Assembly: GCA_050575255.1 (NCBI GenBank)
Contig: JBNZDD010013721.1
Span: forward strand, 6,144,548 to 6,208,547
Length of the DNA stretch: 64,000 bases
Reading direction: 5' to 3'
From: Harriotta raleighana
Taxonomy: Eukaryota
Numbering within the stretch: the stretch's first letter is position 1; the number at the start of each line of letters is the position of its first letter. The notes under the pieces were generated by a model. The model was not told the DNA's origin, searched no databases, and saw only the letters and a program-made list of their open reading frames with translations. The translations under genes were made by a program, and so were the position numbers. This document shows positions 1 to 64,000 of the stretch, in pieces.

Positions 1-436
1 TGTATTGTAAATGCAGCACTGCTTTAAGCCATTCACTTATAGCAGCAGAACAATTAGGAATAGGAACAGGATTTATGTCTCTCACTCTGCACATTTGCTC
101 TCGCTGGGGGCTGAAGAGATGCATGCAGCTCTGTTAATCTGTGCTAAATGCTGGTTTGTTCTTTAATGTTATTAAAGAGCCCATTGGTTTCTTCTGAAAT
201 CAGCAGAAGTGCAAGTAGATTTATGCTGCAGCAGAGGTTTTTTTCTGGAGCCGGTTTCAGACTCGATTGCATTGAAAACGATGTACCTGTATATTGTGTT
301 TTTACTGTATCTTTTCAACTGCAAACAGCATCTTTGTGCAGTATAAATATAGGATTAGTTCAGTTCCCATTAGAATGCTTTCACCTCTCACCCTCTTTTC
401 CTTTGCTGCTCTGTCAACCACTAACTACCCTTGAAG

Positions 437-744
437 GTGGAGTCCTGTAGCTCAATAATTAGAGAATGCGCTACCAAACGAGAGACCTGGGTGCGATTCC
501 CAGCAAAGCAAAACTCTGGGGAAGTTTCCTTGCTTTCCACATGCCTAATAATAATCCCTCGAGAAAAATAGGTAATTTCAATCCATAACTGTTTGTGAGA
601 CACAGCTGTGCACAATCGGCTGCTGCGTTTCACCCACAAATATACGTAATTTCACTTTACAGCATATTCTGTGAAACTCTTTGAGATATCTAGAAGATGT
701 GAAAAGTGCTTTATCAAATGCAAGAATCCTTATTTATTGATTAT
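437..744 (+). mobile_element. tRNA-headed SINE, DeuSINE-type, young family 'A', near full length
   Basis: Head GTGGAGTCCTGTAGCTCA.. with degenerate Pol III A/B boxes; core TGTTTGTG(G/A)GACAC.GCTGTGCACAAT.GGCTGCTGCGTTTCACCCACAAA; tail ..GTGAAAAGTGCT.TATCAAATGCAAG + (TAT)n. Many copies elsewhere in the window. Confidence 0.85.
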
Positions 745-796
745 TGCACAATGCCTTTGCAGCAATTTTGAGAGGGGAAATTCTGTATAAGACACA

Positions 797-1170
797 ATAA
801 TAATTCTTACATTTGGTGTAGCAACTTTCACATCGGGAGGACATCTGAAACCATTTCACAGGACATACTGTAAAGGGAGTGACTGTATATTTTGTAAATG
901 AATGCGGCGGAAATTGTATGCACAGCAATGTCTCACAAAATGTATGCACAATCATTTTTATTTGGGGGATTGTTGGCTAGGACACCAGTAGAAACTCTTT
1001 TCTTTTGGAAGAATGCCATGGCTTCTTTCGGTTCACCTGAAAAGGCCGATGTCTGAGACTTCAGTTGAATATCTGAAGGGTAGCATCCGATCCCACTCCA
1101 CCTGCCTTGGGGCTTGAAGCCACAACATTCTGACTCGGAGATATGAGTGCTATCAACAGAGCCAAGTTTG
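797..1170 (-). mobile_element. Older SacSINE1-like DeuSINE (family 'B'), inverted relative to the copy at 437
   Basis: Reverse complement reads GGCTCTGTTGATAGCACTC..CCGAGTCAGAATGTTGTGGCTTCAAGCCCC, then Deu-like core and the same tail as family A. Confidence 0.65.
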
Positions 1171-2400
1171 AAATTCAGTCCTTATGTTTGACGCAGAGAT
1201 GAAATACGCTTTGGGGTCTATTTATGACCTTTAGCATTTAGTCTTCAGATTAATTCATTACTAATTACTGTATTACTAATACAGAAGGGGCCGTTGGAGT
1301 GTGAAATCAGGAAGAACGAGGCGGCTTCCTAGTAACAAATTGTAGCTGAAACCCTCCAGTTATCAGCTGGCCTGGAATAATGACGTATCCAGTTGTTCTG
1401 GGAGATTTCAGTCATTTGTAGAAATTGCTGAAAGAAATTTCTGATTGCTATGTGAAAAATCCATGTTAAAATCTGTGTTAAAAGATGATCGCACCAGTGT
1501 GAGGAGCAAGGCGAGGATTTTGATTTTGAATAAAGCATTTTTGTTGAATTCCCTTATTGATTTTGAATAGTTGGTGGTGGGCAGAATTTAGCTTTGATGT
1601 AGAATCTGTGTGGTACCCAGCTAGTGATTGAAGGATGGAGGCATGAAAAGTGAATTAAAATCTTACTACTAACGACTAAAATAAATATTGGGAGCAGCAG
1701 AAGGAGTAAGAAATTGTTTGAAATAAATGTTAAATAGTCAACTTAGGAAACAGAGTTCTTATTTAGAATAACTGCTTATTTTGGCAGTAGAACATTTTAA
1801 TAATAAAGCTGCTCTTGACATTGGAGTAAATTTATTACTGTAATATCAGGTTTCTTGTCAGTATCCAAATGTGTTAACTGAAAATTGGCACATGAGAGGA
1901 GTGGGCAATTCCCTGGAGCTGCTGACAGCGTAAAGTTTGTCATTTGATTTGCAAAGTAAATATCACTAATTCTAAACAACTTCAGTCTTGATGGTCAGTG
2001 AAGGGCAGCCAATCTGGGGAACCTATTTAAAAGACTCCTCAGCTGAGATCTAACTGTGATGATTATTACGTGAAGAATCCAGTTGCAATGCCCTTCAATA
2101 TATTGCTGACTCACTCATAAGGCGGGTGGGTGTCTGACATACGGTCACGTCAAAACATGAAAATCCCGTTATCTGGAGACTAGTGGAAGTGGTTTAGGCT
2201 GCGGATGGTGAGAGCTGCCGGACAGTTTTTGGTCACAGTGTGTCCGGTGACAGCACGATCCTCAGCACTGTCCAGCGATGGCTGATTCAATTCTCACTGG
2301 GAAAGCAGGTTGGGATATTTTGAATCCCAGCAATTTTCTTGTTATTATTACAGTATTTCTAATTGCGTTTCAGCAGGTTTCCATGTATAACCATATAATT

Positions 2401-2745
2401 GTGGAGCCATTAGAGCACTCACCCGTAAGCCAGAGGACTCAGATTTGATTTCCAAGCAGAGTGAAACCTTACTCAAGTTTCCTTAGTCCACATGCCTCTC
2501 TTTAACGAGCAGTAAGTAGGAACCTGGTTATTACTCGATTGGTGAATCGCTTTCCAGGGCTAATAATCCCTCCCCCCAAAATGTGGTACTCAATCCTGTC
2601 AAAACTGTTTGTGGGACACTGCTGTGCACAAGTGGCTGCCATATTTCACCCAGAAAATACACAGTCAATCCACTTTACAATATACAGTATTCTGTAAAGC
2701 AGTTGAGACTTCTCAACGACATGACAAGGAGTTCTCTGAAAATGC
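2401..2745 (+). mobile_element. Family A SINE, long variant with an extra internal ~65-bp segment
   Basis: tRNA head, then CTCTCTTTAACGAGCAGTAAGTAGGAACCTGGTTATTACTCGATTGGTGAATCGC.. which is absent from the copies at 437 and 23684, then the shared core and tail. Confidence 0.75.
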
Positions 2746-3242
2746 ATATCATCAACATATGTAAGCGGAAATTGTGATGCACAGGTGAAGGAGAAGGAAA
2801 TACAAGGGTATAGTGCTTTGGGAGGCTACCCTGCATGAAGGGCACTGTTTAAATACAAATTGTTCTTGCATAGGAGAAGGAATTAGGAGTGGTGGAATAT
2901 AAAACAGGCACAGAGTATTTGGGCTGAACAGTTTCCATTCTTTTATATTTCATGAATTCTTGTCTGCAGCTGTGCTGTTGGCAGGAAGCAACGTGAGATG
3001 TAATTGCTGAGGTAAAAGCTACCTAACTGGGTCAGAAGGAAAAGATACTGCAGAAGATGTACTTTGCTGTGTATTTCCCTTATGGATCTCCACTGAGGTG
3101 GTGCTGTCTACTTCCGTTGCATATTTCACCTGCTGTCTCGTTAACTAGACAGATTTAAATAAGATTATGCTGGAGCTTCCTGCGTTATGTGGCAATTTAA
3201 AACTTTATCTTCCTTAAATTTATCAGAGGCCCGGGAGGATAG

Positions 3243-3430
3243 AATAATAATAATAATAATAATTTGGTCACTCAAACCACTATTGTTTGTCGGACACTGC
3301 TGTGCACAATTAGCTGCTGCATTTCGCCCACAAAATATACAGTGAATTCAGTTTATAGTATATTGTGTGAAGTGTTTTGTGACGTCTCAATGATATGATG
3401 GGGTGCTACATCAAATGCAAGGATTATTAA
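3243..3430 (+). mobile_element. Family A SINE, 5'-truncated
   Basis: Core TTGGTCACTCAA..TGTTTGTCGGACACTGCTGTGCACAATT and tail ATCAAATGCAAGGATTATT. Confidence 0.75.
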
Positions 3431-4488
3431 CTGGGCCACATCGTAATCATCAATAGTAACCATTAGATCATTTTAAGAATCTGTTAGGTCCTTAGCACTG
3501 AAACTTCCCCCTTTGCGCCTTTTAAAAATTACAGTCTCTATTGTTTTGTGATAAACATCAGCTGGACCAATTGCAAGATTAACTTTTCCAATTAATTCTA
3601 GTATCTGAAAGCGATTAACAAGTCAACATTTAAGAGAATAAAACCCAACCATTTCAAAGTGTGATTAACTAACCAGTTCCTGGCTCCTAATGGTCATTAT
3701 TTATGCACACTATTGTCAGTTCTGTAACTGCACTATTGTGAATACTGGCTCACTTTGTGGATTTACACTTCACGCTGTTAAGCTAGAAAGAGTCCATCAG
3801 AATAATCAGATACATCTCTGACGATGGGGTAACAAGTTAACCTTAAAAGCTTTATTGTTCTGCTGACGGGAGTACATGAGAAGGTTATTGTAAACGATCA
3901 ATGTGCAAGTGTATTTTTATTAAGAAATTGAATGTGTATCCACACTCATTGAGGTGAGGAATGACAGGCCTGGGGAATGAGCATTTTTTTATTTTGTGCT
4001 CAGTGACAGCTTGGAGCAATCTTAAGGTCATGTTCCTTTTTAAGGGCCAGACTGTGTACTGTACAGCATTCTTTGTGCATTGTACTGACAATGCGCCTTA
4101 ACTCTATCACTGCCAGCTGCTCTGCGGACTCCTGTTTTCATCTGTTTCAGGAGTTAGAGGTCAGGCAGCTGATTTGAAATGACATCAACGGCATTCTACT
4201 GTCTAATGTGTGAGCATTCTTATGGGGTGGAATATCTCACCACAAATACCCAGTGAAACTCAATTCATAACATTTGAAAGGCAAATGGATAAATACTGAA
4301 GAAATATAATATTAAAACATTTGGGGAATGCTCAATGAGTTAGAGTAAATGGCTTTGGTGTTGCAGAAGAAGCAAGGGAATGCGATTAGAGTAGATGACT
4401 GGTTTAAAAAAGCAAATGCCAATAAGTCTTTACCTCAGATAAACATGAGTTATTGAGTCTGTGGCTAAGTTATTTTGTAGGTTGTAAT

Positions 4489-4800
4489 GTAATAATAATA
4501 ATCCTTGCTTTTGATATAGTGTTTTTCACATCTTCCAGACGTCTCAAAGTGCTTCACAGAATATACTGTAAAGTGAATTGACTGTATGTTTGTGGCCAAA
4601 ACGTGGTAACCAATTGCGCAGAGCAATATCCCACAAACAATCATGGATTGAAATGACCAATTTATTATTGTTTTTTTGGAGGGATTATTGTTAGGCATGT
4701 GGAATAAGGAAACTTGTCCAAGGTTTCGCCCGGCGTGGCTTTGAACCCAGATCTCTCGCTTGCAAGACGAGTGCTTTAACTACGGACTACATGACTCCAC
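4489..4800 (-). mobile_element. Family A SINE, full length
   Basis: Reverse complement of the family A consensus, from GTGGAGTC (4800) to the (TAT)n tail (4489). Confidence 0.85.
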
Positions 4801-5079
4801 AAAAAATGGAGCAAACCAGCACTGAAAATATTCAGACATCTTTTGTCAGTTTTATGACAAATGTCGTGATTAATGCATTATGGAAGGACATTCTCCTGAA
4901 TGAAAAGTGCTATACAAGTGTAATGTTGTTGTAAATATTGTTTTAGCAACATCCTTGAGGGTAAAAGCATTTATCTATCTGAGTACTGTATTTCAATAAA
5001 GTGTATAATGAAGAAATGGTAAAACAATAAATTAAACCTCTGACATATTGTTCCAGTATCACTTCTGTTATCCAAATGA

Positions 5080-5319
<240 letters not shown>

Positions 5320-5798
5320 TAGTCCTGGGGGATGCAATGATGCCTACATGTTCATCAGATGCCTCCGTTGTTTAGAGCCTTACATTGCGCTCAGCTCTGA
5401 AGACTTTATTGAGGTATCTCCTTTGACGCTTGCAAGACAGAAACCAACATCGTCAATCTTGTTCATGGGATACTTCTCTAAGTTGGGACAGTCAACTCCC
5501 AAGTAAACTCAGCAAAGCTGCTTTCAGGGTCCTCAAGGCAATCCTCACTAAGTGGGAATTCAAGAGAGTGGAGATTTTTCACCCGCATTTGAGCAGTGGC
5601 ATTATGAGGAAGTGAGGGGAATTAATCACTTGCACGCTGTTTCTAGTAAGGAATGGAAAATATCTGGCCATCCGTGTAAGTGCAGTGACAAGGGCATTGT
5701 GAAAAACCCACGCTCAAAAGGGTTCAAGCAGGCAAAGGACTTAGAGGGAGGTACAAAATGTTATTACAAAATGTTGTGACTGACTTTTCTCTTTACAG

Positions 5799-6040
5799 AC
5801 CTACATTGTGCCTCCAATGGCAATTTTCAAAGCGGAAGAAGCCTCTCAGCAGGCAAGCGCCTTGTTGAATAACATGCGGGTATATGGAACCTGTGTCCTC
5901 TCGTGTATGGCTCTCATAGTCTTTGTGGGAGTCAAGTATGTCAACAAGTTTGCCCTGGTCTTCCTGTTTTGCGTGATCATATCTATTCTTTCCATTTATG
6001 CCGGAGTTATCAAAACCGCATTCGATCCACCAGATTTCCC
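5799..6040 (+). CDS. SLC12A5: KCC2 exon 7 (242 bp): [42 protein letters not shown]
   Basis: ctttacag acceptor, gtaagt donor; ORF 5808-6044. Confidence 0.96.
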
Positions 6041-6922
6041 GTAAGTAGTACATTGACTTGCTACTCAGTGATGGTGTAAGACGCAGGATGGGCAAGACAG
6101 AAAAAGAGAGAGAAAGATAGGGGGTGTGTGTGTGATGTGGCGGGTGGGGGGGAAATGGGGGGGACGGAAATTAAATGGAATGGGGAGAGGTGGGGAGGAC
6201 AAAAGCGGCTTGTGGCTCTATGGATATGTCTAGTAAATCCAGTGATGTGACGCTGAAATTGTGTTGGAAGGGCTCAGATTCAATTAAGGTGATAGTTTGG
6301 AACATCTGAATGCAGACAGTGCAATGCTCCAAAGATTAGCTCATCAGTCAGTCGTTCAATGGGAGAGGCGGAGTGTTCTTATCACAATATCTCTTCATCC
6401 CATCTGATCTTCAGTTTAGGTCCTTAGCTATGCAAAGTTGATTGATTAATCAACCAAATTGCCTGTTGACGGAGTCTTTCCTGGATTGTCAAGGAGTGAA
6501 TGCACCACAGGGATTATAGCGCCGATTTTTTGTATTGCACTTTTAGCCATTGATTTAACACTAAAACTGAATTTGAACTGACACCCACGTGATGTACCCT
6601 ATAAGAAAGCAGTGTAGAAAGCGCAATGTCAAATCAGTTTGCCTCTCAAGGTAATTGGCAAAGATAGTCTCAAAAGATGATTTTTGGACAGAAATCAATT
6701 GGTATTGCAATAGTAGTAATACCAATGTAGCTGGTTTAATGATAATTCTGTATCTCTGCAGCCTACCACACACCCTCACCGCATTTCTTGTGAGTTGTTT
6801 AGTGAGAGCGCCTTAAGTTTTCAATAGCTATGACGTTATCAGTGTGTATCTGAGGCGATTTCTCATAATTGACTCATGCGCAAAGGACCTGCAGTTAATG
6901 TTATGTCATTGCCCATTTCCAG

Positions 6923-7134
6923 AGTCTGTATCCTGGGAAACAGGACATTGTCTCGGAAGGATTTTGATGTGTGCGCCAAAGTCCTCACTGTTGGGAATGA
7001 GACGGTGACCACCCAGCTTTGGCAACTTTTCTGCTCGTCCGGCCTCCTCAACGCCACTTGCGATGAATACTTCCAGCAAAATAACGTGACGGAGATTCAG
7101 GGAATCCCCGGTGTAGCCAGCGGACTCATAACCA
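6923..7134 (+). CDS. SLC12A5: KCC2 exon 8 (212 bp): large extracellular loop with four Cys and N-glycosylation sequons (NRT, NET, NAT, NVT)
   Basis: tttccag acceptor, gtgagt donor; [30 protein letters not shown]. Confidence 0.96.
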
Positions 7135-7151
7135 GTGAGTGGGAAGCAAAC

Positions 7152-7350
7152 TAATAACAATAATATTAATAATCATCACCATAATAATGCTTGCATTCTG
7201 TATCTCGTCTTATCACATCGTTGAGACATCTCAAAGTGCTTTGCAGAATATGTTGTTAAGTGAATTGTGTGTGTATTTTGTGGTTGAATTATGACAGCCA
7301 GTTGTGCACAGCAGTGACCCACAAACAGTCATGGAAAGAATGAAGCACAT
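7152..7350 (-). mobile_element. Family A SINE 3' half, tail ~17 nt from the exon 8 donor
   Basis: (TAA)n then GCTTGCATT..ATCACATCGTTGAGACATCTCAAAGTGCTT..CAGCCAGTTGTGCACAGCAGTGACCCACAAACAG. Confidence 0.75.
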
Positions 7351-9094
7351 TTTTGAGGGTCAGACACTCCAAGACTGAAAGAACAGGAAAAAAAACTGAT
7401 GCTTAGCGCTCCTCAGGGTTGGGTAAAACATCTTTTCTTGGTGATGCGGAGATCCTTGGCACTGTGCGACTATAATGAGAAATCCCATGAGAGCTGACCT
7501 CGCCAAAAACAATGCAAGTGAGTGACACAGATTGGAATTTCTTCCCCCTCATGTCCAGGAAGCATTTTCTCAAAGAAAGTGGAACAACCTCTTCATAATT
7601 CTGGTTCTGAGCCATTAAGGAAAGGAGCGTTTTAGCAAACGGAGCATTGTAGAGAAGGTCATTTGTGTGCTCCATTTAACAGCTAGCAAGCAAAGAGGAA
7701 TTAATGTAATACAGGAGCATTTCATTTCATATTAAGAATCAGATCTGAAATGCGAAGATTGCTGTTCTATTTCTATTTGGTGTTTCGTGCCACATTCAGG
7801 TTGGGGAGATGGCTTTGTTTTCCCTCCCTGCCCTCTTCCCTCTTTCTCTCCCACTCTTGTTGACAGCTCAAACTTTCTGTGAGATAATTTAGAGCCTTTG
7901 ACTCAAAATAATACCTGCCTGGAGAAACATGAATCCACTGAACTGAGTGGGCGGGAGATGGGCGAAGTAGGGTGGGGGATAATGGAAATTTGATGCGATT
8001 TTTTTCATTATTTGAAACGGTTTTTCCAAATCTGGATATTACCAATTGAGAGAAGCTAGGAAAAATCAGCTCAGATGAAACCTGATTGAATTTGTTTCAA
8101 ATTGTGCAAAATAACACACAGCTCATGTTGAAAATAAAACGAATCAGGCCTCCCAGGTCTTGATTTGTCACCTAATTCAGAAGGGAGGACTTATTTTAAT
8201 AAATTGCACACATGATAATCTAGTTATCTTTCACTTCTCTCCAGATAAGAGTACATTGATTACAAAGGGTTGTTCCTCAGTTGCACAGGTCATTCAGAAC
8301 ATCAACCTTGAATGAACTGATACAGTTAAGCTGATTATTGTGGCAGACTCAATTTGTATGGAAATGTCCACAAACACAGATGGTTCTGACGCGGGCACAG
8401 GGACAGTCAGGAACAGCCATATCCTGTTCACATCCTGACAGGGATATACCTGGAATGAAGGAATTACAATTCACCTTATTACCAGATAAGAAATGAAACC
8501 CAACAAATTTCATCTGTGACTAATCCTTCTGCACACTCCATTGATTCTGATGAATATCAGAATGCAGGGACCATTTCCTGGGCAACATGCCACACTGGAC
8601 AAATGCCGGACTTGCCCTTTCAATCTGACACACCTCTTGAAACCATTCACCAGCACAAACGTCTATTGAGGAATGAACAATTGGTAGTCTGGGCTGATTA
8701 ACTTAAATGCAGTATCTATTTGCACTGCTGGGTTGATTTGGTTTAAAATGAGAAAATGTTCCTATTTAGAAGCAGAGATTTGCACAATGTTCTTTCATCT
8801 CTAGGACCTGGCTTTGAATTCAACCCAATTTGATGGGCTGGAAGTCTTTTTCTGTCTGCTGACTATGAATGTGTTTTAACTCAGTTTTTAATAGACCTAA
8901 GATCATAATGTGACAACTTGCACAAGTTGGCTAGCGTGGAGTGGCTGAATTAGTAAATTGAATGATTTCTAAGAGAGGATTTGAAAGAGATCTTCTGAGG
9001 TTGAGATTAAGCCATTTGCTTTTCATCTGTCTCATGCTATAACTGATGAAACAGAATGAAGGTGCTTCCTTCTCCAAAGGTGACATTTGTGGGC

Positions 9095-9630
9095 ATGAGC
9101 TTTGCTCTATTGGGAGATCTCTAGATTAGAAGGTTGTGACATCCAGCCCTGTGTCAGTACTTCAAAGACACAGACCAGGCTGACAACACAGTGCGGTGAC
9201 GGAGAGAATTCTGCATTGTTGGAAGTGCCATTCGTTGGATAAGACATGAAATCAAAGCTCTATCTTCCTGTTGAGATCTCATGACATTTTTCCTAAAACT
9301 GAGGGTATTTCTTTCAATGTCCCATTATAATTGTAATATATTATTAATACAATAATCCGTGCATTTGGTATATCACTTATCACCATATACTGTAATGTAA
9401 ATTGACTGTGTATTTGTTGGTGAAAGGCGATAGCCAATTGCGCACAGAAGTGTCTCAACTTGGTTGTTTGTCTCACAGTTGTTGGCAAGATATCTTGTGT
9501 GCAAAATGGTTGCTGCATTTGTCTACAAATGTGCAATTACTACACTCAACAGCGGTTACCTCGGAAAAACTTTGAGATGTTTTGACATGCCTGAAAGAGG
9601 TATTAGCATTCACCTTATCAAATATAACAT
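9095..9630 (+). mobile_element. Family B SINE, apparently interrupted by a minus-strand family A fragment (~9345-9455)
   Basis: TAGAAGGTTGTG..AGGCTGACAACACAGTGC..TGCATTGTTGGAAGTGCC..GGATAAGACATGAAA; an inverted tail fragment lies inside, and the core resumes at ~9480. Confidence 0.55.
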
Positions 9631-10769
9631 TATTCTAGAAAATTTAAAATGAAAGCTATAAGGAACAGAAGAATTGAATTGCACTGTCCTGGAACTCTGC
9701 AAAATTAGTAGAAAACACTGGGGAAAAGAAAACATTCAGAAATTAACTTGGATTTATTGTGAGCTTTTGTGAGCATCTAGGTAAAAGTGAAACCATGCTG
9801 GCTTTGTGAATTGATTAGTTCCCTTGTCTGAATCAATGTAAACCTGTCTTGCTTGATCAAATAAACCTTGGTTTTGAGCTTCAGTTAGCTTTAATCCAGC
9901 TAATGGCAGATTCAACAACTCATCGAAACTATTGCAAAATTGATGAAAATTGAGTTTCATTGGCAATGTTGCTTCTGAAGTTATAAAACCATTGCTAACA
10001 CTGCTGCATCCAAGAAATCAATCAATCTTGACTTTTAGCCATCTTATTAATTGACAGCCAAATAATGTAACAAGGAATCATAGCTGTATGCTTACCTTTA
10101 CACCAAGTACCAAACTGAAATCCTTCTTATTGTGGAATGAGTAGAAATTACAGTTTTGTACAAGGCAATGAAATCTATGCTCAAGCTAATTGTTTCAATA
10201 CCTATACCTGCTTATTCCCCTAATAATCGAAGCCATGTACGAACTGCTGAACAAAATGGCAATAAAAGAACATGAGGTTTCTCAGGGAAACCCTGCTGTG
10301 TTGTCATCCGCTGATGTCCACAATTGAACCATCTGTATCGTCAGACTCTGAAATGACTGTAAATAGTCAGTCCTTGCCAATAGTCATGAGTGATTGATAA
10401 AGGCCATCTCAATTTGATGGCTGTCAATTTCCAGCATGATAGCTGCTTAAAATAATTTCAATCAAAATTGTATTACGTTTGAAGTTTTAATTGGTGTGCC
10501 ACTCAATACACAGTTTTCAATTTGGGAGCATTGTCATCCGGGAAATGTGAGGAGGAAAACAGGAAGACAGATTGCCCTGAAAGGAATAGCACTGGGCTTA
10601 TTTTTCACAGCGCAGTCCAAATAAAACATCACAACAGATTTCAAATAAATTCATCAATTAATAAATTAATCAGTGAGACTTGACAAGTCCTTGAAAAGAT
10701 TCAAAGTTGAAAAGAAATAAATTAGATTCATCTTTGATCCTATTCACTCCAAGTCTCTTTGTTGAATAT

Positions 10770-10980
10770 TGCACAAATTGGCTGCTTACCAGTCGCCCAC
10801 AACATACTCAGACATTATTTGATGCATTCATCAATGGTGTATAGAAGCAAGTATAGTCCGTGGAATTGTTTTGCCCACAAATTCAGTCACACCATTTTAC
10901 AGTATATCATGTGAAACACTTTGAGATATCCTCCTGAAGTGAATGAAAGGTGCAAAATCAAATGATAGTATCACTACAGT
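10770..10980 (+). mobile_element. Degenerate family A SINE fragments
   Basis: GCACAAATTGGCTGC.. and TTTGCCCACAAATTCAGTC..TACAGTATATCATGTGAAACACTTTGAGA. Confidence 0.55.
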
Positions 10981-11004
10981 ATTAAGAACCCAAAACAAAC
11001 AGAA

Positions 11005-11295
11005 TTATTAATGATAATAAGAATACTCCTTTTGATAAAGTGCTTTTCACATCTTCTAACCATCTCAAAGCACATCACAGAGTATACTGTAAAGTGAATT
11101 GACTGTATATATGTGGGCAAAATGTGGCAGCCAATTGCGCACAGCAGTATCCCACAAACAGTGGTGGATTGAAATGACCAATTAAAACAAAATTTGGAGT
11201 GATAAATGTGTGGAGTAAGGAAACTTGCCCTGCCTGGAATTGAACTGAGGCATAAGGCAAATGTTCTAACCACTGAGCTACAGCACTCTACAGTC
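11005..11295 (-). mobile_element. Family A SINE, full length
   Basis: Reverse complement of consensus including tRNA head (TTCTAACCACTGAGCTACAG on +). Explains ORFs 10974-11321 and 11075-11260. Confidence 0.85.
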
Positions 11296-11514
11296 CTGTA
11301 TTGAATCAGTAAGAAGCTCATTTTAAACTAAATATATTAATTGGCCTGTAAATTGCAACTAAAATGAAAATAATAAAACAAAGCAATTGTTCTTTCTTCT
11401 TTAAATGTTTATTTTACAACAACAACATTGCCAACTTCCATTTATATAACGCCCCTCATACATGGTAGCTGAATAACTTTTATTTAGTTTATCTTATTTC
11501 CTGAATTAACTGGA

Positions 11515-11712
11515 TTACTTTCCACGGATAATAATCCCTTGTTAAAAAAAATTGCTCACTCAATCCATGACTGTGGCACACTGCTGTGCGCAACTGGCTG
11601 TCATGTTTTGCCCGCAAAATATAGTTAATTTATTGTACAGTATATTCTATGCAGGGCTTTGAGGTATCTCAATGATGTGACAAGGCTCTATATACAAAGA
11701 TTATTATTATTA
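11515..11712 (+). mobile_element. Family A SINE, 5'-truncated
   Basis: TAATAATCCC..ACTCAATCCATGACTG..CACTGCTGTGCGCAACTGGCTG..GATTATTATTAT. Confidence 0.7.
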
Positions 11713-11904
11713 AAATATATCTGACTATCCATTTTAGTAACTAAATATGTGATTTGAGCATATGACAGTCAATGTTTTCTATTTCTCTATTATTACCCAG
11801 CCTGGTAAATGTCTTCAAAATTACAAAATCTAATTTGATTTCTAAATTGTGCAAAGATTTTGACAAACCTTTCCATCCTCTCTGTGCCTTCACTGGCAGA
11901 GCAA

Positions 11905-12140
11905 TGTAATAATAATCCTTACATTTGACATATGTAGTAATTTTCACGTCTTCTAGAATATACTGTAAAGTGAATTGAATGTATATTTGTGGGCGAATCA
12001 CAAGCCTCTAACAATCTTTGTATTTGATATAACACCTTATCACATTGTTGAGACATCTCAAAACACTTTCCAGGATTTTACTGTGAAGTATAGTGACTGT
12101 ATCGATAAGGAGAAATGGCAGCCAATTTGCACACAGCAAT
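11905..12140 (-). mobile_element. Two minus-strand family A SINE tail fragments
   Basis: TAATAATAATCCTTACATTTGA.. and TTGTATTTGATATAACACCTTATCACATTGTTGAGACATCTCAAA.. Confidence 0.6.
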
Positions 12141-12805
12141 ATGTTTTCTGTATTCAATCAGGTTTTGTGTGAAAGGTTGCAGGTGAGTAATTCAATCGGG
12201 AAGATGTGGGGGTGGTTAAGTGTTCTGTAGATTTTTGCTTCTGCGGATGGTAATAGGAATGATTGTCTTTGAGTAGTGGAGCTCTCACAAGGAGATTGGA
12301 GGGTCGATTTACTTGATCAAGGTTGACCGAAACATTTCTTGTATCCATTTCTTTATTTAGCACAAGCATTGAACATTCTCTTGCTTTAAGCAAGTTGCTT
12401 TTACAGGTTCCAGTTTCGTTCTCTAGGTATTTGCTCAAGGCCTTTCGAGCAAAAACTGAAGTTAACCAGGTCATAAAGTATGGTTTAACAGATGTTCATT
12501 TTACTGGCAGGCAGCCAGCATCCTGAAATGTGGCATATTTCATCTTGTTTATTGCATCCATTTATCAAAAAATGAAAACCTAAACAGTGGGAGGATAGAA
12601 ACTGAAGATGCCGCGCTTACTTTAATGTGTTAGTTTGCATGTCAAGCTGTAGTGAATACTGATTCTAGAAGAAGAATATTTCATAAATTTGTTCCTGTTA
12701 AATAAAACTGTGTTCCATTTTTAAACCCTCTCAACTTTACAGACTTTGCCAAATAAATACTTTTCCTACACAGTTATGCTTAGACATGGTGGTATGAGTC
12801 CTGTG

Positions 12806-12925
12806 AATAATAATAATAATCCTTGCATTTGATATAGCGCCTTATTACATCTTTGAGACATCTCAAATCGCTTCACAGAATACACTGTAAAGTGGATTGA
12901 CTGTATATTTTGTGAGTGAAATTAT
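12806..12925 (-). mobile_element. Family A SINE 3' fragment
   Basis: (AAT)5 CCTTGCATTTGATATAGCGCC..GAGACATCTCAAATCGCTTCACAGAATACACTGTAAAGTG. Confidence 0.8.
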
Positions 12926-13040
12926 ATATATTCTTTCATTAAACTATTTGACTGGTAAAAAGTTGACTTGTGGTGAAAAGCTAGGAGACATATTTTAACA
13001 GAGAACCTGCTGATCGACCCTTTTCTTCTCTTTCTATCAG

Positions 13041-13205
13041 AGAACCTGTGGGGGAATTACCTGAATAAAGATGTGATAGTGGAGAAAGAAGGGCTACAGT
13101 CTATCACCGTGGACACCGTACCCAACATGGACCAACCTTATGTGTTCACTGACATGACGTCTTACTTCACACTGTTGGTTGGCATCTACTTTCCTTCTGT
13201 AACAG
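13041..13205 (+). CDS. SLC12A5: KCC2 exon 9 (165 bp): [43 protein letters not shown]
   Basis: Polypyrimidine tract plus cag acceptor, gtaagt donor; TM6 motif IYFPSVTG. Confidence 0.96.
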
Positions 13206-13254
13206 GTAAGTTATGTTCATTAATGGAACTCAGCAGCATACGGTACAATTTTCA

Positions 13255-13560
13255 TTTGTACACTATAACAACGTTCACATCAAGAGGGCATCTCAAAGCT
13301 TTTGACATTGCTGAATTGGCTTTGAGCAGAGAATGGGGGAGAGGGGAAAGATGACCGAAACCACTGTCGAAGAAGCACGTTTTTTTGAGATGGACCTTGA
13401 ACAATGGGACAGAGGGAGCAAGTCGGAGAGACACTGTGAATGGAGTTCCAGAAAGTGGGGGAATAATGGCTGAAAGCCTGCCCACCAATGGTGCAACAGA
13501 TAGTGAGGGAGACACAAAGCAGAACAGTGTGAAGAGAAGTAGCCAGAGTCAATGTGGTTG
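13255..13560 (-). mobile_element. L2 LINE 3' fragment
   Basis: Minus ORF ..TIGGQAFSHYSPTFWNSI.. resembles the C-terminus of L2 ORF2 and the + copy at 17735. Confidence 0.75.
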
Positions 13561-14375
13561 AAGGATGTCGCAGAGGTGGGGTGAGGCTGTGGAGACATTT
13601 GCACGTGAAAGAGAGACCACTCCTAATATTATTGCCACTCTAGTCCCAATTGGTGGTATAGGCACACAACAACAACAAAATTACATTTATAGAGCGCCTT
13701 TCACATTGGGAGGACATCCCAAGGCATCCCACACCTATACTATCTGCAGGATATCTTGAGTTTTCATTTGTTCCTCATTTATTGAATCCAACTGAATAAG
13801 TCACAGCGAATATCTGAGGTTATTTTGATGTTAAAGAAAGGTCTAAGGCACAGTGAGCTGTGCAAATTACTTCCCTCATAAGAAGTCCTAGGCCACAAAC
13901 AGACTTTATTTTCTATTCTAAGTTTAACTTTGGTCTGTTGTTCATTTACATTAAATCAATAAGATTTAATTACCCGTGAGAACTCCCATTCATATCTTGC
14001 TAATGAAATCAAGGGCTACTTTGTATCCTAGAGCACTTCACAATAATAATCCCTGCCTATCATTTGAATGATAGGAACTAAGTGTCTATCTTTTTATTAA
14101 AATTTACACAGGTATGGCGGGTGGTTGGGGGGTGGGGGGGGGGGGGTTCGTTGAGCAGAGTTCTAATCATGCCTTCCCAACGTTCACAATGCTGCAAGTG
14201 AAAAGTGAAAAGAAGAGTTCCCACTTGAATTGCTATGAACATAGATTCATTCTGCATCACTCGGCACAGTATAAAAAGCAGCATTAATCTGTTCTTCACT
14301 GTAATTTTTTTTCACCAATGGCATGTATCGCAAAGGAATTTGGGTTGTTTTATCTGAGGGCTCAACTGCAGGGAT

Positions 14376-14632
14376 GAATAATAATCATTCTTGCATTTGA
14401 TATAGAACGGAAACATCTCAAAGCATTTCACACGATTTACGAAAGAAAAAAGAACAATAATAATTTGGTCACTCAATCCACGATTGTTTGTCGGACACTG
14501 CTGTGAGCAATCGGCTGCTGTGTGTCATGCACAAAATATACAGTCAATTCACTTTACAGTGTATTCTGTGAAGCACTTTGAGACATCTCAAAGCTATGAC
14601 AAGGCCTGTATCAAGTGAAAGGATTATTATTA
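14376..14632. mobile_element. Minus family A tail (14376-14440) followed by plus family A 3' half (14450-14632)
   Basis: AATAATAATCATTCTTGCATTTGATA.. then TTGGTCACTCAATCCACGATTGTTTGTCGGACACTG..GGATTATTATTAT. Confidence 0.7.
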
Positions 14633-15364
14633 TGCCTTTTGCTCATTCCCACTGAATGCTGCTTGTTGATGGGTCAAGGGGTTAACAGGATTCTATGCTA
14701 TCTAATCATAGCCCATTCAGTGAAGAGCTTGCCTCAACCTTTGTACAATCAAGTTGACAACAAATATCAAGCAAATACCTCATTAACCACTCTGGCAAAA
14801 CAATCTTAAGCCCTACTTCCCAGTAATTGTAATTCATGAACTCCTGAACCTTGTCTGTTGAATCCTCGGCCAATTTTAAATGTAGAATCAAACAGCACTT
14901 TGAAGTCATCTGTGATATAAAATAATTAATTGTGGTGTTCTATAGCTGAGTGGTTAAGGCTTGGGTTTGATTCCCAGACAGGGTGAAATGCTGGTCAGGT
15001 TTCCTTACTCCACAATTGTCTACCCATTTAACAATCGGTGAGATTCGCAATGAGATTGTATGCAAATCCATGAACAACATTGAGGAAAGCTATCTGATCT
15101 CAATTGCTATTTATTTCATGGTCCTTGTTTGGAGAAGGGAGGAGGGGGGGGCAGGGATTTAATTATGGCTAATTTGCATTAATTACCCATGCTAATTTCG
15201 TTGCAGTGAACATTTGCGTTTAGAACAACAAGTAAGTATTCGTTGGGATTTAAGTATGCAAATCCCAGTTTTGTATAACAGCTATTATTCATATCCTATT
15301 CAGGTTTAATTAATTAAATAGAAGATATTTGATTGGAGAAGGTGAGGACAGACAGATGTCAAAC

Positions 15365-15745
15365 TGGCACAGTGGTTAGCAATCAGAAGGTCATGGATTC
15401 AAATCCCATGTTTGGATTTTGAGCTCCTGGACTGGTAACTAAGTGCTGGGGGTGTGCAGCATTGTAAAAGGTGCTGTTCTTCAGATGTAGACATTAAACC
15501 AAAGTCGTGTATGCATATTCAAGTGCACTTTAAAGATCTTATGGCACTGTTTGAAAGGCCAACAATTCTTCAGACAAACATTAGTCATTTACTTCAAGGC
15601 TGTGTGCAAGAGATTGTTGAGTGCAAATTGACTGCTGTGTTTGCCTACAAAATACTCGCATAACAGTAACATTCTTTTGAAGTGCTTTGAGACGTCCTCC
15701 CAAGATGAAGAAGCCCAATATCAAATACAAGAATTATAACTTTAT
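15365..15745 (+). mobile_element. Family B SINE
   Basis: TGGCACAGTGGTTAGCAATCAGAAGGTCATGGATTCAAATCCC..TTCAGATGTAGACATTAAACC..AAAGATCTTATGGCACTGTTTGAA.. Confidence 0.65.
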
Positions 15746-16369
15746 TTATCACTCCAACCCACTGGAGCTACAATTCACTGTCTGTAAATTGCTCACTCTT
15801 AATCACATATGAAGTTCACTAAGTGGAAAAAAACGCATAATTTTCAACGTCCTGGTATGAAACCCCACAGTCAAAGATGAGCAGCTGTGCTGACTGATTG
15901 CACCAACCACAGAGAACACTGATTCCCCACTGGACTAACTGTCAATGAAATGTCAGCAATGCTGACTTACTTTAACATATAATTGAAAAAAATGCTTCTA
16001 ATGATCTGATTATGCCCCAAATAAATAAGTTATTAAATAACTGTCCCAATGCAACACAGTAACCATCAGGTATTAAAGCGTACTGACTTGGGCCATCTTA
16101 TATCAAACAATGAATTAAATTAAATAATGGATGGAGCTGAATTTTGTAGTTTTTAATGTAGTGGTTAAATTTAATAGTAGCAAGGACATTAAGTATGAAT
16201 GTCTGCTCAGTCTTTACCTGAAAGCATTCTGAAATGCTACCCTGTATGCAGCACAGTATATTACAGCAAATTGTTGTTGCTTGAAAACCATTTTGTTTAA
16301 AATCAAGATTGCACAAAATCAGGGAAATGTTTGAATTCCATCTTAGTTTGAAAATCAATGCTCCTGAAA

Positions 16370-16728
16370 GCTTGGCTTTGGTGTGTTAATTATGTCTGGC
16401 TGTCAGCACTGAGTCACGAGGCGTGCGTTCAAGCTCCACAGCTGGATTTTGTTAGAAGTGACTTCTTCAGATGAGACATTAAACTGACGTCCCATCTATC
16501 AGTTCAATTGAGTTTTAAAAGTCCTGTGGTACAATTTAAAAAAAAAAGAAAAGTGAGTTTCTCCTGGGCAGATTTTAGTGTATGTTCAGTCTCATAAGGT
16601 CGCCTGTGAGAAATTGCTGTGGCAAATTGGCTGCTGCATTACAGCTACCATTACAGTAAATCCTGTGAAGCACTTTGAGATGTTAAGGTGATAAAGTGCT
16701 ATCTCAAATGCAAGGATTATTATAATAA
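16370..16728 (+). mobile_element. Family B SINE
   Basis: CTGAGTCACGAGG..GTTCAAGCTCCAC..TTCAGATGAGACATTAAACTGA..AAATTGGCTGCTGCATT..AAATGCAAGGATTATTAT. Confidence 0.65.
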
Positions 16729-16914
16729 CTTGCAACATTATTTAAATCGAAAACTGTAAAACTGGTTTTCATCAGATAATTTTTCTTGGCACTGTACTAT
16801 ATTTCTCTATTTTGTTTAATTTTCCTTTTGTTACCTAATCAATGGACAATATAATACTGTACACAGTTGTGGAAAAGTAACCAATGGTATTTTCACTTAA
16901 TGCGATGAAGACCT

Positions 16915-17058
16915 GACTGGCAGCAAGTTGATGCTATGCCACCATGTTTCTCTCATAAATATGCAGTCAATTCATTTTATTGTATATTCTGTGAAGCACT
17001 TTGAGACATCTTGAAGATGTGATAAGGTGCTATATCAAATGCAAAGATTATTATTATG
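16915..17058 (+). mobile_element. Family A SINE tail ending ~28 nt upstream of the exon 10 acceptor
   Basis: ATATGCAGTCAATTCA..TATTCTGTGAAGCACTTTGAGACATC..TATATCAAATGCAAAGATTATTATTAT. Confidence 0.8.
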
Positions 17059-17086
17059 TTTGTTTGCTTCATGATTTTTCTTTCAG

Positions 17087-17185
17087 GAATTATGGCTGGT
17101 TCAAATCGATCTGGAGATCTTAGGGATGCTCAGAAATCTATTCCAATTGGTACCATAATGGCAATAACAACCACGTCTGCTGTCT
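17087..17185 (+). CDS. SLC12A5: KCC2 exon 10 (99 bp): [33 protein letters not shown]
   Basis: tttcag acceptor; followed by U12 donor GTATCCTTTT. Confidence 0.96.
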
Positions 17186-17289
17186 GTATCCTTTTATTTA
17201 ACACACAACATGCTAAACTTCTCCTGGTAACATCATTTCGTGACAATTTTCATCACTGGAGCACATGAAGCATGAATCCAAGCATGTCA

Positions 17290-17540
17290 GTGCAAAATCT
17301 TGGGTACATTTCCTTACTCCACACGCCCAATAATAATCCCTCAAAAAAAATGGTCATTTCAATCCACCACTGTTTGTGGGACACTGCTGTACACAATTGG
17401 TGGCTGCGTTTCACCCACAAGTATACAGTCAATTCACTTTACAGTATATTCTGTGAAGATCTTTGAGATATCTAGAAGACCTGAAAATCGCTACATCAAA
17501 TGTGAGGATTATGATTATTATTATGAATTGTTATTATAAA
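17290..17540 (+). mobile_element. Family A SINE, head truncated
   Basis: TTTCCTTACTCCACACGCCCAATAATAATCCCTC..TGTTTGTGGGACACTGCTG..; explains ORF 17300-17539. Confidence 0.85.
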
Positions 17541-17734
17541 TAGTTATTAAGCACAGAGACGGACAACCAAGGCCTTTAATGCTTTGATCTATGCTTTTTA
17601 ATTCAGAGGTTTTCAAATGTGTTATAAAGGCGCTATATGAATAATTTTGATTGATTGATAATATCAGGCATGAGAAAGCTTTCTTTCACTCACCTTGTAC
17701 GGGATACAAGTGTGGGTTGTTTTCCTCATGACAT

Positions 17735-18129
17735 TAACCACCTATCTCTCTGACCTGCTGTCTCCCTATCAGCCTGCCCACACCCTCCGTTCAGCAGATT
17801 CAGGCCTGCTCCGCGTCCACCGCCCTGACCGCCCAATCATCGGTGGCCGGGCTTTTAGCCTCTCTTCCCCCACACTATGGAACTCCATTCCGCAGTCCCT
17901 CTGCCTTGCTTCCTCCCTTTCCTCCTTCAAGGCCAGTCTCAAGACCTTCCTCTTCGACCGCGCCTTTGGCTCCCCTCCGACTCTTTCCCCTCTCCCACTT
18001 TCCATCCCCCTCCCCCTGCCCCTGACCCTCCTCCTCTGATCGGGTCCCGACCTGACTGTTCAGCGCTTTGGGACGACTTCCCGACGTGAAAGGCGCTAAA
18101 CAAGTGTAATTTTGTTGTTGTTGTTGTTG
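17735..18129 (+). mobile_element. L2 LINE 3' end (ORF2 C-terminus, 3' UTR and (TTG)n tail)
   Basis: ORF 17695-18039 YLSDLLSPYQPAHTLRSADSGLL..GGRAFS..PTLWNSIP..SFKASLKTFLF, typical of the L2 ORF2 C-terminus; tail AGCGCTTTGGGACG..GTGAAAGGCGCTA..(TTG)n. Confidence 0.88.
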
Positions 18130-19443
18130 ACAATGGATTTGTTAGTATTCCATTCCTGTTCTGCATTCATTTTTTAATACACAATGGACCCCATTTTGGA
18201 CAAAGTAGCAAAGTACCACTCTATCTCAGCTTACCTCCCAGTTTTTCCCAATAGGGGCATTGATGAGCCATATAATGCAACGTGGGTATTTCCTAACAGA
18301 AATAGAACCATCCTTTTGAGATATTTACATCACTTGATATTGTAGCTCATTCCAGGAAGAATCAAACATAGAATCCATCAGACCAAATAAAGCACTGTTT
18401 AACTATAGGTAAAAATCACCCAATGCATCGCACAGTGAGTGGCTTAGAAATCTCGTACAATATATCTTTAGAATTAGAAATATAAAGACTTAATATAAAT
18501 AAATATGAAGACTTGACCTCTCATAGCATTTGTATTCTCACCCAGTTACAATATTCGTTTCTTCCAAGAGCAATCCAACAGACAAACAGTGGAGAGAACA
18601 AATTGCAGCATTACAAAGTCCAGGCTGATCTTTATGAGCTTAATGTTTTTCAACAATAAATGGGGAAAGGGATAGTACCATAGTGACATTGTTAATGGAT
18701 TTCCATGGGAGATTGTGTCCATAATTTACCCACACAGTTGTGCTATTAATGGAGGAACGGAGGGCAGGATGTCCCTGGTGTGGGAGAGGGAGGAAACCTT
18801 ACCTTGGAGTGTTCTCGTGCGCCTACATTTGGAAAGAGCCATCATCAAGGAACAGGTTAGGCTCCGGTCTCTCACTCAGAATCCTGTGAGGGGAAATCAG
18901 GAGATAATTTACAGCATGGGAAGTCATGTGAATGAGTGCTATCAAAAGAAGATAGACACCATAATGTAGCCTGCTACAAAATCCTGCACCAAAGCGATGG
19001 AACTGCAGGGTAGCCAACAAGGCAGAAGCCCTGCTCTGCACACCAATCATTAATAAACATCAACTAATGGTTGAGCCAAGCTCCAGTGCCAGCGTAGTGG
19101 ATGATTCACAGACTGTCAGTGAAGCTTGTCATGGTCTATGAGAAACAAGGAATCACCCAAATAATGTGTTTTTTTTGGCTTTGCACCAAAATTAACAGAA
19201 GTGCTGTGAATGAGAAACTGCTCAACAATAATTTGCGTTTACATAGTGCCCTTCACATGGAATAGTAGCTGCGACAAGGGCAAACATACCGAATTGTAGA
19301 ATTTGCAAGGAGCCGGTGGTTTTATGGTCAGGAATTATTTTCTTCCTAAGGAACCCATCATTTGACCATTTGTTCACCAGAGTTATGATGTTCATACACA
19401 ATCCGGATATCAAGCCTTATTTATCCTTAACGGCCCATCTCAG

Positions 19444-19501
19444 ATGTGTCCACCATCATTCTCTTTGGGGCATGCATTGAAGGGGTGGTGCTTCGAGACA
19501 A
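19444..19501 (+). CDS. SLC12A5: KCC2 exon 11 (58 bp): YVSTIILFGACIEGVVLRDK
   Basis: U12 acceptor, gtaagt donor; phases match exons 10 and 12. Not in the ORF track. Confidence 0.95.
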
Positions 19502-21042
19502 GTAAGTTCATTCCATTCAACTGCTGATAAAAATGAATGGTAATGGTGTGTGGTGCAGGAAGAGGTGGATATATAAAGCTGTCAGCTCTTTTTTGTGTTG
19601 CACATCACGATCTTGGAACAGAGTCGATTACAGAGTGAAACAAAAAATATTCACTGAGTTCAGCACAGCAATCAATCGCTCCTAATGGCTTGGCGGGCAC
19701 GTCCTCAGGGCTCCATGCTTGGTCCTCTCCTCTTTCGACCCAGTTTTAACCCCTGGTCTGCACTGAATTAGTTGATCTTAGCTGTAGCAGTGATCAAGAT
19801 GCTTCACAATTGTTTTCTTTGTGCATCAATCAGTGCAAGGCAAGGTAAAGCAGATATAGATATTCTATTCTTCCCCAAGAGCCTGCTTCAACCCTAGAAG
19901 ATCCATCCTTCCCATTTTATTTCTCTACACCAGTCATACCTCCACAGTCTCTTTGATTGAGATTGCCAATTGTCCAACTCACTGAACCATCAATTCCCGA
20001 GGAAAGCACATTTAAAAGCCACTCAAATTGCAGTCTGGAGGATAAATTGAGAAAAAGTGCTTTGAGTGACAAAATAACCAAACAAAATTGAATGCATTTA
20101 AGGATATATTCGAGAGAGAGAGAGACCAAGTGAAACAAATATTTTGTAGAAGCCACACACTGCATTGTTTTCTACATCTCTCCGGACTGAAATTGTAACA
20201 GTCATAAGGTTAGATATTCCCACTGCTCGTGGCCTGTATAGCCATTTTATCTCGAATGTATAAGATGGTGTAGACTCAGGGAATATTCAGAAGCCGGTTT
20301 GTGATAAGGAACAACTTCCAAATTCAGGTTCACCAAAAACTTTCGACACTTAAATTTTAAAATAGAATGGATACCTGGGCTGAGGCTATATGGAGTTTTA
20401 GGCTTCTGATTGGTAAATTTTTTATTTAATCACCAATGTTTCCATTATTATGTTAAATGCATCTCGATTCACAATTGTTCAGGAGAGCATAAATTGCCCA
20501 TGAAATACACAGCCAATCCACTTTACAGCATATCCCCTGAAGCACTTTGAAATGTCTCAACAATGTGATAAGGTGCTACAATCAAGTGCAGGAATTACAG
20601 AAGTAGTGGAAGCATCTATGGCACAAGCAAAAGTGTCTGGAACGTCCATCTGTTGTATGAATGGGATAGATCATGCCTTCAGCTCGTGACAGAATTAGAA
20701 TGTCTATAAGAGGGTCAAAAAGCACAAGAGATACAAATTAAATTTGCATTGTTCTAAATCCCCTTGCTTGTGCATCCAATTATATCATTCAGCACCTGTA
20801 AACTCCCCTGGTGCCAGTATAATTGTAATAGTCCCGCTGTTGTTGAGCATGTTTTGAATAAACATCTGGTTTGCTGTGAATTTGAGATGTTTATCAAGTC
20901 TGAAGGGTTACTTCTGTACATCATCACTTCCACTTTGATTTGTATAAATTTTGGCATTCATACTTTTTCCAGTAATGAATAAATTAACTGCACCTTCACA
21001 GTACTGTATATATTCATATGAGTTTTATGAACAAAAATATGT

Positions 21043-21245
21043 AGTTTCACCCACAAAATATAGTCAATTCACATTACATTATATTCTGTGACGTTTCAAA
21101 GACGTTTCAAAGATGTGTTAAGACATTATATCAAATCAAAGATTAATAATAGTAATAATGATATTCCTTGCATTTGATATAGCGCTATTCACGTCTTCTA
21201 GATGTCTCAAAGCACTTCACAGAATATACTTTTGTGGGTGAAACT
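21043..21245. repeat. Tail-to-tail inverted pair of family A SINE 3' ends (~200-bp hairpin)
   Basis: AGTTTCACCCACAAAA (21043-21058) is the exact reverse complement of TTTTGTGGGTGAAACT (21230-21245); the arms meet at a TAA-rich junction near 21150. Confidence 0.8.
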
Positions 21246-23044
21246 CATTATTATTATTATTTTAATACTATTAATAAAAGCAAAACATTCTTGCAGAGGA
21301 ACAAGAGTAAACTTCTAGCACCAGCTGACAACCAAAACACAACAACAAAATTACATTGGTACAGTACCTTTCACTTGTCCCTCACACAGAGTAACCCTGA
21401 CCCTCCTGGTGAGCTCAAATCTAAAACCTCAGATATGTTGTCTCACTTTTGGACACAAATATTGAAGGTTGTTTAAATAAGCCTGTAGATAGAGCATAAA
21501 TCCATGGACTACAAGCAATTGATGAAGAATTATTTAGATCAGAATTTTATTGTTGGGTCCAACTACCATCACTGTACTTAAGAATAAATAATACAGTAAA
21601 AATTATTCACAGACAGGCAAACAAAGTTGATTGAGATTGTACATCATTGAGCCAGACCAAGGAACTGAAACTGTAAGTGTGATACAGGTGGTAAAAAAAA
21701 ACAATATATTCTAAGATCAATTTTCAGTACCTATTTCTAGAAAATGGTTTGCTCGTCAATGGAGAGGGATGTTAATACTATGAAATAGCACAACTCTTAA
21801 TGCAGAGTGTGAATATTGACCACTCCCTAGATTAGGTGCAACGTAGTTGGGTACAAAGTAAGGCTATCTCTGCACCCAAAGCACGTCTTTGCCCCAGCCT
21901 CAGAAAGACAGCCTTAACTGCATCAAAAAGATGTCAAGCCCTTTTGATACCAATCATCTAGATGCCACTGTGAATTAGATTGACAGTTGAAATAGAATTC
22001 GGAGCAGTTTTGTATATGAAGCACATACGTATATATAATTCAAGGAACAGGGCTGAGGCTGCCTAAAACCAAACCTATTTCGCAACCCCCTACATTTCAC
22101 AGAGAAGGAGAGAAATCTTCATGTCCTCTGTCTATACTGAACTGCATTCTAACTCACAGAGGTGAAAAGGGAAAATTCTAACCCACTCAATCAACCATTC
22201 AGTTTCCCAACCAATCTCTTTTTTTTTTAGAAAGCAGCAATCTATGTCAATTATATTTCTAAATAGAAAACCAATTCCTGTGAATGTGAATCACTAACTA
22301 AAATGAGGAAATAACAGAGTTCCATCAAATTGCTTTTTTTTTGGTCAACTGGGTGCTGAGACATAGATACCCATCACTGTACCTGAACTAAACTACTGAG
22401 AGTTCCACAAATGTATGAAAATATCCCATTACTCCTAATATATATGAGCGTTTGCACGTATATCTGGAATTTGCTTTATGAGGTTAGAAACAAAAATTAC
22501 TAACAGCTAAATGACTTCAGGTAAATAGGTTCTGAACTGCTCCATATGTTTGCAGCCCAAATCTGACACCTTGTGGCCTCACAGCAATTTTCTCTACCCT
22601 TGATTAAGCCAGCATCGCATTTGACATAGAAATATTATGAACTAAGCGTATTAAGATTTATCACAGGCTCATGACCTGAAACACCAGAGCAGCAAGTCTG
22701 CACTGAAATCATAGCACTGTTTCTGAGACTAATCTCTAGTGTTACAGGGACATGCTATGAATAACAAGTAGATAATCAAGGATCATTAGCCTTGAATAAA
22801 GACAATCTAGAGAGTCATGTAACTGTATAAATTCCACTTAGTCCCATCTTGGATTATTCGAGTCTTGAAATTCATGATGCCTAGAATTGTGAAAAATTCT
22901 TAAATCCAGTCTTGGTTTGGAAGCCCTATTTCCACGTCTTAAAAAAAATGTTAAGACAAAGTGGTCTTATAGTATTAGGTAGAATGTCATAGGGGTAGCA
23001 TTTCATAAATTTCAACTAAACTTTGATTTACTCAATATTCCATG

Positions 23045-23451
23045 TCAGCCTGGATCAGTGGTAGCACTCTCAGCTCTGAGTCAGAAAAGGTTGTGGGTTG
23101 AAGCCCTATGTTGGCACTTGGAATCACATTGTCTAAGCAGACACTCCCAATGCAGCGCTGCAGGTGAGGGGTTGCATTGTCGGAGCTACCGTCCATCAGA
23201 TGAGATGTTAAACCAAATCGGTGGATTTTCTAGATCCCATTGGCACTATTCGAAAACTGAAGGGTGCCTGAGTCCTGGCCAACAACACCACCCCCAAAAA
23301 CAAAATTGGTCACTCATGCCACATTTCAGTGTACAAACTGGCTGCCACATTTCACTGAAAAAGAAACTTTACAGGATATCCTGGGAAATGCTTTGAAGCA
23401 TCTTGACAACATGATAGAGCACTATATTGAACACAGTCATTATTATTATTA
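23045..23451 (+). mobile_element. Family B (SacSINE1-like) SINE, best-preserved copy
   Basis: GTCAGCCTGGATCAGTGGTAGCACTCTC..CTCTGAGTCAGAAAAGGTTGTGGGTTGAAGCCC..TGCATTGTCGGAG..CAGATGAGATGTTAAACC..AGATCCCATTGGCACTATTCGAA..GTCCTGGCCAAC; explains ORF 23058-23396. Confidence 0.75.
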
Positions 23452-23683
23452 GCATTTCTGAATTTGCCATTTTTAAAATAGTCTAAATTTTGAAGCCAGT
23501 TTTCAGTATGTACCTTAAGAACTGCAGAAAACTGCAGAGTTCGGAGATAAGACTAAATTTATTCATTTAGCTAAATTGTGGATGCTCTGAAATGAGTAAC
23601 TCGGGACCCAGATGGAATTTGTCCCCCTTAGCTTGTCATAAAATATTGATGCCAGTCAGAATAATGTTAGATGAACTGTATAC

Positions 23684-24010
23684 TGAACTCCTGTAGCTCA
23701 GTGGTTAGAGCACTCACCTTACAAGCACGAAACCTGTGTTTGAATCCAGGCAGATCAGGGCGAAACCTTGGGCAAGTTTCCTTACTCCACACGCTTAATA
23801 ATAATCCGTCCAAAAAAAACACAATAATAAAAATTTAGTCCTTTTCAATCCACGACTATTTGTGGGACACTGCTGTGCGCAATTGGCTGCCGCATTTCAC
23901 CCACAAATATACAGTCACTCTACCATATATTCTGTGAAGCGCTTTGAGATGTTGATAAGATGTGAAAAGTGCTGTATCCAAATGCAAGAATTATTCTTAT
24001 TATTATTATA
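23684..24010 (+). mobile_element. Family A SINE, full length, tail ~16 nt upstream of the exon 12 acceptor
   Basis: A box TAGCTCAGTGG, B-box-like GTTTGAATCC, core and (TAT)n tail. Confidence 0.9.
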
Positions 24011-24027
24011 CCAATTTTTATTTTCAG

Positions 24028-24202
24028 GTTTGGAGAAGCAGTGAATGGGAATCTTGTGATCGGTACCCTATCCTGGCCATCTCCGTGGGTTATTGTCTTT
24101 GGCTCTTTGTTCTCTACATGTGGTGCTGGTCTACAGAGCCTTACCGGTGCACCTCGCCTGCTGCAGGCTATCGCTCGAGATGGGATTGTACCGTTCCTAC
24201 GG
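24028..24202 (+). CDS. SLC12A5: KCC2 exon 12 (175 bp): [58 protein letters not shown]
   Basis: ttttcag acceptor, gtgggt donor; ORF 23969-24385. Confidence 0.96.
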
Positions 24203-27200
24203 GTGGGTGTTGGTTGTCCTTTCTGTTGGAGGGTGGGTAGTGTTGGGAAAACGGAAAACAACGGATTTGATCTGCATGTGAAAGAGTTATTTAAATCCCC
24301 TCCCTCCCCATGTAAAAGGAGCTATATCAATGTGCACAATCGGTTGCCGCGTTTCACCCACAGAATATTTTGTGAAGCACTTTGAGGTGTCTTAATGATG
24401 TGATATGGCGCTACAACAAATGCAAGGATTATTATTATTATCATTAATATTGTGCAAATCCACGTTATGCCAATTTATGTGCTGTAGATACTTCCAATTT
24501 ACCACCCAGCTGGGATGCAATGGAATTATAATTAAAATTCGCAATTGCAATTGTGGTATTTCTGAAAAATGAATCTACGGTCGTCTTTGTAAAACCTAAA
24601 AAATATCATTAGTGACCACAAGTCAAGGCATTACTGCCGAACAGCAATTGGATGTGACAGGGCAACTTGCTGCAAGCTTTGTGGCATCCCTTCTTACAGT
24701 GACATGGTACTGAAATACTATTGTGGATCTCCTTAATATCTTAGTCTCTTGTTGGCTACACTTCATCAACTGCTCATTCATAACTCTGAATTGAAGAGAC
24801 GGGCTGTCATGACCTGTTGCTAATCTTATACTCCTCCAGCCTTGCATTTTCGATGTCATGTTCTTACAATTATAGGATCCTGTGATGAAATCTGATATTT
24901 CTCCTCCATAGAGCCACCTGTTTTGAGGTAGATTGTTTATATTTCAAAGAGATAAATTACAAACATATTCATTTGGATTGTTGACTCTTACTTTAACATA
25001 CCTCTCCCACCTCTCGCAGACACCAATCACCCTGATTAGCTCGAGCTTCCATGTGAAAACAAATGTTCCAAACAAAAAACATAATGTAGAGGTATTTCAT
25101 CTTGTTACTTTTTATACTGCATCCTAGGTTCTATTCTAACTGTTCAGTGCTATCATTTCCCCAGTCTAACTCAACCTCTGCCATTATAGAGCACATATAT
25201 CAAATATCCCATGAAATCTAATGTTTAAATAAAACGTTGGCGGGGAAAGGCAAGTGAAACGGCTTGAAAGTGAGTGTCAACAATCCAAATTGTAATTACT
25301 GTTTGTAATATAACTCTTTGAAATAAAAGGAATCTACCTCAGAACAGATGGATCTGTGTCTGGAGAGAAAAATGTTTTAAAAGGCTGTTTAAAATATTAA
25401 TCATGTATTTAGAAATTCTGTACTGTGTCTCTACAATTTACTGCCATAGGCAAATGCTGTACATCAGGAAATGGCATCGTAAAAAGTTGTTATTATTGAC
25501 TATTATTGACTATTCTTATGTATGAATTGCTTCGGATTGTTAAAGGAACATGAAAGCACTTACTGGTGTCTGTTTCCCAATTGACCTTGGTTAGAATATC
25601 AACTTCCATTTATACAGTACCCTTCAAATGGAGTAACATTCAGGAGCACTTTGCTTTCCTTTGTTCTTTTTCAAAGCCAATGTTTGGTGGCTTGTGTGTG
25701 ACATTCTGACGTTCTATTCTAATGGTTTGAGAATAAAATGATGGATTGTACGGAGGCATGCCTCATTTATTATGTCTCTGGAGGGAAACCTACATTGGGA
25801 CAGGCATGAGGAATGTACACTGTGCTCCCGAAGATCTCTGACCAGCGATTCTATAGCAGGACACTCAAGACTGACTGAGAGACAGATGGCAGTAAATTAT
25901 AGAGCCACAGTATTTCTCTTTTCTAATGTACAACATTAAATGACTGTTCGACTTCCCCTTTAATTTTCGTTTCACACATAAAAATAGTGATTTGGTTTTA
26001 ATTACAAAATGGATAATTCATACTTAACAACAACTTTGATTTATATAGTGCCCTTTACACAGAGTAGCGTCCCAGAGCGCTTGACAGTGGCAGAGCATAC
26101 TGCAGAGAAGGGGGGAGGGAGATGGTGACTGTAGACATGATCGGAGAATGTTGGCACATGCTTAAGAGTCTGTTGCTTATTTTTTGTAACTAAAACTTTT
26201 GGTTTTACCTTAGTGTTTCCAGCAATTATTTTTAAATCCTTCAAATCTAACTATTTCTGGCCCACTTTCTCCACCACAGGAATTATAGAAGACCTAATAG
26301 GAAATCTGTTGCACATTTGATATTAACATTCATTGTCAAGAAAACAGGAGCTAAGAATGCATAGCGACAGTAAGCTTATTTCCGATCGCCTCTCAAGGCA
26401 GATCCAAGGCGACACGGAGGCACATAGTGCTGCTTTCCACTACTTAGAGGAAATACATGCATATAACAGAAGGAACCGAGTGGAGTTGCAGATCTGGAAA
26501 CTGGCAGACCCCAAAATGTTGATCAGACTTTCACTTTCAGATGTTAGATTGATCAGATTGGTAGTTCAGGCTGTTATTTCTCCAACAAGGGATTTTTTCA
26601 TGCTGAGCATTGGCATATTTGGTACCAGACTTCCTTAATAAGACAAGCAAGCGGATTCTCTTTCTACTAACTGTATACGTGTCACATTCCGAGTTGAGAG
26701 ACCCTTCAAGTGAACATGTCTTCCCTGGGTTTCTTTCTGATCCCATTATCAATAGTGTACAACAAGAAGACAGAGGTTTAGAGTTGTAAAGGGCAATTTC
26801 AAGACAGACACCAAAAGAAAGTTTTCTTTACTCAAGAGGGTACTCAACAAATACAAAAAAATAGCATTCACAAAGTGTCTTTCATGTCAGGGGAATGACC
26901 TGGACAGTCCAGGTTTGCTGGAAAGGGCTTTCGACAACAAAGTAATCTTCTGACCTTGTGAATATAATAGGTGAACCTCACAGTCAATTTACACTCGACC
27001 AATGAGTGTCAGGCTGGTGATGGTGGAGGGTGGAGGGTGGAGGGGGGTCCTTGATCCTATAACCTTTTGACTCAGAGGACAGAGTGCTGTAAATTGAGCC
27101 AGGCTGACAGCTCCTCCTATAGAGAGAATATCAGACCACAATTGTACGTAGTTTGAGCATTGTGCCATTTTCAATCGCAGTTTCCAATCATGTTACTTAG

Positions 27201-27467
<267 letters not shown>

Positions 27468-28055
27468 TAATTGTGCATGTATCTTGCTTCATAAAAGGTG
27501 ATACATACACATTTATTGGTGTCTCTCAGCCATCCTTGATTACCTTCATGTACTCCACAGCAGATGCTCACAGGTTGAGCTGCTTCTCAATTAACATTCT
27601 GAGGCTCTGTTGCAAAGATACATGAATTTAATGAACAAATTATGTCCCTGATTGTGGACCCCCCCATGTTGTTACAGGAGTAAAGATTTTACGCAAAACC
27701 AGTTGAAGGATCAAGGCTCAGAAATTGCCTTGTTGTTTGTCTTTTTGGTTCTTGCCAACTAAACAAAAACGGCAGCTAAACTAATTTAATAGTAGACAGC
27801 TTCTTTTGTTAAACATGTGTCTGACATATCCAAACAGAGCACCACATATGAATGCCATCTGCACAAGGAAATTTACCTGTGGCGGGAATCAAATGTACCC
27901 TCCAGGCTTACTTAATTTCAGAGAATATTCGGTGTAGGTTGGCGAGAGCCAAAGTTTGGGGACTCCAAAGCATGCATTGGGAGACTGCTGATGTTTAGCT
28001 AATTAAAACAACATGGTTTCTTTTGTGTGTAATTATATCAGATGCAATTCCATGA

Positions 28056-28178
<123 letters not shown>

Positions 28179-28520
28179 TAAGAAGTACATTTCACATTAT
28201 CACAAAATGTGGAGCACCACAGAACTGAGCCAGGTCATTTCTGTATTTCAGCTTGACATTAGAAATACACACCAACATGAAGTGGTTACTACTCATAGCA
28301 TTCCAAACACAATAACTGATACTGAGTAGTGTGTTCCAAGTTACAAATTGGTACCTGAGTTTCATGTTATACTGAGTGTGTTAACTATGTTATAAACGTA
28401 AAGTATGTTACCTGGAGGATAATGGGACCCTATGGAGGATATTGGCTAAATCCTGGAATATTAGTGTTTGTGTCTGTGACATTAGATTTAATTTGGTGAC
28501 AAATGTTTTGCTTTGCACAG

Positions 28521-28640
28521 GACCATGTCATTTCTTGGAATGAGCCTGTGCTTGTCCCTGATGTTTATTTGTTCCTGGTATTATGCAATCGTGGCCATGG
28601 TAATCGCTGGACTTATCTACAAATACATTGAATTCAATGG
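28521..28640 (+). CDS. SLC12A5: KCC2 exon 15 (120 bp): [40 protein letters not shown]
   Basis: ttgcacag acceptor, gtaagt donor; TM11-12. Confidence 0.96.
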
Positions 28641-29719
28641 GTAAGTGCCCGTTTGTTGCAGTGAAACAATTCACTGAGCTTTGTAATATTTTCTCACATC
28701 CCAAGTGGCATCAATCGCATGTCTGTAACCTGACTAACCCAAAGTAAGCTGTTTGTTTTAGATGGTATGGAGGATGGAGGATTTCACACTTAGATGGAGG
28801 ATTTCAAACTTTTCATTCATTAACATTTTCAAAAGAGATGAATAGTTTTTTTTGTGAGATCAGGGTATCAAGGAATATGAGGCAAAGGCAAGTATTTAGA
28901 GTTGAGCTACAATCTAAGAGAATGGGAGAACAGGTACATGGGACTGAATGGCCTACTCCTGTTCCTTAGATCTTATTACTGAAATGGCACCTTGATATGA
29001 AATGTTGTATCCCACCTTACTATCTCTGGCTAGCAGCTTTGAAGTAGAAAATGGAGTAATGAAGAGACAATTGGAAAACACCAATAATGGGACGACATTG
29101 TGCAGAAATCTTGCTGTTTAACACTGTTTAACACAAAATGTAATCTTCCCATCCTACCTGTGCTATGCAGCTCCCCACCGGCACCATCCATTCTTTTCCC
29201 ATTTCAGGAACAGGTTTGTTTCTTTTTACCTTGGTATCTATTCCCTGTGTTTGATACTTTCCGAAGTCTGTCTGAGCAGAAAAGGCCAGGACCATGTCAA
29301 CAAAATCATTCAATTCAAGGAAATCACGGCACAAACGGAGTGCCACAAATCTGCTACAAATTGGCAACAGCAACGTGGCCGCAAGTCCTCCAAAGCCTGA
29401 GATTGTTCAGCGGCAATAATCGTCGAAGGACAGTGTGAAGCAAAAAATTTGTGAAATAAAATTGCCTGCAGGAGTCTGCAGGAACTATTACAATTTAATA
29501 AATATGATTTGAAGAGCGTTGTTAAAATAGAATAAAATGCCCTGCTCTATTGGCAGTATCACGAAACCTAACAATATTAAAGAAAGAATGTCATCCATTC
29601 AAAGGACACCTCAACTAGAGGAGAATAATGGGCACATGACAAGTCCCTGGAGTGCAATGGCTTTCTTGTGTAGTGGATTGTACAGTGGTTAATGGATGAT
29701 TATATCTGTGTTTCACTGA

Positions 29720-29875
<156 letters not shown>

Positions 29876-29884
29876 TGAGTCCCT

Positions 29885-30215
29885 TTGTAGCCTGGCTTGG
29901 TGGGTAGTGCCTTTGCCTGTTATGGGTTCAAGCCTCATTGCTGGACTTTGGACTCTCTGTATAGGCTGACACTCCAATACATACATAGCTGTCTTTTAGA
30001 AGAGACGTTAAACTGAACTCTTGTCTGCCTGTTGAGGTGGATATTAAAGATCCCACATCACTATTCAAAAAAAGAAGGGAGTTTTTCCTGGTGAACTGGC
30101 CAACAATCGACCTTAATCAGTCATTCACTTCCCAGCTATTTGGGAGACACTGGTCCTTTGGAGATATCTTGACCACATGATACAATTGTGTATCAAAAGC
30201 AAGGATTGTTACTAT
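29885..30215 (+). mobile_element. Family B SINE
   Basis: GTAGCCTGGCTTGGTGGGTAGTG..GGGTTCAAGCC..GAGACGTTAAAC..AGGTGGATATTAAAGATCCCAC..CACTATTC. Confidence 0.6.
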
Positions 30216-30229
30216 GCTATTAATTGTCC

Positions 30230-30530
30230 ACTTGTTGGTGGGTCCAAAACTAGAGGGCATGAATATCAGGGAGCTAAGAGAAGATTTTGTAGGAAGTTTG
30301 CGAGGAACTTCTTCACATAGAGGATAGGAAGAATGTGGAACTCACTCCTGGAAGCTGTTATTGAAGCACAAAGCATCAATATGCAGTAATTAAGAGAAAA
30401 CCTGAGGCATACCTGAGGGAAGAGGAAATAGAAGAGAATAGGAGGCTCATATGTAGCATGAACACTGACATGTTGAACTAGTTGAACCAAATAGCCTCTT
30501 TCCATACCACATGGTTCTATGAAATTATGA
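30230..30530 (+). mobile_element. CR1 LINE 3' fragment
   Basis: AAACTAGAGGGCAT (TRGH)..GGAACTTCTTCACA..AGG..ATGTGGAACTCACT (FF..R...WNSL), matching the CR1 ORF2 C-terminus. Confidence 0.7.
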
Positions 30531-30609
30531 ATAGTTTCTGCTTTTTATTTTTTATTTCCATTCTGTTTGTCATGTTAAGTTGACCGTAAGTTTTGTCTAT
30601 GTTCACCAG

Positions 30610-30778
30610 ACCTCAGCTCCTGGTGCTTGTGAAGGTCGACCAGGACCAAAATGTCAAACACCCCCAGCTACTGACGTTCACCTGTCAGCTGAAGGCCGGC
30701 AAAGGGCTCACCATCGTGGGGTCCGTACTGGAAGGAACCTTTCTGGAGAATAACACTGAGGCTCAGCGGGCCGAAGAG
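30610..30778 (+). CDS. SLC12A5: KCC2 exon 17 (169 bp): [56 protein letters not shown]
   Basis: ttcaccag acceptor, gtatta donor; ORF 30593-30787. Confidence 0.96.
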
Positions 30779-31454
30779 GTATTATAGTAATATTAATCCT
30801 TGAATTGTACTGTACACACCAGCCTTGTCTAATCCCTTTACGTTTGTCCTCTAAACATCTCACCTCTGTTTATCTAGCATTAAGGAGGAACTCAGTTGTT
30901 GGATAATTGGTGGATCGCATTTCAAGGGTAGTAATCCCTCACCACTCCTAAAAGAAAAAAGTTTGGGGTCACTCAATCCAGAGCTATTTGTGATTTATTG
31001 CCATCTTTCGCTCACATAGTCTTTTGGATCATATTACCAATTTTTCAATAGTGTTCAGAAACTGATGCCTGATATACACTGGATGCATTTTTTTTTGCAG
31101 CCAAATTCAAAATGATCTAACAGAATAAATCTGTCTTCCCATTTACATCAAGGGATGCTAGTGACTGGTGAGCAACAACAGCACCAAACATTCCGTGCTG
31201 TACAGATGTGGTTGTGAAACTAAAAAGCCTATGATCTCTGGCTCATACAGAACCCTCATCATTTATTCCATTATCTGGCATTAGTTTTCAATCATAAAGC
31301 AGTCCAGATCTCATTCATGTACCTTATACAGATTTTTCATCTATCATTCCTTCCAGTCACTCTTTCCATTCCAACTCTGCTTAATCTGGTAAATGCCCTC
31401 AAACAGCCAGTGCTGCTCTTTCCTGATAATAAAAGGCCTGTTCTTATACTGTTA

Positions 31455-31650
31455 ATATGAATTATCCTAGCATTTGATGTCCACGTCATTGAGATGCCTC
31501 AAGGTGCTTCACAAGAATATACTCTAAAGTGAATTGACAGTATATTTGGTGGGAGAAACATGGCAGCTAATTGTGCACAGTAGTGTCCCACAAACAGTCT
31601 TGGATTGAGTTATCAAATTATAACTATTTTTTTAAACAGATTATTATCCC
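31455..31650 (-). mobile_element. Family A SINE 3' half
   Basis: ATTATCCTAGCATTTGAT..TCAAGGTGCTTCACAAGAATATAC..TTGTGCACAGTAGTGTCCCACAAACAG. Confidence 0.7.
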
Positions 31651-33904
31651 AAGAAAGAGGATTATATTGGAGGTTGAGGACACAGATACGAGGTCTGGCA
31701 CTGCCTTCACTTTCTATCCCAAATTAGAACAGAGCTGCTAATGCTGTCTTTAACTTAGTGCACCCACTGATGACAAGACATGGAAAATTACCCACCAGGT
31801 CTGTCATTTGGCATATTTGCAACTCATAATTGTTCATAAATCCATTAACACTCTCCCAAACGTCAACCGAGATGAAAGTTTTAATGTCAAACAAGTCACA
31901 AAATGTATAAAATAGAATGAACGTCCATTATGTGGGAAACACTGCACGACTGTCAAAACACATTAGTCACACGTTAAAGCACAATTGTTATCTTCACCTT
32001 GTAGATTTTCAGCAGTACAGCAATTGCACGATAAGTGTAGTTAATAAGCAACAGTGTGGAATACCATGGTCCCTCTGTAAATTATCATGCAAATAACCCT
32101 GTATAGTACTTTGCATACTTCAGTGTTACAACCTTGTGTGTTCTGAGAGGACTCCCTCCAAGTATCACAAACCTTTCCAAAATTAGCCGCTGAGCCACAA
32201 TGATGGTTTTAATTGTCCACAAGGAGAAATCACAACAGTTTGCAATCTGCACACAGGTTAACGTTTTGAAATGATTAGGCAGTGAAGAATAGGTCTGCCC
32301 TCTCCTTCTGAAGCGCTCTGAGACGCCATCCGGCGTGGAGGGCACTATATAAATTGAAGTTGTTATTGTTGTTGTTGACTTGTGTCCAAGACGATTTTGA
32401 TATTGAGGTGTGCTGAGTGGGGACGTTTGGAAATTGATATGTCCCCAATATATTTTACCATTTTGTCTTATCATCCATTCATTTCATAGAAATGGGCAGC
32501 AGTTACACAGTTGTGAATGGGGAGTTAAGTGACAGCATGTTAGTTAATCATAAAATACAGCAGTCAAATATTTTGTACTGAAAGGTTGAATTTCGCTGGC
32601 AGTTCAACTTGGAATGCCCAGAGACTTCGGACATCCTCCCAACGTGAAAGATGCTATACAAATGTAATTTTGTTGCTGGAATGAAGAGTGTAACAATTGT
32701 AGATGACCAATGCTTAATTAACATGACAAACTATTCGTTGAGCATTATCGCAGCTTGATTTGTGACTGAATGGAAGGGGAAGGATTATCGTGAGACACAA
32801 AGGAGCAAGAGGGGGTTTCAGATTGCTCGCATTGTGTCGTGGCGATATTAGTATTGATTATTCTGAAACAGTTTTATCTGCATTGTAATACACTATTTTC
32901 TTATACTTTTTGAACCTTTGGTGTAGGGCAGGTTGTAGGTAAATCACTTTTTTCTGAAAAATGTTTTCAGATGAACTAAGTCAGCAGAACAAAGCATCAC
33001 AGTTTCAGAGATGTGACAAGTAATTTTAGAATGGGCACCTGGAAATATATCTTTACGCATTGGGTAATTAACAGCTAGAACGGCTTACTTGGTGAGTTAT
33101 GTAAAGAGCACTGGATTTAATGAAGAAATGGCTTGATGCTCTAATGGGAAGGGTGGGTATTCTGGGAGGATCAAGTGACTGAAGGGCATACTCTTCATCC
33201 AAATCAAAAAATGGACATTGTGCAAGGACATTTTGCTTGTCAAATTGCTTGCTTTCCAATTTTACCATCCTTCTTGGCATTGGGTAGAATTGTGTTAAAT
33301 CAACCATGCACATTGCTCTGCATGAAGGGCACTGTTTAAATACAAGTTGTTGTTGTTGCATATGGGTTGTACTTGTTGGTTCATGTGAAAAGAGGTATAG
33401 GTTGGATCATATGCCTTTGCTACATTATAAATGCTCTTGGTTTTCAACAATCAGTAGGTGATGAGTAGCCCTTCGTTTTCATAAAGCTTTGTCAAGAATG
33501 TGCAGTGAAAAGTGTGATACATTAAGAAAGCCCTGAGGAAAAATCCTCTTATTTTACAAGCTTCGGTAGTTAAGCTTCCAAATGTTATATTATCTTTGTA
33601 CAAATTCACCAGGCTTTGGAGTTCATAAGATATTATCTTTCATATCAGATATTGGATCCACAGTTCAAATTCAGCCCAGGGGAAGGGTATTATGATTACC
33701 TCTCACCCAGAGCTATTCAGAGCTAGAAATAGCAGATTTAGACCAACCTTTGCATGAAACATCTCCAAGTTTGGCAGTTACCATTCCAATGGCATAACCC
33801 ACTGCATCACACGGTCCCGCAAACAAGCACCTGGCTCCCTGACAGCCTGTCTGTTTGTTGTTCTGTTTTCAGTTTTTGTCTTGTCTCTCTGTTTCTCTGA
33901 ACAG

Positions 33905-34100
33905 TCCATTCGACGTCTTATGGAAGTGGAGAAGGTAAAAGGGTTCTGCCAAGTTGTCATCTCCTCCAACCTGCGTGACGGCATGTCTCACCTCATCCAG
34001 TCGTGCGGACTGGGAGGAATGCAGCCCAACACTGTGCTGATGGGCTGGCCACGTGCCTGGAGGCAGTCAGAGGACCCCAAAACCTGGAAAAATCTAATCG
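33905..34100 (+). CDS. SLC12A5: KCC2 exon 18 (196 bp): [54 protein letters not shown]
   Basis: Long polypyrimidine tract plus cag acceptor, gtaatt donor. Confidence 0.96.
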
Positions 34101-35013
34101 GTAATTTCAGGGATCAATTTCAGGGATCACGTCGCTCTTCAATGATTTTTCATGCGCTGGAATTTACATAAAATACATCAAACTTAAAAGAATAGGAAAA
34201 CACAAATTCTATGCACTTGTTTCTGATTCAAGGTGTATGACCTTACACTGATCTCCATTAGAACCAATCTATCCATCCATTTATCTTGACATATAAATGG
34301 GGCTTAATACATGGAGATTTCTAATGGAATTCCTTAATAATTCATGGCTGTTTGTGGGACATTGCTGTACGTAATTTTTTTTCGCCTGGAAAATACATGT
34401 TTTAATAAAATACACATGGCAGGTAAAACCCTGTGAGGAACTATCCACTGAGAAATTTCAATTTGATAAACTGCTTTATCAAATCCAGGAATTATTATTA
34501 TAATCAATACATTTAAAGAGAAATTGTCTCACTGCTTGAAGGCATTATAAAATCATAAATTTGACAGTTCAAATTTTAACACACTTATTTAGTAAATGAG
34601 GCGTTTTGAGAAGTTCTACTTGTGTACAAATGCAAATTCTGACAGATGGTTAATTGAATATAATGGTATTACTGAATCACTGACTCTTCACAGAATATAT
34701 TGTAAAGCGAATTGACTGTATATTTTATGGGCAAAAAATAGGAACGCATGACAGCCAATTTGCATCAACAGCAAAGAGTGCCTTATCAAAGTGAATGGAG
34801 GTAGGGAGAGGAATTTATGACAGGATATAAATTTCACTCACAAAGCTCTTGGGTTAAAAGGAACCAGTTGAGTGAAGTGAAGCCAATGCTTATGGAACAT
34901 AATCAGAGCGCAGCCCAGCTCTGTTGGGAGAGGACGGGAGAACATTGAAAAGGGAAACTGCCCCCTCTCCAAAAGGAAATGACCCAATAACTGTATAACC
35001 TCTGCTTTTGTAG

Positions 35014-35183
35014 AAGTGGTTCGGGAAACAACTGCCGGTCATCTGGCCCTGCTGGTAGCTAAGAACATCGCTCCGTTTCCATCTAATCAGGAGAGATTTG
35101 CTGAAGGCAACATTGATGTCTGGTGGATAGTACATGATGGAGGAATGCTGATGTTGCTGCCATTTCTCCTCAGGCAGCACAAG
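35014..35183 (+). CDS. SLC12A5: KCC2 exon 19 (170 bp): [43 protein letters not shown]
   Basis: ttttgtag acceptor, gtagcc donor. Confidence 0.96.
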
Positions 35184-36545
35184 GTAGCCTCATTTTAAGA
35201 ACAGCTGTTTCCCACACATGACATTGCCCTGTGTCCCAGCCCAGGTAACAGTAGCTTAATCTGAGCTAAGATCCACTGGATGGTCTCCTCCTATAAATTC
35301 CTCTATATCTCACTTGAAACTGTGCAGCTCATTTAATCATTTAGAATCTTCATGTATATTAATGTATATTAATGATGAGTAAGAACCGTACAACCATAGA
35401 GACACTTTATCCAGGATTCCGCTGATCTCAGTGTAAAAACGCATGCTTTCCTTGTCCCTTATTCAAGTTAAGTGACAAATGGTCTGGAAAGTATAAAAGC
35501 CACCACTCCCCTCCACCTCCCCATCTATCTGTACATCCCTACTCCATATTCCTATCACATGCTTTGTCCAGTCTCCTCTCTGGAGTCGACCATGCTGATG
35601 CCTATTTGTGAAGTGTCCTGAATATTTTCTGTACTTGTCCCTCATTGCCCCTGCTCTCAATAACAACAACAACAAAATTACATTTATAGAGTGCTTTTCA
35701 CGTCGGGAGGACGTCCCAAGGTATCCCAAGGCTCTCATCTTCCCCTGGTTTGTTCCACTCTGCTTACCCTCAGTTTTACGACAACCCAAGCAAACCACAA
35801 TTTAATCACAATCTTACTTCCTGTACCAGTGACAAAACACCAGCAAATGCACTCTGCTGGAGGAATTTATTTCTCAAGATCATGTGTACCAAATGTGACA
35901 ACTACTAATGAAGACTATTCGCTTGTCACACTGGGCAACATAAATACAGATTGCAAACTGGAATCAAATGTCATTTCAGGAATACTCTCACTCAAAAACA
36001 AACTCCCTCGAGATCTTTTGTATCTTACACTGAATGGGCTATTGTGGCTGTTGATTAAAGTACTAATTGGTAAGTCAAGACACTCCATCTAACTATTGTT
36101 GCAACAGATCAATGGACACAACTGATGCAAGACGTTTCTTCAAATCAGAAGTAATTTCAATCTGCAGGGTCTCACTGCACAGAAGTGCAAACATGGTTGG
36201 AGGGAGAGGAGTGTTTCAGATTCCATCTAACGTCCTTGAGGGGAGGAAGTAATGGGGGTCTCCTTAGAGCTGAGCTGTCTCCAAGGTGACATGCTTGGCA
36301 ACAGAATATCATATTCAAGCCAGCTCTCAATAGGCCAGTTCCTGAGCCAGACAGGTCTACAATACTCTCAGGGTTGGGCATTACTAATGACAAACTTCCC
36401 TGCCTCCCTCTCTGCCACCATCCCCAGCTTGGTTTCTCAATCAAGTCTGTCAAATGCTTTGCGACATGTTCCCGATGTGAAAGTCGCTAAATGACTGTAA
36501 ACTGTTGTTACGTATGCAGAGATATAACTGGCAATCTCTGTTTGA

Positions 36546-36683
<138 letters not shown>

Positions 36684-37207
36684 TGAGGATAACAGTGCTT
36701 TAAGTATTGAGACCTCTACATTTCTATGAGGCATTGCCACAGTCTAGATGTATTATAGGCACGTTTGCTCTTAGTTAGCCTTTGGTGTCGTTCGAGGGGC
36801 TGAAAGTTAATTTTTGTTAGGGTGATCGGACCATCTACTGTATTAAGATTTCTAAATGTTTACTGCAGACTTCAGTCCAGTGAAGGACCTGAAATTTCCC
36901 TTTGTGACTAAATCTAGGGCATCTTCTTCTACTGTCTTGTTACATCCTAATGTATTGATCAGGGTTTGCTTTATTCATCCTATTTAAAATGTTGTTCAAC
37001 TCCACAAGATCCTTTCTGAGTTGCCTTCTCTCAAGACGAAGCCCACAACATACACAGTCAGTTTACTTTACAACATATTCTGTCAAGCGCTTTGAGACGT
37101 CTCAACAATGTAATATGGTACTATATCAAATGCAAGGATTACTATTCATATTTTGTAACTGAAAAGTCATCTTCTCTCAACCAACCTGTACAATGGTTTC
37201 CATTGTA

Positions 37208-37597
37208 CAGTAAAACCTTGTTTATCCAGCACTCTTACACTGAATGGGCTATTGTGTTGACTAATAAACGAGGGAGAAGTCGCCGAAAACCCGACAGAAA
37301 AATGTAACTTATTTTAAAACATACCATGTTAATAATACACTATGTAGTAACAGAATATTGTATGGATACATATCAACAAAGCATTCTAGCAGACTCAGCG
37401 AAAAAATCTGTAACACAGGTTTTTTACCGATCGGTAAAAAATGCAAAGTGCGTAAGTTTACTAAGTGCGCACGCATTGCACACATGCGCAAAGTGAGCAA
37501 ACTCACGATTCTGGAATGGGGAATTGTCCCTGGAGGGGGGTCAAGCAATTGAATCGAGTCACGGTTCATCGGTTCACGGATAAACAAGGTTTTAATG
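37208..37597. mobile_element. Non-autonomous Tc1/mariner-pogo (Tigger-like) MITE, 390 bp
   Basis: 20-bp terminal inverted repeats CAGTAAAACCTTGTTTATCC and GGATAAACAAGGTTTTAATG (1 mismatch), flanked by TA at 37206-37207 and 37598-37599; no transposase ORF. Confidence 0.85.
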
Positions 37598-38502
37598 TAT
37601 TTATAAAATTGATACACTCGCTATCACATGCACAGACTATAGTGATACAGGGTCCCTTATCAAGAGAATACCAATAATGGTTCCCCTCTAAATTAATTAA
37701 AAAGCGATGCATATTTCAGAGTTGGAATTTTTATCACACTCAATTTTCCACAAGATTTACGATGTGTGGTTAACTGTAACTCAATGTCAAACCTGTAATT
37801 ACTGGTTTAATCAAAACTGAAATTAGTTACATATAAGATGATTTTTTAAAAAATGTTCCTGCATATCAGAACGGGTGAAGTTGATCCAAAATTGAGACCA
37901 AATTAAATATATAAGGGATTTAGGATTACCTGGAAAATCATTACTTCTGCGTCATTGCTGGAGTTGGAAAGGGTTGGGATGATGAATTTAAATGTTTTAA
38001 TGTCATATCTATTGAATGAAAGTATTGGAAAATGATCAATTTTGTGCGCTTATTTAACCTAGAAACGACATGGTAATCAAGAAGATGATATTGTACAAAT
38101 TGCTTGGAAATGATGTTACATAAGTGTATAAAGCATTGTTCTCATGATAAATAGCTCTGTAAAGCGACACAATGGGATCTACGTTACTCAGATCCTATTC
38201 TAAAGTCGGAAAACTATTGGCTATTACTGGAGATCTGGGTAAATCTGGCTCCAGTGTGTGAAGGACTGTCAGTAATATGCAATTTATATTGTGTACCTGA
38301 GGTTGAAGTTATGTTGGAATAATGGCTGTAAATCTGTTGAGGTGTTAGGGTTCAATGTTATTTATAGGGAGTGTTTGTTATAATGTAGGTGTTGATGTGA
38401 GAGAGTGGTTCTATGCATGTCAAGGTGTGTGTAGTTAGATATGTTTAACTTTGTGGCTGTTTGTATCTACAAGTGCCACTTCACCACTGCTTCTCTTTGC
38501 AG

Positions 38503-38610
38503 CACGACAGCGATATCTCGGCCTACACGTACGAGCGGACATTGATGATGGAGCAGCGATCACAGATCCTGAAAGATATGCACCTGACAAAGAACGAGAG
38601 GGAACGTGAG
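38503..38610 (+). CDS. SLC12A5: KCC2 exon 21 (108 bp): [36 protein letters not shown] (Y903/T906-equivalent sites)
   Basis: ctttgcag acceptor, gtagag donor; WNK-pathway phosphosite motif YxRTLxMEQR. Confidence 0.96.
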
Positions 38611-39741
38611 GTAGAGTATCATTCCTGTATTCATCGTGCTCCATGAGAAACTGCAGTATTGGTCCCACAAACCAGTTTGGTGGGAGGTCCTGTTTTTTGT
38701 TATTTCACAACAAAGGGGAATAAGGAATCTTGGATAAACCAGCGGGATCAATTTATATAACTTATTATTTCTCACTTCACGAACGTCCTTCATTAACATC
38801 CAAATCACTTCTTAAGGTATTTGTCTAGTTCCTCCTTGGAGGCGGATATGGATTCTTCCTCAAGCACTGCTCCCAGCAGGGCATTTCATAACTCAACTTC
38901 CCTGAGTGAACCAATGTCACATAAATTCCCCATTTGCTCATTCACTAACTATTTTAACCATCTTAAATTGTTGCTTCTTCATCCGGACAGAGCTTCCTAC
39001 ACTCTTAACCAACCTCTGCATGAAGTAATTCACTCCAAGCTGTTTATTTGCTCTCCTCTACCAAATTGAGACCATAAGCCAATGGTGTGGATCCACTGAT
39101 CATATGGAGTAAGGAATTTGGAGTCTAGTTTGCCCGCTTTCAATTTCGGATCAGTCTATTCATTATAAGAGCTTTACAGTCACATAATTCCCATGGGGAG
39201 TATAGAAAAACCAGAGGTTGCTTCTCCTACATTGCTCTTGCGCACCATCTTGTGGCCAGATATAGGACAAACAGTTTCAATATCAATGGAAATACAAAGC
39301 GCTTTGAGTCAACAGATATCCTATATCACTGCATCTGGACCTTGAATACTTGTGAAATTCCCATGCATTATTAGCATAAGAATATGAGGATAAACCAACA
39401 AAAGACCATTCAGCTTTTTCAAGTCCGTTATTATGTTAAGCTTTGAAATGTGAGGAACTCTTATCAAATGAAAGGATCATTTATTACTAAATCATGGCAG
39501 ATTGTGTGATTCCCTCAACCTGTCCTTTTTCTCCTTCCATATTCTTTAATACTCTTACTTCCCAAGTGTTTTTTTATCTCGCTTTTAAACTTTGATTCAA
39601 TTTCTGCTACGTTCCAGGCAGCTTCAAGTGAGGCCAGTCCTGCCTTGTAAAACAAAAACAAAACCTGAACGTGTGTGTGTGTGTATGAGTGTGTCTGTGA
39701 CTTCTTTCTCTCTTCCCCCACCCACTCCATCTCCTGTGCAG

Positions 39742-39864
39742 ATTCAAAGCATCACTGATGAGTCGAGGGGCTCCATTCGCCGTAAATATCCAGCAAATGC
39801 CAAGCTTCACTTGAGCGTCCAGGATGAGCAGGAAGGAAGCTCTGAGGAGAAGCCAGAGGAGGAG
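39742..39864 (+). CDS. SLC12A5: KCC2-specific exon 22 (123 bp): [41 protein letters not shown]
   Basis: cctgtgcag acceptor, gtactc donor; S932/T934/S937/S940-equivalent residues intact. Confidence 0.96.
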
Positions 39865-40039
39865 GTACTCCCACCTCAGTGTCATAGCTTTCTGCCTTTT
39901 ACCCCTTGTAGTTGAGTCATGCACCAACGATCCACAGATGTAGCACATACAGTGATATTTTCATTAAGTTCCTGGGGGGGTGACTCCCTGGGTCTTACAA
40001 ATAGCTGGAGAAGAAGATTGCGCGAGACAAGAAGAAAAC

Positions 40040-40665
40040 CAGGGAGGAGAGGAGACAAAGAGAATTTCTTGTACCCAGAGAGTTGTTACAATGTGGAATG
40101 CACTGCCTGAAAGTGGGGCTGGAAGCAGATTCAATAGCAGCTTTCAAAAAGGCGATTGGCTATGTACTTCAAAAGAAAAAATAAATTGCAGGGCTGTGGA
40201 GTAAGAGCAGCAGAGTGGGATAAGTTGGATAATTCTGTCAAAGAGTTGGCACAGGCCCAGTGGGCCGAATGCCCTCCTTCTGTACTGTAAGATTTCTTGA
40301 ATCATGACCGAATGAATGTTCTCCAGATTCGATGATGGTCAACAAGGAGAAACTATTTCCACTGGCAGGTGGGTCGGTAACTCAAGGACACTGAGTTAAA
40401 ATAGTTGTTAAAAGAAACAGAGGGCAGGTGAGGGGAATTTTTTTTTGGCATCGCGAGTTGTTCGGATCTGAAATACACACCCTAAAAGGTAGCCATTTCG
40501 ATAACAACTTTTAAGAGAGAAGTAGATAATTATTTGGGGAGGACAAGTTTGCAGGGCTATGGGGAGAGAGCGGGAGATCGAGATTGATTTGGACAGTTCT
40601 TTTCAAAGAGCCGACACAGAGATAATGGGCCGAATAGCCTCCTTCTGTGATGTATAATACGATAT
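40040..40665 (+). mobile_element. Two tandem CR1 LINE 3' fragments (~40040-40300 and ~40325-40665)
   Basis: Each has ..CAGAGAGTTGTT..TGGAATGCACTGCCTGAAA (RVV..WNALPE) or a decayed equivalent, and the 3' end GGGCCGAAT.GCCTCCTTCTGT..TGTA. Confidence 0.75.
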
Positions 40666-40893
40666 GAATGTTAAGCAGAGGGTGTGATAGGAAGTCAGGC
40701 TTCCTAGTCTACAGTGTATTCATCTTCTGACTTCTGCCAACAGACTGCAAAGGTGGTCATTTTTCACTTGTCTAACGCATAGATACAAATTGCAATTCAA
40801 TGAAATTCTTTGCATGGGACTTTTGTTTAAAATTCAGTTTCTTATAAGTTACTTTTTTCTGTGTCTCTTTCTCTCATTCTTTCCTCTATTTAG

Positions 40894-41081
40894 GTTCAGC
40901 TGATTCATGACAAAAATGCCTCAACTCTTTCAATACCCTCCCAGTCCGCCACTGATGAGGCAGACACACCCTCAGAGAAGGTTCACATGACCTGGACTAA
41001 AGAAAAGTTTGCGGCTGATAAAAACAAGAATAGAGGGCCAATCACCCCAGAGGAAATCCGGAACCTCTTCAGTATGAAACC
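40894..41081 (+). CDS. SLC12A5: KCC2 exon 23 (188 bp): VQLIHDKNAS..EKVHMTWTKEKFAADKNKNRGPITPEEIRNLFSMKP (T1007-equivalent and ISO-domain region)
   Basis: Strong polypyrimidine tract plus tag acceptor, gtgagt donor. Not in the ORF track. Confidence 0.95.
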
Positions 41082-41454
41082 GTGAGTGAGCGACAACTAA
41101 GACAGGATTGGCACAAGAGGAAAGGGATTGAGGGATCAGCATAGAGCGGAAGGTTTAAGAAAAGCTTAAATCTCTTAGCAAACCAGAATATTTTGTGCAT
41201 ATTGCACTATAAATGAGGTCAGACTGGGTTGACAAATGACAGACAGACAGACATTAATGTGCATGGCTGTTAGATATTTAATAGAGGTTAGATAATGATC
41301 CTGTGATATGATCATATCTAACCTCTGTTAAATGATCTGGCTGACAAATTGCTGACAATTATATGATCTCGCTCACAAATGAAAATTCAAGCAAACATCG
41401 AACAGGAACTGTCAATATTATGAATCTCACTTACTGTCTCAGCAACTGATGTCA

Positions 41455-41815
41455 AGTGTAAGCTTGGCTCAGTTGCTAGTCTGCTTCCCCCTATATCAGA
41501 AGTTTATGGAATCAAGCCTTATTTTGAGTTTATTCTATGGGCTGTCCCCCAGTAATGTAATACTGCAGCCTGCTGCATTGTGGAAGGCACCTTCCTTCAG
41601 TAAAGATTTTAAGCCGAAGTCCCACTAACCCTTAAAGATCCTGTGATTGTAAAACAGAGTTTATTCTGTGCCCCTCGAGACAAATTGGTCTTCATTTCAG
41701 GACTGTCTGTAGGACTTGCTATGCGTAAATTATTTGCCTTGTTTTATACAGTGTCACAAATTCATGTAAAGTGACGTTGTTAGTGCAGTATCGAATGCAT
41801 CAATTATTATTATCT
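41455..41815 (+). mobile_element. Degenerate family B SINE just upstream of the microexon
   Basis: AGCTTGGCTCAGTTGCTAG..TCAGAAGTTTATGG..TGCATTGTGGAAGGCACC..AAAGATCC..CTTGCTATGCGTAAATT..AATTATTATTAT. Confidence 0.55.
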
Positions 41816-41858
41816 ATAACTGGCCTTTCTCTCATATTTATTCTCTCTATGCTTGCAG

Positions 41859-41873
41859 TGAATGGGAGAACCT
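41859..41873 (+). CDS. SLC12A5: KCC2 exon 24, 15-nt microexon (EWENL)
   Basis: gcttgcag|TGAATGGGAGAACCT|gtaagt; phase 2-2, joins FSMKP to NQSNV. Confidence 0.93.
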
Positions 41874-42397
41874 GTAAGTCAACCTTATTATGTATGTATT
41901 AAAAGATCAGGTTTACTTTGCTTAAAGACTGTATCTAAGTGACTCGCATACAGATGAGTAGGATAGTAATTGATTTGCTCTGTGGGTGAATGGCCTTTTC
42001 AGGAGGAACTTACAGGATTTACAGTACTTACTGACACTTTCATTTTATCCATCAATTATTTGCTGTAGACATAGAATATTTCTTAATACAGCACAGAAGT
42101 TTCATTATATCTCTAATGACTCTTTGAAAAAAACAGTTTTGTCCCATTTACTTGCCTCTCCCCATTTCCCCCATATCCCTACAAATTATCACTAAGTTTT
42201 TAAACCTAAATTGTTATCTCAAATGTCCAATGGCACAAGTTAAAGCTACTGATTTACCCTGAAATATATTGATCTGTTTGTTTCTTTCTGTGTTGCCTTG
42301 TTAGTGTGGATATCTGTGTGTGCCAGCATTTGCTTCTGTTATCTGCTCCTTCTGCAATTTACAAATGATAAAAACTGTAACTTCTCTTATCAATCAG

Positions 42398-42531
42398 AAA
42401 TCAGTCCAACGTCATGAGGATGCACACCGCAGTCAAGCTAAATGAAGTCATCGTGAAAAAGTCCCAAGACTCAAAGCTGGTGCTGATGAACATGCCTGGA
42501 CCTCCCAAAAACCGGAAGGGTGACGGAAACT
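42398..42531 (+). CDS. SLC12A5: KCC2 exon 25 (134 bp): [44 protein letters not shown]
   Basis: caatcag acceptor; followed by U12 donor GTATCCTTTC. Confidence 0.96.
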
Positions 42532-43469
<938 letters not shown>

Positions 43470-44957
43470 GCTCCAGTTCACTTGTGCAATGATCCCATCA
43501 CAGCTTTTTATCAGTGACTCCCAGTTTCCTCTCATTGTATAGTGTTTTCCATGCAGCTAAAGAAGCTTCCTATCTGGCTCCTGGTAACAGTTTTGTGAAA
43601 CGTTTTCCTTGATGACGGGATAGGAAGTAGCACTGAAAGGACTAAGAAGGGGAATGCTCACTTACACAGTTTTGTGCATTAAATTACTTTGCTTAGAGTT
43701 GTCTCTTGCTTGTACCTGTGTTTTCAATTGTTCCCAGGAACTCATGATGTCTCTCATTCATGTAGAAAGCTAATTTATCAAGCTACAGTAGAATGGAAGC
43801 CATTATCTACAAAGTAAATTATGTTCTATAAAAAAAGGAAGTTTCCAGTTACAGGAACTATATCTATTTCTCAAACCCACAGCAAATCACTGGAGAGATC
43901 ATTCTGATTCACATTCTGTTCACATCATTGAAAAGGAGTTAAGCTAAGTTAAAATTAGCCGGAGTAGCAATTGTCTGTTTGATTCAACATAATCAGCTGA
44001 AGTGTACATTTTCAAACATATTGTTTCAGAATGAATGGATATTTGAAACAAATATTAAATAATATTAAATAGCCTGCATCAAGATGTCAAGCAAATGTAA
44101 TCAGTTATATGTTACTTAACAAGTTTTGATTACTGTTCGAGGGGAACGTGGCTGGGGAAACAAATAAACTACCAGCAATATGAAGACATTTTCACTGACA
44201 TGAAATGATTTTTCTTCAGATACTTTGAATAAGGAAATGTGAGATATTCCAGGGTGTGTACATACAGTTTTCTAAATCAATTGAGAATCAATAACTTGCT
44301 GGAAGCTGTGAAAAGGGCAGAGTTGTGTTATTGCAGATGTTGCAAATCTTAGAAGAGCACCCATGAAGTAACCATTTATTTCACAGTTTCCAAATTTAAA
44401 CGTTTCAGTGTGAGAGTCTGTTTATAAAATTAAATCTAGGATGAAAAGGTTAGTTCTACGCAGCACATTTCTTTGTCTCATCTTTCTTCAAGATATCACA
44501 TTAATCGTTCGTTATTTGGGTTCAATGTCAATTAATGGATAAGAGCAAAATGTTGAAATCATGGGAAACATTTTCATGTATAATATAAAATGGCGGAAAA
44601 AAACATAACTATGTATTGGCAGCTGACACATTAGGCATTTCAAAAGCTGTGTCTTGTNAAGACGTGAAAAGCATTATATCAAATGCAAGGATTGCCATTA
44701 TTATTATGTCACATTAAACCTGGTTGTTACTTGATTGGCGGATCAGTTTTCCGGGACTAAGAATTCTTCTTAAAAAATGATAAATTGGTCACTTCAATCC
44801 ACAGCTGTTTGTGGGACACTGCTGTACGCAATTGGCTGCTGCGTTTTGCCCACAATATATACTGTCAGTTCACCTTGCAGTACATGCTGTGAAGCTCTTT
44901 GAGATGTCTCAAAGATGTGATGAGGCACTATATCAAATGCAAGGACTATTATTCTAA

Positions 44958-45077
<120 letters not shown>

Positions 45078-48000
45078 GCTCCAGTTCACTTGTGCAATGA
45101 TCCCATCACAGCTTTTTATCAGTGACTCCCAGTTTCCTCTCATTGTATAGTGTTTTCCATGCAGCTAAAGAAGCTTCCTATCCGGCTCCTGGTAACAGTT
45201 TTGTGAAACGTTTTCCTTGATGACGGGATAGGAAGTAGCACTGAAAGGACTAAGAAGGGGAATGCTCACTTACACAGTTTTGTGCATTAAATTACTTTGC
45301 TTAGAGTTGTCTCTTGCTTGTACCTGTGTTTTCAATTGTTCCCAGGAACTCATGATGTCTCTCATTCATGTAGAAAGCTAATTTATCAAGCTACAGTAGA
45401 ATGGAAGCCATTATCTACAAAGTAAATTATGTTCTATAAAAAAAGGAAGTTTCCAGTTACAGGAACTATATCTATTTCTCAAACCCACAGCAAATCACTG
45501 GAGAGATCATTCTGATTCACATTCTGTTCACATCATTGAAAAGGAGTTAAGCTAAGTTAAAATTAGCCGGAGTAGCAATTGTCTGTTTGATTCAACATAA
45601 TCAGCTGAAGTGTACATTTTCAAACATATTGTTTCAGAATGAATGGATATTTGAAACAAATATTAAATAATATTAAATAGCCTGCATCAAGATGTCAAGC
45701 AAATGTAATCAGTTATATGTTACTTAACAAGTTTTGATTACTGTTCGAGGGGAACGTGGCTGGGGAAACAAATAAACTACCAGCAATATGAAGACATTTT
45801 CACTGACATGAAATGATTTTTCTTCAGATACTTTGAATAAGGAAATGTGAGATATTCCAGGGTGTGTACATACAGTTTTCTAAATCAATTGAGAATCAAT
45901 AACTTGCTGGAAGCTGTGAAAAGGGCAGAGTTGTGTTATTGCAGATGTTGCAAATCTTAGAAGAGCACCCATGAAGTAACCATTTATTTCACAGTTTCCA
46001 AATTTAAACGTTTCAGTGTGAGAGTCTGTTTATAAAATTAAATCTAGGATGAAAAGGTTAGTTCTACGCAGCACATTTCTTTGTCTCATCTTTCTTCAAG
46101 ATATCACATTAATCGTTCGTTATTTGGGTTCAATGTCAATTAATGGATAAGAGCAAAATGTTGAAATCATGGGAAACATTTTCATGTATAATATAAAATG
46201 GCGGAAAAAAACATAACTATGTATTGGCAGCTGACACATTAGGCATTTCAAAAGCTGTGTCTTGTGAGCATTCCCCTGCGATGATAATTTTTGTTTGTAC
46301 TGTATGCATTTCAATGTATTGCTGCAAATTATATTAGAGGTATTGGTTTTTGACCATTCAGTGCCCCTTATTGGGGGGGAAATTGATGTCCTATCTGAAA
46401 AAGAGCAAATTATTGGCATAGCATGGGTCTGAATATCATTCATTCAGCAGAGGCACAGTATTGCAACGTGCAGTCAGACACTGGAGCTCAAAAATTATAT
46501 CCCAATGACAATACATTGTTGGAATCAAAACTGAGTCAGATTTTAAATGAAGCACACTGCAACTGCTTATCAAGGCAATTAAAATATAGAATCATACAAG
46601 CTTGATAATCAAACACACATTCTTTTGAATACAGAGATACAGGCTGCTCAGTTATATGGTAACTAAATAACCATCAATCAGATAACCAAATAACCAGATG
46701 AATTTCATTTTCAAGGCATTTTGTCTATTGTTTTTTTTCTCTCTCGTTATTACAAAGAAGAAAAAAAGACCTTTTTTAGTTAACTCCTTGTCAAAAACTT
46801 ATTTTTAAGTTTGTGCTTTTACTGAGGAAAAACTATGTTTTGCTAAGAGATTAGTATTTCGGCGTTTGTGGATGGGAACAAAACAAAGTCATGCTATGCA
46901 TTTTGTAGCCACACTGTGTCACCAAAATGCTTTAGTCTACTTCATTATTTTTCTAATATATATATTACAATAGTGGATTCTTCATATTACTGTCTATTTC
47001 AATAGTTAAATAAAAAACAAAATTTGTGTCTTAAAGTTGGAACTCTGGTTTATTTTCGTAACACATAAATAACATAAGACCATTCTATTTCAATGTCATC
47101 ATATTTTCCCTTCTGATATCATCTCATGCTAGAAAAAAAAATCACATTTTCTTTCAAAGTTGTTTTTGGTTAATGCATCAAAGCAGAACCAAACTTAGTT
47201 GCGAGGCTAGCTCTCACATTCCAAGGCAGATCGACTGTTTAACTATGAAATCATTGGGGCTTTTGGAAACTGGTCAGCAGTGCATGTCTGACCCAATGCT
47301 GTCGGGAGTCTGTTTTCATCTTTATTCTTCGCTGTTGTTTAGGGCAACTGAAATAACCCATGTGAGATCCCGTCACTTTGTTCAGTACTCCTCCACTAGC
47401 ACAGACATGAAGACTCTTTATTTATTGACACTTTTCAAAACAACTGTTATGAAAATTGCAAGTTACTGCATGAAAAAAGTGGTCCATTGCCCCCAAACGA
47501 ATTTCACAATATTTTTCTAAATCTGATTAAACAGCCACATATACAAATACATATACACAATAGAACCAAGAGGTACTTGCCAAGTCTAAAATTGTTAATA
47601 TAGTAACTTTCACTAAACTTTCCAAATGGGGAATAGTTAGAGGGAGGGGAAAAAATCTATTGATTTTCTCAAGCATACAAGGTGTGTTAGATATTACAAT
47701 TTTAAAAGAGGTACATTATGGGATGATTTATAACAGCATCTAGAGGTATTTGCCTCTGTGTTGAGTCATCTCACTTCAGCTTTTGAACTCACAAGACTGG
47801 AAGAGGAACTCTCATATCTGATTGACAAGGTGTCATACAGTAAACTGATAACTCAACACTCTGGGAGAATAGGGCTTAGTGGCAAGTTAGACGTACATAT
47901 AAAAATGCATAAATCAATGCAGCTGGGACAGCATGATGACTTAACTTGACATTGACAAGTTAAGCCAGGGTTGGGTTATCAGGAGTTAACCACTGTGGAA

Positions 48001-49034
48001 TACAGAGATGATGCATTTATGTGTATATGTTTGCCAAACTGTCCATCTCTTGTTTGAATGGACGCTAAATATTTTGGACAATTGTAACAAAATAATCACA
48101 ACTAATGATTTCTTTCTATAATAAGACATGCCTGAACCAACCAATTTGGGAACCATGACTGCCCTGACTTTGGTCCAAAACCCATTTGAAGTAGGGAAGG
48201 ATATGTGCCTGCATTATTTAAGTTTGGGGCTTTATATATTAGCCAAATGCTGTTCTTTCTACTGATGCCTCTGGTCTGTTGCTTTGTAGCAGTTAAATAC
48301 ATGGAGCTTTCGTTCGTCAATTCAGATAACAACAAATCACTCAGAAATCAGCCACTGAATGGTCATTGTCAGATACAGCTAGAAAATTGTATTAAAATCT
48401 ATATTTCAGTCGACTTCTTTAAAAAGAATATACATAAGTTGAAATGATTGTGTTTGGAGCATATATTTTCTGCTTTCGATAGTCCCAAAAAGGTTTATTA
48501 CTTGTGCTAGAAGTTGTAGTTTATCAGCCGTGTTTCCTTTTTTTTAAACGTCTGTTATTTTGAATGCTGCTAATGTGAATGGGAATGTTTGAACCATTTA
48601 CTATGCCATTTACTGCTGTTTTGATGAGTGAAAGGCAGATCTCAGTAGTTTACACTGTAAACATATCACTATGGTAAGACTTATGAGTGTTCTGGGGGAA
48701 TGGATGCTTCTGTACAGTCTCTACTTGTACCTGTCAATGGTAGTGACTAATTTATTTGTATTTAAAGTTATATTGCTAATTTAGGTTCTCAAGTGATGTT
48801 AAACGTTTTAATCAAATGCAAAAAATACAAACAGCTTACTGCTTTCAAATTACATTGATCTTACGACCTAGGTGCAAGTTGTGACAAAAATACATTTTTA
48901 ATTTAAAAAGAAGATCCCTTTTCCCTGTATTTTTCTGAAATACTATAGATATATCCTGGAACACAAGTTCACAAACACAGTTAAGATGTTTCTGTCTGCA
49001 TTTCAAATCCAGCCCAGAATCCACATACTGGTAC

Positions 49035-49245
49035 AGTACATAGAATCATTCAGGCCATCTTGCCTATGGTGGCTTTTTGAAAGAGCTATCCAACAAGTTT
49101 CACTCCCCTGCTGTTTCCCCATAGTACTGCAAACTCTTCCGTTTTAAGTACTTATCCAACTCCCTTTTCAAAGCTGTTATCGAATTTGCTTCCACCACCC
49201 TTTCAGACAGTGCTTCCAGACCATAATAACTTTCTGAGTAAAAAC
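49035..49245 (-). mobile_element. CR1 LINE 3' fragment
   Basis: Reverse complement resembles the CR1 3' ends at 40040-40665 (TTCAGGCCATC..CTCCCCTGCTGTTTCCCCATAG..CTGCAAA..TCCACCACCCTTTCAG on +). Confidence 0.65.
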
Positions 49246-52200
49246 ATTATATGACTCAGGCACTCTGTGATATCGGAATCCTGCTTAAATTTCTGGCTCT
49301 TTAGAAAATGGTAATTTGCTACAAAAAGCAGTGTATCATCAAGTGATCACCCAATGAAGGGATAGTTGAGAGATTTGCCAATTTGTGAAAGTCGTGTTCT
49401 CAGACGGAAGTTTGGAGTGGAGGATTTTTAATTGTTAGAATTCCAACAACTTGCATTTGTATAGTGCCTTTCATGTAGGACAAGGTCTCGGAGCACTTCA
49501 ATATGCAGTGCTTCATAATTCACAGGTATCTTCTTTGTGGAATGAACTGTTTTGCATCCACAATGGGGAATAGAACATGAAATGACATTTACTGCCTCCA
49601 TTTTATTTTGACCGACTGCAAAAACAACAAAAGGTATTGTTGCATTATTGTAGTATGTTATAGTTCTTCTTTGCGCTTCCCCTCTCCAACCCTTGAGAAT
49701 GTCAGAATAAATCGAACGTATTTGAAAAGGAGGATTTTGTTTTCTACAGATCTTTTCTTAAGATCAATAAATGGCCTATTAATTTGTCTGCCAATTAAAA
49801 TACCATATGTTGTTCGTTGCTGGTTTCAGGTTAAGAAACAAGTGAAGCAAACTTCCTGGCAAAACACTCAAAACAACTTTCAGCGATAAGTGTAAATTGG
49901 ACTTGTAATGCAGAAGCTATTCCTATTCACTACAGAGCAGTGCTTATCAATCAATACATGTGTCATAATTTACAACCAATAGATCAGTTTTTGAAGACAT
50001 TGTACCTATTTTGTTTGGTTAACAAAGAAGGGTTGAAAACATTCCTTTAAATAATGAGTTCTGATCCTGGAGATTGCAAGTAGTTTCCCACAGGTAAAAC
50101 ACTGGTATGATTTCTTGAAGTTTGCAATCATAAACGGTGCTCAGCAGCAGCCAACACTTACATGGTGCAATCGTTAGCATTTAATAACTGCTCAAGATGT
50201 TACATTGTCTGTAAGAAAGATATGGATTCATTGAGCAATGTTAGTTAGTTGAATAAAGGTTTGCTACATGTCGAGCAATGAAATAAATACACAGTGAAAG
50301 AGAAACAATAGGATAAAGTCTCTGACTTTTCTAACTATCTCTGGCACTAGTGAATGATCATTAGATGGCAAGGCAACCTCCCAGTGAATGTTTTCTCCCT
50401 TTATAGATCCAACAAATGCCATTGATTTCAAGCTGTTGCATGGTGGGTGAGTGTTATGGGAACTACAGTATATAATTTTAAACTCTAGAATGGCTTTTTA
50501 AGCTTTCTAAATATATATATATATTCTAGGTCTGCTGTGCATCATATAATAGAAATGTAGACTTGTCCCTTCATTGACTAAGACTTTACATATTTAATTT
50601 TAAATTTTAATATATAATATAAATACATTTTAAATTAATATATCTTGTACATCATTGTTTTGTTTCTGTATCACTTTAAATATGGAAAAATGTGGTTGAT
50701 TCTTAAACTCAATTTTAATTTGGAAGAAGCCAAGTTTTTTTAAGAATTGTGGAAAACTGGCTGTGAAATTGAATCCATAATTCTACATATTTTTTAAATT
50801 AAGACAAAAGGCAGCCGACTGGATGGAATTTCAAGGCTGATAGTGTGTTTTTGTGTTATGATAAATTTTATGAGTTAAAGGTTTGATGCATAAGGTTTTA
50901 TTAGTAAAAAAAATCTCACAATTGAACGAAATATTAAAGGCTGTAAAATAATGTTTTAAAGCACTGAGGTACTTAAAGGATTATATATTTGATAGCTTTT
51001 ACGTGCATGTGGCCAATAAAAAGGATACTGTCTTAAAGTTGTAATCATGGTACTAGGGCTGGAACAAACCATTAAAAAATGTTTGTTCAGAATAAGCAAT
51101 ATCTTGCTGACATCCTCAAAACCTTTCACTGTTTCTAAACTCATTTTGTGACATTTTGTATGTCACGAGATACAGATAGTCTTACAATTTTGCAATGGAT
51201 CTTGAATTTCCCATAACATGTGCCAAACACATAAGAGTCCGAGTAATGTTGATTGTCTTCCAGTTTTCTGAGTACATTGCCACATCTTTGATGCATATGC
51301 AACCAATTGCCATTGTTTTTGGCAATGTCCTTGTGGAGTCCTTGTGCTCAGGAGGTTCTGATCTCAAGAGATTTTGGCTGATTCCCACTGCCTCATATTA
51401 AGGATCACCTAATGGAACAGAAGACTTGGTCCTTCATTGAATAAGTCTAGAGATAAACCATTGATTCCTTTGTGTCCCATTTGTATATAGTGAAACAGTG
51501 ACATTTCCTTGAGGGAATCAGCTTGGCACAAGTCAGTTGGATTCCCAACCACTAACCCACCAAGCTGGGTTTCACTTATGCACAATCATTTTGCAAATCT
51601 CTACATGACAGGACTGAATTATACATTTCACACGTGAAAGAGATGACCTTTGATATTGCAAAAAAAAAACTTTCAAAGAAACCATTATAGCATTTGAAAA
51701 ACACAAAATATTGCGGATGAAACCATTACAGCATGTTGAATAAACAAGAGAATGCGTTTGCTTTTCCCAAGCTTGCAAATTTATGAGAATCATTATTATA
51801 GGATTGTTTCTTTAAAATAAAGCAAATTCTTAGGATGGTTAAGATTATTTGTTAAATTGTTAGATTGTTTAGATTGATAGCTTCATCTAAACAACTAGCT
51901 AATGGTAAAAATCATTGCAGTATTATGGATGTACCTTATGTGGAACGGATATCTAAACGCTCTATCTCTCCTTGTTCCGTTGCTGAGCCATGCTACGGCT
52001 GGTCAGTCTATACTCCACAGCAGAGCTGCCTAGTTCAGGTATCACATCACCAGCCACAAGGGTCAGAGTTGACGCTTTAACAAAATCTGGACATGCATTG
52101 CCTCCATCGCCCAATAGTAGCCTAATAAACTCGGAGTTCACCAGTTGGCAGTTGAAGTGTCAGGAATTGCTCCAATTCATAGCTACAAGTACAATCAAAC

Positions 52201-54483
52201 CCACTCTAAACAATTGCACAGGGAAATTTCTGGGTAGGGAACTTCCGTCTGTCTGGGAATGAGAGAAATTATTTTCTCATTTACCACCACCCATGCTGTC
52301 TGTGCACCTCCGAGTGGAGATACTGAGAGCACAAGCTTAAGACACATTTGTTGTATGGTCTCAATCACAATTAGCATTTGTCCTTAAAAGGAGAGAACAA
52401 ACTTTGATTTGGGCTTCCTTCGAAGCTTGTTGTGAGCTGACCAATGCTTAGCATGTGGGAGATCACATCCTTTCTGCTTGGTCAAATGAGAACTTGTGGT
52501 AAGGTGCATAGCATGGAAAAGAAACTGGAGAAACTAAATATATAATGTATAGTATATATTATAGCTATATATATTCATACAATTGGTGCCACTACTCAAT
52601 TCAAACAGAGGCACTAAATATATTGGTTATTAAGAACTAACAATATCTAAGCCAGGCTTTATTATTCTGGCCAGCTGCTGCAAATGAAATGCAATGCAGA
52701 TGATGGGATGACATGTCTTGCTCAGTCTAACCTCCGGTTTGGCAAGAATGCATCTCACTGGAATTAGTGATTCCGAAATGTCACAAAGGAAGGGCTCCCA
52801 TACATGACACGCTCTGGTAGAACCTGCATGAGTTAGTAATGATGTTGAACTACTTATACCACACACAAAAAAGACACCTTTGCACAATGTCTAGCTTACC
52901 AGTAGCCTAAATCATAAAGGACTCTTGTCATTTGCACTAATAGAAGCATGATTAGTAGATGTGTACTTTTTAAGCTTCATTTAGAAGTGTTCAGCATCAG
53001 TTGGTGATGTAATTCAATGTTTAAATTGAATGGAGCAGATTCCTATCTGACTTTACTGTGGCAGTGATTTATTGAAGATACACAGATGAACATTATCAAT
53101 GATCTATTCAGCCATGATATTGTAGAAGACATTCAGCCCTTTTTTTAGTTGAAGGGAAAACATTTTTTGTCAAATGCCACCTTTTTCTAAAAAAAAGTCA
53201 ATTTTCATAAATGCATTAAATTGTTCTTGACTTTAAGACACTTTTGCTATGCATATTTCCTAACTTGATAAAAAAAGATTTGAAATTATCCTTTCCAGGG
53301 ATTTTTTAAAATCCAGTCTTTGCAAAGTGTGCTGTCAAAAGTGGCAATAAAGTACTCTATTTTCCATATAAAATTATAGGTTTATGCAATAACTAACAGC
53401 CTCTAAACTGCCATCACCTAGGTCAATATCTATCACAACCTCTCTTCAGTTTTATCAATTGTAGACCACAGGTGTGGGGGGGAATAAACATACTCTTTGA
53501 ATGTATCGCATTTGCTGCATATTTCTGGGAAAGTGGAAAAAACATAACTTGATAATTCTTGTTAATATGTTACTTCAGATGACCAAGTCTGCCGTGGCAA
53601 AAAATATTGATGCAGTTATGTTCTCTAAACTGATAAAATTTGTTTAGATGCATAGTGCTGGTTACCTAGTTATCAAGTACAGAACGTTATCGTTAAGATA
53701 TCGTTGGTATCATTAAGAAACCTTTTTCCAGAGCTATGGCGGCTGTATAAATGTATTATTAATTTATTCACACATCACTGACTGATATGTATTATAAACA
53801 CTGCTTTAGAGAAATTTTATATTTTAAAATTGGAAGCAGCCCATGGGAACATATTTTTAAAAAATAAGTATTTATGCTGTTATTAACATTTAATTTGTAA
53901 GAATTACCAACTAGATTAACTGGAAAGTCTATCCGTCACATTGAGAGCCACTTAACATTTTCAATTGGTATTGTTTGCCATCAGCAATGTTTGTCAAAAT
54001 GCATCAGTATGTGGAGACTCAAAAGAATATCAAATCCTGAAATCGAAAATATTCAATACAGCACCAAGAGCATGAACACTAATATGCAGTCATTCAATAT
54101 ATCACGAATGTTGATAGTGTGATTAGTCATTTTAAAGAAAACTACTTTATAATTGTATTGCTTAGGTTTTATTCTTTGTGGATTTGTGTAGCTAGGTAAT
54201 GTCGAGTGTGATAGCAATTTCCTAGTTTGCTGTAAATGCATTTGCAGGCAACTGGATCAACTGTTCATAAGATCTGCGGTTCTCTGTAGCTAGCATTTAA
54301 TTTTGTGCTAACGCCAAACATATTAAACTAAAATAGTTAAGTATTGCTTTGTATTTGCGTGTAATTCATTGTAAAACTTCTGTACTCATTGGTGTTATTT
54401 TGTTTGCTGTTCGCTTTGAATAGTAATCATTTATAACTTGATATCAGACTTTTTTTCTCCTTAGAAATGTTGTCAAAAAATGC

Positions 54484-54494
54484 AATAAAATAAA
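54484..54494 (+). terminator. Candidate distal poly(A) signal for SLC12A5 (two overlapping AATAAA)
   Basis: AATAAAATAAA after a UGUA/U-rich stretch, with a U/GU-rich element downstream. A proximal candidate AATAAA lies at 47009-47014. Confidence 0.45.
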
Positions 54495-54925
54495 CAATTT
54501 TATGAAATATTCTGCTGTTATTTTTCTCCCAGGGAGGGAATATGGGAAAATCACAAGTGTAGGTAAGGAAGGTTAGAGCCTGTAATGATAAAAGGCTAAT
54601 TTAACCTTCCCTTCTTAAAGAGCTCCTACTTATTGCCCCACCACCCACATCTTTTTTTCAACAGCTTCTGTATCTCCTTCCTAGTCCAGTCATCATGGAA
54701 AGCTGTTATTGTAACTTGTAATCCTTATTCTAGAAGTGCTCTCAAAACTGAAGATTTTGCAGGCAGTTACAGCATAAGCTCAAATCACTGTACAGCTCCC
54801 AAGCTTAAGATGCAATGTCTGAATACTGTCATTTCACTTTCTTGTAAACTTCCCACCTGTCCATAATATATAGATATATATGTACATACACACACGACCA
54901 AATGGTGAAAAATGGAAGAGAAACT

Positions 54926-54931
54926 TTTATT
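54926..54931 (-). terminator. Candidate NCOA5 poly(A) signal (AATAAA on -)
   Basis: TTTATT on +; GU-rich GTGTGTGTATGT follows ~35 nt downstream on -; ~770 nt after the NCOA5 stop. Confidence 0.55.
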
Positions 54932-55702
54932 CTTTACAAACCAGATGAGGGTAGGATTCGAACATTGAACTTCCAAGAAATGTACAACTGCCGCCATTTC
55001 ACAACTGCGAATGGTACTGGCTACAAATTAAGCATGTAAAACACTTGCCCACAGCTGCGGAGCATGTACAGAGAACAAGGGAGGGACAGATAATGTAATG
55101 GGGGTGGGGAGGGGGGGGGAGAAGAGAAGGGAACAAAAATTCACGACTCGACAAATAAAAGTCAATGTTACTGAACCGTTACGACAATGGCAAACCTTTC
55201 CAGTGGGGAATCTAGTTTAAGAAAAGTGACGAAAAACAGTAATATATAAAAACTGGTTCACTTTAGTAAAGAGTTCTACACTTTATCGTGGATTTCAGTT
55301 AATTTTTTTTTAGAAATATCCATTTAAAAACACTGGATGTAAGTCTGCAATTTCATGCTTTAATACACAGAATCATCTGGTTAACATATCAAGATTTTTT
55401 GTTTAAAAAAAGCTTAACAGGTCAACATAAACCAAGTGACTGCAATTAAGGCCTTGCTCACAAACAAATGCAGGCTGTCTATGTACAAAATTGAGTGTTG
55501 TATAAAAAGGTAAATTACTTGGTCATATTTTTAAAAACATTTTATCTGACCTCTTTTACATACAATTGACAAAACACAACAATCAATGTGGTTCAATAAT
55601 CCACACTTTCCAAAAACCTGCATTTGTTTAAGATACCCAAGTGGCCTTAAAGGGGTTTAGCGAGTGCCTACAGCTCGTACATCCATGGCATATTTTCCCA
55701 GC

Positions 55703-56358
55703 TCAATAATGACGCTGGTAAGCAGCCATAGGAGGTTGGTTCATGGGCTGCCCAGGACGTGGTAACTGGGTAGAAGCTTGGTTCACCAAGTGGGATAGAG
55801 ATGGTCCACTCTGAATTAGGGTATCCAGTGCTTTCTGCACACTGGGGTTATCAAAGTTTATACCCGTTGCTACACCAGATCTCTGGCCTTGTGACAAAAC
55901 ACTTGGCTGAGTGGGGTTTGGCCCTCGAGGTGGTTGCTGGGAATAAAGGACTTGGGTTTGAGGAAGTGGAGAGCGAATAGTATTTGCTCTTGGTGCAACT
56001 ACTGGACCCATTAATGGTGGAAGCTGTGAATTAGGCCCTGCAACTCGCTGCTGTGGTTGAGATAGATAAGAGTTATTGAGGGGAATCTGGGGAATTCTTT
56101 GAGGCTGGGTATTGAGTGCACCGCCATAGGCCTGGATTGGAGCTCCTACAGCATTCGTATTTGAGCCAGATGCTCCACTGTTAAAGAGACTCAGTATCTT
56201 GGCTTGTAGCTCCTGCTGTTGCGCTGCTTGTGTATCCTGTGGTCCGCCCTTCAGAGGCTGATTAGTCGGCAGTGACTGCTGGGCACGAGCATCGAGTGGA
56301 TTCAATCCTGTTGGACCCATAGGTGGCCTTGGTAACGGTGCTGGGTTATGAACAGGCC
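55703..56358 (-). CDS. NCOA5: NCOA5 last exon, coding part (656 bp)
   Basis: ORF 55703-56365; QQELQAKILSLFNSG and GINFDNPSVQKALDTLIQSGP..YQRHY*; acceptor ttttgacag. Confidence 0.95.
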
Positions 56359-56364
56359 CTGTCA

Positions 56365-56675
56365 AAATAATAATAATAATCTAAATAATACTTCCATTTG
56401 ATACAGCACCTTATTACACCTTCTAGATGTCTCAAAGCGCTTCACAGAATATACTGTAAAGTGAATTGACTGCACATATGTGGGTGAAACACAGCAGCAC
56501 ACACTAGTGTCCCAGAAACACTTGTGGAAACGACCATTTATTATTGTTTTTTGAGGTATTATTATCAGGCTTACGGTGTAAGGAAACTTCCCCAAGGTTT
56601 CGCCCTGCCTGGAATCAAACCCAGGTCTCTTGCACGTGAGGTGAATGCTCTAACCACTAATCTACAGGACTCCAC
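56365..56675 (-). mobile_element. Family A SINE, full length, sense to NCOA5, tail abutting the last-exon acceptor
   Basis: Head GTGGAGTCCTGTAG.. at 56675; the (ATT)n tail runs straight into TTTGACAG. Confidence 0.88.
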
Positions 56676-57361
56676 AAAATGGAACAACAGTATTAAAGTT
56701 TAAAAACATCTATATAAAATTGTAAACTTAGCATTTCTTTTAACGTACTGAATGAATTCCCAAGTTATGTAAAGCTGAGTATAATTGCCAAAGCTGCTCT
56801 GACTCTATGATTGCATTTCGTACCTAGCATTCTACTTTTAGTGATCCATCAGTACCAGTCACCACCACATTCCTTCGTTCCTTCACTGCATTGAGTTTGA
56901 CCCGTCAGACAATCATTTTATTATTTATAGTATGCATTAAATTACTGCCAACTTCTGTTTTGAGTTACTTCTCAAAGGAACAAATAGTTGACCTGCAAGT
57001 ACTCAAGGTGATCCTTTCTAGTGGCAAGTTAGGCACAGAGTACACCAACATTTTATTCTGTGAAACAGCAGAAACAACCGACATACAGATCTAAAAAATC
57101 TTTCAGGTATTTTGCAAACCTGACTACTATTCCCACTTACATCACCACTCATGTAAAGCACAGCATTGACTGCTCATTCAAATATAAAACAGTTGCATTC
57201 ATTAATTACCCCCGAACAGCTGTTGCAACACCTGGAGCAAGTAAATAACTCAGCATGTAATACTGGAGTGTATTATGTTTTGTGTTCTTATCCACATTTA
57301 CTGACAACTAGAAGTATCTAGGAATCTATATACACACAATCTTTAAGTCATGAAAAGTTAC

Positions 57362-57682
57362 CATGCATAGAGTCTCCGCCACGGATGAATCTCTCTTTCT
57401 TATCTCTCAGGTATTCGATGATCTTATCCATCTCCTCTACAGAAAGGTACCGTCCATCAGCAAGCAAGTTCAATAATGGTTGGAGACTAGGTGGGTTTCC
57501 TCTATCTTCCATGGTACTTTGTGCCTGGTGTGGCTCCCGTTCACGCATAATCACATCATCTGCCATTTTAGATGCTTTCCTTGCAATTTCTTCACGTTCC
57601 TTCTCGCGCGTTTCATTCCTGTACCGTTCAAAGTTTCGGGCAACCAACATCATGGCATCAGCCATTGGCATGTTACGATGCT
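57362..57682 (-). CDS. NCOA5: NCOA5 exon (321 bp): EHRNMPMADAMMLVARNFERYRNE..LQPLLNLLADGRYLS..GDSMH, with LxxLL (LLNLL)
   Basis: ctatccag acceptor, gtaact donor; ORF 57348-57701. Confidence 0.95.
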
Positions 57683-58213
57683 CTGGATAGTAAAAATGCA
57701 AAATCAGATGATCAAAGTTCTAAAAAAAAATCTGATTGGAAAAAAAAAATCAGGAATTACAAACTAACTGCTTCTTTCCGTTCAAAAATAGAAAGCGCTT
57801 GGATTCTTCATAGCACTTCTTGTGATCCAATATGACGGCTAAATGATTGAGGAATTGGGAGTGGGCAGTTCAGCAGATTCTGAATCCTCCCCAAAATAAT
57901 CTAAACTGACATTTCCCCCATCTTTTAGCCGCAGAAAACAAACAATATGAAAAGAAAAAGATCACTAGATTAGTGCAGCTAATTTCAGTTAATTTCAGAA
58001 AGATGCAGTTGAAAAGAGATATTGAAGGGTATTATTGGTTAGATTATATGGCAACGGTAAGAGGTCAAGAAAAATAATCAATCATTCACCAACTCAGAAA
58101 TTCATAAATAAAGCTTGGTCAACTTATTAAAAAAAAACTAATTATTTTTCATTGGAATTGCAAGAATAAAATCCAAAGTACGACATCTTAAAGCATCTTA
58201 AAACATAATTTAC

Positions 58214-58413
58214 CCTGTGGTGTTCCAAACAGGATATTAACAGTACATGATCTGTGGATTTCATGCTGTTGAGTGATAACTATAGCAAATGCTGTTCCTC
58301 CTCTGCTGACATCTTCAAGGGCTTGAGTAAGTGACACCTCTGTATTCAGGAATATCAGATCCACCACCATTCCCAGGTCACGGACCTTTCTCCCAACAGA
58401 TTCAGCATAATCC
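58214..58413 (-). CDS. NCOA5: NCOA5 exon (200 bp): DYAESVGRKVRDLGMVVDLIFLNTEVSLTQALEDV..SCTVNILFGTPQ
   Basis: tgattag acceptor, gtaaat donor; ORF 58188-58421. Confidence 0.95.
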
Positions 58414-58939
58414 CTAATCAAAAAGTGGAGGGGGTGGGGGGTGGAAAGGTTAACATCTTATATTACAATGGACTTTTCAATCAAACTAAAAGAAAGAAAC
58501 AAACATAAACCAGAAGAACAGCTCTTCTAAAAATGGCCAAGAATTGCTCAAATCTCCTCTCTATATTGTTAATAATATTCGTAAATAGGAGAAAGGCCAT
58601 GACATAGTCGATGTTCTAGAAACAAACTGTCCGCTGCTTACCCAAAGTAACACTGTAGTATTTTTGGAATCCCAAACCAAGTAGATTTTTAACTGTTTTA
58701 AAGCTGGAGTGAAAATCTGTAAATTACAGCCATGAATTTGACAGCTTCTGCCCAATAAACATACCTACTAGTCCAGATCCAAAAATAAATGGAGGTACCA
58801 AAGTACCACAAGTTCAATCCAATGTTTTAAAATTCTAGTAAAATCACATTGTGCTCATCATCCTGCTTTTAAATTTCACACCACCTGTTACCCTAACAGG
58901 ATTATTCAATTGGTTAAAAATACGGGCAAATATGTTTGC

Positions 58940-59420
58940 ACAAACTACTTATATAGCGTCTTTCAAACCCAAAGCCACTGGAGTGAGTTTGCACCCAAGC
59001 GGGGAGCCAAGGGGGTTGGGTGGTGGAGGAAAAGAAGAAAGAAGACCCAGTCAATGAGGAAGGTGTTGAGATGGACTTTGAGACACGCAAGACAAGGGAC
59101 GAGCCAGAGGGACTACGGGATGGATATGAAGCAGGTTAGTGACTGCCAATAGGAGGAGTAGGTGGGGTCTTCGATGGTCACAGAAGTAGGGTGAGGCAAC
59201 AACAACTTGCACTTTTATAGCACCCTCCTCGCAGTGGCATATCTTAAGAATGCTTAAGCTATGAGGGCAAGACCATGGAGGGATTTAAAAGTGAGGCCTA
59301 GGATTGTGAACTCAATCCTCTGGGGGATGAGGAGCTTGTAGAACCAAGCGAGGATGGGGATGATAAGCTTGTGAAGCATAGTGGAGGGGAGACCATGAGC
59401 TACAGAGTTGATGAGGCTGA
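58940..59420 (-). mobile_element. Degenerate L2 LINE 3' fragment(s)
   Basis: Tail AAACTACTTATATAGCGTCTTTCA and purine-rich body with GCAAGACCATGGAGGGATTTAAAAGTGAGG..ATTGTGAACTCAAT, typical of antisense L2. Confidence 0.6.
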
Positions 59421-59477
59421 AAGTTGATAAAGAACCAAAACTTGATAAAGAACCAAAACTTGGAATATACTACTCAC

Positions 59478-59601
59478 TTTTGCTGCTTGTTGACCACAAT
59501 AACTGAACAATCCACAGGTCTTTCTGCATCAAAGCGTCTCTGGATTTCATCAAAGTACTGTCGATACAATTCTTCTCTTCGACGTTCTCTTCTCATAGGA
59601 T
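59478..59601 (-). CDS. NCOA5: NCOA5 exon (124 bp): DPMRRERRREELYRQYFDEIQRRFDAERPVDCSVIVVNKQQK
   Basis: ctactgcag acceptor, gtgagt donor. Confidence 0.94.
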
Positions 59602-59752
59602 CTGCAGTAGAAATATCAAAACTACATTTTACACAACAAATTTGATTAAATCAAATTTATAGTTTAAATTCTCCATCTCAATCCATTACATAATTTGCTA
59701 ATATTTTTAGAAATGTGGTAAAATTAATAACCCATATTGCTGCTGGATTTAC

Positions 59753-59871
59753 CATCAACCTCCCGAGGTCCCCTGGAATCCCAAGGCTCCCTGAATCTAT
59801 CCATGTACGGTTCTTCTTTCCTCCGCATAACATCATCATAGCGATAATATCTATCATAGACTTCTTCTCGC
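59753..59871 (-). CDS. NCOA5: NCOA5 exon (119 bp): REEVYDRYYRYDDVMRRKEEPYMDRFREPWDSRGPREVD
   Basis: ttcttccag acceptor, gtaaat donor; ORF 59724-59918. Confidence 0.92.
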
Positions 59872-60129
59872 CTGGAAGAAGGGAAATATAAGGTCATGAA
59901 ATGTATCATGTAAGACACGGGAACAGCAAAAGCCTGATATTACTGTACAAATGTGGTGTGCTTTGCATAGACAATCCATATTAAAGGTCTGAGCAATTCT
60001 AAATTGACATCTGTAACTATCATGTGCCATTACCTAATGCATAGTAACTATAGTTTACTAAGAATTTTTCCAGGCAGTCATAGGGTGGGGATGCTGTTCA
60101 ATAAAAGGGGATTTAAAACAAATAAGATT

Positions 60130-60540
60130 TCTAAAAACAGACTAATTATTTAGGACACAGTTGGGAGCATTTTGTTCATTTTTGAGCACTGCATAATAGG
60201 AAGGATGTCAAAGCTGTCCAGGATACAGAAGATTCACTTGAATGACATAAATTTCTACTGGCAATCAATAGCAATGATTCGGTAACTTGAGGGTATTGTT
60301 TTAAAGGTCATTATCAGAAGAGAAATGGGAAAGATTGTTTATTAAAACAGGGGAATATTACAATGTGGAATACCCTCGCTATATAACAGTGGCTCACTTT
60401 TAAGAGAAGTTAGATAAATACCTGAGAATGACAAATACAAAAAGGGTTTAGAGAAAGATTAGAACTAAATAAATAGTTATTTCAGAGGTGCAGCAAAGGA
60501 ATGATGAGTTGAATATCCAATGTTGCATTTGTCTTTGGCT
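60130..60540 (+). mobile_element. Degenerate CR1 LINE 3' fragment
   Basis: AGTTGGGAGCAT..GTTCATTTTTG..AGGAAGGATGTC..AGATTCAC..; ATGTGGAATACCCT; TTTAAGAGAAGTTAGATAAATA. Confidence 0.55.
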
Positions 60541-61111
60541 CTAAAGGCTTGGGGAAATCATTAATTCTCTTGACATAAGGAAAACAAACAGCTGCAACTG
60601 GTTACTTTGCAATGGTTGAACTCAGGACACTGGATTTAATCTTAACTCTCTAATTGAAAGATGGTGTTCCAGAAGATTAAGAGCAAAGGGGCTTCCTTAT
60701 CCAAATCTGTGACCAAAAACGAGGCACAACATCAAGTACAAATCTTAAAGCCAGGCTCCATCTTGGATCATTCGCAAGAGGGTCCCAATTTATTTATTTA
60801 ATCTGGAGGGGGGGGGCGGTTGGGGAATGGGAAGCACCTGCTTTACCTAATTACGTAAAATCTGAGGTGGAGGTTGGCAAGAGCCAAGGCATAATATTTG
60901 TTGAGCAGGACCTGGGAATTTTCTGTAAACATTACAAAGTTAAATTAACAATAACTAGACATTAATTACTTTAGACAGAAACGCACAATTTATTTTGTTG
61001 AAAATTGTCTTTAAGTGGGTAAAAATTTGGATTGGAATAATAATTATTAATAATCATTACTATTATTAGAAATGCATGGTACTTAATAGTGAACAAAATT
61101 AGCAATATTAC

Positions 61112-61252
61112 CTGTAAACTTGTTCTCTGGGATCTCTGACATCCCTGTACCGGTCATATACAGAGTCTCGTGCATCACGTTCGTCTCTAGGGGGCCTGAG
61201 TGGGGAACGTTCTCGCCTTACATCACGTTCATCACCAAAACCAAATGGATCT
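61112..61252 (-). CDS. NCOA5: NCOA5 RD-rich exon (141 bp): DPFGFGDERDVRRERSPLRPPRDERDARDSVYDRYRDVRDPREQVYR
   Basis: tttgctag acceptor, gtaata donor; resembles the human RDPYGFGD..RSP..YDRYRD exon. Not in the ORF track. Confidence 0.9.
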
Positions 61253-64000
61253 CTAGCAAAAGTAAATGAAGCACCCCAGACAGATCGTCAAACAAAGTAG
61301 GAAGGGGACCCAACAAAGTTAAATGCAAACAAGATGATAAGAACATGGCAATTGAAATCAACAGGTTATGACTTGAGCAGCTAGAACCTCACCAAACCTG
61401 CCCAAAATGCAATTGCTTTACGTGTGTTTAAATTTGTAAATGTTCAAATTTATAGGCTATGTACTTGATACAACATAACATATGTTTATGTACTGGAAAT
61501 CTAACAATTTCAGATGAATACAACTTTGTAATTTGATGTTTTCAAGGGCATACATATCAAAACTAGGACAATAGTTAGCATTGTCATAGAGTAAATTATG
61601 TAACTTTGCTAAACTGAGCATGTAGAGAATTTAATAACCAATTCAAGACTGAATGGTAAGCTAAAGAAAGTTTATCCTCGGCATGAAATTTTTTGAACAT
61701 ATCACGAGGCATAATTCAGATTTTAATCAAGAGAGTAGTTTCCAGTACAAAAGTCTAACTCATCAACTGTGTTAGTCTGTGATGTTGCCCCTTCGAAACA
61801 TGGTAGAAACCATCATATGGTGCCACATGGCAATTCTCACGAAATCAAAACAGTTGACCTTATTATTTTCCCCCATTACTGATAGTTGTCAGAAGCTAAT
61901 TTCAATGGTTAAATTCAGCGCCTTATACTCTCCCCTCATATCAGTTTTGGACTATTGCTTTGAGCAATGATTTGTACTTCATAATACTGTACGACACAAG
62001 AGCAGTAGGCTGGGTAGGGGAAGGAGAAGAACCTGTAGAATTGGAGATTTTCACAAAAATTCTGGGTTCCACAGAAAGCATTTGCTTCAGTTTTTATTAC
62101 AATTTCTTACAGTAATTGTATAAGGTGCATCTTATACAACAAGCTTCACAGTTTTTGGTTCAGATCGTTTGCAAAACTGGAAATGTAACACTGGCAAAGT
62201 AGATAAGAACGCAAATAAATTTATCAAAACTTCCAGCAAGAACCGAATGCTTTCCAGTATGTAATTTATCAGTGGAGTTACAAAAAGAACCGCCAATCTT
62301 TCAAAGGTTTAGGAAATGCCTTGCAGTTTATGCTCACTATAGACATATTCAGGAGTTACTAAAACCAGAAGCACGATTCTCTCGCTCAACTTGCCAAACT
62401 GTTATCAGAATGAATGCAGAAAGTTGGAAGTAGTCTCTCATAACTTTGAAATGGAAAAGGTTACGCTGCGACACGCTGACATCTTTTTGCTTGATTCCTT
62501 TACGTTGCACCAAAAATCATTTCCGTAACATCATTGATTCCTCATTACTGAGCTTAAATTGTCTTGCAGACAATGAAAATCCAAACTTCCACATACTATA
62601 TGAAGCGAAGCATGTTCATGCTAGTTGTCTACATTTACTCTCAGAGTGATCACTGCTCTATAAATTGTAGTTAACGTGCTGAGGAACCAAGGGATAGAAA
62701 GCATTGCAAATTGGAGAAATAAGAATAACGTTGCATGAAAATGGAAATTGAACAGGTCAGCGTTAGTAAAAGAAGGGAAAGTAGATGAATTTCCCCAACT
62801 ATGTGATCATAAGAAAGCTGGTAAGTTACTGGAATTCACCATTAGATGTTTTGAAACAATGGTTTGAAATAATTTTAACAACACATTCGCTTTTTGAAGT
62901 CCTAAGCGGATTTCAAGTAATAATGTAATAACCAAGTAATAATGGTTTGTTCAACAGAGCACTAAGAATGTTGAACACACCTCACAGCTACTAATCACTC
63001 AATTTTAATCATTTTGATTCTTCCGGTTTCTTATTTATTAGATTAGATGCTGTAGCAAGGCACAAAGGCAGGATAATGTCATCCAAACACAAGTTGATGT
63101 TATAATTCTGAACTCGCAGAGAGAAAAAGAAAATGTGTTTCCCACTCGTGCAGTAAAATAAACTTGGTCCTTCAAGATGATATACAGTATTTGACTGCAT
63201 CTTCCATTCTTTCAATCTTTGGCTGGATACTTCAATTGCTCATCATGACGTTTAGCAATACAGTACAGTATTAGACCCATCCTTTGTTTTTCAGCATTTA
63301 AGGTTCACACCTTTAGCTACCCAAGGTTTATGCATAAACCTAAGTGAACTGGATTGAATGCAAAACTGATCGACTGAAGATTGTGCAATTGCAGTATACC
63401 TAGATACAGTATCTGCAATTTGGCAAAGTGAATAGAGACAATGCAGGTGCCAGCTGTTAATGAAACCAATGTGACTTCAACTTCAACTATCCTCCAAATG
63501 CTTCACAGTGAATGGAGCAGTCGACAAAGAAAACTACAAATCATCAGCTACAAACTGATACTGATGTGCAGCTGAAAACTTCCAAGTTTCTTGCACTTTG
63601 CAAGCAAAGCAGGGGAATGTGAAGGATTGCGCAAATGAGGAACCATGGCACATGGTTAACTTTCCAGAGAACATTTAGAAATTCAACTTAAGTTGCAGTT
63701 CACGTTTGAATATGCAACAGTTTTTATTAAATTTGCAAGAATAGAAACTAGTTTACATTGTTGACATATATAAAAGATATCAATGCTACAATTACATTTC
63801 ATCTTGATAAGATGTAGTACCAAAGAACAAAAAGAGTGGACCAGAAAGACCCATGTTTTAAAATTAAAACTCGCACTAAGTGTACATCTAAATTCAATAC
63901 ATAAGTTTATTTGATATGTTTATTAGTAGGCAAGCACGCCAAAAATGAATAATTTATTCTAAAGGCTCAAAGTAGAAAATATATTTGACAATTTCCCTGT

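Follow-up and report, generated by a model that had tools for sequence, protein, structure and literature searches.

Changes at residue 952 of KCC2 (SLC12A5) have been described in humans and in mole-rats. The first human family with the variant c.2855G>A (p.R952H in KCC2b) had febrile seizures, and in rodent cells the variant lowered surface expression to 61% of wild type and left Cl- extrusion partial; the case for it was based partly on the conservation of Arg in mammals and birds (PMC4197883). A second study also found surface depletion, Rhapsody scores the variant as benign (PMC12001125), and reviews state that S940 phosphorylation is lowered. Penetrance is incomplete, and the allele frequency is 0.21% in controls (5/2,428 alleles) against 0.66% in IGE (PMC4600830). 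Reviews and one preprint report wild-type His952 in the naked mole-rat and wild-type Cys952 in two Fukomys species (PMC10000161, PMC10770335, PMC9277573, bioRxiv 10.64898/2025.12.15.693140, after Zions et al. 2020). Human pathogenic alleles identical to ancestral residues form an established class, which was described for pathogenic mutations across the mammalian phylogeny (Soylemez and Kondrashov 2012, PMC3542581).

The KCC2 of Harriotta raleighana resembles that of the mole-rats in being a wild-type protein with the human risk residue at 952. However, the mole-rat residues are derived reversions from Arg and have been read as CO2 adaptations, whereas the His of H. raleighana is likely an ancestral retention. 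R952H shares with the class of Soylemez and Kondrashov the identity of a disease-linked allele with an inferred ancestral residue, but it differs in being a susceptibility allele of low penetrance, with an ancestral state that predates the amniotes and no sign of a compensator. We hold with considerable confidence that H. raleighana has an ordinary chimaera-type KCC2 in which His952 is likely ancestral, and that human R952H is likely a CpG reversion whose effect is partial, and not a defect for which this fish had to compensate.

The window, i.e. the whole 64-kb stretch of DNA that was analysed, was searched by tblastn and the KCC2 exons were found in order as far as the stop (Table 1); no 5′ exons were matched within it. 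The best protein match, among the matches listed (the best 120 of 228), was Callorhinchus milii SLC12A5 (UniRef A0A4W3ITS7, A0A4W3ITT6). It has the same residue at 40 of the 41 positions of exon 22, including His952, and differs in having H945 for the Y945 found here, with approximately 90% identity in the other exons, which likely reflects a holocephalan species other than C. milii. Moreover, the 41-residue exon contains T934, S937 and S940, which are a described feature of KCC2 (PMC4301019). Four matches to KCC exon 21 were found in the H. raleighana genome, one of the three paralogs being SLC12A7, and no similar exon was found downstream of exon 21 at the three other KCC loci. The 41-codon exon itself has a single match in the genome. 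KCC2 is distinct from its paralogs because this exon occurs only in this gene of the genome, and its orthology is secure. Two codons within the exon, R942 (CGC) and R943 (CGT), are CpG codons in H. raleighana.

Table 1. Positions of KCC2 features within the H. raleighana window (64,000 nucleotides; residue numbers follow human KCC2b).
Feature	Position	Strand	Basis or remark
SLC12A5/KCC2 coding exons, approximately human residue 158 to stop	5155..43469	+	tblastn, exon flanks; first and last bounds approximate
Regulatory exon of KCC2/SLC12A5, 41 codons (exon 22 in PMC4301019; human 930-970)	39742..39864	+	alignment, flanks, single match in own genome
S940-I-R-R-K phospho-regulatory motif	39772..39786	+	S940, R942, R943 and K944 invariant in 81/81 rows
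Tyr945, TAT	39787..39789	+	private to H. raleighana among the species compared; not a compensator
Ala949-Lys950	39799..39804	+	chondrichthyan states, common to Arg952 sharks and rays
His codon CAC at the position of human KCC2b R952	39808..39810	+	sequence, alignment, DNA contigs, reads
Met codon ATG at the position of human R1048	42414..42416	+	assembly letters

Two further details of the gene model were recorded. A 15-base micro-exon with AG/GT flanks (41859-41873) encodes the short segment known as exon 24, which is present in some ortholog isoform records and absent in others. Two copies of the last coding exon lie at a distance of 1,608 bases from each other, within a near-identical repeat of 1.6 kb (approximately 43051-44657 and 44659-46265) whose copies meet at the single N of the window (44658). 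This doubling is likely a scaffold-join artefact rather than a duplication.

The first-pass annotation had placed a His codon, CAC, at codon 23 of a 41-codon exon 22 and had aligned it, without gaps, to human residue 952. Both statements were borne out. The exon is in phase 0 with AG and GT flanks, it aligned ungapped to the KCC2 chains of human and mouse among the PDB sequences, and in human numbering it spans I930-E970, so that an exon starting at residue 930 has R952 as its codon 23, in agreement with p.R952H. Two sets of contigs from the same species contained no other letter over 39808-39810, and another set, covering 39809 onward, showed no difference to the H. raleighana sequence. Raw reads at the codon also agreed, with no CGC seen, at a depth of approximately 2-3 in two read sets plus one read from another, which is too low to exclude heterozygosity; the best read source over the codon may be the assembly's own sample. 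In two related organisms, at contig depths of 54 and 60, CAC is kept at 952. The probability that His952 is a sequencing error or a misalignment is therefore negligible: the raw-read depth is low and an assembly join artefact lies approximately 5 kb downstream of the codon, but the alignment is ungapped, several contigs and reads concur, C. milii has His and the two related organisms have CAC. His952 is confirmed as real in H. raleighana, yet it is not unusual, being found in 28 of 81 aligned orthologs.

These 81 KCC2 orthologs were chosen by hand to span taxa, from records that include the 120 listed of 228 matches. Alignment of exon 22 across chondrichthyans, teleosts and tetrapods, which had been proposed as a check, showed that His is widespread: besides the 28 rows with His, 43 have Arg and 10 have Gln. 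Among fish, His952 was found in C. milii, two bichirs, both paddlefish copies, two gars, the bowfin, the pike, the coelacanth and the lungfish, and among tetrapods in all 15 amphibian rows, Anolis and Liasis (olive python). Arg952 was found in sharks and rays (11/11), mammals (12/12), birds (5/5), three turtles, the gharial and 11 of 13 squamates, and Gln952 in three sturgeons and seven of eight teleosts. The cluster members listed, at most 15 per cluster, add Cys952 in both of two Thamnophis (garter snake) species and Tyr952 in Dendrobates. The squamate His states each rest on one reference genome and may be polymorphic. In a broader count, in which isoforms were counted separately, 269 of 336 collected proteins contained the KCC2 motif, with 119 R, 87 H, 60 Q, 2 C and 1 Y. 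All counts at 952 rest on the multiple alignment and on fixed-register counts only; the viper residue is Arg in the multiple alignment and was misread as His by pairwise alignment owing to a 2-residue deletion. At 950, too, squamates have replaced R with His or Cys, and the vipers lack two residues after 953.

The first-pass annotation had further suggested that His952 may be a compensated pathogenic deviation, harmful unless accompanied by N945Y, T949A or R950K. R952H does impair human and rat KCC2 in cells, the three candidate compensators all fall within 7 residues, and the human disease-linked residue is indeed the reference residue of an ortholog. However, the residue is widespread and more parsimoniously ancestral than derived in its carrier, and no accompanying compensating substitution was found. 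Tyr945 is private: every one of the 70 His and Arg rows tested has N or H at 945, and the two related organisms with CAC at 952 read C at 39787, giving a His codon at 945. The other two changes occur mostly with Arg, A949 being present in 2/28 His rows against 10/42 Arg rows and K950 in 2/28 against 11/42, with R950 in 24 of the 28 His rows. (The platypus, a long and odd row, was excluded from the rate and co-variation tests, leaving 42 Arg rows and not 43.) Moreover, the bichir is identical to human over 930-950, yet has His952, and the olive python (Liasis, His) and Burmese python (Python bivittatus, Arg) differ at 4 of 1,068 residues, 952 included, which is the sole difference between their exons. 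Across four such His/Arg contrasts, 952 alone differs in all four, and among 1,113 columns none co-varied between His and Arg rows beyond 952 itself and one N-terminal isoform column. We thus consider compensation by these three residues very improbable; diffuse or between-protein compensation for His952 is possible.

The direction of change was assessed on a tree built without the 41-codon exon, which recovered the expected vertebrate groups. The root was placed between cartilaginous and bony vertebrates, in line with established phylogeny. On this tree residue 952 needs at least seven changes, and hand parsimony gave exactly seven steps with His at the root and eight with Arg. The seven steps are gains of Arg in elasmobranchs and in amniotes, gains of Gln in sturgeons and in teleosts, and renewed gains of His in pike, Anolis and Liasis. 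His is found in the successive outgroups of the Arg clade, i.e. amphibians, lungfish, coelacanth, non-teleost ray-finned fish except sturgeons, and the holocephalan. Comparison of these sequences suggests that His952 is likely the ancestral residue of jawed vertebrates, with a margin at the root of one parsimony step in a sample without a cyclostome outgroup. The assignment of His below amniotes appears firmer than that at the gnathostome root because amphibians, lungfish, coelacanth and early-branching ray-finned fish agree, and the gain of Arg in sharks and rays was probably separate from that in amniotes. In shark KCC4 the position corresponding to 952 is Asp or Glu, so that a KCC4 outgroup cannot polarise His against Arg, and a search with the shark KCC4 exon returned five elasmobranch KCC4 records and none from a cyclostome.

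In the genetic code a single base change leads from a His codon to Arg, Gln or Tyr, and transitions at the CpG of a CGY codon yield either His or Cys. As c.2855G>A changes Arg to His, the human codon must be CGY. It is likely that human R952H is a CpG-driven reversion to the ancestral residue, the CpG being deduced from the amino acid changes. A single transition on the amniote stem would have replaced His with Arg and thereby produced a CpG codon, and the replacement probably took place again on the elasmobranch stem. That codon would then have decayed repeatedly, to His in the anole, the olive python, the naked mole-rat and the human allele, and to Cys in garter snakes and Fukomys.

Constraint differs between 952 and the motif upstream of it. 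Whereas R938, S940, R942, R943 and K944 are invariant in 81/81 rows, 950 and 952 vary, and the relative site rate is 0.91 at 952 compared to 0.05 at S940, with 16% of 1,113 sites as fast as 952 or faster. Twelve disease-linked KCC2 variants (listed in PMC12001125) were compared with the 81 rows, and R952H is the only one present in any ortholog. The alternative offered in the first-pass annotation, that R952H is mild, holds, and a mild susceptibility allele fits these data. The site may nonetheless be constrained in mammals, birds and elasmobranchs, given that Arg is found in all of their rows (12/12, 5/5 and 11/11). Most of the cytoplasmic loop is unresolved in the cryo-EM structure of mouse KCC2 (PMC7889885), and the sites that flank it would place 952 within this flexible segment. 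An AlphaFold2 model based on the 81-row alignment had a mean pLDDT of 34, and was discarded as uninformative. The best fit, as judged from the above, is that 952 acts as a quantitative tuning site. Lying 12 residues after S940 in a loop that is probably flexible, a basic residue at 952 would likely raise S940 phosphorylation and surface residence by degree; the core S940-x-R-R-K motif would be the part under strict constraint, and His952 would give a working but lower set point of KCC2.

The deficits of R952H could also arise if His was harmless in the ancestor and mammalian KCC2, or its partners, now depend on Arg, with reversion harmful only in mammals. We regard such entrenchment as possible though unlikely. 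Approximately 10% of substitutions are estimated to be irreversible (PMC3542581), the deficits of R952H were measured in mammalian cells (PMC4197883), and mole-rats with His or Cys are reported to be seizure-prone in normal air; however, no column within KCC2 co-varies with the state of 952, the squamate reversions occurred in near-identical backgrounds and R952H is carried by healthy controls (PMC4600830). Entrenchment is partly compatible with ancestral His and reversion by CpG mutation.

It is also conceivable, but doubtful, that His952 functions at a low body temperature or when CO2 makes the body acidic but not during fever or alkalosis, with Arg needed only in warm endotherms. All non-Arg952 records that we collected are from ectotherms, the published mammalian exceptions are mole-rats that need CO2, and the first human R952H family had febrile seizures (PMC4197883). 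However, the summed branch length is 0.107 for mammals and 0.069 for birds compared to 0.64 for squamates, leaving no statistical power. Since the sampled mammal and bird branches are short, conservation of Arg in endotherms is what slow evolution would lead one to expect. Ectothermic sharks, rays and turtles have Arg, and teleosts use the uncharged Gln. On this improbable reading, His at the tuning site 952, exchanged for Arg in amniotes and sharks, would be sensitive to temperature or pH. Were this true, one switch would link the febrile trigger of R952H to the dependence of mole-rats on CO2 and to the tolerance seen in ectotherms, and the pythons would be a nearly isogenic natural pair.

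Returning to ancestral His and CpG reversion, we found no statement, in the portions of the literature on KCC2 R952H/R952C, exon 22 and mole-rat seizures that were available, that His952 is ancestral or common outside mammals; His in non-mammals may already be visible in the alignments of Zions 2020 and Kahle 2014. Figure 2 of PMC4301019, by its legend, aligns the exon with Xenopus and zebrafish, and residue 952 of non-mammals is probably already in print without comment. In the wider sample 952 is labile and the human variant residue is itself the likely ancestral one, in favour of R952H being a mild modifier. The mole-rat account, too, calls for caution, in that the same His and Cys are found in anole, olive python and garter snake references. 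Recurrence alone is no proof of CO2 adaptation, because CpG decay is expected to yield just these two residues and they recur in these squamates. Frog, the python pair and garter snake would provide cheap natural controls for assays. The value of the locus lies in rereading R952H as a likely recurrent reversion, the residue being ordinary for the H. raleighana genome.

Other residues of this KCC2 are private to H. raleighana. Met is encoded at R1048, the site of the autism-reported R1048W, where all 272 collected KCC records with the motif have Arg-Arg. No second copy of this KCC2 exon was found in the genome, all other matches being to paralogs. Met1048 may be a base error; otherwise it is a private change at an invariant site and a greater surprise than His952. 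Pro replaces His768 at 34025 (His in 81/81 rows), and at near-invariant KCC2 columns Glu replaces Gln721 (30758), Ala replaces Pro989 (40948) and Asn replaces Asp1031 (41062). These may reflect relaxed constraint or assembly errors.

Lastly, the KCC4/SLC12A7 paralog of the H. raleighana genome has no counterpart of the 41-codon exon in its 620-base intron. The counterpart was found in 0/12 C. milii KCC4 records, and is present in many shark and ray KCC4 records. KCC4 is described as having lost this exon in placental mammals (PMC4301019), and its loss in holocephalans may have been independent.
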